In this document: positions 1-32,536 of the stretch, in pieces | Layout of the letters: the number at the start of each line of letters is the position of its first letter | Numbering within the stretch: the stretch's first letter is position 1 | DNA from: Psammoneis japonica | Lineage: Eukaryota | Length of the DNA stretch: 32,536 nucleotides | Reading direction: 5' to 3' | Assembly: GCA_008632985.1 (NCBI GenBank) | Contig: QPGO01000047.1 | Span: 388,608-421,143 of the forward strand | Program-made: the position numbers and the translations under genes | Notes under the pieces: generated by a model | What the model saw: the letters and a program-made list of their open reading frames with translations, nothing else | What the model was told of the DNA's origin: nothing | Databases searched by the model: none

Positions 1-687
1 ATGGCGACAATGCACGCACTGTCCCTTTTTGAATTTGGACGTTGGCTCCTTCCAAGGCTTCTTGACAAGGTCGTCGCGATGGCCCGACAGATCGTCCTCG
101 GTTGATGGTAAAAACGATCCCGCCAAGTGCACACGAATGAGAACAGCCAGTGCCACTGCCAACATGAGACGCAAGAGAAATCCCATGAGGCTGCTGATGT
201 CAAAATTCTTGAAAGCCATGCCGATGTGAAACACGACAACCGCAGCAGTCAAATCGAAGCGCTTCAAGACGGCTGCTGCGCTCGCGAAGTCGAAACGCTT
301 GATGCATTCCTTGGACATGCCAACAACGAGTCCCGTGCACTTCAATGAGATGGTTTTGGACTTGATGGCAACGAAATGGAGTTGGCTCCAGATGGGAGAC
401 CCGATGATGGAGGACCAAATCGATTTGACAGTGACGTTCGGAAACCACTGCTGCTTGATGTGCAAAAAGTCCTCCGTGAGCCCCAACAACCCCTGGCACA
501 ATCCGTAGATAAACGTCGAGAATGTCGTGATAGAAACAACATCGAGATCTTGTAGTAAGGCGCAACAGCCGACCCAAAGAGCAAAACGAAGCCAATCGCT
601 CGCGCTCTTGCGTTGAATCACAACTGCAATCAAGTCACAGTGGCTGACATTGACAACGGCGTTCATAAAGAGGATAGAGGACATCAT
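1..687 (-). pseudogene. Mutated copy (5' part) of the 293-aa membrane/Tudor-like gene
   Basis: ATG at 687 corresponds to 5814 in copy B. The frame runs off the window. Many TpA->TG/CA missense changes, e.g. GQYVYYRH -> GQCVHCRH. Inactivation is inferred, no stop was seen. Confidence 0.7.
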
Positions 688-1105
688 GGTGATGATGGAG
701 ATGCAATGTCTTTGTTGCTTGTACCTTCAAAGAAATTGTGACAGCTTGAATCGATGCCTTTCGAAAGGCGCTCGGACAGTCGTCAGCACAAAGACACGTA
801 GAATGTACGAGGAATCCCGGCAAAAAGAAAGTCTTGGCACCGTTTCACCATATGGTATACTAATATCGGGCTGGATATATGTATTGGCCGAAACCGACCT
901 CTAACATCATGGTCACTACCGGTAAACATGTTCCGACATCATGGTGGTGTGTTGCGATCAATTCGGTTGCTTTTTTTCGACGATTTGAAAGATGATGTTT
1001 GTGTGAGGTCAAGAATGTTCATTTCCTACTTTGTCCTTCCTTCTGCCACGTAATTATGAATTTTCTTTCATTCAATTTCTTTATTTATTACTCTTTCTCT
1101 TCATA
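1..1105. repeat. Copy A of the triplicated ~2 kb unit (left-truncated by window; direct orientation relative to copy B)
   Basis: 1-~993 aligns near-identically to 5128-~6122 (offset 5127). Weaker similarity continues to ~1105. Confidence 0.95.
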
Positions 1106-1304
1106 CTGCCCGGTACTGTACTAACTGTACTGTCCTTACTGACGAGTTCGTCCACCTCTCTCCTCAAATCGCAGAGCGAGGCTCGAACCCGTCTAGCTAG
1201 TGGCCACAGATTGATACTCTTTTCGTTAACTATTGCAGTATCTATTAGCGCACTTGCATTATCTATTAGCTATGCATCTGTATTGAAGGGATGTAATGGT
1301 TGAC

Positions 1305-2726
1305 TCAATCCCCATCTCTATTCAAGTGTAAGCTCTTGTCGACTTTGTAATCCCAGTCCTTCGACCCCGTAACCCTCGCTAGTACGCCATGGACTTGCTC
1401 TGGCGTCGCTGTATTGGCAAGACATGCTGATACAATCAGTAGTCCACCAAGAGAGTCGTTCCATCCCAAACCTTCTCCTACCAAAACACTCGCAAAGAGA
1501 GCTGCCCATAGCGGCTCGGTTGCCAAAATAACAGACGCTTCTGCTGATGGCACGTGTCCCAAAGCAAAGTTCTCCAAAAAGAAATTGAGCGAAGTAGATA
1601 TCAATCCTGTCCACAAGACAGCGGCGCCCACGGTGGAGAGTCCAACCACAGCAGCGGCTCCGCCGTCTCCGTTATCAAACAGAACTTGAGGCAATGCCAT
1701 GCTCTGCCAGTCGAGTTGAAACATCCAGCCATCGGCGATACTCCAAAGCATGGAAACGAGTGCCGTCATGGCCACCATGACGGACGTGACTGGCAAGGCT
1801 TGATCTGGGTATCTCGTCATGGCTTTGCTACTAAGAAAGATACCAGCACCAAACCCAACCGCCTGACACATAGCCAAGGCGTGTCCCATGCTGATTCCCA
1901 TATCCAAAGCAGAGGCACCACCGTTTGGGTTCCACAATTCCAAGAAACCCACTCCCATGATGCAGAGAGCAGCAGCAATCCATGTTTGTGGAGCGTCTTT
2001 CCACCCCATGGGTTTCTTATCCACCAGCGCTTGCAACGCGGGACAGACCAACACTATCGCAGCTCCCAAAAACGAAACAGTTGCCGGCGTGGTATCCACC
2101 AGTGCTAACGACTGCGTCACATAACCCGTTGCGGTACAAAGGCCAGCCAAGAGTGTCATGCCTCGCAGTTCAGGCTTTAATTGAAAGATAAAGGGCGACA
2201 GAGCCAGTGCTGCTAGTACCATACGATCACAGGTTGCAGCTGAAGCGGGGAGGGCATCGTCCATGATACTTCCTAGTGCAAAGTTTGTTCCGTATAGACA
2301 GGCAATAGCGGCCAAGAAAATACGTGGAGCCCAAAAGGAACGTTCAAAGACGGAATCGAGAAATCCCTGAATGCCTCCAGGGAAGCGAGAGTCATTGGGC
2401 TCGATCGATCTGTTGGCTGTAGCATCCAACGTCAAGTCCGAGTCGTTCACAAGAGCAGTCTTTAGAACGATCTTTGATGCAGCCGCTGAGTCATAAGAAG
2501 TATCTCGTCTATTGTTGTCGATCTTGTAACTCATTCTGAGAGTCGTTAATGATGATGGTGATGTATGGGCATGGATTGCATCGTGGTGCTCTGGAGACAC
2601 AAACTTTGAGAAAGCAACTCGAGTCTTGCAACAACATGGCAACGACTTGGTTGTGAAACTGCTCGTCTTTGAGACAATCGTCAAGAAGACAATGAGAGCT
2701 TTCGCCGTTATTATCCCTCTTGTCAT
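1305..2726 (-). CDS. EamA/DMT-superfamily membrane transporter, probably plastid-targeted
   Basis: 473-aa ORF with ~10 hydrophobic segments and DMT-like motifs (YGTNF, QSLAL..T.PATVSFL, ASVILATEPLWAALFA..GE). The N-terminus has a signal peptide followed by SS-F and a Ser/Thr-rich stretch. Confidence 0.85.
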   Translation of the reverse strand: MTRGIITAKALIVFLTIVSKTSSFTTKSLPCCCKTRVAFSKFVSPEHHDAIHAHTSPSSLTTLRMSYKIDNNRRDTSYDSAAASKIVLKTALVNDSDLTLDATANRSIEPNDSRFPGGIQGFLDSVFERSFWAPRIFLAAIACLYGTNFALGSIMDDALPASAATCDRMVLAALALSPFIFQLKPELRGMTLLAGLCTATGYVTQSLALVDTTPATVSFLGAAIVLVCPALQALVDKKPMGWKDAPQTWIAAALCIMGVGFLELWNPNGGASALDMGISMGHALAMCQAVGFGAGIFLSSKAMTRYPDQALPVTSVMVAMTALVSMLWSIADGWMFQLDWQSMALPQVLFDNGDGGAAAVVGLSTVGAAVLWTGLISTSLNFFLENFALGHVPSAEASVILATEPLWAALFASVLVGEGLGWNDSLGGLLIVSACLANTATPEQVHGVLARVTGSKDWDYKVDKSLHLNRDGD

Positions 2727-3062
2727 TGTTACTTGCGGTGATCGTCGAAGAATGATTGGTTTTGCAGAAAGGATTCTCCTCTCTTCAACGGATCACGACC
2801 AGCCGCAAAATGTGAGGCGACGTGTCCTTGAAGCGACTCCGAGCAGCTGGGATTGGTATTATCATCTTCACTCATTTAGGTCTATATACTGAATTTTCAT
2901 TGAGTTTGTGACGTAAGCAAAAACTTGAACGGAATTCGGAATTTTGTCATTTTGGATACCGGCAAGATTCAAGATCCAAGATCGAAAAGGCGCGCGAAGC
3001 GTTGAGGTAAAATTTTGGAAAGAAGACTGACAACTGGTGTTCCCTGCAAGTGCGTTTTCACC

Positions 3063-4086
3063 ATGATGCATGCATGCACCGCTACCATGGCACGCCGTGT
3101 CGTGACATCGACTTTAAGAGTAAGTAATGATTGAGTATTGTGAGTGAGATAAAATGGCGTGAGAAACATGGAGAAAACCAAAAGATTTGCTCAATTGTTC
3201 TTTTGGAGTGTCTGATGCGTGTGTGATGGGTGTTCCCGGTTCCCTGTCGTTCATGAAATTAGTACACCATATCGAGACTATCACGTTTTTCACTTCTCAT
3301 GTCTCATTACTCAATATCATGATGTTCTTACCTCCTTTCGTGGTGTCTCTTTGTCACAGTCACCTGTTTTCTTTCGACCAGCGTCATACTTTAGCACTGA
3401 CAAGAACGTGCAGTTGGTGATCAACGCGGTTGGAATCGATCGCCCTGCAATTGTGAGTGACTTTGCAAAGCATGTCGTGGAAGCTGGCGGCAATGTCGGT
3501 GAATCAAAGGCGTCCATCATGGGATCTCATTTGTTTAGTGTCATGATGATGGTCCAAGTGCCGTCCTCCAAGCACGCCGCTCTGACTGAAGCTCTACAAA
3601 CCATTGACGGTATGAATACAAGTGTCTTTGAAACGGATATTCAAGTCGAACGAGTGTCCAGTCCAGTAGGATGTGAGTTAGTATTAAAATGCTTCGAGTG
3701 TTGCTGTTCTTGAGTCCGCTCTGACTACGTCATCTCTGACTCATCATTTTCAATCTGCCTGTCGGCTACTGCAAAAATCAGACACTGGGCGTGTAACGTT
3801 GAGTGGAGCCAACCACCTTGGTATTGTACACAAGGTCACTTCCTTGTTGGCAAGGTTGGGTGTCAATATCGATTCTCTTGAGACTGCTGAGGAACCCGCA
3901 CCCCACGGCGGAACGACTCTGTTCCTGATGAATGGCCTCGTCTCTGTTCCGGCTCCTCTGTCCAAAGATTTTGATGCCAAGAAGATTAGAGAACAATTAG
4001 AAGAACTCGGAGATGATCTGAATTGTGATATTGGACTAGAAGATGTTCATGAGGAGACTGATCCTTGTGCAGTTTCTGTTGCATAA
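3063..4086 (+). CDS. Tandem ACT-domain protein (GcvR/glycine cleavage repressor-like). Exons 3063-3119, 3360-3672, 3782-4086
   Basis: Two ACT motifs (VINAVGIDRPAIVS..AGGNVGES; VTLSGANHLGIVHKVT..GVNIDSL). GTAAGT..CAG and GTGAGT..CAG introns splice in frame (phase 0 and phase 1). The start could be 3063 or 3087. Confidence 0.85.
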
Positions 4087-6445
4087 TTAGTTGGTCTTTG
4101 TTGTTGATAGCTAGTAGTATAGGGTGGCTACTGCAGTGTCAATCTATTAGGATGGACTATACAGTACTGCTGTTCTTATGCTCGAGACAGACCCCCCGTC
4201 ATTAACAAGAGACTAGTCGCAGCTAAAGGGGGGCGTACTAGTCCGCCGGTAGCAGCGTATCGATCGATTGCGAGTGCAAGCTGTGACACGAACGACAAAT
4301 AGTGCTTTTTATCTAGTTTAAGACAAGACAGAGAAGTGTTGATTAATTTTTCTTGTTTGTTTAATCTTTTTATTGTACAAGACTCTACTCATCTTGATTG
4401 AATGAAACCAAAATAGATTGCCCAACTGAATTAGAATGGCAAAGCGTCTCCTGCAGAGGGAGCAAGAGTTTCTCGTGTTGAATACTTTCCTCGACTTCAA
4501 CTTTCCTTTCTCGATTATTTAACAGCCGCCCCTCTACTTTCAAAAAAGAAGGCACCACCTTCATACCGGTATGAATTTGAGTTTGAGTGCCGCATAGATC
4601 TCTTATTCTCGTTCACATGCTCTGTTCGGAAACAATGACATGTTTCGGAATCAGCTCGAATTAAATGTGCATCCAATACGAGCTTGAATTCAAGACCCAA
4701 TGCAATCAATCAAACTCTCATTCAAAAGTATAAAGATGGCCGCCCTCTGATCTCGACAGTAAAGGCCTTTTCTCGAAAAAAAGAGAGCCCGAGTTGAACA
4801 AAGAATTCAACACGAAAACTCGTCACACCGCATCCACATATGACACTCGGCAATCCTCCCCTGTCGAACATCTCGTTGGAATAATCGTCACAAGATTGCA
4901 CTAACGATATCCCCTTCCCCACATTGAGCACCTTACAATATGTTGCAATCCGGATCGTCGTCAAAGATGTCAATAAAAACCTGAAAGTGACCTGAGCCAA
5001 GCTGGTCCGTAAGGTGGTCCTCGGTCGTCTGTTTCTCGCGTCCGTCGCCCAATTTCACGTCGTAGAACGGGTCAAGGTCATCGTCAAAATGGACCCTTAA
5101 AATCTTTGCTCTCCACGTCTTGTTTGAATGGCGATAATACACGTACTGTCCCTTCTTGAATTTGGACGTTGGCTCCTTCCAAGGCTTCTTGACAAGGTCG
5201 TCGCGATGGCCCGACAGATCGTCCTCGGTTGATGGTAAAAACGATCCCGCCAAGTGCATACGAATGAGAATAGCCAGTGCCACTACCAACATGAGACGCA
5301 AGAGAAATCCCATGAGGCCACTGATATCAAAATTCTTGAAAGCCATGCCGATGTGAAACACGACAACCGCAGCAGTCAAATCGAAGCGCTTCAAGACGGC
5401 TGCTGCGCTCGCGAAGTCGAAACGCTTGATACATTCCTTGGACATGCCAACAACGAGTCCCATACACTTCAATAAGATGGTTTTGGACTTGATGGCAACG
5501 AAATGGAGTTGGCTCCAGATGGGAGACCCGATGATGGAGGACCAAATCGATTTGACAGTAACGTTCGGAAACCACTGCTGCTTGATGTGCAAAAAGTCCT
5601 CCGTGAGCCCCAACAACCCCTGGTACAATCCGTAGATAAACGTCGAGAATATCGTGATAGAAACAACATCGAGATCTTGTAGTAAGGCGCAATAGCCGAC
5701 CCAAAGAATAAAACGAAGCCAATCGCTCGCGCTCTTGCGTTGAATCATAACTGTAATCAAGTCATAGTGGCTGACATTGATAACGGCATTCATAAAGAGG
5801 ATAGAGGACATCATGGTGATGATGGTGATGCAATGTCTTTGTTGCTTGTACCTTCAAAGAAATTGTGACAGCTTGAATCGATGCCTTTCGACAGGCGCTC
5901 GGACAGTCGTCAGTACAAAGACACGTAAAATGTACGAGGAATCCCGGCAAAAAGAAAGTCTTGGCACCGTTTCACCATATGGTATACTAATATCGGGCTG
6001 GATATATGTATTGGCCGAAACCGACCTCTAACATCATGGTCACTACCGGTAAACATGTTCCGACATCATGGTGGTGTGTTGCGATCAATTCGGTTGCTTT
6101 TTTTTCGACGATTTGAAAGATGTTTGTGTGGTTCAGGGAAGTTCAACATTTCCTATTTTGTCTTTTCCTTAGCCACGTATTCTCTATTTAGTAGAGGCTA
6201 TTGTAAAACGATGTCTGTTGTCGTAGGTGGAGCTTTTTATTTAAGACTCTTTCTTCATCCATACACTGCACTGCTGTACTCTAGCTACTACAGTAGTAGC
6301 TAGACCTAACCAACCTCACTAATGTGTGCACGGTACTACTTCTAAGATTTTCAGATTATTATGGAGACTCACGATGGCGATTGCGATCGTTAGTAGCTGT
6401 GCATCGGAGGTATTGATCATAAGTGCTCTGCTGCTCATGGCCGTA
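4081..6445. repeat. Copy B (least mutated) of the triplicated unit. Near-identical core ~4259-6105 with diverged homologous flanks
   Basis: Direct match to 1-1105 and inverted match to 19503-21733. Outer boundaries are approximate. Confidence 0.9.
4933..5814 (-). CDS. Hypothetical membrane protein with C-terminal Tudor/SH3-like beta-barrel
   Basis: Intact 293-aa ORF with hydrophobic segments, then KFKKGQYVYYRHSNKTWRAKILRVHFDDDLDPFYDVKLGDGREKQT, a pattern typical of small SH3-like barrels (fold is inference). Confidence 0.7.
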   Translation of the reverse strand: MMSSILFMNAVINVSHYDLITVMIQRKSASDWLRFILWVGYCALLQDLDVVSITIFSTFIYGLYQGLLGLTEDFLHIKQQWFPNVTVKSIWSSIIGSPIWSQLHFVAIKSKTILLKCMGLVVGMSKECIKRFDFASAAAVLKRFDLTAAVVVFHIGMAFKNFDISGLMGFLLRLMLVVALAILIRMHLAGSFLPSTEDDLSGHRDDLVKKPWKEPTSKFKKGQYVYYRHSNKTWRAKILRVHFDDDLDPFYDVKLGDGREKQTTEDHLTDQLGSGHFQVFIDIFDDDPDCNIL

Positions 6446-6586
6446 TTGCAATGCTACCCTTTGTAAAAAAAGAATCAATTGTTCAGTCTGAATGCGAAAC
6501 GTCTGGTTCAGAGTTAGAGGTGCATTCCCAGTTCACGAGACAGGGCAGTCGTCCAGGAGAGGGTAGCACCAATATCAGCATTTAAG

Positions 6587-7963
6587 CTACTGCTCGACTT
6601 TATCGGCTTTTGCAGATATTAACGCTTCCTCCATTCTTGTTGGATACGTAGGAACCCCGTACGAAGAATCGAATTCCACAGGACCAGTAAAACAGAATGT
6701 ACCGGGCGTGCTGGTTAGCTTTTCAATGATTCGTTGCCTATCGCTTGCATTCTGATAGCGCTGTTCAGGTAGTGAAACACCCAGAGATGGATGCTTCCAC
6801 AAGTCCAACGCAAATTCTGCGCATGATTGTCCTACACATTGCCGAAAGGATTCGTGGGCCTGTACAATCGACGTCATGGCGTTGTCTGACGACACGACAT
6901 CAACACGCATAGCGTGGGTTTCGCCTACATTGTCGGGAGAGAACTTGCGCATAAAGGCATCCGTAAAGAGGACCAGAGGTTGAGAAAAGTCTGCCATGAA
7001 TTTGGAGAACTTCTTGGAACGCCACCACGGACGTGGCACCACTCGTACCAGTATTCCCAGCATGTCGTTCCACACATCTGGCGCAGTCCCCATGGCAGCA
7101 CTGGAGCTACCTTTGATCTTTAATTTTGAAGCCACAGTGGACGCTTCTGGAAAAGGCCAAGCAAACACTTTCTGTGTTCCTACTCGTTCTCGAGCTTCGT
7201 CGTTGCCTTTCTGGTTGATGTTGTCGAGAAAGAAATCTACCGTGCCCAACAGGCGTCCCGACAAGTTCTGAAAGGCCCGCTGCTCGCCATTGTCATATTG
7301 ATTCATGGAATCACCAAAGCCAATGTTGGTAATGTATAGATTAATAGTCCCGGACCCACCGAGTCCCTTGGTGAAGTAGTTGAATCGAACATCCTTGATG
7401 CTCTCATGCTTGGATGCCGCCTCCATGGCAAGCACATTTGACATTCCCGGGAATGCTCCAGCTGCACAGAGAGCCGATGTTCCTGATTTGATGGCTGCAT
7501 CTGATCGTTTCAGTGATTGTACAAGAAATGGCAAAGGATCCGAAACATCAACGTAGACCGAAACTTTGGACTCGATCGCTGCGTCGAGCACGGTAGGAGA
7601 TTGCTCACTGTAAGGACCAGCGGTATGGATCACTCCTGTGGCGTCCTTGAACAATGGAAGCAATGAACTTCCATTCCAAATGTCTTCAATGTATTCATAG
7701 GATATCTTTGAGTCATCATGCGACGACTGTTGAACTTCTTGTACGGCGGCTTCGCCACCTCGCCTTCCCACCAACACAACTTCTAGAGAAGGCTCTTGCT
7801 TCAATAGATGAGAAGCCACGGCAGTACCTATTTTTCCAGTGCCACCAAGAATAACGAATTTTGGTGGTAATGAGGTCGGCATGCCAAAGATCTTTCCGTT
7901 TGTTGCGATGATTAGCACCATCACCCAGAGCCGAATAAGCAACAAAATACCGCAATTCATCAT
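6587..7963 (-). CDS. Saccharopine dehydrogenase-like NAD(P)-binding oxidoreductase
   Basis: Rossmann motif FVILGGTGKIG, plus VIHTAGPY, YVDVSD and AGAFPGMSNVLA. The ORF is open from 8161, but Met at 7963 precedes a signal-like hydrophobic segment and is the likelier start. Confidence 0.85.
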   Translation of the reverse strand: MMNCGILLLIRLWVMVLIIATNGKIFGMPTSLPPKFVILGGTGKIGTAVASHLLKQEPSLEVVLVGRRGGEAAVQEVQQSSHDDSKISYEYIEDIWNGSSLLPLFKDATGVIHTAGPYSEQSPTVLDAAIESKVSVYVDVSDPLPFLVQSLKRSDAAIKSGTSALCAAGAFPGMSNVLAMEAASKHESIKDVRFNYFTKGLGGSGTINLYITNIGFGDSMNQYDNGEQRAFQNLSGRLLGTVDFFLDNINQKGNDEARERVGTQKVFAWPFPEASTVASKLKIKGSSSAAMGTAPDVWNDMLGILVRVVPRPWWRSKKFSKFMADFSQPLVLFTDAFMRKFSPDNVGETHAMRVDVVSSDNAMTSIVQAHESFRQCVGQSCAEFALDLWKHPSLGVSLPEQRYQNASDRQRIIEKLTSTPGTFCFTGPVEFDSSYGVPTYPTRMEEALISAKADKVEQ

Positions 7964-9119
7964 ACTTTTGAGTTGAAAAAGTTTTTGATGATTTGATTTG
8001 CGGCAACGAAAAAGCCAGACTATACTCAATGCTCTGTTATATACACTAGTGTCTACCGAAGTAGCTGTCTTGCACCCACAACCCACAACTACCTTGGCGA
8101 GTGGTGATGGAGTTGATGAAGGTGCGCCATTTTGATGATTCTCTATCAGTGACGTATGCATGACGTGAAATATTACGAGGTCTAGCTCTATTTTAAAGCC
8201 TTCTGCGAGCTCTCCCGCACGTGTCTGTCTTCAACGCGATGAGCGCCATGGCGTTGGCTAATTTTTCCCATCACCAAACCACGTCGTACGCAAGCGCCGC
8301 TCAGTGCATCCTATTCTACTCTTTATGCCGCCAATTTTCGTCGAAGTAATTTTCGCACAAGTTGGTTGTTGTTGCAGAGTCGTTGCGGGCCGACCCGATC
8401 TTCTCCTTTTGACGGTCTCGACAATCTTGTGATTGCTGTCACCGCTCACCTCCGCTGCCCTTGTCATTCATTGTGTTTTGTTCACAATATCACGGCACCG
8501 GCATGTCAAATTTCTTTGTTCACGTGCAGCCGCTGCTGACAAGCTGCAGTGATCAACACGTTAAAGTCGTTCTGCTTTCCACTTCCGCCAGTGCAGAGGC
8601 TGCGAGTGCTTTTCAACATGAATTCCTACAGCAAGAGCATCCCTGCCGGACACCCTCTCTACCAGCTACTTCATCTTAGAAAGACATGCTGGACGGCTCG
8701 TTCAGCCGACAGCACGCACAACTTAACTGCACTCACTTCCGACCAATGCCGGGGATCAACGATCAACAATGCGACAACAACAAAGACCAGCCCACTGAAT
8801 GTGGAAGCGCCCCGAAAGCCATGTAACATGTGAATTCCTTGCTTTTCAAGGATGCAGTCCGAGATCTTGGCATGGCGATTCTTCCCTATACATGTGTCAT
8901 TGTGCTAATGCAAGGCTCAGTAGCATGCTCCATCGGTGCAAAAATGCTGCAAGATAAAAAGAACATCTATATTCACAGAAAAAAATTATCCAAGATACGA
9001 AGATACTCCCGCTCGATTCAGGATCGTCTGAAGACGTCTTCGCCCGACTCTGCGGTTACCGCTTACACCGGTAGGGACGTACATCTTTGACACACCGAGC
9101 AGGTCTTCATTTTCTCATT

Positions 9120-9308
9120 CTATAGAATGGTGCACCCCGTCCTCGCAACGGCACCCGCAGCAAGAGCACCAGCAGCAATACGGGGCGGCGATTCGGTATC
9201 TTGGTTTGGGGCAATGGCCGCCTGGAATGCCTTGCGAACCGCCTCTTCACGCGTTTCTTGCTGTTCCGCTTTGATGGACTCGATTTTCTTGGAAGAGGGT
9301 TCGGGCAT
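9120..9308 (-). CDS. Probable 62-aa microprotein ending in a CaaX box (CTIL)
   Basis: MPEPSSKKIESIKAEQQ...ARTGCTIL*. It is preceded by a plausible 5'-UTR intron 9313-9496 (GTGAGT donor, (CT)n tract, CAG acceptor 4 nt before ATG). Confidence 0.6.
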   Translation of the reverse strand: MPEPSSKKIESIKAEQQETREEAVRKAFQAAIAPNQDTESPPRIAAGALAAGAVARTGCTIL

Positions 9309-9351
9309 CTTGCTGTTGACACATGAAAGAGAAACGACAATGGAGAAGAGA

Positions 9352-9355
<4 letters not shown>

Positions 9356-9381
<26 letters not shown>
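9356..9381. repeat. (GA)n microsatellite, ~13 units
   Basis: Directly visible. Confidence 0.95.
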
Positions 9382-9387
<6 letters not shown>

Positions 9388-10007
9388 AGATAGACTAAAC
9401 TCGGTTCTGTCCCGTTGGCCTCGTGAACATGAGAAGTTTGTGGCGAAGCGTGCAATCTTGGGAGACCTCATCCCGAGTAAATGTCGCTGCACTCACCTCA
9501 AATAAATAACGCTAGTAGAAGAGAATTAATGCAGACAGTAGAGCTAACCTTTTGCCGTTCAACTACTTACTACTCGAACTACGGATCGATAGAAAGATTT
9601 ACAAAATTGTGTGCTTGCTCCACACACCAATTTCCGGAGATTTCCCGAGCTGTTTTGCGCTTGTCGCGAGTGAGTCGCGAGGAGTCTTGAAGTCGCGACT
9701 CGCGACCAAAGGCAGTAGGTATTTATCTTCGCGCGATGACCGATCACGCCCACCGCACTGTTGTGGTCGCACAAGCATCATTGAAAAGAGATAAGCAATC
9801 ATAAATCATACCGATCCAATAACTGTACGAATAGAGACTCTTCATTTTCTTGTAGTGTGCGTCTTAACCATACGGTAATAGCAGCAGTGTTGGTAGGATA
9901 TGACCGAGTTGTATATGATGAGCCAATAGTGAAATAGGGCCCTAGACTAGTCCACTCCACGTCGCTCAGCGCTCGCAGAGAAACACAACTGAACAATTTC
10001 AAAGAGG

Positions 10008-11408
10008 ATGCCCGATCCATCAACCTGGCTAGAAAGCAACGCGTTGAGTGCTAGCCTTCTCCTCGGAATTTTTGTCGGCTGCCTGATAGCTGGAGCGTCT
10101 TATGCCTCCGTAGCCAGGTATAGACGAGCCCATTATAGGCTCAAAAGGCACTTTCAAGCATTGCCTACTCTTGGCGGAGGAGATCATCCTAATGACGGAG
10201 AAGAAGAGCAAGATGAAGAGAATCATCAAGGGACCGTTGAAGGAGGTGCCGGAAATGACGACAACGATACGGATGATATTGAGGCGGCTCTGGCTCTGGA
10301 GCCACAGCAGTCAGGCGCTGAAGAAGAAGCGGGAGATGGAGAACATAACGACTATTCTCCAACAGCGACTGAGACGACACCGGTTCAAGATCTTGTGCTC
10401 GAGCTCACGATGAGACACGGAGTATATTATGTTTTGTTGTCGTCTCCAATTATTATTCTTGCCATCTTTGTTGATGTGTACCGGCCGCTGGTTGTAATTT
10501 ATGCGCTCCTCTGCTCTTTTGAGGTATCAGAAATCATCATTTACCCGTCTTCTGACTGGGTGCTTCGGTCATGTTACCATGAACGACGTGGAGTTGAACG
10601 CTTCTACAAGCCGTTATTCAAGAATAATCCATTTGGAACAAGTCTCCTGTCACTTTTTGCTCTGATTCAGGCGTTTGCCCTTGCTGCGGTTTGGATTTAC
10701 GTCGCCTTTGAGATAAACGAGCAAACCAACTCTTTTTACTGGATTTATCAAAACATCATGGGAGTTTGCATCGCCCTGTCTTTCCTCAAGAAGCTAGTAG
10801 TCAACTCACTCAAGGTATCTGCTTTCATATCAGGCGTCACGATGGTATACGATTTCTTCTTCATCTTCGTGGTCCCTCACATCATTGGCAGAGGCGAAAC
10901 TTCTTTCTTTGACGACGACATGTTTGATAGTGATTTCTGCCAAGGCAATCCTGACCACGTAGACTGCCAAGCAGAGCCGTTTGGAATACCCATGGTTCTG
11001 ACTATTCCCTGGATTAACGACGAGCGCGGACGCTACAGTCTCTTGGGATTGGGTGACATTTTGATGCCAGGTTTGCTGGTTAGTTTTGCGGCGCGTTTGG
11101 ACGAAGCCAAGCGCATCACGTCGCTAGTTAATCTACATGTTTCCAATGTCCCAGGTCATTGGTGGAAGGGTTATTTTGTTCCTCAGGTCACAGCCTATTC
11201 TGTTGGGTTAGTGGCTGCTTTCCTGGCTGTTGCCTTAATGGGGGTTACCCAACCAGCTCTCATCTACATAATGCCAAGTTGCTTAGCAACGTTCTTCTAT
11301 GTGGGACGGAGTGAGTTAAGGGAACTATGGAACGGTCCTGAGTGCATCCCATGGGCCAATAACTTAGTTCGCTACGCGGCGAAGGAAGTGCCGTACCGCA
11401 ATTCTTGA
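10008..11408 (+). CDS. Signal peptide peptidase-like intramembrane aspartic protease (peptidase A22B)
   Basis: 466-aa multi-pass ORF with catalytic motifs YD (MVYDFFF), LGLGD and QPALIY. Confidence 0.93.
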   Translation: MPDPSTWLESNALSASLLLGIFVGCLIAGASYASVARYRRAHYRLKRHFQALPTLGGGDHPNDGEEEQDEENHQGTVEGGAGNDDNDTDDIEAALALEPQQSGAEEEAGDGEHNDYSPTATETTPVQDLVLELTMRHGVYYVLLSSPIIILAIFVDVYRPLVVIYALLCSFEVSEIIIYPSSDWVLRSCYHERRGVERFYKPLFKNNPFGTSLLSLFALIQAFALAAVWIYVAFEINEQTNSFYWIYQNIMGVCIALSFLKKLVVNSLKVSAFISGVTMVYDFFFIFVVPHIIGRGETSFFDDDMFDSDFCQGNPDHVDCQAEPFGIPMVLTIPWINDERGRYSLLGLGDILMPGLLVSFAARLDEAKRITSLVNLHVSNVPGHWWKGYFVPQVTAYSVGLVAAFLAVALMGVTQPALIYIMPSCLATFFYVGRSELRELWNGPECIPWANNLVRYAAKEVPYRNS

Positions 11409-11529
11409 ACACCTCAGGCCGAGAATGACTGCACTGATTTACAGTGCGGCGTGGATGGATTCAACCTTGGTTACAATGGAAAAGTCGACCATAATGCCAT
11501 CTAGCACAACTGATTTTCCTGTTTAAGTG

Positions 11530-14500
11530 TAGAAATGGCCGCGACTGCGGCTCCGGCAATTTGCCACAAAGCCAATGCCATGACCAAGGGGGCTGCCAAC
11601 TCCTTCTCGCGGAAAAAAGGACAGCCGCTGCAGCCAGAAGCACAATGCACCATTGCCACCACTATGTTGAGTTCCAGCTCAGTTTGCACAACGTCTCCTC
11701 TAAGAAAAACAAAACCATGTCCAACAACCCTCTTTGCCACGTGGAACTCTGACAGAAAACGAGGCGAGAAAAAAAAAGAGAGAACAAAAGCAGCAGAGAC
11801 GCTCTCATTGACACAACAACGAACATGACTAAAACAGATGATGATGCTAAAGACAAATCACTTGAAACACAACTTTGGAATGCAGACCTTTTGTGCAAGT
11901 TGCCAGACAACAGAGCAGCAACAGGCCATTTTGAGACAATTGCTGAAGACAGTGCTTTCTGTCACTTGTCCCTCTCTTGTGGCCAGTGCACTCCCTGCAG
12001 AGCTCTCTGCTTGGTTGTGTCACAAGAAACAGGAAACCAGACCTCAAGCTGGAGCCTGCATCTGTGAGAAGCCTGGGTGCAAAGCTCCCAATGCAAGAGA
12101 GAGAGAGAGAGAGAGCCACGCAAGAAAAAGAAGGGTGTGGCCGCCGCCCAAGCAATCGAGGCTCACTCTGTGCTCATCAATGTGCGGTGTGACATTGACA
12201 AAAAGAAAGAACAAGGCTGCAGCAGCTTGAGGGTGAGATTGCAGCAGCTCAATCTGACAGCTTGCGATGCACAGAGCTGCTTCTTCATTGGATGGACATG
12301 TCTACACAGCCCAACAAGACATCAGGACAATGTGGCAGATGGGAGCGTGGGTTTCCGCCTCAGCTTCTGAGCGGTGGTGGGGGATGAGGCATCTGTGGGC
12401 TGTGCAAGTTTCATGAGCAGGAAGTCTGTGGAAACTGGGTCATTGTCTTTTGCCACATGAAGCAAGTTGAGCACTAAAAGAAATTCAGAAATGTGTTTCT
12501 TCTGCTGCGGCACTTTTGTTTTTCTTGTGTGTTTTGCTCTTTGTTGTTTTCCAGAAGGGCACACTTGAGTGGCTTTTGCCCTTTTCTCATCATTGTGTTT
12601 TCTGCAATTGCCTGTTCTGCATGCCACAGAAATGCAATTGATGGAAACAACACCAGCATTCTGCCAGCGCCATTGAAGAAAGCTCAAAGTTGACAAGGGC
12701 CAGCAGCTGCTGGGCTCATGAGCTGTGCCAACAAAAAATGCTGCAAAGCTCTCATCTGGTTTGGTGCTGCAAGTCATTGAAGATGACAAAAGAGAGCTCT
12801 GCTTTGCTTGAAGCACAATGAAGTGAGAAACTGCATGGTTGTGGGTGGGCTTCTTTGGGGACATCTGGCACATGGTCAAGGAGACAGCTCACAACAATGG
12901 GTGACTCCCAGGCCAGCTCAAAGTGCTTGTGAATGACCAATGCATTGTGATTGTCTGTGGATGGAAGGGGTGAAGAAGCAAGAGAGACAATGTCAGCACT
13001 GCTCCAGTGCTGTCTCATCTTTGCAAGTGGAGCAGAGAGGAGTGGCCACTCGAGTGCTGCTGTGTCTGCCTCAGTGCTGCTGGAGCAGAGCACAAGAGCA
13101 CACACACCAGTGCTTTGCAAAAATCTCATGGATTTTGGGTTCCATTTGGCAAGCTTGCAAAGAAGAGTGATGCTCTCACAGACACAAACAAACAAGCTCT
13201 GCGGACAAGCACAAATGTGAAAAAATCATTCTTGACAAGAGCCAACAAAGATCACACAGGCAGAAAATCAGACATCAATCTTCTGCAAACACATCATGCA
13301 CACTGGATCTGACTCAAACAATGTCTCAACATCCAGCTCAAAAACAAGTGACATTGCTCAAATGAAGTTGACAGCTGGTTGAAACCAAACAAATCACTCA
13401 ATTTTTAAGTTGGTTTGAACAATTTGCAACTGCAAAAACAACAAAAAAAGACACAGGGAATGACCATCAGGCTGACTGGCTCAGCATCATGCCAAAAAGC
13501 ACATCATTGCCACCAACCAACACACCAAATGCAAAACACAGGATGCTGCCTGGGGCACCCTGTCAATGACGGCATTGTGAGAAAGCAGCAGCAGAGCCAA
13601 AAAAGGACTGTGCACAACCAAACAAAAACAGCAGAGAGAAAAGACAAGAGGTTCTTGGAAATGTGACATGAAATGTGAAAGCAGGCAGCTTTCAGAACAG
13701 TGCAAAAAACTGATGCTTTTGCTTTGACACAACATGAGTTGCACCTGGGGCAAACACCATGGTGCTGCAACATTGCACAAAAGTGGGCAGAAGCATCATC
13801 ATCACCAAACTGTTTCCACACCAAAAACGTGCAAAGCTCATGACTCCCATGCACTCTTCTCTCCCAGCAGGCAAAGCTCTGGTGCCACTCAAATGATGAA
13901 TGTCACACAAAGAATTTGGCATTTGTTGAGTGACAAACAATGGGAGCATGGCACCAAGTGGAGCACAAGCACCAAGACTGGAGCACATGACACAATGCCA
14001 GAATGACCAAGAGAGACAGGGTGCTGTGCAGATGGCAAAAGACCATGGGGGGATGAAAAAAACAACAGAGCAAAGAGAAGAGAGTGGGCGGCAGAGAATG
14101 AAAACATGCAGGAGAGAAAGTTGACATTGCCAGAAACCCAAATTGTGGTGTGCATGGGTCAAATTGTCAGCAGCGTGCAGACAATGCAAAAGGCAATCAA
14201 TGAGATCAATTTGTGCAGTTTTTGTCAGAAATGAACTGTGCACCAGCAATTTGTTGCAGATGCACTGTTGTTGCTCCCAAGAACAAAAGCTGACAAGTCA
14301 CAAGTTTTGTTCATTGGTGCTCCCCACTTTGAGTGTCAATTTGTCGCATCTGCACAAGAAACCACCCACAATGAATTTGTTGCTGACATGTGCAAAATTA
14401 GTTTTGTGAGGGATCACATGCACTGCAAGACCAAATTTCCTTGGACATTGTTTCCCACTTTAAGTTTTCACTCAATTGTCAAAAAAGCCTTGGACCACAC

Positions 14501-15600
14501 CAAAGAAGCACTTGTTGAGAACACATCAATCTTGTCAAGCACAGATCAATTCTGAGTCAGAGCAACAACATTTTCCAGACATGAGACAGCTCTCTCCACA
14601 CAGCTTTGATCCCTTGACTTCCAGATCTTTTTTTTAATGCCACATCTTTCTCCCAGACTCAGAACAAGAGTTGACTCTTCAAAAACCATGGAGGGGGTTG
14701 CCAGCAGCTGGCAACAATGTGGGCAGCAGTGCAGCCAACAGAAGACAAAAAGACTGACACAGAGATGCAAAGTTGATGACTTTGGAAGGCCAGTTTGTGC
14801 CAAAATGGCAAGCCCAAAGAATCCTTTGCACCCTGGGAGGTTGGTGTGTCATGCATTTCCACCTGCATCTGCCAAAAAGAGGATGGTCAGATGACTTGCT
14901 GGCAAGCTGTCCAAGCGCACCGCCTTTGTCATTTGCCATGGTGTCGTGCTGGTGTCGTGCTCTCCCTTGAGCAAGAGGCTCCATTTGCAGAGCATGCAAA
15001 CCAAGAACACAGCTGGACATGGCAACACTGCCAGCCAAGCAACACACCAGCTGACTGCTGCACCCATTGTTTTGGGTGGAAAAGCATGGCCAGGGGGAGA
15101 GCAGCTGGGGCAATGCCCGCTGTTTTGGGCAGAAGCGCAGCCGGGAGAAGAGCAGCTGGACAGCTGGGACAAAGCAGGAAAAGAAAGGTGCTGGATCCTT
15201 TGTGCTCATTCTTGGCTCAGGCAAAAATGGCAGGAGGGGCACCATGCTTTTCCAGAGATCACATGCTGCCCCAGCACAAGTTGGTCACAAAGCATCAACA
15301 AAAAAGAAAGGTGCTGGGTTCAGGCAAAAAAATGGGGGGAGGAGGGGGCACCAAGCTTTTCTGGAGATCACGTGCTGTCCCAGAATGCAAGTCAGTCCAG
15401 ACTTGGTGCTTTCATGCACACTGGAGCTTTTTGCAGAGGGCGCACAAGGCAGGAGGTGTCTTCTGCCCTGCAGCGCTGCACTTTGCCATGGATGAGATGG
15501 GAGCGGAGATTGGATGGGATGCCGCCGTGTTTCGGTCGGGGACGGACACAAGCGGACAGGAGGCATGTTCGCAGTTTTTTGTTTGTGTTGTTGTATCCAC
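11530..15600. other. Heavily mutated block almost devoid of TpA and strongly depleted of CpG. Probable decayed repeat/mobile or duplicated DNA of unknown identity
   Basis: Only 6 TA dinucleotides by manual count in 11881-15540, few CG, large excess of TG/CA. No recognisable domain. Edges are gradual and approximate. Confidence 0.85.
12096..12115. repeat. (AG)10 microsatellite
   Basis: Directly visible. Confidence 0.9.
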
Positions 15601-15869
15601 AAAAGGTGTTTCGCGGCGCAGCATCTTCATCTGGGTTTGCAATTAAGTGCAACAATAACGTTCAACGTGTTGGAAGCTGACAGCCGCAAAGCACAACATG
15701 ACACTAAAGTCAGCAGCCGTAGCTGGCTAACGACTTGACCCAAGGAGGCGACAGCACTAAACGCGAGAACAAAAGCAGACCCTCCTACCAAGAAGTCATG
15801 TATGATATGAGCACGGCGTACCAGTCATTGATTTATCGAATCCAAACGAATCGGAATTGATCAAGCAAG

Positions 15870-16800
15870 TGTCAGTAGCCTGTAGACTAGTACTTCTGGG
15901 TTCTTCCAAGTAACAAAACCACGGCATCCCTCCGTCTCTCTTACAAAAGTTCAGGAAGCAATCTGAGCTGTATTTCGATTTACCATATATGAAACGAAGA
16001 AGAAATGGAAACGTAACGAGTGCAATGCACGAGGCTTTTTTGACGATGAATTGACAAAGCAGCGTCGGGATTGGAAAGAATGTATCGATGTAGGCGTGCC
16101 AGGTTCTCGTGACTGGTCCTTATTGGATGATGATAAGCGCAACGAGTGCTTGGACGGAATGAACCAACTTCCGGATCAAATTGCGTCTCTAATGGCCAAG
16201 GGGCTTTTTGTTTTAGACAAAATACTTGAGCAACCTCAAGAGTTAGCCAATGAGAAATCCATTGCATCGGTCGAGTTGGAGGCAACTGCCAGCGTTTTTT
16301 GGAGGCAATGAGGAATAATCACGCCTCGTATCTGAGAATCAATTATTATCCGCCGTGTCCCCAGACGGAACCCCACCTTCACTGCCTCCTTTGGGTACTG
16401 TATTTCGCCTCACAAGGATGCCGGATTGACGGGTGTCATTTACTGCAGGTGGCGCGTCACGAGCCTTGTCTTGCTGATGGCAGCATGTTCGATTTTGACA
16501 AGCTAGACTGGGTCACGGTGCGACCCATCGAGGGAGCGCTCACAATTAATGCAGGAGACATGGCCATGATTTGGTCTAATGGGCGCTATCGTGCCCCACT
16601 TCATCGTGTCAGAACCGTTCCTATCAAACGTAGATATTCTTCGCCATTCTTCTACAATCTTGGGTACAACACCCTTGTCTCGCCCGCACTGGTCGGTGAA
16701 CAGGAAGAACCACAGTATCATGGTTGTCTGTGGGGGTATTTCCGTGCTGTGCGATTTGCCGGAGACTTGACTGACTTGCGGATTATCGTGTGAAGAAGAA
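15870..16800 (+). pseudogene. 2OG-Fe(II) dioxygenase (IPNS/DIOX_N type) pseudogene
   Basis: GFFQVT/NHGIP, ARGFFDDELTKQRRDWKE, YLRINYYPPCP, ISPHKDAG (HxD), INAGDM..WSNGRY..PLHRV and RYSSPFF are split over several frames. Confidence 0.85.
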
Positions 16801-17044
16801 CAAGAACGACGAGTCGCCGCATTTGAAGAAAAAGCGGATTTCCATCAAGCCTTTAGTGTGGAAAGGTACGGCCTCTTCTTGTCGGCGAGGTGGATTAGTT
16901 CATGCGAGGGCGACGTTTTGATGAGAGGCTTCAATTTTATAGATCGTAAGGGACATTAGTATGATTGACAGAGTACACGACTGTACACCACTCTAGAGTG
17001 GGCGAATCATCGCTATCAGTGCTCTCTGTTCCAGCGTTAGCGTC

Positions 17045-19025
<1,981 letters not shown>

Positions 19026-19502
19026 TCAAAAAGTCCAAAGCGCGACCCTCAAGTGTCGCCCCATTTCAAAGTCATCGAGGTATGTTTTCCCGTGCGTCGC
19101 CAAACACGCGGAAACGGACTTTTCTCTCATCACTCATCACACAAACATCAACACGAGCATCAGCGATCAGCAACCATGGTTGTCACCGACGAACATGAGT
19201 ATCATCGACTTCGTGTTGATAGCATTGGTCTCATTGTTGTCCACACAAAAACTGATTCATAATGAAAACAAACGAAAATGTTCTCTGAACTCGCATTGTG
19301 TATTTTTATTCTCACATTCTCAGTGAGTGCACGCATCACCAACATCTCAGCACGGCATTTGCGAAAGTGACAGACTCTATTGATTAAATGTATTTTTTTG
19401 TTTTCTCAATTGCATTCTTGCAAGGAAGTGCAAACACTAACTTGCGTTTCTTTTTTTTGTCAAAGGTTGCTTTCGCCTGAATCATGTTGCCTATTAGCAG
19501 TA

Positions 19503-21733
19503 TGATACAGCCATGAGAAGCAGGGCACTTGCAGTATTATCGCAATGCCGCTCTGATGACAGCCGCACCTCATCGATTGATCGCCATCGTGGGGATTATG
19601 ATCAGTATGTATGAAGAAAGAGTTCATAAATAAAAGATCAACCAGCGAAGAAAGACATCGTCAAACAATTGCCTCTACTATATGAAAAATACGTGGCAGA
19701 GGAAAAGACATAATAGGAAATGTTGAACTTTCCTGACCCACACAACATCGATCAAAGCGTCAAAAAGCAACCGAATTGATCGCAACACACCACCATGATG
19801 TCGGAACATGTTTACCGGTAGTGACCATGATGTTAGAGGTCGGTTTCGGCCAATACATATATCCAGCCCGATATTAGTATACCGTATGGTGAAACGGTGC
19901 CAAGACTTTCTTTTTGCCGGGATTCCTCGTACATTCTACGTGTCTTTGTACTGACGACTGTCCGAGCGCCTTTCGAAAGGCATCGATTCAAGCTGTCACA
20001 ATTTCTTTGAAGGTACAAGCAACAAAGACATTGCATCTCCATCATCACCATGATGTCCTCTATCCTCTTTATGAACGCCGTGATCAATGTCAGCCACCAT
20101 GACTTGATTGCAGCTGTGATTCAACGCAAGAGCGCGAGCGATTGGCTTCGTTTTGCTCTTTGGGTCGGCATTGCGCCTTACTACAAGAACTCGATGTTGT
20201 TTCTATCACGATATTCTCAACGTTTATCTATGGATTGTACCAGGGGTTGTTGGGGCTCACGGAGGACTTTTTGCATGTCAAGCAGCAGTGGTTTCCGAAC
20301 GTCACCATCAAATCGATTTGGTCCTCCATCATCGGGTCTCCCATCTGGAGCAAACTCCATTTCGTTGCCATCAAGTCCAAAACCATCTTATTGAAGTGCA
20401 TGGGACTCGTTGTTGGCATGTCCAAGGAACGCATCAAGCGTGTCGACTTTGCGAGCGCAGCAGCCGTCTTGAAGCGCTTCGATTTGACTGCTGCGGTTGT
20501 CGTGTTTCACATCGGCATGGCTTTCAAGAATTTTGATGTCAGCAGCCTCATGGGATTTCTCTTGCGTCTCACATTGGCAGTGACTCTGGCTGTTCTCATT
20601 CGCATGCACTTGGCGGGATCGTTTTTACCATCAACCGAGGACGATCTGTCGGGCCATCGCGACGACCTTGTCAAGAAGCCTTGGAAGGAGAAGGGACAGT
20701 GCGTGTGTTGTCACCATTCAAACAAGACATGGAGAGCAAAGATTTTAAGGGTCCATTTTGACGATGACCTTGACCCGTTCTATGACGTGAAATTGGGCGA
20801 CGGACGCGAGAAGCAGACCACCGAGGACCACCTTACGGACCAGCTCGGCTCAGGTCACTTTCAGGTTTTTATTGACATCTTTGACGACGATCCGGATTGC
20901 AACACATTGTAAGGTGCTCAATGTGGGGAAGGGGATGTCGCCAGTGCAATCTTGTGACGATTGTTCCAACGAGATGTTCGACAGGGGAGGATTGCCGAGT
21001 GTCACATGTGGATGCGGTGTGACGAGTTTGCGTGTTGAATTCTTTGTTCAACTCGGGCTCTCTTTTTTCGAAAAAAAAAAGGCCTTTGCTGTCGAGATCA
21101 GAGGGCGACCATCTTCACACTTTTGAATGAGAGTTTGATTGATTGCATTGGGTCTTGAATTCAAGCTCGCATTGGACACACATTCAATTCGAGCTGATTC
21201 CGAAACATGCCATTGTTTCCGAACAGAGCATGTGAACGAGAACAAGAGATTCATGCGGCAATCAAACTCAAATTCGCACCGGTGTGAAGGTGGTGCCTTC
21301 TTTTTCGAAAGTGGAGGGGCGGCTGTTAAAAAATCGAGAAAGGAAAGTTGAAGTCGAGGAAACTGTTCAACACGAGAAACTCTTGCTCCCTCTGCAAGAG
21401 ACGCTTTGCCATTCTAATTCAGTTGGGCAATCTATTTTGGTTTCATTCAATCAAGATGAGCAGAGTCTTGTGCAATGAAAAGATAAACAAACAAGAAAAT
21501 TTAATCAACACTTCTCTGTCTTGTCTTGAACTAGATGAAAAGCACTGTTTGTCGTTCGTGTCACAGCCTGCACTCGCAATCGATCGATCCAAGGCTGAGG
21601 ACGTCACTGCACAACCGGCGGACTAGTGTGGCACCCTTTAGACTAGCTGCGGACTTGTCTCTTGTTCAGCACAGATTGACAGCAGCCACACTCTGCTGCC
21701 AGTCATCAAGAACAAATGCCAACAAACTGTGCA
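19503..21733. repeat. Copy C (inverted) of the triplicated unit. Core ~19762-21588
   Basis: Reverse-complement match to 4081-6445. Confidence 0.9.
20050..20912 (+). pseudogene. Disabled copy of the 293-aa membrane/Tudor-like gene
   Basis: 1-bp deletion near 20170 (frameshift), 18-bp deletion (PTSKFK lost) and YVYYR -> CVCCH. Confidence 0.9.
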
Positions 21734-21785
21734 GTGTCTCTGGTTGCAGTCAGGCCAAGTAGATCCATTCCACCTGCATGTCCCC

Positions 21786-22985
21786 TTAGATGAAACCACA
21801 AGAGAGCAAACGCCTTAACACTCGAAACATTTCGTGTGGAAGCTGGAAAGAATGCAGCTTGATTGTGAAACTCGAGGCACCAAGAAAGACATTTTCAATG
21901 CACTTTGCACGAATCGCCTTGGAGGCGAGAATTGCAGCAGTTTCTGGTTGATCCAGCACCCAGAGAGCAACGTCGTGGGTCTTTTCTGTCACTGTTTTGG
22001 CCTGCTTTATGTCCACTCCTTTGCTGCGGCAGGCCAAGAGGCCGAATGTCCTTGAAAAGATGTGCCAAGTGTGCATCCTCCGCCTTCTGTTCTGATGCTT
22101 CTTGGAATGAGTGTGCACGGCAAATGGACGTGCTTTTTTCTGCATCGAGCATGTCCGCCATGAGGAGACGTCTCTCTCCAAAGTGCGTTGGAGGCCCTCG
22201 CCCACCAATGCAGAAACATGCGAATGCCATGAGGGCAAAGGGCTTTCCAGCCTCAACAATGGCCGTGCTGGCTTTCCAATCGAAAAAGAAATCATCTCCT
22301 TCCTCTACGTTGTCGTCATGCTTCATGGCAAGTGCAAAGGCCAAGCGAATCAGATTCGAATCTCATCGCTGAGCCACCGTGTTGAACCGTAGTTTGCCAC
22401 ACCAACCATCCGTCAACAAATTAAAGTTGGAAATGTCGAAAGACATCAGAACTCTTTCTCGCATTCCCATGCCAAGAGGCGCTTCGGGTCCCACCAACTT
22501 GAGCGCTTCCTCCCTTCCACGGTCAACTTCTCCTTCAATCTCCTCCACACCTTTCCCAGACGCAATGAGTCGTTTCCCCCTTGACATGATCCATTGCGAC
22601 TTTCGCACTTCCCTGACACGATCAAGGCGAGCTAGAAGTGGAGCGAAAACATCCACTTTCCCCAGCTCCTCGGCAACAGGTCGAAGAGCAAGCCCAGTTG
22701 GCCAAAGGGAGGAGCTCCGATCTGCTTCTGTTGCAAACAAATCAAACCTGCTTCGACCATGTTCACTGCAAAATGCTTCCATGGTTGAAAACGCAGCGAT
22801 GACATCGACCCGATCACACTCAATGACGGGAACCGATCAGTGCGGTTCCCATGATTTCATTGGCATGGCGAAGACACCACTTGCTGCAGCAGTTTGCAGG
22901 ATCCACCGAAAACAACAATGGCGGAGCCTTCCAATGCATCAGAAGCCACATGGCAGCATCAACGCCTCTCGAGCCGACGGATGTG
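21786..22985 (-). pseudogene. Degenerate coding-like sequence of unidentified origin, TpA-depleted
   Basis: Protein-like frames (SVPVIECDRVDVIAAFSTMEAF...; LWVLDQPETAAILASKAIR...) broken by TGA and shifts. Not recognised as the continuation of beta-COP. Confidence 0.4.
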
Positions 22986-23049
22986 TCAAGTAAAAAAAAA
23001 CACGCTTCTTTCCGGAAATGGTTTCAAAGGCCTCCACATCAATTTCCTC

Positions 23050-23790
23050 CGCACAGTGTCCAAGTGTTCACCCAAGATCCAGAGACAAACACATGTTGCA
23101 TTGCTTGAAGAACTGTCGTTGATGAAACCCAACAACTTGGGCAAGATGGATCCTCGCAGTGCGATGCACTGTTCGACAATGGCTCTGACAAAAAGAGCAA
23201 CCTGCACAGAACCATCCGCGGCCAAAAAGTCCATGAGAGCAAAAACAACCGACTCGGCAAAATTGGGAAATCGCACAGCGCATCTGTGAACGGCCCAAAT
23301 CAGCATGTTCTGGCAGGCCATGCTCTTGGCTTCCGCCATGGTGCGACAGAGTCCTGCTCTTGAGCAGTCTCGGCCACAACCTCGCGATTGAGCATCAACA
23401 CAAAAATCAGCAACGTCCATGGCAACATCGAGAACCTTCTCGCAAAAATCAGTGCTGCGGAACCAAGCGTGCGAAGAATGCCCATCAGCAGCTGCAAGAT
23501 CTTGCAATGAAGAGTCTTGAGGTCTTCCAACCGTTCAAGAACAATGAGCTTGACAAGTTTAAGTTTGCACAGGTGGAGCGGCAATGGGTGCCGAAAAAAG
23601 CGACGCTGGAACACAAGCTGCCTCGTAGGACACGGCAGCAGATGTGCTGGAAAGCATTGGAAACGAGATCCGGACAAAATCGTGACTTTTGGGTAGGAAC
23701 ACGACGACACAGCTTGGACCATGACAAAGGCCGCCGCTGGACATTGTCAGCAAATCCATTGAGTTGGCAGACATGATTGAGTTCGGAACT
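23050..23790 (-). pseudogene. COPB1: Internal fragment of coatomer subunit beta (beta-COP)
   Basis: FVRI...MLSSTSAAVSYEAA, VKLIVLERLEDLK..ILQLLMGILRTL, AVHRCAVRFP..AESVV.ALMDFL, FVRAIVEQ and LWILGEH follow the beta-COP trunk order across frameshifts. Confidence 0.85.
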
Positions 23791-24292
23791 TGGCAAACAA
23801 CTCGACGTGATTTTGTGTCATTCACTCGGTGGTGTTGCGTGTTGTTGTTGCAGATGTGGTACGTTCTTGCTTTGCTTGTAATGCCAACAAACTTGAAGAA
23901 GAACGCTCGCTGCTTGCGACGTGCGGGTGTTCCTTGGACAGATGTGGCATTGTGTTTGGCGCCAAGGTTGGTTTGGGATGTGATGCTGTTGCAGTGGCAG
24001 CGCCGCTACAGTGTACTTCATCCAGCTTGTGGCCCGTCACGGACGGTGTGGTGGTGGCAAACCCCAAAAGGCAAAGCGAAAAGCGAAGTCATGGTCGGCT
24101 GTCATCATGGCGAGGAATCGCTGCAGTCGCTTGTTGAAATAATGTACCAATACAGATTCTAATATCTACATTGAAATTCCAAAATCACGTAGAATCACGT
24201 AGAATGGTACTGAACGAAACTGCTGCCGACGTACGAAGGCAGGACACGAGTGCTGTCACCCACGTACCGGAGGTATGTGAATATCCCTGCTT

Positions 24293-24607
24293 ATGCACAC
24301 GAACCACCTGGTGGTCCGTGTGCATTTTTGGGTGCACACGAACCACCTGGTGGTTCGTGTGCACCCTACGCAAAATGCTGCGTAGATTTGTACCGAATAA
24401 ATCTGAGTACTGTAAATCCGACGTAGGATCTACGTGTTTGTACCACCCAACACTTGTCCACCGAGCCGGCAGTCTGTGCCGGCCGTCGTGACAAATATTT
24501 TATGTCAAAGAAAGAGTTCGTCAGGGCCGGCGAACAACACCCCACTACGATGCGACTGGTATAAAATGTACGTAAATGCACAGGAACCAGCATGTGGTTC
24601 GTGTGCA
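24293..24607. repeat. Three copies of a 31-37 bp palindrome (TGCACACGAACCACC-T-GGTGGTTCGTGTGCA)
   Basis: 24293-24325 (one mismatch), 24330-24366 (perfect 18-bp arms) and 24577-24607 (degenerate). Confidence 0.92.
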
Positions 24608-25137
24608 AATTAGAGCTCGTGAAAAATAAGCAGGGATATTAGGGAACTTTTTTTCAGGATCGCCTCGCAGACCCCAAGACCCATATATCGGTGGAAAGCT
24701 CTCGACGAGCTGAACAAGGTCAAACGCATGTTGTATCGGTCGGAGTGAGCGGAAAGCGAATGTTTGTCGTTGAAAATTTGGTATTTATTTAAGGAAAAAT
24801 AACGGTTATATTCGCCTTTTTGTAATTGATTTTTGTATTTATATACAAACATTAGTCGTATCATAAATTTGACATTTAATCCGGAGTTCCGAAATCTCAT
24901 ACAGGATTGTATACTATATAAATTACTTATGGGACACCTTGTTTCTATACTTTGCTCTTGCTCTACAGCTCTGAAAAATGAAGATATCGAAAAAAGGCTT
25001 TCGTCAGTCGCTGCAACTGGGTGTGTTTTAGTGACTGACGAAAGCCGATTTTCGATAAGTATTTTTGGTGTCGAGATTTTTCAATAGCAAAAATACTTCG
25101 CTACTATTTACATACCTCCGGTACGCGCACGCACATC

Positions 25138-26187
25138 ATGGTTTTGCGGAACTTTTTCGCTCGCCGATCACCGAGCAAAATGCGTGTCACGACCATGAGC
25201 AACGCAGCGGCAGAGCCAGCCTCCTCCTCTTCGTCCTCCTCCGGTGATGATTCTTCCGTGTCATTAACCTCCTCAGAGGAATCACCCTCGGCAGTCGCTA
25301 AAATTCGCAGCTTGGAAGACCTTCCGTCAGACGACAGCGTTTCTCTCGACAGTAGTAGCAGCAGCGATGATGATGAAGCGAGCGAGAGTAGCAGTGGCAG
25401 TAGCAGTCAACACGACGAAGAATACGACAATGAAGATGACGTTGAACAGCACATGACTCTGCAGGAACGACTAGAGAAACAGCGCTCAGAAGGTAGTATG
25501 AAGTTAACAAAGGCTTTACACGACAAACGTCGACGAAAAAAGGAGGCGATTGAAAAGGCACGAGAACAACTGCACAAGTCGGACAAGAACCTTGCAGAAA
25601 AGGAGACAAAAACAAAGAAGAGGTCCAAGCATGCTCCAACAGTGGCAAGCTCGTTACGACGTGATTTTTATCAGCGTGGTGCGCCTCTATTGAACTCATC
25701 AGGCATTGGAGTGGAGATTGGAAGCGGAAGATACAAGGCTCGCGATCCGAGATTTAGTTCTGACGGCAACACAAAAGCCACCAATCGTAACTATGAATTT
25801 ATGAAAGAAAAGTATCAAGAAGAAATAAAGAGAGTTAAACAGCGAATTGCGCTTCGAAAATTGACCGGAAGGCGGGGACAGCGACGACGTCAAGCACATC
25901 GAGCTGAATTGCAGCAAACGACGTTGGAGCAAGATGAAGCTACTTTGCAACGATTGATTCAACAGAGAGCGACGCTACAACAGACAGAGTTGCAACAGCA
26001 AGTTCAGAAAGTCGTTCAAGAAAAGTACCACCAGCAGGGTTACTATCCGAAGCGCAACAAAGTGAAACAAATAACGACAGAGCTCAAGTATGAGCAGCTC
26101 AAGCGCAAAGGCGGGCAGAACGCAATCAACAAGGCATTGGCAAAGAAAAGGAAGAAAAACAAAAGCAAAGATGCAAAGCTGTTTTAA
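25138..26187 (+). CDS. RRP36: rRNA biogenesis protein RRP36 (DUF947 family)
   Basis: Acidic Ser-rich N-terminus, then KRSKHAPTVASS, KARDPRF, NYEFM, coiled coil and YYPKR..LKYEQLK..KALAKKRKKNKSKD. The start may be a downstream Met. Confidence 0.85.
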   Translation: MVLRNFFARRSPSKMRVTTMSNAAAEPASSSSSSSGDDSSVSLTSSEESPSAVAKIRSLEDLPSDDSVSLDSSSSSDDDEASESSSGSSSQHDEEYDNEDDVEQHMTLQERLEKQRSEGSMKLTKALHDKRRRKKEAIEKAREQLHKSDKNLAEKETKTKKRSKHAPTVASSLRRDFYQRGAPLLNSSGIGVEIGSGRYKARDPRFSSDGNTKATNRNYEFMKEKYQEEIKRVKQRIALRKLTGRRGQRRRQAHRAELQQTTLEQDEATLQRLIQQRATLQQTELQQQVQKVVQEKYHQQGYYPKRNKVKQITTELKYEQLKRKGGQNAINKALAKKRKKNKSKDAKLF

Positions 26188-27179
26188 TCACAGTTTGAAT
26201 CACTTTTGCCCTGCCATGCATTGCAAAATATTCTTCTTGTGCATGAAGGTAAGCAAAGGATTCCTCACACTTTTCTTCATCCTCATCCACTGCCAAAGAT
26301 GTCGTTTCCGGAAAAAGCAGGACAATTAGTAATGATTCAAACAGACCGTCGGATTCCATACTCTTGGTGGCGGAAAAAGCTGAGATGTAGGATTTGTGTG
26401 GTAAGATCCAAAAGTTTGATCCAACCGAAGGGACTTGGACGACGATGCGCACCTTGGACCTACCAATAGCAATCGCGGTATGTTGGTAGATGAAGTAACC
26501 ACGCTAGCACCCGGGTGAGGAAGAGGTCCACATCAAACGCGTGTACCCATTTCTCTTTGGGGCGGAATGCTTGGTCCCACTGCTCAGCTTTTTACAATCG
26601 AGATTAATAAACAAGGCAAAATACTGTAGGTTTTGGAATAGTGTGGTGGGGATCTGCTCTGTTGGTATATACAAGTACTATGATGGCATGATTCGCTTTA
26701 AGCAAAATGCTGTAGCCTCTGAATCGTCTTGGTGGCCATAATAAGTAAGCATGGGAGCTCCGCAAACAGACAGGATTGTCGAAAACAACATGGTATATCT
26801 AACATTTGCAAAAGAAACACTTCATCCGCACTGGAAAGCCACGTACTAGGACAAGAGCGCCTACAGGTATGCTGATTGCGCCTACAGTATCTCTTCGTGG
26901 ATTCTACTTCTAGGTGCCAATCGCGGTTGAGACGGTGAACTCTCCGAAAAGCAGCGAATGTGTTTCACAAGAGATGCAATAGACTGAGAAACTTTTCTCT
27001 AGAGAATACATTTCGCAATTCAGCATGACCAAAACCGACATCCTGACCTCATATATACACATGGCCGTCTACTCTAGAGTAGCCTTTTCCTCCTCTCTTC
27101 TCTAGAGAGAGTACCGGTACCTTGAAGGCAGGGCGTGATGATTCGTCCGTCATCTGTCCTACTGTACCTTCAACTTCAA

Positions 27180-28169
27180 TCATGTCCGATTCGCGCTTGC
27201 AGTCGCGCAAGACATTCCCGCCATGACAGAAACAGTTCGTCCAACTGCCGCATTACTTCGCAAGGAACCAAGTGCAATGGCGGCTTCTGCTGCGTCCGCA
27301 GCCTCCTTTCTCCTTGAAATTTCATCTTTGTCCATAACTTGATATTGTAAGCTTTCTGATACCAGACCACCAAGGTTCAGATCAGGACGCGAGGTCTCGG
27401 GTGGTGGAGAATTCGAAAACTGTACGCATTGTTGCGTCGGATTAACAGAAGGGGCTACGCCATTGGGGTAATTCAATTGAACAAAACCCGTCATAGGAAT
27501 ATACGATGGCTGTAGATCAGAGTGAGCATATGTCAGAGCAATATATGCGAGAGGGAGAACCGTATATACCTTTCAGCACATGTAACAGACTTTAGACTCA
27601 CCACCACAATGCCATCACATGAGGCAGCTCTCTTCTTTTCTCGGAGAGCGTGAGAACACTTTTGTAGCGCCTTATAAAATCCAACATCCTCATAGACAAA
27701 TCTACCTTTGGCGCCTTTGGATGGACTCTCACACAGAAACCTGCCACCTCTTGCAAGAACCTGATTATGAACTTGCAGTGCAATCGCCTTCTTCTCCTTT
27801 TTAGATTTGGCTCCGGAGTATTCCTCCTTTCTCATTTCGACAAGCCAACGAAAGCGACGATTACCAATGTAGTCATATGCACCCGAGCCTCGGCCAAGCA
27901 AAACGTCATCAGGTCTGATGAACTGATGACTCTGGCGTTCATTGATGCAGGTCAGGTTGCCGATTTCTGTCGTGCTGTGTTGTGCGATTGGAGCCTGAGA
28001 CAAAAGCAAAGTCGATTAGCCATAAAACCGCTAGTAAGATGATGCGTGGAGTCACCAAGCAAGGAAAGAAGAACAGCGAACGTACCTGCTCAAGGGAGAT
28101 TGGTGAAGTTACTTTCGTCTGATTGGGCTTCTTTCGTTCCCGGAGAGCATGTTGGCACTTTCTAAGCGC
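27180..28169 (-). CDS. DUF6824-type diatom protein, 5' part cut off by the Copia insertion. Exons 28169-28086, 27994-27602, 27509-27180
   Basis: DDVLLGRG....IGNRRFR.LV..RKEEY....KKEK..IA..V...GGRFL...KCSHALRE. Two phase-0 GT-AG introns splice in frame. The upstream exon carries the tail of another such domain (ALRKCQHALRE). Confidence 0.8.
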
Positions 28170-28464
28170 TGTGAGTTCGAGTCACGAGTCAACAACCGAG
28201 TCTGATTCACGGATGACGCTTCCGGTCATGGATCTCTTCTTCCGGAAGAAATGTCCGTTGAGTCTTCTAGCGATAGTAATCGGAGTGACACACACGACCG
28301 TTAGGTCATAATGTCATCTCCAATCCCTCGTGAGATCTTCTCACAATTCGTATCTTTAGCGTATCTTATTGTCCCAAAACTGCTTCTTGTCATCCTCTGT
28401 TGTATTGTACAACCTCAAGAGAGTCCTGAACTCTCCATCCTACACAGTGTATTGTTGTGTCCCA
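28170..28464 (+). repeat. Putative 5' LTR (TG...CA)
   Basis: Starts TGTGAG where the DUF6824 motif breaks off and ends CA two bases before a TGG-starting PBS-like site. The second LTR is not in the window, so this is unconfirmed. Confidence 0.5.
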
Positions 28465-28466
28465 AG

Positions 28467-28480
28467 TGGTTACGACCCCA
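28467..28480 (+). promoter_or_regulatory. Putative primer-binding site TGGTTACGACCCCA
   Basis: Position after the LTR-like CA and resemblance to the copia-type GGTTATGGGCCCA site. Cognate tRNA not identified. Confidence 0.45.
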
Positions 28481-28646
28481 ATCCACGCACCGGTGTCAAC
28501 TCGCAACGGAGTTGCTGCCACTCGTTCGTCTCGTTACAGACGACATCCCATCCAACGGCGATCTTCTATGTCGCAATCCAACGGCGATCATCTGTGTCGC
28601 AATCCCCACCTGCTAATCGATCCTCTGTGTCGAATCATCCATAACC

Positions 28647-31112
28647 ATGTCCATGGATCCTGACACCGTCAAGATGTTTGCTGAGGCCTTCACCAAGATG
28701 CAAACCTCGACCAACCCTCCTACGATCCCCACGCCGCTTCGCGGCGGCATCCACCACTCTCATGGAGTGCATCTGGGTGGTTCGGCTCTGAACAACAAGT
28801 GCGAGCAGACCGACACCCGCACCTGCCGTTTTGCCTCGCAACGTCGCCATCCAAAGGCTGTCGACTCTGTCGAGCGATCTCTCAGAGATCAACTCGCTTC
28901 GGCAACCACATCCAAGTTCAACGGCCAGATTGAGTTGTCCAACGGTTCCAGCACTGAACTGGACAAAGACCACTTTGTCAAGACCATTCAGGACTTAATC
29001 GAGTCACACGGACAAGAAACTTTCTACTGTCTCAAGAAAGTCGACGGCAAGGTCGTGTGCCTTTTTGATCATCTTCACGCCTTCACTGTCAAAGACCTTG
29101 AGAAGGAACATGAGACCCGTGTGGCGGCTGCAGGTGACGAAGGCTACGATCAGTGTGAAATCGATGACATCGGCTTGTCACAACTCATCGTCAAGTCACG
29201 CATCACCGAAACCTTCCGTGAAAAGATTGAAACCAAGTTTAATCACTTGAAGAACTGCAAGGATCTTCCGGGGTCTGTCTCATTTATGATGGCTCTGGAC
29301 ACCTGCAACGCCAGTGCTCTGGTTGACGTCAAGGCCGCCAAGGAAAAGTTGAACGACTTAACTCTGGATGACTGCCCTGGCGAAGACTGCACCGAGCTTG
29401 CAACCGAAGCTCTGCGCCTGCTCAAGATCATGCAGACGGACTGTGCGTCACCAGTTGAAACTGGGTCTGCTGTTTTATCTAAGGTGTCAAAGACATCCTC
29501 CGAGTTTTTCAATCGTCAAGTTTTTGCCAAGCTCGACTCCGTCAAGCGCTTGGAGCGCAAATGTCGCTTGCGTGACCCGGCAGAAGTCCCCAAGGATGCC
29601 GACTGTGCGGATCTCGGACCTGTTGGCCTCATTGGCTGGATCACCAAGACCCATGGCGAACTCATTAGCGATGAAGATTGGCCTGCCTTAGCAGCCAAGC
29701 TCCCGGAATCCAACCTCACCAAGGACAACTCGGAAAAGCATTGCTGCGGCTGTGGCAAGGTTGGGTGCACCAAACGCATGTGTCCCACCTGCAAGGAGCA
29801 ATGCAAGAAGGACAAAAAGGGCACGGCAGACAAGTCCAAGGATGACCCTCCGGATGTCCGGAAGACTGACCCTTCCAAGAAACCACCCAAGCCGGCCTGG
29901 CGTTTCGTTCACAAAGGTGCCACTGTCACCGACGAGAAAGGCACGACCTGGCACTGGTGCGACAAGTGTGTGAACAAGGAAACGGGCAAGAAGGGCATGC
30001 ATCAAGGCCACTCCTCCGCTCAACACACCGGGAAACCGTCTGTCAACACCGAAACCACCGCTGCGGCAAATTTATCTGCTGTGTCGGACCCCTCTTCGGG
30101 CATTCCTTTTGGTCCTCCCAAGCAGACGACGTCTCCGCCTACAGACGAACCCTCTGACCCTAACGAGCTGGTTTATTGCGGCATGTGGTGTGCACCTGTG
30201 GACGACTCTTTGGGTTCGACTCCAGTGACTACGACCGTCTCGTTCACTCCTGCTCCATCGGCCGAGAGGGAGACTGCCGTGGCCAAACCCGCTCCCATCT
30301 TGGTTGAAACGGTTGACCCCGAAGACGCTGACGATTGCTCTGAGTGCTCCAACGCTCACTCCTCTTTTGACTCCCTGCCGTCAGCTGTCGAGCTGTTTCC
30401 GGCCTGTGCCATGCATGAGATTCAAAATCCGGACGTGTTTTATGACACGATCGCAACTCACGTGGAAGGTCTGTCCGACGATGTGTTAGACGATCTCGTT
30501 TCCGGGGCAAGCATCCCACCTTTCGAAGACAGCTGCGAGCACTTACCTCCAAGCACCCAGCATCGCGGTTTCGAATTTTACGATCCCGAACCCCAAGATG
30601 TTGATTGTGGCATCGAGGAGGCAACGCCGAGCTCTCGTCTTGAGCTTTTCTGGAACTTCTTGAAGCTCCGAGTTTTCTGGCTGTTTGCTGTGTTCTGGGA
30701 AACGGCACTGCACATTTGCTGTGCGCCGATTCCTGTCTTACCTCGTCGTGTGCGCCGCAAGGCATTCATCCCAACCATTCACGGTTTCCCCTCTACCTGG
30801 ATGGTGCTGACTGGAGCTGTCATGGTCTGGGCATCTGTTTTCAACGGTCAGCTTCCCACGCATCCATTCTCCAATGTCCCCTCTCGCTTCTCCAAAGCCA
30901 GCTCTCAGGTCTGCTCGATCATTGAAGAACTGGACGATGAGACAGTGTTAGATCCGGGCAGTTTGGTGGAATGCAACAAGATCAAGGCGCGACAAGTGCT
31001 TGCCGAATTTGTGGAGCGCGATCCGGACCATTGTCTGAGCAAGAAATTCACGCAGCTCTGGGAGAACGACGCATGCTCTTCCCTAGGCCGCTGCATCCCT
31101 CCAGCTCTATAA
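28647..31112 (+). CDS. gag: Copia Gag-like ORF with long C-terminal extension, Tyr-depleted
   Basis: 821-aa ORF with CCGCGKVGC..MCPTC and WHWCDKC...H.GHSSAQH motifs. About 35 Cys versus 5 Tyr by my count. Confidence 0.8.
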   Translation: MSMDPDTVKMFAEAFTKMQTSTNPPTIPTPLRGGIHHSHGVHLGGSALNNKCEQTDTRTCRFASQRRHPKAVDSVERSLRDQLASATTSKFNGQIELSNGSSTELDKDHFVKTIQDLIESHGQETFYCLKKVDGKVVCLFDHLHAFTVKDLEKEHETRVAAAGDEGYDQCEIDDIGLSQLIVKSRITETFREKIETKFNHLKNCKDLPGSVSFMMALDTCNASALVDVKAAKEKLNDLTLDDCPGEDCTELATEALRLLKIMQTDCASPVETGSAVLSKVSKTSSEFFNRQVFAKLDSVKRLERKCRLRDPAEVPKDADCADLGPVGLIGWITKTHGELISDEDWPALAAKLPESNLTKDNSEKHCCGCGKVGCTKRMCPTCKEQCKKDKKGTADKSKDDPPDVRKTDPSKKPPKPAWRFVHKGATVTDEKGTTWHWCDKCVNKETGKKGMHQGHSSAQHTGKPSVNTETTAAANLSAVSDPSSGIPFGPPKQTTSPPTDEPSDPNELVYCGMWCAPVDDSLGSTPVTTTVSFTPAPSAERETAVAKPAPILVETVDPEDADDCSECSNAHSSFDSLPSAVELFPACAMHEIQNPDVFYDTIATHVEGLSDDVLDDLVSGASIPPFEDSCEHLPPSTQHRGFEFYDPEPQDVDCGIEEATPSSRLELFWNFLKLRVFWLFAVFWETALHICCAPIPVLPRRVRRKAFIPTIHGFPSTWMVLTGAVMVWASVFNGQLPTHPFSNVPSRFSKASSQVCSIIEELDDETVLDPGSLVECNKIKARQVLAEFVERDPDHCLSKKFTQLWENDACSSLGRCIPPAL

Positions 31113-32536
31113 GACCTCGAGTCCTGCTTCGACACCTGTGATTCAGAGGAAGCCCTCGGCCCGCTCCCGAACGAGCCGAGCCACTACTTTGACACGGTTG
31201 AGGAGCTCTCTCCGGACTATTTTCGTTTCGACGAGCTGTCCACCAAGTTTGGTTTCGTGGACACCACTCCATGGCAAGACCCTGTGAAGCTTCTCCAGGC
31301 AGCCACTGACGGAACCGAAGCCTGTCCTGCTCATACCTCTGTGCAGGTGTTGACAGGCCAACGTTCTTTAGCACAACTCGCCGCCGACCTGCAAGCTTTG
31401 CTGAGCCTGGCACATGAGTGCCACACCGTCACATGCGATGCTGGCGCATCCTCAGCCATTGCTTGCGATGAAAACGACTTTGTCGGACCTCCAACGATCC
31501 CTGATGGCCCGTTGAAGCTTGGGGGTCTAGCAAATGGCTTAACCATCGCCGGCATCGGACCCGTCTCCTGGGTTTTCCATGACGAGGACGGCTCTGAGCT
31601 CGTCGTCAAGACGATGGCGTGCCATGCACCTCAGGCCGGACAACGTCTTCTATCCCCACAACGCCTCTACAGCAAGGAACATGGCATGACAGGAAAATGT
31701 GAGGGAGACGAGGACTCATTTCGAGTGCATGTTGATGGCGCCGGTTCGCTCAAGGTCGCGCACGCGTCAAATCACTTGCCGGTTGCGTCTGTGACCAACG
31801 GGGTGGCACCCGCTCCTCAAGTCAATCTGTCTGTGTTGCACGAGGACAACCAGAACCTCACCACCGGTCAGAAGCTCCTTCAAGAATGGCACTTCAGGTT
31901 TGGTCACCTGAACATGCCACGCATCCAAGGCCTGCTTCGGGCCGAACCTTTTCTCCGACCCAAATTCAAGCATGCTTCGCGTTGCGACATTCCGCGGTGC
32001 GAGGTGTGCGAACATGCCAAAGGACATCGCCGAACCCTCAAGTCTGCCAAACATGCGGCTACTCCAGAGCGTGAGGGTGCTCTTCGAGCCGAGCATCTAC
32101 GTCCAGGCCAAGCCGTCAGCGTGGATCACTTCGAATCCCGTCTCCTCGGCCGAACCTACGACTCCTGCGGGAAGGCCTCGTCCCAGCAATACAAAGGAGG
32201 CTGCATTTTTGTGGATCATGCCTCCGGTTACCCACATGTTGAACACCAACTTGGTTTCTCTGCTGTGGAAATGGTGCGAGCGAAGCAAGCGTTTGAAAAG
32301 CACGCGATGGACCACGGCATCATCATCCAAGAATTTCTTGCCGATTCTGGCGCTTTCAAGGCCAACACTTTTGTGCAATACATGCGACAGCACGAACAAC
32401 GTCTCCGTTTTTGCGGAACCAACGCCCACCATCAGAATGGCGTCGCAGAACGCGGCATTCGCTCCGTCTCCAACATGGCGAGAGCGATGCTCCTCCACGC
32501 ATCCATCCGTTGGAAGGGGGGCACAGACAGCTCTTT
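31113..32536 (+). CDS. pol: Copia pol region (protease, GAG-pre-integrase, integrase core), same frame as gag after one TAA, runs off window
   Basis: VTCDAGASS (protease), RLLSPQ, LQEWHFRFGHLN...CEVC, PGQAVSVDHF, CIFVDHASG, ADSGAF and AHHQNGVAERGIR. Missing from the ORF track because it has no stop before the window end. Confidence 0.92.

Follow-up and report, generated by a model that had tools for sequence, protein, structure and literature searches.

A block of 4063 bp in the window, the whole stretch of 32,536 nucleotides that was analyzed, retains only 10 TA steps and has lost most of the CpG steps of its core (Table 1). It is probably the relic of a silenced repeat that was saturated by a transition process converting TA to CA or TG, with CpG decay added in the core. 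In the window, this process runs in one direction, depends on sequence context, is one-sided and copy-specific, and affects both strands. According to the proposed mechanism, 5'-TA-3' would become CA or TG through an A:T to G:C transition that can fall on either strand; RTA and TAY would be favored and YTAR spared, and the process would have reached saturation over all of the block. In the core, ∼85% of CpG would also have been lost, most simply through deamination of methylated cytosine, making CA/TG the common end product of both. A process that mutates repeats by attacking A:T rather than C:G pairs is apparently undescribed, and a full-text literature search found no description of TpA-to-CpA/TpG mutation of repeats. 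The block sits between a signal peptide peptidase (SPP) gene and a 2OG-oxygenase gene, and the surrounding DNA is best read as nuclear, from a diatom-like stramenopile.

Table 1. Location and character of the features of the window
Feature	Position	Strand	Character
Repeat copy A	1..1055	+	Partial, truncated at window start; TA-depleted
Repeat copy B	4259..6264	+	Dispersed repeat, unmutated, serves as reference; TA 43.9 per kb, equal to background
ORF of 293 aa in repeat copy B	4933-5814	-	
SPP gene	10008..11408	+	Flanking gene, TA normal; Peptidase_A22B, E 3e-42
TpA-depleted block	11531..15593	.	Non-coding relic of repeated DNA (best reading); 10 TA in 4063 bp
Left shoulder of block	11531..11820	.	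TA-poor, CpG-normal; 2 TA and 13 CG in 290 bp
CpG-depleted core of block	11821..15370	.	25 CG in 3550 bp (7 per kb)
Right shoulder of block	15371..15593	.	TA-free, CpG-normal; 0 TA and 11 CG in 223 bp
2OG-Fe(II) oxygenase domain	16299..16793	+	Part of flanking gene, TA normal; PF03171, E 1.5e-18
Repeat copy C	19605..21588	-	Same repeat as copy B; graded TA loss
Adaptin-like pseudogene	21600..23560	-	Adaptin_N, E 8e-11; second TA-depleted zone, CpG normal
Copia-like retrotransposon	28600..32536	+	gag_pre-integrase match; truncated at window end; TA-poor

Composition and extent of the block

An earlier note on this DNA had counted six TA in the 3660 bp of 11881-15540 and had described CG as rare there and TG and CA as dominant. 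The recount gave the same six TA, corresponding to an observed/expected ratio (O/E) of 0.02, compared with 240 ± 12 (minimum 201) in 1000 mononucleotide shuffles and 30-186 (median 140) in the 202 other windows of 3660 bp in the stretch. The description of the remaining steps was borne out by CG (n = 33, O/E 0.16, compared with 170-250, median 194, in the other windows), CA (n = 443, O/E 1.79), and TG (n = 379, O/E 1.84). Poly-A/T runs and AT had also been called intact, which is accurate for the runs (AA 1.19, TT 1.38) but less so for AT, which was mildly low at 0.74. The O/E of GC was high (1.39). TA was under-represented throughout the window, with an overall O/E of 0.45.

The edges of the block are sharp, dense TA ending at 11530 and restarting at 15594, and it contains the window's three longest runs without TA (993, 959, and 931 bp). 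Background density would predict ∼145-180 TA, of which 6-10 are retained. CG density in the core was 7 per kb, whereas ordinary DNA in the window has 48-55 per kb. The sum of TA, CG, CA, and TG was nevertheless 235 per kb, close to the 244-247 per kb of ordinary DNA; transitions alone would give such a near-normal total of Y-R steps, and this mass balance fits the view put forward in the earlier note that TpA and CpG loss funnel into TG and CA. The block matches the surrounding host DNA in GC content and Y-R step density, and its + strand is purine-rich (RR 0.319 versus YY 0.211). Both shoulders of the block and the zone at 21.6-23.6 kb have lost TA with CpG at a normal level, which indicates that TA loss and CpG loss are separable processes.

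Coding content of the block

In each of the six frames of the block, TAA and TAG together occurred 0-3 times and TGA 22-30 times per ∼1220 codons. Of the 66 open reading frames (ORFs) of at least 100 aa in the window, 14 overlap the block, and the four that were checked contained 0% Tyr, 3.8-8.1% Cys, 3.7-6.5% His, and 4.3-6.7% Gln. Long, Tyr-free frames rich in Cys, His, and Gln are expected on all six frames from a TA process that eliminates TAA and TAG and by which no stop can arise. The thicket of such ORFs is thus explained, as had been suggested, by loss of TAA and TAG, but TGA still limits their length.

A Pfam search of the six translated frames, with stops written as X, returned no family at E ≤ 1, and an Rfam search of the block returned no match at E ≤ 0.1. 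For the ORF at 13695-14249 on the - strand, a search of proteins of 101-324 aa yielded 30 candidates, none with E ≤ 0.001. The block is best read as what remains of moderately repeated DNA that is now dead and non-coding.

Direction of TA loss in copies of a dispersed repeat

Copies B and C of the dispersed repeat are 93% identical across 2011 bp. Among 86 aligned TA of copy B, 37 were replaced in copy C, by CA (20) or TG (17), but none of the 46 TA of copy C had become CA or TG in copy B (binomial p for 37:0 = 1.5e-11). CpG changes between the two copies were symmetric (6 versus 6). Approximately 43% of TA had changed, the remaining changes amounting to ∼4% of sites, and AA, TT, and AT steps were mostly spared except where they overlapped TA. 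The loss was graded along copy C (21/26, 15/29, and 1/23; chi-square p 5e-7), with its peak adjoining position 21588, and the CA and TG products were interleaved (19 runs versus 19.4 expected; runs test p 0.51).

Copy A carries CA or TG at 20 of 45 TA sites of copy B. At three sites where copy B keeps TA, copies A and C differ in product, one having CA and the other TG, and at eight sites they share the same product. In these two copies, TA loss also ends at a common point, near position 5790 of copy B. Part of the loss in both may therefore go back to a single ancestor that was already mutated, instead of having been made in place. A search of the ESM Atlas with the 293-aa ORF of copy B produced no usable match.

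TA loss in an adaptin-like pseudogene and a Copia-like element

The reading frames of the adaptin-like pseudogene are broken, and its zone contains 6.1 TA and 46 CG per kb. At three of three positions conserved as Tyr in homologues, the adaptin-like ORF has Cys, Cys, and His; Tyr was present at these positions in 43/47, 42/82, and 72/75 homologues, respectively, among the 84 best of 150 hits. A protein fragment of Cyclotella meneghiniana, 58% identical to the pseudogene, gave the same three Tyr changes. Taken with the 37-to-0 imbalance and the three two-product sites, these replacements support the direction of the TpA process that the earlier note had invoked.

In the Copia-like retrotransposon, the O/E of TA was ∼0.2, and Tyr made up 0.6-1.2% of two long ORFs. 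Its surviving TA are strand-asymmetric, with 23 YTAY versus 2 RTAR (p 2e-5). A search of metagenomes with the Copia integrase protein gave 11 pattern matches, of which none was confirmed.

Sequence context of TA loss and survival

Surviving TA in the two saturated zones were of the form YTAR in 15 of 22 cases, compared with 148 of 833 in background DNA (p 2.7e-7). In the block itself, the T of all 10 survivors is preceded by a pyrimidine, and three survivors are TTAA sites. From copy B to copy C, 3 of 13 YTAR had changed versus 34 of 73 TA in other contexts, a difference that is not significant alone (Fisher p 0.14). A strand asymmetry among the survivors of copy C (YTAY 11 versus RTAR 2) was considered as a clue to mechanism and set aside, the same bias being native to copy B.

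RCA reached 37-38 per kb in the block versus 13-22 per kb elsewhere, and TGC was also in excess, as is predicted if RTA is converted to RCA and TAY to TGY. The context of the survivors, the excess of RCA and TGC, and the near-normal Y-R total together link the TA process to the block. Its TA loss would, by analogy, have been made by the process seen in the neighboring repeats.

Repeat status of the block

Two contigs of sequencing run X1 match the block without a single difference, across 845 and 696 bp, although X1 may be the source data of the assembly, in which case this agreement with the window is not independent. The depth of these contigs approximates that of the single-copy flank. Run X1 also contains diverged look-alikes of the block, ∼87% identical, one of which shows 56 differences and 8 gaps over 495 bp. 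Across 9500-24500, transitions predominated among the differences of X1 contigs from the window (A>G 222, G>A 187, C>T 178, and T>C 166), each type of transversion occurring 29-57 times. Divergent alleles could account for the diverged look-alikes, as could, with lower probability, a second organism in the sampled material. The earlier note had held that its reading would fall if the block were expressed, conserved coding DNA whose orthologues share its composition, or foreign DNA natively low in TpA. The findings support neither case: the searches above gave no Pfam, Rfam, or protein relatives, and run X1 contains these diverged look-alikes.

A contig of depth 58 in run X1 passes unbroken from the SPP gene into the left shoulder, up to 11853, and this shoulder looks single-copy. 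Both TA-poor zones inside 9500-24500 have look-alike contigs; so does the DNA at 15.6-19.6 kb, where TA is normal. Since copy B and 15.6-19.6 kb are repeated yet TA-normal, repetition alone does not predict mutation. In a second run, X2, both flanks were covered, depth was 0.37 in the bin 11504-12004, and no contig lay on 12005-15511. No RNA data set turned up for the block either, and both observations are uninformative on expression.

An exact 22-mer of the block had no match in metagenomes. Five short arrays were the only tandem repeats detected, and a repeat finder reported short families only. A BLAST comparison of the block with the rest of the window in purine/pyrimidine code reached at best 58 bits, within the 56-66 bits of five shuffles, and thus showed no concealed relationship to the Copia-like element or to anything else in the window.

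Possible mechanism and alternative explanations

The pattern suggests that the TpA process mutates silenced or repeated domains at the DNA level, where they lie, in the manner of repeat-induced point mutation (RIP) in fungi. Our best guess at its chemistry, and only a guess, is enzymatic deamination of adenine at T-A-Y to inosine, which is read as G. Tentatively, diatom-like stramenopiles might possess a defense analogous to RIP, in which the TpA steps of silenced or repeated DNA are hypermutated in situ, most likely by deamination of adenine at T-A-Y on both strands.

Mutation before integration is an unlikely alternative route to the same state. A UA/TA-specific deaminase, following ADAR- or APOBEC-like logic, would edit retroelement RNA or first-strand cDNA, reverse transcription would fix the changes, and the block would have arrived by insertion as a retro-copy already carrying its mutations, instead of being mutated where it lies. 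Its sharp edges would fit such an origin, as would its purine-rich + strand, retroelement sense strands often being purine-rich. The loss in copies A and C ends near the start codon of the repeat ORF and so roughly spans the part likely to be transcribed, and the survivors of the Copia-like element are strand-asymmetric; that asymmetry can, however, be explained by coding composition, Tyr codons being TAY. Editing of one strand predicts one product, but copy C interleaves 20 CA with 17 TG, and Tyr has given way to both Cys and His in the adaptin-like ORF. The TA-poor shoulders also keep normal CpG, and the X1 contig shows the left one to be continuous with unique DNA. A passive by-product of chromatin, in which silenced, late-replicating DNA suffers error-prone repair synthesis or poor mismatch repair with a polymerase hotspot at TA, is also doubtful. 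It would accommodate repeat copies that are unaffected and domain boundaries that in some places depart from the repeat units, as at the block's shoulders and in the gradient of copy C, and a precedent exists in DNA polymerase eta, which makes errors at A:T pairs within WA motifs during antibody hypermutation. Against it stand the extreme specificity of the B-to-C changes for TA, the near-complete loss of TA from the block relative to expectation, and the intact AA steps, which a WA-type hotspot would erode too.

It is very improbable that the block is natively TA-poor, whether as foreign DNA or through selection against TA in avoidance of a TA-cutting nuclease or a TA-targeting transposon. 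The ancestor of the block was not recovered, and the low overall TA of the window lends this reading some room. The block nonetheless equals the surrounding host DNA in GC content and Y-R step density, offers no coding or RNA signal on which selection could act, and has diverged copies in run X1; the signature is demonstrably derived in the neighboring repeats and the pseudogene, and three surviving TTAA sites would be unexpected under avoidance of TTAA-targeting elements. We know of no genome with a TA O/E near 0.02. Even less credible is an artifact in which sequencing or polishing misread modified bases at TA, and 5-methylcytosine at CG. Base modifications can cause context-specific miscalls on some sequencing platforms, but copies B and C differ at 37 TA sites within one assembly, two copies carry different products at three sites, and the pseudogene has frame breaks besides. 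The error-free match of the X1 contigs to the block also speaks against miscalling, with the reservation already made about the origin of that run.

Comparison with known systems

The proposed in-place TpA process resembles RIP of ascomycete fungi in its heavy, one-sided, dinucleotide-specific transitions, which affect some repeat copies and fall on both strands, as seen between copies B and C. In both cases, compositionally aberrant blocks lie beside normal genes, and similarity to the source element is erased. RIP, however, converts CpA to TpA (C:G to T:A), raises TA and AT content, and creates stops. Here TpA is converted to CpA or TpG (A:T to G:C), TA vanishes, GC content is ∼48%, and no new stop arises; in place of the C:G-to-T:A change with TpA excess that marks RIP, TA is the ancestral state and is lost to CA and TG. 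The mutated base differs, and the chemistry therefore cannot be that of an RID-type cytosine methyltransferase or deaminase. RIP is moreover fungal, whereas the TpA process occurs in a stramenopile. Passages of PMC9998398 describe a diatom DNMT4, of unknown function, as related to fungal RID.

Erasure of TpA would call for chemistry of another kind, directed at adenine or thymine in DNA. To our knowledge, targeted hypermutation of repeats as a genome defense has been found only in fungi and against cytosine, and we know of no natural example of TpA-erasing chemistry on adenine or thymine in DNA. A RIP-like TpA system, if real, would be the first hypermutator found in nature to make A:T to G:C changes in DNA and would take repeat-mutating defense beyond fungi for the first time, and it would inactivate genes through missense (Tyr to Cys or His) and loss of stop codons, not through nonsense. 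TpA erasure would explain the unrecognizable state of some algal repeats and would yield misleadingly long ORFs that gene callers may annotate. The O/E of TA, set against gain of CA and TG, would offer a simple genomic read-out for the responsible gene across stramenopiles, and a DNA enzyme with a strict T-A-Y rule would be relevant to base editing. Candidates for that gene include additional paralogues of TadA/Tad2 type and the CDA-like deaminases carrying SAM and Tudor domains that PMC3239186 describes as restricted to stramenopiles.

Editing of retroelements by ADAR and APOBEC3 is similar in that deaminases drive clustered transitions that can be fixed in genomic copies. Such editing leaves strand-coordinated runs, whereas the products here are interleaved, with no excess of one-strand A-to-G runs in copy C, and the dinucleotide rule is far stricter. 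The product of APOBEC3 is G-to-A. ADAR is described, in passages of PMC3239186, as metazoan-specific, which also weighs against editing before integration. Fungal A-to-I mRNA editing by Tad2-Tad3-Ame1, for which passages of PMC13431901 report a 21.8- to 233-fold preference for TA over AA, CA, and GA, likewise targets an A that is preceded by T and is read as G. The resemblance is in rule only: that editing acts on mRNA with no genomic change and belongs to a different lineage, and its motif as given there, TTAGGA, has G after the A, whereas the TpA process favors TAY and spares YTAR.

Methyl-CpG decay of silenced transposons covers only the CpG part of the pattern, given that the shoulders and the zone at 21.6-23.6 kb are TA-poor with normal CpG. 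Diatom transposons are reported as CpG-methylated in passages of PMC9998398. In the core of the block, the CpG O/E of ∼0.16 and the excess of TG and CA form the classic footprint of such decay, the CpG deficit being balanced by the TpG/CpA excess with the Y-R sum conserved.

Composition and Limits of the TA-poor Block

Within the N-free window of 32,536 bases, dinucleotide counting over 11881-15540 gave only 6 TA (observed/expected (O/E), 0.02), whereas 240 ± 12 (minimum, 201) were expected from 1000 mononucleotide shuffles of the block, and 202 other 3660-bp windows of the same sequence contained 30-186 (median, 140). CG was also rare (n = 33; O/E, 0.16; 170-250 in the other windows), and CA (n = 443; O/E, 1.79) and TG (n = 379; O/E, 1.84) predominated. 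AA (1.19) and TT (1.38) were intact, with AT at 0.74 and GC at 1.39. An earlier note had described nearly extinct TA, rare CG, dominant TG/CA, and intact poly-A/T runs and AT, and had proposed a sliding-window dinucleotide comparison; its observation was confirmed in every detail.

By TA positions, the TA-poor zone (block 1) extends over 11531-15593 and holds 10 TA, with dense TA up to 11530 and again from 15594; no TA-free gap elsewhere in the window is as long as the three found inside it (993, 959, and 931 bp). The CpG-depleted stretch is narrower (11821-15370, 25 CG in 3550 bp), leaving a left shoulder (11531-11820, 13 CG and 2 TA) and a right shoulder (15371-15593, 11 CG and no TA) that are normal in CpG and poor in TA. 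A second TA-poor zone, at 21.6-23.6 kb, contains 46 CG per kb. CpG loss is a layer separate from TA loss, being absent from the shoulders and the second zone.

Each of the six frames of block 1 contains 0-3 TAA/TAG and 22-30 TGA, and 14 of the window's 66 ORFs of at least 100 amino acids overlap the block. The four examined contain no Tyr and abundant Cys, His, and Gln, in line with the Cys/His/Gln-rich ORFs previously attributed to loss of TAA/TAG. Change of TA to CA or TG removes TAA and TAG and never makes a new stop codon, so long ORFs in TA-poor DNA, including the 821- and 426-residue ORFs of a Copia-like element, are no evidence of function.

Direction of TA Change

Copies A, B, and C of a dispersed repeat are 93-96% identical. 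At the 86 aligned TA of copy B, copy C has CA at 20 and TG at 17, whereas at the 46 TA of copy C, copy B has CA or TG at none. These 37 sites make up one third of the 116 B/C substitutions; CpG changes were symmetric (6 versus 6). The TA density of copy B is 43.9 per kb versus 41-46 in ordinary DNA, indicating that B is not a TA-enriched copy, and classical RIP acting on B was ruled out for lack of such enrichment. At three sites with TA in B, one of copies A and C has CA and the other has TG, a pattern for which an ancestral TA is the sole single-step explanation.

The adaptin-like pseudogene is independent evidence on polarity. The fragment shares 58% identity with a Cyclotella meneghiniana protein, and its 182-residue ORF reads Cys, Cys, and His at the three positions at which Tyr occurs in 43/47, 42/82, and 72/75 homologues (profile from the best 84 of 150 listed matches). 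Together with the one-sided copy differences, these positions imply that TG and CA are derived states of TA, which supports the earlier interpretation of a TpA process leading into TG/CA. A TA-specific, one-sided, two-strand transition process has thus acted on some repeat copies and a pseudogene.

Context and Distribution of TA Loss

Both strands are affected, the CA and TG products being interleaved in copy C (19 runs versus 19.4 expected, p = 0.51). Surviving TA lie in YTAR in 15/22 cases in the two saturated zones versus 148/833 in the background (p = 2.7e-7), and all 10 survivors in block 1 have a 5' pyrimidine. Between B and C, TA was lost at 3/13 YTAR sites versus 34/73 in other contexts, which is in the same direction and not significant alone (p = 0.14). 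The YTAR survivors imply that the favoured target is R-T-A, equivalent to T-A-Y on the opposite strand.

TA loss along copy C declines from 21/26 beside the adaptin-like core to 15/29 and then 1/23 at the far end (p = 5e-7), and copy A has the same profile (13/18, then 7/27). In both copies, loss ends near B 5790, ∼20 bp from the start codon of a 293-residue ORF. This shared end may reflect descent from one mutated copy, 8 same-product sites being common to A and C, or may be imposed by the element itself, for instance by the extent of its transcribed portion. The ORF itself (4933-5814, minus strand, in copy B) had no match in Pfam or Atlas.

In block 1, the context of the survivors agrees with that of the process. 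ACA and GCA occur at 37-38 per kb (versus 13-22) and TGC at 34 per kb (versus 17-22); GC steps are up and AT steps down, the shifts that GTA-to-GCA, TAC-to-TGC, ATA-to-ACA, and TAT-to-TGT changes would produce. The sum of TA, CG, CA, and TG is 235 per kb versus 244-247 per kb in ordinary DNA. Since transitions leave the number of pyrimidine-purine steps unchanged, this near-equality makes the block resemble ordinary host DNA rewritten by transitions only. Its plus strand is purine-rich (RR, 0.319; YY, 0.211), a bias that must be ancestral.

The Copia-like element has a TA O/E of ∼0.2, and its two long ORFs contain 0.6-1.2% Tyr. The TA that survive in the element show a strong strand asymmetry (YTAY, 23; RTAR, 2), which could arise from coding composition or one-strand editing.

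Identity of Block 1

Pfam searches of block 1 in all frames gave nothing at E ≤ 1, and there was no Rfam match, no large tandem or terminal repeat, and no protein relative of its 185-residue ORF; when the block was compared transition-blind with the remainder of the window, no match exceeded shuffles. Two contigs of public run X1 (records 4 and 5) match the block without a single difference over 845 and 696 bp, and the diverged contigs of this run include record 2, with 56 differences and 8 gaps in 495 bp. Across 15 kb, 900 X1 contig pieces fitted, 259 at ≥99% and 223 at <90%, the differences being mostly transitions. Block 1 is read here as belonging to a family of moderate repetition, with the caveats that allelic divergence could account for the diverged contigs and that the assembly may itself have been built from X1. 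Many X1 look-alike contigs also cover the adaptin-like zone, which is unusual for a housekeeping gene and suggests that the pseudogene was captured by a mobile element or duplicated with one. Contigs of a second run, X2, match the peptidase gene exactly over 9854-11509 and start again at 15653, bracketing the block; this run has the look of a transcript-style assembly.

Possible Mechanism and Known Systems

The process would target DNA in situ within silenced domains, and it probably acted on block 1 for so long or so often that the TA remaining there are refractory sites. If RNA or cDNA had been edited prior to integration, the abrupt limits of block 1 would be accounted for, whereas the interleaved CA/TG products would not. 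As to the chemistry, our best guess is that adenine is deaminated enzymatically at T-A-Y. Tad2/Tad3-type deaminases (PMC13431901) were the sole activities encountered that strictly require a T before the A, and stramenopile-restricted deaminase families of undefined role have also been predicted (PMC3239186). A thymine modification mispairing with G and a polymerase error hotspot in chromatin under poor repair are live alternatives. The 2OG-Fe(II) oxygenase gene beside block 1 matches PF03171, which we take to be distinct from the TET/JBP family, and so no link between this gene and base modification is seen.

The logic is that of RIP, namely repeat-directed hypermutation, but the defining feature of RIP is inverted here, in both the base that changes and the direction taken. 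Fungal A-to-I mRNA editing, as described in PMC13431901, shares the dinucleotide rule, but the present change is genomic and has a different 3' context. Full-text searches of non-subscription literature returned no account of repeats mutated from TpA to CpA/TpG, either in diatoms or in other organisms. On the evidence of one window, we rate the process as belonging with repeat-directed hypermutation.

Gene Setting

Features of the window
Feature	Position	Strand	Remark
Repeat copy A	1-1055		dispersed repeat
EamA transporter	1305-2726	-	
Repeat copy B	4259-6264		dispersed repeat
Saccharopine-dehydrogenase-like ORF	6587-8161	-	
Signal peptide peptidase	10008-11408	+	
2OG-Fe(II) oxygenase domain	16299-16793	+	PF03171; adjoins block 1
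DEAH-helicase parts	17045-18498	-	
Repeat copy C	19605-21588	reversed	dispersed repeat
Adaptin-like pseudogene	21600-23560	-	Adaptin_N, E 8e-11; broken frames; second TA-poor zone
RRP36	25138-26187	+	
DUF6824 ORF	27533-28009	-	
Copia-like element	28600-32536	+	∼28.6 kb to window end

The window is eukaryotic with few introns, and the best named relative of its signal peptide peptidase is in the diatom Seminavis robusta (36% identity). From this relative and the Cyclotella meneghiniana match of the adaptin-like fragment, the host is taken to be a diatom or closely related to one. At 10136, within this gene, the T of a TA step is replaced by C in the sole X1 contig spanning that position; the data sets differ here by TA versus CA at one site. 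Look-alike contigs over the TA-normal stretch 15600-16700 also differ at several sites by TA versus TG/CA, with TA in the window at 15729 and 16623 and in the contig at 16551; given these differences, copies of ordinary-looking DNA elsewhere may also be affected. Just beyond the second TA-poor zone lies a short tandem duplication of ∼31 bp (24294-24363, 97% identical).

Follow-up and report, generated by a model that had tools for sequence, protein, structure and literature searches.

Here we present evidence that four domains of repeated DNA in the diatom Psammoneis japonica have lost most of their TpA dinucleotides, and that the loss ran from TpA toward TpG and CpA. Taken as a whole, the data are probably best explained by an A:T to G:C process specific for the TpA step, with an efficiency that depends on the flanking bases.

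The window, that is, the whole stretch of 32,536 nucleotides that was analysed, is gene-dense, intron-poor eukaryotic DNA. The four domains of repeated DNA with TpA loss are as follows:

D0, 1-505, no strand assigned: saturated portion of repeat copy C, truncated by the window start
D1, 11849-15593, no strand assigned: saturated TpA-free block between a signal-peptide-peptidase gene and a 2OG-Fe(II) oxygenase gene; CpG also depleted
D2, 20240-24006, no strand assigned: partial depletion; the larger part of repeat copy B followed by a further 2.3 kb of repeated DNA with an adaptin fragment in it; CpG nearly normal
D3, 28722-32536, plus strand: TpA-poor body of a Copia-type retrotransposon, continuing past the window end

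Outside these domains the observed/expected ratio (O/E) for TpA is 0.62, and none of 75 background windows of 500 bp holds fewer than 12 TpA. Scaled to this background, D1 retains 6 TpA in 3745 bp where 153 are expected (O/E 0.02; Poisson 7.5e-57), D0 retains 1 in 505 bp against 17 (0.04), D2 30 in 3767 bp against 147 (0.13) and D3 39 in 3815 bp against 118 (0.20). In D1, TpG and CpA are raised to O/E 1.83 and 1.80 (background 1.20 and 1.17), and their joint excess over the scaled background approximately equals the missing TpA plus the missing CpG; in D3, which has a GC content of 55%, the gain is below the TpA deficit. CpG loss of the kind produced by decay of methylated CpG to TpG or CpA is seen in D1 (CpG O/E 0.17), and CpG sites account for 12 of the 92 differences between repeat copies A and B, differing between copies more often than other sites. 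Such decay explains the CpG loss only: D2 and D3 lost most of their TpA and almost no CpG (O/E 0.82 and 0.90), so the TpA process is separate from CpG decay and faster.

The direction of change was read from a repeat present in three copies:

Copy A, 4204-6264, plus strand: least mutated, used as ancestor proxy; 91.9% identical to B and 95.2% to C by self-BLAST
Copy B, 19605-21666, minus strand: inverted; TpA sites mutated from about 20240 up to the copy end at 21666
Copy C, 1-1063, plus strand: corresponds to A 5128-6189
TpA-retaining 5' part of the repeat in copy B, 19677-20071, minus strand: homologous to A 5793-6192 and C 666-1051

Copy A has a background-like TpA density, with 5 of 64 inferred ancestral TpA sites mutated, and the 42 mutated sites of copy B divide into 21 CpA and 21 TpG. 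Nine of the 85 TpA sites in the A/B/C alignment (columns 639, 1110, 1231, 1262, 1291, 1297, 1528, 1558 and 1737) carry CpA in one copy and TpG in another; these sites need one step from TpA and two from CpA or TpG, and TpA is therefore ancestral. Exchanges between TpA and CpA or TpG make up 20 of the 23 differences between A and C and 47 of the 92 between A and B, and the remaining transitions contribute 2 of the 23 A-C differences. The suggestion, made from the sequence alone, that the activity is strictly TpA-specific and leaves AA runs intact is borne out both by these counts and by the AA O/E, which is 1.18 in D1 and 1.18-1.28 across the depleted domains, compared with 1.10 in the background.

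The depleted domains are sharply bounded. Depletion begins and ends within a single repeat unit, and about 400 bp at its 5' side keep TpA in all three copies: alignment columns 1765-2167 contain 22 listed TpA sites that are TpA in every copy present, except column 1886, which is CpA in C. This argues against the notion that TpA poverty is inherent in these sequences, through composition, codon usage or selection against UA in transcripts, and that the TTAA excess described below reflects composition. D1, where no ORF of at least 90 aa matched Pfam, lacks detectable coding capacity, yet TpA is missing there in all frames, and the family copies differ almost only at TpA sites. Such an origin is very improbable, even though D3 is GC-rich with a modest gain of TpG and CpA, coding strands of host genes already have a TpA O/E of 0.4-0.6, and the context mix of the copy A ORF is skewed (RTAR 1 vs YTAY 21). 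That ORF had no match, itself included, in the protein collection searched, from which this organism's proteins are absent.

The reverse polarity, in which ordinary RIP-like C to T changes at CpA/TpG acted in the TpA-richer copies and the TpA-poor copies are the unmutated originals, is scarcely credible at all. Pairwise, TpA versus CpA/TpG differences look alike in both directions and would suit it, but it is refuted by the nine polarity sites. Given the TpA O/E of D1 and the floor of the background 500-bp windows, the TpA-poor state is the odd one; the TpA density of copy A and the loss of conserved tyrosines in D3 speak against this polarity as well.

D3 has a gag-pre-integrase match (PF13976) and 271 homologues with PF07727/PF13976 (best E=3e-151, 54-60% identity), and, judged by this related polyprotein, it is a Ty1/Copia LTR retrotransposon. 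Tyrosine amounts to 0.6% and 1.5% of its two ORFs, the median in 120 homologues being 3.1%, and of seven tyrosine columns conserved among 40 homologues one is still tyrosine in D3 and three are now cysteine or histidine. The TAY/TGY/CAY codon counts are 12/50/55 in D3 and 67/37/52 in host genes. A piece of a host-type gene also lies inside a mutated repeat:

Adaptin_N fragment, 22989-23534, minus strand: inside D2; Pfam PF01602, E=4e-12

Its 182 aa include no tyrosine and 5.5% cysteine.

Contigs from sequencing run X1 provide further copies for comparison, and all four domains have paralogous contigs or raised summed depth in that run, a summed contig depth being distinct from a copy number. 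Diverged paralogous contigs align to D1. Copies in the run read CpA where the window has TpG at 29028-29029 and 29058-29059, and TpA where the window has CpA at 20399, 21185 and 23167; the last of these lies in the adaptin fragment, where other contigs have T (GTAC) and the window C (GCAC). Methylated motifs give systematic miscalls on some platforms, and the pattern could in principle be imitated if a modified base at TpA were called as G or C. A sequencing or assembly artefact of this kind is nonetheless highly implausible: over 845 and 696 bases of D1, exact-word contigs of X1 (depths 75 and 70) show 0 differences from the window, every site is cleanly CpA or TpG with a choice that varies between copies, and stable inosine on both strands would yield conflicting reads at each site. 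Since X1 may be the sample behind the window assembly, its support is not fully independent.

The sites that escaped are informative about specificity. In what follows, TpA sites are numbered by their T and TTAA sites by their first T. Exactly six TpA lie between those at 11848 and 15594, as the sequence-only reading had counted: CTAC 12303, CTAA 12475, TTAA 13406, TTAG 14399, TTAA 14461 and TTAA 14635. The three TTAA sites are:

13405-13408, no strand assigned: surviving TTAA in D1
14460-14463, no strand assigned: surviving TTAA in D1
14634-14637, no strand assigned: surviving TTAA in D1, where a T run ends

The depleted domains together contain 13 TTAA (13405, 14460, 14634, 20745, 21326, 21501, 21815, 22421, 23559, 28995, 29239, 29358 and 31539), among them all ten that had been named from the sequence and three more, at 20745, 21326 and 21501. 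TTAA is the best-surviving context, in agreement with the enrichment first proposed: it makes up 13 of 76 survivors and 39 of 905 background TpA (Fisher p=7.2e-5), with shares of 3/6 in D1 (p=0.0017), 6/30 in D2 (p=0.0022) and 4/39 in D3 (p=0.096).

Uniform survival across NTAN contexts, the outcome that would have undone that proposal, is rejected (likelihood ratio 40.8 for a flank model, p=1.7e-10). YTAR contexts are over-represented among survivors (31/76 vs 156/905, p=4.9e-6) and RTAY contexts under-represented (4/76 vs 292/905, p=3.9e-8). This composition-based comparison assumes that the domain ancestors shared the background NTAN mix, an assumption that D3 fits poorly because its gain of TpG and CpA is smaller than its TpA deficit. 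A direct count free of any background assumption, made on one repeat family at 63 sites of copy B, gives mutated fractions of 19/21 for RTAY, 20/32 for mixed contexts and 3/10 for YTAR (RTAY vs YTAR, Fisher p=0.0013; 3x2 chi-square p=0.003), and in copy C 10/10 RTAY and 10/16 RTAR sites are mutated. The changes of TAA to TGA at A347 and A433, cited earlier as a sign that the preference is not absolute, are real in copy C: at window T 346 and 432, where the contexts are ATAA and GTAA, copy A has TpA and copy C has TpG (columns 1445 and 1531 of the alignment).

RTAY sites (ATAT, ATAC/GTAT, GTAC), in which purine and pyrimidine alternate, are the earliest to be lost, those with a single favourable flank are lost at an intermediate rate, and YTAR sites (TTAA, CTAG, CTAA/TTAG) hold out longest. 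Surviving TTAA is therefore the far end of a general gradient set by the flanks and enjoys no special immunity; TTAA and the remaining YTAR contexts do not differ significantly (odds ratio 2.2, p=0.077). The earlier rule for the 3' base, that any base except A is favoured, holds in so far as survival depends on the flanks with TTAA surviving best, but a purine/pyrimidine distinction with equally many parameters gives the better fit (nll -52.4 vs -43.7). D3 behaves differently from a symmetric rule, which does not predict a one-sided dependence: the 5' base alone counts on its sense strand, with 5 TpA after a purine and 36 after a pyrimidine, compared with 130 and 129 in host genes (p=2.6e-6).

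One chemical reading of these flanks is a single-strand adenine deaminase acting on the A of 5'-T-A-Y-3' on either strand and inhibited by a 3' purine, A most of all, so that YTAR sites, TTAA included, are poor on both strands, RTAY good on both and mixed contexts good on one. A multiplicative per-strand model of this sort, with relative survival factors of 1 for A, 0.75 for G, 0.39 for C and 0.21 for T, matches the survivor counts, the likelihood ratio over uniform survival being that given above. The D1 composition (RCAR+YTGY 295 vs RTGR+YCAY 154, a ratio of 1.92 where the background has 1.11) is as predicted for mixed contexts, although it includes CpG decay products and the top strand is purine-rich. 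The sense-strand dependence in D3 would fit action on one strand, for instance on retroelement minus-strand cDNA. The natural substrate of bacterial TadA, in which the target A stands between U and C (U-A-C), matches the favoured TAY. Against the deaminase, the products at RTAR/YTAY sites in the A/B/C alignment number 15 predicted and 10 other, indistinguishable from 50:50, and the 87% favoured product expected from the copy B hazards is rejected (p=7e-4). Of the earlier view that the target is an A read per strand, then, the fit to survivor counts stands and the direction of products does not; the D1 composition points the opposite way to the 15:10 result, and because the product-direction signals conflict the per-strand reading is not confirmed. 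We regard this deaminase as rather unlikely.

Thymine-directed chemistry, in which the T of R-T-A is modified (5-hydroxymethyl- or 5-formyl-uracil type), pairs with G and is replaced by C, appears improbable. A to G and T to C are inseparable at a palindromic step, so all observations fit it equally, some protists carry their modified thymines mainly at TpA, and 5-formyluracil can mispair with G; direct support for it came from none of the analyses. An oxygenase gene adjoins D1:

2OG-Fe(II) oxygenase gene, 15967-16790: PF03171 and DIOX_N match, plant-type family

The match is not of TET/JBP type, and the gene is therefore no evidence for thymine chemistry. Deamination of A to inosine and chemistry on T would leave the same signature, which sequence alone does not separate.

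The hypermutation defences known to act on repeats and retroelements, namely RIP, the RIP-like TCG mutation of basidiomycetes and APOBEC editing, all deaminate cytosine and shift DNA toward A:T. The TpA signature moves repeats toward G:C, at one dinucleotide only, and removes stop codons, so it calls for a different enzyme. RIP of ascomycete fungi depends on RID/DIM-2 and is premeiotic. It shares with the process described here a dinucleotide-specific transition hypermutation that lies in repeated DNA, is saturable, strikes copies independently and spares adjoining single-copy genes. According to PMC2621366, RIP changes C:G to T:A and favours CpA. It destroys CpA/TpG and makes TpA, where here TpA falls to an O/E of 0.02-0.20, CpA/TpG are gained and A or T is changed in place of C, as the polarity sites indicate; RIP also creates stop codons, of which none arise here, and here the repeat unit is partly spared and the organism is non-fungal. 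In the account given in PMC9998398, diatoms have a single reported enzyme family with a link to RIP, DNMT4, a group of relatives of fungal RID/Masc1, some with chromodomains, whose function is unknown. The cytosine-5 methyltransferase fold of DNMT4 would give C to T and not A:T to G:C.

Among activities on adenine, ADAR hyper-editing of retroelement RNA likewise leaves A to G clusters in repeated elements. ADARs are animal enzymes that leave their mark on a single strand of each copy and have weak neighbour preferences, and neither action on one strand nor a loose neighbourhood is found here: CpA and TpG are equal in copy B, TGY and CAY codons are both raised in D3, and 20 of the 23 A-C differences fall at TpA with AA steps intact. 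TadA/ADAT enzymes and the adenine base editors derived from TadA resemble the present process in that U or T precedes the target A, a model of A to inosine (read as G) with a 5' T and 3' modulation fitting the survivors but not the 15:10 product count of the A/B/C alignment; the natural enzymes differ in acting on tRNA and not on chromosomal DNA. Polymerase eta, which changes WA to WG in the second phase of somatic hypermutation, produces A to G at TA, and as there the mutated domain starts near a transcription-unit 5' end and spans kilobases (copies B and C, D3). At A:T, somatic hypermutation favours one strand, and it stays far below saturation. The parallel with polymerase eta, raised in the sequence-only reading, does not hold, since AA steps are left untouched and other transitions between A and C are scarce.

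In the reading we favour, a local process converts TpA to TpG or CpA in repeated DNA, by A:T to G:C transitions restricted to the TA step, at about 100 times the rate of the other substitutions found there. Copies mutate independently, with the two strands about equally affected in copy B, saturation can be reached, and no new stop codon is made. Such a process may represent an enzyme-driven pathway against repeats and transposons, similar to RIP in function, unlike it in target base and opposite to it in direction. With somewhat less than even confidence, we suggest that this diatom lineage possesses a natural chromosomal TpA-editing pathway (A to inosine to G, or T to C) aimed at the bodies of repeats and transposable elements: a genome-defence mutator differing from RIP and APOBEC in base and opposite to them in direction, recognising a four-base site (RTAY >> YTAR), active over so long a time that old elements stay TpA-free, and carried out by a double-strand or transcription-coupled DNA A:T to G:C editor. 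A literature search found no description of such a TpA-erasing process. Targeting of repeats is imperfect, as the spared 400 bp of the A/B/C repeat indicate, along with the stretch 24373-25039, whose summed X1 contig depth (again no copy number) is high, yet which is TpA-rich and undepleted.

A natural DNA enzyme with tight TpA specificity, if real, would be of interest for genome defence, diatom genome evolution and base editing. The flank rule (RTAY > mixed > YTAR; 3' base T≈C > G > A) offers a specificity fingerprint by which to judge candidate enzymes, and built into repeat-annotation tools it could help to recognise TpA-erased elements and 'de-mutate' them. As a practical warning, open ORFs in such DNA are misleading as gene evidence, being open by construction: D1 has 4 TAA and 1 TAG in 3.7 kb.

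TpA is lost almost completely from four domains of the window, designated D0 to D3, and is retained at ordinary levels in the remaining DNA, hereafter the background, which holds 903 TpA in 20,704 bp (43.7 per kb, observed/expected ratio (O/E) 0.62) and in which 0 of 75 windows of 500 bp has fewer than 12. Part of this loss falls within a repeat present in three copies (A, B and C), which provides an internal record of the changes.

TpA-depleted domains and copies of the A/B/C repeat
1-505, domain D0: 1 TpA, O/E 0.04
11849-15593, domain D1: 6 TpA, O/E 0.02
20240-24006, domain D2: 30 TpA, O/E 0.13
28722-32536, domain D3: 39 TpA, O/E 0.20
4204-6264, copy A; spared 5' part, 5793-6192
19605-21666, copy B, inverted; spared 5' part, 19677-20071
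1-1063, copy C, cut by the window start; spared 5' part, 666-1051

In D1, 153 TpA would be expected (Poisson 7.5e-57), and both possible transition products are raised in step with the TpA loss (TG O/E 1.83 and CA 1.80; background, 1.20 and 1.17). The surroundings are gene-dense, intron-poor eukaryotic DNA, probably of a diatom or close relative, with Pfam matches including EamA, ACT, short-chain dehydrogenase, signal peptide peptidase, 2OG-Fe(II) oxygenase, DEAH-type helicase, RRP36, DUF6824 and Copia gag-pre-integrase, and the genes flanking the depleted domains have normal TpA. Among the 113 of 129 listed ORFs of at least 90 aa that were submitted to Pfam (the omitted 16 being overlapping, inside known genes or repeat copies), those in D1 gave no match. 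Codon usage was rejected as the source of the TA-poor state. An artefact of base calling at TpA is unlikely, since contigs assembled from the public sequencing run X1, found by exact words, agree with D1 at every position over stretches of 845 and 696 bases; X1 is possibly the source sample of the window.

The direction of change was established from the alignment of the repeat copies. Differences between copies A and C are TA<->CA/TG in 20 of 23 cases, and those between A and B in 47 of 92, with another 12 at CpG. At 9 of 85 TA sites one copy carries CA and another TG, a configuration reached in one step from TA and in two from either alternative, so that TA is the ancestral state and each copy was mutated independently. 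The same sites led us to reject a reverse-direction RIP. Copy A has changed least (mutations at 5 of 64 sites). Its ORF has no match in Pfam, in the Atlas or among 3176 protein-collection candidates, and no relative in metagenome contigs. The 5' ~400 bp of the unit, upstream of the ORF start, is nearly identical among the three copies and keeps ~20 TpA in each, except for one site in C, while in B and C the remainder carries many mutations, its depletion starting within ~50-150 bp of the ORF start; a 30-base exact search of the metagenome contigs with this spared part gave 0 matches.

The Copia element of D3 provides independent support for the TA>CA/TG direction. Its polyprotein has best relatives at 54-60% identity, the named ones only from a pennate diatom, and depletion starts no further than 75 bp from its ATG (28647). 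Tyrosine makes up 0.6% and 1.5% of the two Copia ORFs, whereas 120 homologues have a median of 3.1% (from 1.7% to 4.8%). Of seven columns conserved as Tyr among 40 homologues, one is still Tyr in the element and three are Cys or His, with Gly kept at 26/27 and Ser at 14/14 of their columns. Codon counts for TAY/TGY/CAY are 12/50/55 in D3 and 67/37/52 in host genes. A lone in-frame TAA at 31110-31112 lies between the two Copia ORFs of 831 and 474 aa, which share a reading frame, and represents either a stop that is read through or a stop codon that has survived. Comparison with X1 (1864 contigs; individual differences were taken from the 40 listed of 1399 differing places) revealed, among the differing places listed, other copies with TA where the window has CA (20399, 21185 and 23167) and with CA where it has TG (29028-29029 and 29058-29059). 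From the CA/TG sites, the Tyr loss, the codon counts and these other copies, the process is an A:T>G:C conversion of TpA, opposite in direction to RIP.

In X1, the DNA of all four domains is covered by diverged paralogous contigs or shows an elevated summed depth. The spared 5' part of the A/B/C unit shows, however, that depletion does not simply affect whatever is repeated. Adjoining D2, the segment 24373-25039 has high summed X1 contig depth (1782), is TA-rich, most of all at 24751-25000 (27 TpA in 250 bp), and is not depleted. D2 itself contains an adaptin gene fragment (22989-23534, minus strand; Adaptin_N, E=4e-12) whose 182 aa include 0 Tyr; it is a portion of a host-type gene and belongs to a multi-copy unit. 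A purine/pyrimidine-coded self-comparison of the window, blind to transitions, recovered only A/B/C; within the window it found no unmutated ancestor for D1, for D3 or for the remainder of D2.

Fungal RIP is the nearest functional analogue, but its C:G>T:A change and CpA target were tested here and do not fit. Diatom DNMT4 enzymes are described, in the passages of PMC9998398 that concern them, as RID-related and without known function; their chemistry would give C>T, unlike the A:T>G:C seen here. ADAR editing was rejected on the strand symmetry of the products and the strict TpA context, and polymerase eta because AA steps are untouched; the parallel with TadA/ADAT deaminases may serve as a lead only. 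The literature searched (open PMC Creative-Commons full text and bioRxiv) covers fungal RIP, ADAR and base editors and returned no TpA>TpG/CpA repeat hypermutation, in diatoms or elsewhere. We rate the signature as a variant of repeat-directed hypermutation for which no published account was found, and the enzyme behind it, if any exists, could be of an undescribed kind.

The TpA sites that survive are not a random sample. The six in D1 (CTAC, CTAA, TTAA, TTAG, TTAA, TTAA) lie where the sequence-only reading had placed them, and every other TTAA site it named exists, with three additional ones in D2. Its proposal that TTAA is enriched holds (13 of 76 survivors versus 39 of 905 background TpA, p=7.2e-5), and survival across NTAN contexts is not uniform once starting composition is counted (LR 40.8, p=1.7e-10). 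The preference is broader than TTAA: YTAR accounts for 31/76 survivors versus 156/905 background sites (p=4.9e-6), RTAY for 4/76 versus 292/905 (p=3.9e-8) and ATAT for 0/76 versus 69/905. A Poisson model with one factor per strand, set by the base 3' of that strand's A, gave relative survival factors of 1 for A, 0.75 for G, 0.39 for C and 0.21 for T. Protection by A alone, as the sequence-only reading would have it, fits clearly worse than an equally sized purine/pyrimidine model (nll -43.7 vs -52.4), and the protection of TTAA does not significantly exceed that of CTAG or CTAA/TTAG (OR 2.2, p=0.077). Because the composition test assumes background-like ancestors, the question was also put to the alignment itself, where the mutated sites of copy B number 19/21 in RTAY, 20/32 in the mixed contexts (RTAR and YTAY) and 3/10 in YTAR (Fisher p=0.0013, chi-square p=0.003), with survival of 3/5 TTAA and 4/5 other YTAR sites; in copy C, 10/10 RTAY and 10/16 RTAR sites are mutated.

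If the A of each strand were attacked independently with a preference for a 3' pyrimidine, RTAR should yield RCAR and YTAY should yield YTGY. The composition of D1 agrees (RCAR+YTGY 295 vs RTGR+YCAY 154; background ratio 1.11), but the alignment does not: predicted products number 15 and others 10, and the 87% favoured product predicted from the copy-B hazards is rejected (p=7e-4). Copy B carries exactly 21 CA and 21 TG, and strand-coordinated runs of product, as processivity would give, are not significant in copy B (18 vs 22 expected, p=0.14) or copy C (11 vs 12.3 expected, p=0.36). Recognition of alternating purine-pyrimidine tetrads at the level of the duplex would account for the data no less well than a TAY motif on a single strand.

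In the Copia ORFs of D3 (28617-32534, plus strand), survival follows only the sense-strand base 5' of TA (5 survivors with 5' R vs 36 with 5' Y; host genes 130 vs 129, p=2.6e-6), the 3' base having no effect (p=1.0), and TTA/CTA/ATA/GTA codons number 11/5/1/0 versus 19/24/21/28 in host genes. Both flanks show an effect in D2, unlike D3. The one-sided pattern may reflect a retroelement attacked on one strand, perhaps while it exists as cDNA.

Loss of CpG is confined to D1 (O/E 0.17, versus 0.82 in D2 and 0.90 in D3), which sets the TpA process apart from methyl-CpG decay and shows it to be far faster. If that loss reflects slow decay, ordinary transitions at the 839 TG/CA steps of D1 would regenerate tens of TpA; that only six are present suggests that the process persists, rather than having been a single burst. 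D1 holds 4 TAA, 1 TAG and 78 TGA triplets. Since only TAA>TGA keeps a stop codon, the process cannot create one, and long ORFs in depleted DNA are therefore not evidence of genes.

Residual CpG in D1 is concentrated towards the two ends of the domain. Close to the left edge is a short (GA)n tract (12098-12115), and close to the right edge a direct repeat (15211-15286 / 15314-15397; 84 columns, 76% identity). Just outside copy B, 19001-19500 has moderately low TpA (O/E 0.30-0.37) and high CA (1.58-1.69) and may be a weakly affected flank. In the 2OG-Fe(II) oxygenase gene region, other X1 contigs carry TA<->TG differences from the window at 15729, 16551 and 16623; these differences sit in a gene of normal appearance and reflect either allelic variation or a paralogue (~88% identity), and TA-type changes may thus not be restricted to the depleted domains.

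Follow-up and report, generated by a model that had tools for sequence, protein, structure and literature searches.

Why would a retrotransposon lose its TpA dinucleotides while keeping its CpG, and why would its protease carry D-A-G where its relatives carry D-[ST]-G? Both questions are raised by positions 28647-32536 of the window, by which we mean the whole stretch of 32,536 nucleotides of the diatom Psammoneis japonica that was analysed. An earlier note, made from the letters alone, had described the body of this Copia element as TA-poor yet CpG-rich, and the counts bear this out: TA is observed 40 times against 195.4 expected (observed/expected ratio, o/e, of 0.20), whereas CG is observed 263 times against 293.8 expected (0.90). 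The ratios of TG and CA are 1.35 and 1.21. In the background, defined as the window minus its depleted blocks, the TA o/e is 0.63 (896/1428); at this ratio 122.6 TA would be expected in the element, and the Poisson probability of 40 or fewer is 4e-18. The depletion is present in all three codon phases, with TA o/e of 0.10, 0.42 and 0.19 in gag and of 0.27, 0.26 and 0.11 in pol, compared to 0.29-0.76 by codon phase in four host ORFs. There are no ATA and no GTA codons in gag and pol. For Gag (28647-31109, 821 aa) the note had given about 35 Cys versus 5 Tyr, and the exact counts are 35 and 5. The pol fragment keeps 7 Tyr, retained at some columns such as Y360, and these surviving residues would fit some purifying selection during the mutational process.

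Judged from their sequence, positions 28647-32536 contain the gag, protease and integrase of a Ty1/Copia LTR retrotransposon, probably of the diatom CoDi-like lineage. Of the representative proteins, 4456 match the pol fragment at E<=1e-3, and 430 do so at E<=1e-30; the protein search returned no relative with more than 71% identity over a part, or more than 58% over most of the query. In the relative L001, which has one open pol of 1392 aa with DTG and a YVDD reverse-transcriptase motif after the integrase, pol is 54% identical to our fragment, gag matches the C-terminal part of Gag (tblastn, 24% over 356 aa, E 4e-17) and the TA o/e is 0.36-0.57. The Pfam family gag_pre-integrs scored 23.7 bits on the pol fragment, under its cut-off of 28.4. 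One relative was confirmed among 99 matched stretches in a metagenome scan, and the relatives P0054, P0070 and P0100 are Tyr-poor. The integrase columns H260, H265, C296, C299, D338, D411 and E446, nearly invariant in relatives, are retained; the HHCC zinc finger and DDE triad columns are kept, and the protease has D-A-G instead of the D-[ST]-G of the family. The domain order is gag, protease, integrase; the position of RT/RNase H falls past the window end, as does that of the 3' LTR. The putative 5' LTR is placed by a jump in contig depth rather than by an LTR alignment: the summed depth rises from 87 (27211-27877) to 4205 (27878-28544), which marks the start of the repeat at about 27878. Contig depth peaks over the putative LTR and leader, yet their TA content is normal.

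Features of the window, with positions counted from its first letter; TA and CG are given as o/e.
Feature	Positions	Strand	Remarks
Paralog copy I, repeat unrelated to Copia	1..1052	+	Self-BLAST 95.5% identity to 5128-6179
Paralog copy II, unmutated	4204..6264	-	TA 0.45-0.92 in covering 500-base windows
Block B, complex sequence, TpA and CpG both lost	11540..15590		TA 10/264.9 = 0.04
Paralog copy III, inverted relative to copy II	19605..21666	+	91.9% identity to 4204-6264 over 2089 bases
Block C	20240..24000		TA 30/237.6 = 0.13, CG 0.81; takes in part of copy III
Putative 5' LTR and leader	28010..28479	+	TA 21/33.0 = 0.64, no TA depletion; boundaries provisional
gag ORF, 821 aa	28647..31112	+	Ends with TAA at 31110-31112, in frame with pol
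pol fragment, protease then integrase	31113..32534	+	Runs off the window end
Protease active-site stretch T-C-D-A-G	31431..31445	+	Columns 107-111; relatives [IV]-x-D-[TS]-G
A-C-H-A-P	31617..31631	+	Columns 169-173; family consensus A-Y-Y-V-P
G-Y-P-H-V, integrase core	32226..32240	+	Columns 372-376; P374 likely the mutated residue

Residue columns were taken from a phmmer alignment of the pol fragment, with 150 representative matches listed and 171 rows. The codons GTC ACA TGC GAT GCT GGC at 31428-31445 read V-T-C-D-A-G, with the D at 31437, just as the earlier note had named them, and their reversal from TG/CA to TA had been proposed to give V-I-Y-D-T-G. The protease columns of the relatives have D in 113 of 115, followed by T in 68 and S in 43 of 115 and by G in 114 of 115. 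Two of the three proposed changes agree with the family, since the reversal at 31432 (T107 to I) gains +8.1 bits and the one at 31440 (A110 to T) gains +7.7 bits; the change of C108 to Y does not, as relatives have F/W/I/V in this column and no Tyr consensus. For A-C-H-A-P the proposed ancestor A-Y-Y-V-P stands in full: relatives have A in 76, Y in 66, Y in 74 and V in 89 of 124 and P in 116 of 125, and the reversals at 31621, 31623 and 31627 (C170 to Y, H171 to Y and A172 to V) all lead towards the family consensus with a better profile fit. For G-Y-P-H-V, which had been traced to G-Y-L-Y-V, only the first change is supported: P374 lies in a column with the consensus I/V/L and its reversal at 32233 (P to L) gains +5.1 bits, but H375 is the consensus residue itself (H in 62 of 137). 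Because H375 is already consensus, not every TG/CA is a former TA. The consensus of the relatives has D-[TS]-G and A-Y-Y-V-P rather than the D-A-G and the Cys and His residues of this copy.

Besides these motifs, the nonsynonymous sites of the pol fragment were scored for reversal, where a profile gain of more than 2 bits counted as an improvement. Reversal of TG/CA to TA improved the profile at 13 of 101 sites. The control reversals did so at 5 of 121 (TG/CA to CG), 2 of 282 (other G/C to A/T) and 4 of 206 sites (other A/T to G/C), and the comparison of 13/101 with 11/609 for all other transitions gives a Fisher odds ratio of 8.0 (p 3e-6). Among the reversals gaining more than 1 bit, 10 are of the TG type and 8 of the CA type. 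Counted by Cys and His at Tyr-consensus columns, this copy stands second among 175 aligned relatives. The claim that no new stops arise fits both the single stop in the gag-pol frame of 1296 codons and the chemistry of the change: the process makes no stops, because TA to TG/CA only turns TAA into TGA and removes TAG and TAA. The earlier reading of a TpA-directed missense load in the element largely holds.

We also compared the window with the contigs of run X1, which contain other copies from the same organism. At 29028-29029 and at 29058-29059 the window has TG where the covering contigs have CA (6/6 and 2/2), and at 32379 the window has TA where they have CA (7/7), all three places being among the 40 of 995 variants listed. 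The overall tally of A>G 153 and T>C 135 versus G>A 150 and C>T 123 was made without context, is roughly balanced and is non-informative. A sequencing artefact at modified bases was considered and discarded: the TA-free sequence is not an artefact, because X1 contigs match the TA-free stretches with 0 differences.

The TA-depleted sequence of the window falls into four discrete blocks, namely the Copia element, 1-505, 11540-15590 and 20240-24000, with a TA o/e of 0.04, 0.04 and 0.13 in the latter three. The process that erases TA has also struck non-Copia DNA, which the earlier note had not seen. Paralog copies I, II and III serve as a natural experiment. No retroelement features were found in copies I and III by Pfam on their ORFs and by tblastn with 11 Copia proteins; copy II contains an ORF of 293 aa (4933-5814, minus strand) without a Pfam family. 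Copy I is nearly TA-free in 1-505 (TA 1/28.2), only partly mutated in 506-1052, and has TG or CA at 12 of 13 TA sites of copy II. Copy III is TA-depleted from about 20240 onward and has TG or CA at 33 of 50 such sites. TA in copy II is faced by TG/CA at 21 sites in copy I and at 40 sites in copy III, 61 altogether, and the reverse occurs at 0 sites, so every one of these differences goes one way and loses TA. Both products are near-equal: of the 63 TA sites in the depleted parts of the paralogs, 23 have become TG and 22 CA, which makes 45 mutated sites. Within 1-505, 12 of the 16 differences to copy II are of the TA to TG/CA type, leaving 4 others in 505 bases. The three-way alignment has 8 mutated sites common to copies I and III, 4 in copy I only, and 3 sites at which the TA of copy II has given different products in copies I and III, TG in one of them and CA in the second.

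The mutated sites have a sequence context. When the adenine of TA is followed by a pyrimidine it is mutated in 34 of 76 cases, and in 11 of 50 when a purine follows (p 0.013, a preference based on 45 events). TAT (18/40) and TAC (16/36) are alike, and a following G is the least mutated context (2/19). In the 12,374 depleted bases, 4 RTAY and 35 YTAR are left, versus 292 and 152 in the 20,162 background bases.

In block B the CG o/e is 0.21 (49/234.1), with TG at 1.84 and CA at 1.73. None of its 47 scanned ORFs reaches the Pfam curated cut-off, and it has no Copia similarity. X1 contigs are identical to it in 13693-14536 and 14512-15207, with 0 other letters, and diverged second copies exist among the contigs. 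Block C includes a coatomer-beta-like fragment (22986-23534, minus strand) with an Adaptin_N match of E 4e-12 and a match to PDB coatomer beta of E 1.5e-7, in which LWILGEH stands against LWILGEY in the solved chains. Between 5 and 13 X1 contigs cover its variant places, among the variants listed. This Adaptin_N fragment was the only one above cut-off when Pfam was run on 75 stop-to-stop ORFs of blocks A, B and C, and in tblastn with the 11 Copia proteins the only match in the window was the Copia element itself. The 1.2-kb segment 24230-25442 is a short repeat that escapes TA loss.

For the composition, direction of change, TpA specificity, equal products, context bias and block structure observed here, we propose with good confidence that this Copia copy was struck as DNA by a locus-targeted process turning 5'-TA-3' into TG or CA, most strongly at TAY. 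TA is palindromic, and an A:T to G:C transition would give TG or CA, depending on which strand carries the mutated adenine; mutation would be strongest where a pyrimidine stands 3' of the adenine. The missense load is heavy because Tyr (TAY), ATA, GTA, CTA and TTA codons as well as NNT/ANN junctions hold TA, and the replacements would be Tyr to Cys or His, Ile to Thr or Met, Val to Ala, Leu to Pro or Ser, and Thr to Ala. Stops are erased and not made, and therefore the frame stays open while DTG becomes DAG and other conserved residues are lost. Since at least three other blocks were hit and a near-identical paralog was spared, the targeting would be by locus and not by similarity as such. The agent would be a DNA adenine deaminase, converting A to inosine that is read as G, by analogy with what has been proposed for Bigelowiella natans. 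The process is probably a host defence, and this Copia copy is presumably dead, i.e. disabled by its missense load. Its loss of TA may have taken place in this copy after insertion or may partly be inherited from a depleted master lineage. As a conjecture, the putative LTR could have been spared by a length threshold or by a domain of mutation that starts downstream of the promoter.

Going by the sequence signature, the closest known case would be the TpA hypermutation of B. natans, a single rhizarian alga, in its viral insertions. Two integrated viral regions acquired 231 new mutations in mutation-accumulation lines, and 230 of these were A>G/T>C, all of them at TpA and giving TpG and CpA (Mettrop et al., bioRxiv 10.64898/2026.01.13.699255). 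According to the accessible text of the same preprint, TpA-poor CDS are enriched in reverse-transcriptase and DDE-endonuclease domains, targeting is not explained by copy number, and the regional mutation rate, followed in real time, is orders of magnitude above that of the genome. The diatom window has the same change from TpA to TpG/CpA only (61 versus 0 and 45/63 in the paralogs, and the pol reversal test), on both strands (23 TG versus 22 CA, and 10 versus 8 in pol) and in discrete regions, which here are four blocks, one of them Copia, with copy II untouched despite its similarity. In both organisms, as far as Mettrop et al. describe theirs, the change runs against the usual GC-to-AT bias and leaves clusters depleted in TpA and enriched in CpA and TpG. 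However, B. natans is a chlorarachniophyte (Rhizaria) and our host a diatom (Stramenopila), so that a shared mechanism is assumed solely from the signature. The targets in B. natans are mainly viral, with giant-virus and virophage insertions, whereas here they are the Copia element, a duplicated host-like segment and block B. A term search of the preprint returned no diatoms, retrotransposons or flanking context, and, compared with its text, a preference for TAY and a paralog left unmutated are features of our window only; its supplements may hold context data. In B. natans the process was caught live, and the case for TpA hypermutation in our window is built wholly on fixed differences.

Other explanations of the TpA loss have to be weighed. 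By analogy with methylated CpG, which decays in marked chromatin, a symmetric TpA mark on adenine or thymine in silenced DNA could mispair or deaminate without a dedicated mutator enzyme. The palindromic target with its equal products (23 versus 22), the discrete blocks and the loss of CpG as well in block B, as expected of long-silenced DNA, are in line with such decay. However, we know of no TpA modification of this kind in diatoms. Moreover, the TA loss is far ahead of other change: 505 bases have lost 12/13 TA sites and differ at 4 further positions, a pace that looks like that of an active process. Bursts of mutation, restricted to some lines, were seen in B. natans (Mettrop et al.). Altogether we consider decay of a modified base unlikely.

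A homology trigger like that of RIP would recognise repeats by their similarity and mutate all copies, at TpA instead of CpA. In fungi, RIP changes C to T at CpA, which yields TpA; it creates stops and affects every copy of a duplication. RIP and our window have in common that transitions are crowded at a single dinucleotide on both strands and that mobile elements are wrecked by missense changes, but here TpA is destroyed and not gained and stops are erased. All four depleted blocks are multi-copy, Copia and block C being covered by many X1 contigs and block B having diverged second copies; RIP has a length threshold for repeats, which the escaping short repeats (the putative LTR of ~470 bases and the 1.2 kb of 24230-25442) would fit. 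Nevertheless, copy II has 0/61 changes although it sits within the same 32 kb as copies I and III and shares 92-95% identity with them over 1-2 kb, and the putative LTR, the most repeated part of Copia, is unaffected. Furthermore, the main hypermutated region in B. natans is single copy (Mettrop et al.). A similarity-based trigger is thus quite unlikely in our view.

RNA editing is very improbable. It would consist of ADAR- or ADAT-like A to I conversion in the retrotransposon RNA, followed by reverse transcription and insertion, and the Copia element does replicate via RNA. Editing of sense RNA yields A>G on the coding strand only, whereas the profile-improving reversals in pol are split into 10 of the TG type and 8 of the CA type. 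The same signature is present in paralogs I and III, which lack retroelement features, and mutation of the paralogs went on after copies I and III had separated. The known RNA adenosine deaminases prefer a 5' U (PMC11472039; PMC11087585), in agreement with the target here, but neither the sense-only A>G nor the favoured 3' G of ADAR-type hyperediting is found: products are equal, and a 3' G, the preference of ADAR and of the fungal enzyme, is least mutated (2/19). Both-strand symmetry, the TAY preference and the sparing of a paralog and of the putative LTR argue against RNA editing as well as against a RIP-like trigger. Finally, an intrinsic TA-poor composition through codon usage or UA selection, with D-A-G, Cys and His normal for the family, deserves next to no credence and is already largely refuted: TA is under-represented in the background (0.63) and in L001 (0.36-0.57), but the depletion is equally strong in the non-synonymous phase (Tyr codons) and at codon junctions, the changed residues are conserved among the 4456 relatives, other copies have CA where the window has TG, and the paralog test is one-way, 61 to 0.

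The reading we favour, a locus-targeted mutation of TA in DNA, can also be set beside known deaminases. APOBEC3, a host deaminase, edits retroviruses and LTR retrotransposons, whose edited copies are retained in the genome (PMC4866542). It deaminates cytosines of the minus-strand cDNA and gives only G>A on the plus strand, whereas here adenine positions change on both strands and DNA other than retroelements is affected as well. Activity on DNA or mRNA is reported for several tRNA adenosine deaminases, i.e. amphioxus ADAT2 (PMC10354150), TadA (PMC11472039) and Tad2-Tad3 (PMC11087585), which target adenine after U/T, as is the case here. The core motif UACG of bacterial TadA (PMC11472039) shares the TAC context favoured in our window, although TAT is hit equally here (18/40 vs 16/36). 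Fungal Tad2-Tad3 prefers UAG (PMC11087585), and TAG is the least hit context in our data.

More tentatively, the diatom and the chlorarachniophyte cases could both go back to an old, SAR-wide DNA adenine-editing defence that is directed to certain loci by chromatin or transcription and not by homology, acts at TAY on both strands and has an AID-like downstream start; we regard this as possible but doubtful. In somatic hypermutation by AID, the mutated domain begins some hundreds of bases past the point where the transcription unit starts. Here the depletion sets in close to the beginning of gag and, in paralog III, some 190 bases inside the ORF. To our knowledge, all eukaryotic hypermutation defences known before the 2026 preprint on B. 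natans (RIP, APOBEC and AID) were cytosine-based. In the accessible text of the literature consulted, including PMC2806351 and bioRxiv 10.1101/2025.10.24.684338, TpA-directed hypermutation is reported neither for diatoms nor for LTR retrotransposons.

The full signature in an LTR retrotransposon and in duplicated cellular DNA of a diatom takes the phenomenon beyond a curiosity of one lineage, and a TpA process may shape the evolution of repeats in major marine primary producers. It also matters for annotation, as long open frames persist on several strands of hypermutated elements, which have much Cys and His and little Tyr and are missed by family models. The TAY preference, the equal strands and the untouched paralog are three constraints on the mechanism that narrow the search for the enzyme and the targeting signal. 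If the process also occurs in a genetically tractable diatom species, the question is open to experiment. Should the SAR-wide defence be true, a natural A-to-G mutator of DNA that is symmetric on both strands would for the first time be known to serve in genome defence, and it would supply natural adenine base editors.

The Copia element (28647-32536) contains 40 TA dinucleotides, where 195.4 are expected from its base composition (observed/expected ratio, o/e, 0.20). For CpG the figures are 263 and 293.8 (0.90), and TG and CA stand at 1.35 and 1.21. Outside the four TA-depleted blocks A to D, the TA o/e of the window is 0.63. At this background ratio 122.6 TA would be expected in the element, which gives a Poisson probability of 4e-18 for 40 or fewer. 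TA is low in all three codon phases of gag (0.10/0.42/0.19) and of pol (0.27/0.26/0.11), compared to 0.29-0.76 in four host ORFs of the window. ATA and GTA codons are absent from the 1295 codons of gag and pol. One stop interrupts the gag-pol frame, versus 25 to 51 in the remaining five frames. The earlier note had described gag as rich in Cys and poor in Tyr, and the recount gave 35 Cys and 5 Tyr. The codons and coordinates it quoted, such as those of the V-T-C-D-A-G stretch, were all exact on recheck.

Features of the window, with TA and CpG as observed/expected ratios
Feature	Coordinates	Strand	TA o/e	CpG o/e	Remark
Block A	1-505		0.04	0.96	
Copy I	1-1052				self-comparison
Copy II	4204-6264				self-comparison; TA normal
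Copy II ORF, 293 aa	4933-5814	-			without Pfam family
Block B	11540-15590		0.04	0.21	
DHX15/PRP43 helicase fragment	17045-17566	-			protein relatives
Copy III	19605-21666	inverted			self-comparison
Block C	20240-24000		0.13	0.81	
Coatomer-beta (Adaptin_N) fragment	22986-23534	-			inside block C
Block D	28480 to window end		0.22	0.91	
gag ORF, 821 aa	28647-31112	+			ends TAA; pol fragment continues in the same frame and runs off the window

The pol fragment matches 4456 proteins at E<=1e-3 and 430 at E<=1e-30 among 1.84 billion representatives. It carries a retroviral-type protease stretch and, after it, an integrase that has both the HHCC and the DDE columns. The only Pfam family found on pol was gag_pre-integrs, below threshold (23.7 versus a cut-off of 28.4 bits). 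The sole metagenome relative retrieved, L001, is 54% identical and has an open pol of 1392 amino acids in the order protease, integrase and YVDD reverse transcriptase, as in Copia. The gag of L001 aligns to the C-terminal part of the gag of the element. In L001 gag and pol overlap in different frames, unlike the single frame of the element. The in-frame TAA between gag and pol, which may be read through or be a secondary mutation, is part of CTATAA (31108-31112), where two of the few remaining TAs are found. Shortly before gag begins, the leader (28553-28640) contains a roughly 26-base unit (atccaacggcgatc.tct.tgtcgca) in two tandem copies and a degenerate third.

The three paralogs of a segment unrelated to Copia, copies I, II and III, are 92-95.5% identical and give the direction of change. 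In copy I the stretch 1-505 is almost free of TA, in copy III depletion sets in near 20240, and copy II alone is unmutated. A TA in copy II is opposed by TG or CA in copy I at 21 sites and in copy III at 40 sites, and a TA in copy III by TG or CA in copy I at four sites; the reverse was found at 0 sites in all three comparisons. Opposite the depleted parts copy II has 63 TA sites; the other copy is changed at 45 of them (TG at 23, CA at 22), keeps TA at 15 and differs otherwise at three. Over 1-505, 12 of 13 TA sites are changed with only four other differences in the 505 bases, so that 12 of the 16 differences from copy II are TA to TG or CA. All three copies were also aligned over the kilobase that they share. 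Where copy II has TA, copies I and III carry the same product at eight sites and different products (one TG, one CA) at three, and four sites are mutated in copy I only. The three discordant sites identify TA as the ancestral state and, together with the sites mutated in copy I only, show that hits continued after copies I and III separated. The 293-aa ORF reads KKGQYVYYRHS in copy II and KGQCVCCHHS in copy III. Its N-terminal half is hydrophobic, and its C-terminal stretch KKGQYVYYRHSNKTWRAKILRV... gives the impression of a Tudor/SH3-like fold.

To place the changes of the element itself, the pol fragment was aligned with 150 listed representative matches (171 rows) and the residues of each column were counted. 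Each base of the aligned codons was then changed singly to its transition partner, the resulting residue was scored against the columns, and nonsynonymous sites gaining >2 bits were counted. Reversal of TG or CA to TA improved 13 of 101 sites, compared to five of 121 for TG or CA to CG, two of 282 for other G/C to A/T and four of 206 for other A/T to G/C changes. The excess of the TA type is significant (13/101 versus 11/609, Fisher odds ratio 8.0, p 3e-6), also against the CpG-type reversal of the identical dinucleotides (odds ratio 3.4, p 0.025). The 18 reversals gaining >1 bit comprise 10 of the TG and eight of the CA type.

The earlier note had proposed to revert V-T-C-D-A-G to V-I-Y-D-T-G. 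The relatives support this for T107 (I 73, V 28 of 109) and A110 (T 68, S 43 of 115), next to nearly invariant D (113/115) and G (114/115) columns; C108 is not explained in this way, since the relatives have F, W, I or V. The proposed change of ACHAP to AYYVP agrees with the columns throughout (A 76, Y 66, Y 74 and V 89 of 124, P 116/125). In GYPHV to GYLYV, the reversal of P374 moves towards the residues of the relatives (I 61, V 45 and L 14 of 137), while H375 is itself the consensus. Overall, the observation is real and the inference drawn from it, a missense load without new stops, is essentially right.

For Cys or His at Tyr-consensus columns, the element ranks second among 175 aligned relatives. 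P0054 (1423 aa) ranks first and lacks Tyr at six such columns. Three database relatives of pol (P0054, P0070 and P0100) are nearly free of Tyr (0-0.8%), and P0054 has Cys or His in four of the six columns, which suggests that the same process has acted in other hosts or copies.

Further copies of the element were found in the DNA sequencing run X1, which contains 55% of its sampled words. At single-copy parts of the window the X1 contigs differ at 0-1 positions, so that X1 comes from the same strain or a very close one. Over the element the contig depth sums to about 1800-4200, versus 56-300 over the flanking genes. Forty of the 995 variant positions were listed, six of them within the element. 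Among these listed variants, CA is found in 6/6 contigs at 29028-29029 and in 2/2 contigs at 29058-29059, where the window has TG; this is the outcome that would be expected of independent hits on both strands of one ancestral TA. Also among them, 7/7 contigs have CA at 32379, where the window keeps TA, and at 29615 other copies have TG and the window CG.

The blocks differ in CpG, so that TpA and CpG loss are separable, as the earlier note had held: A, C and D keep CpG at 0.81-0.96 and only B lost both. Block B comprises four kb of complex, non-repetitive sequence with 10 TA versus 265 expected and 49 CG versus 234 expected. The loss of TAA and TAG is enough to account for its long ORFs on both strands. 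No Copia similarity was found in blocks B and C, and on their scanned ORFs no Pfam family scored above the cut-off except for the coatomer-beta-like fragment. This fragment reads LWILGEH, where solved coatomer chains have LWILGEY. Diverged versions of it occur in contigs of X1 and of a second run, X2, which points to a separate, presumably functional coatomer-beta gene, probably elsewhere than in the window.

The block edges are gradients spanning a few hundred bases. In the flanks, eight of 31 TA sites are changed in copy I (506-1055) and five of 39 in copy III (19605-20239). In the orientation of copy II these changes are mostly TA to CA (7 vs 1 and 4 vs 1, respectively), which may indicate a strand bias at the domain edge, although the counts are low and include events common to both copies. 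In both units of known orientation the depletion sets in near the 5' end and runs downstream, starting at about the gag start in Copia and about 190 bases into the ORF in copy III. A stretch of 470 bases precedes the Copia body and is likely its LTR and leader; contig depth is highest here, yet TA stays at 0.64. Some X1 and X2 contigs skip a segment of about 1.2 kb (24230-25442), which may be a polymorphic insertion or a mobile element. Contig depth over this segment is very high, its TA is normal, and short palindromes occur at 24294-24366.

The palindromic TA target and the equal products indicate that the substrate is DNA or both strands of some duplex. The same two properties argue against the sense RNA of a retroelement. 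A paralog with 92-95% identity remains unchanged at a distance of 14 kb, which argues against a RIP-type homology trigger. An A followed by C or T is changed at 34/76 sites, versus 11/50 when followed by A or G (p 0.013) and only 2/19 when followed by G. Independently of this count, the surviving TAs of all four blocks are mostly YTAR (35 vs 152 in background), with four RTAY survivors vs 292 in background. The context is unlike that of ADAR, which prefers a 3' G. It also differs from that of fungal Tad2-Tad3, described as preferring UAG (PMC11087585). The UACG core described for bacterial TadA (PMC11472039) is a partial likeness, but TAT is changed as often as TAC here.

Judged from the protein relatives of its genes, the host is a diatom. 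The best named relatives of the helicase fragment are from Fragilaria, Ditylum, Attheya, Cylindrotheca, Entomoneis, Nitzschia, Pseudo-nitzschia and Chaetoceros (about 69-75% identity), and the top unnamed match has 81%. Within the 120 rows listed, the only non-diatom named organism is a nematode entry at 50%. Seminavis is the top named match of a signal-peptide-peptidase ORF (36%). The database searched contains no nearly identical protein, and the host is distinct from Bigelowiella natans.

A comparable process was described in Bigelowiella natans (bioRxiv 10.64898/2026.01.13.699255). Of 302 nuclear mutations in 15 mutation-accumulation lines, 231 lay in an integrated giant-virus region and a virophage region. 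All but one of these (230) were A>G or T>C, without exception at TpA. The hypermutation reached about a thousand-fold the genomic rate and occurred in some lines only; the main hypermutated region is single copy and silent. The genome has 124 TpA-depleted clusters enriched in CpA+TpG, and reverse-transcriptase and DDE domains are enriched in the TpA-poor coding sequences. As the agent, the preprint puts forward an ADAT2-like DNA adenine deaminase. Compared with the preprint text, the signature here is identical in each respect tested, although it consists of fixed differences. A term search of the main text found neither diatoms nor retrotransposons nor flanking context mentioned, and no report of TpA-type hypermutation in diatoms was found in the literature searched, which included diatom transposon papers. 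The element and the blocks add a new case to a kind of hypermutation that was described only very recently; both the eukaryotic lineage and the target class differ from those of the B. natans case as the preprint text presents it.
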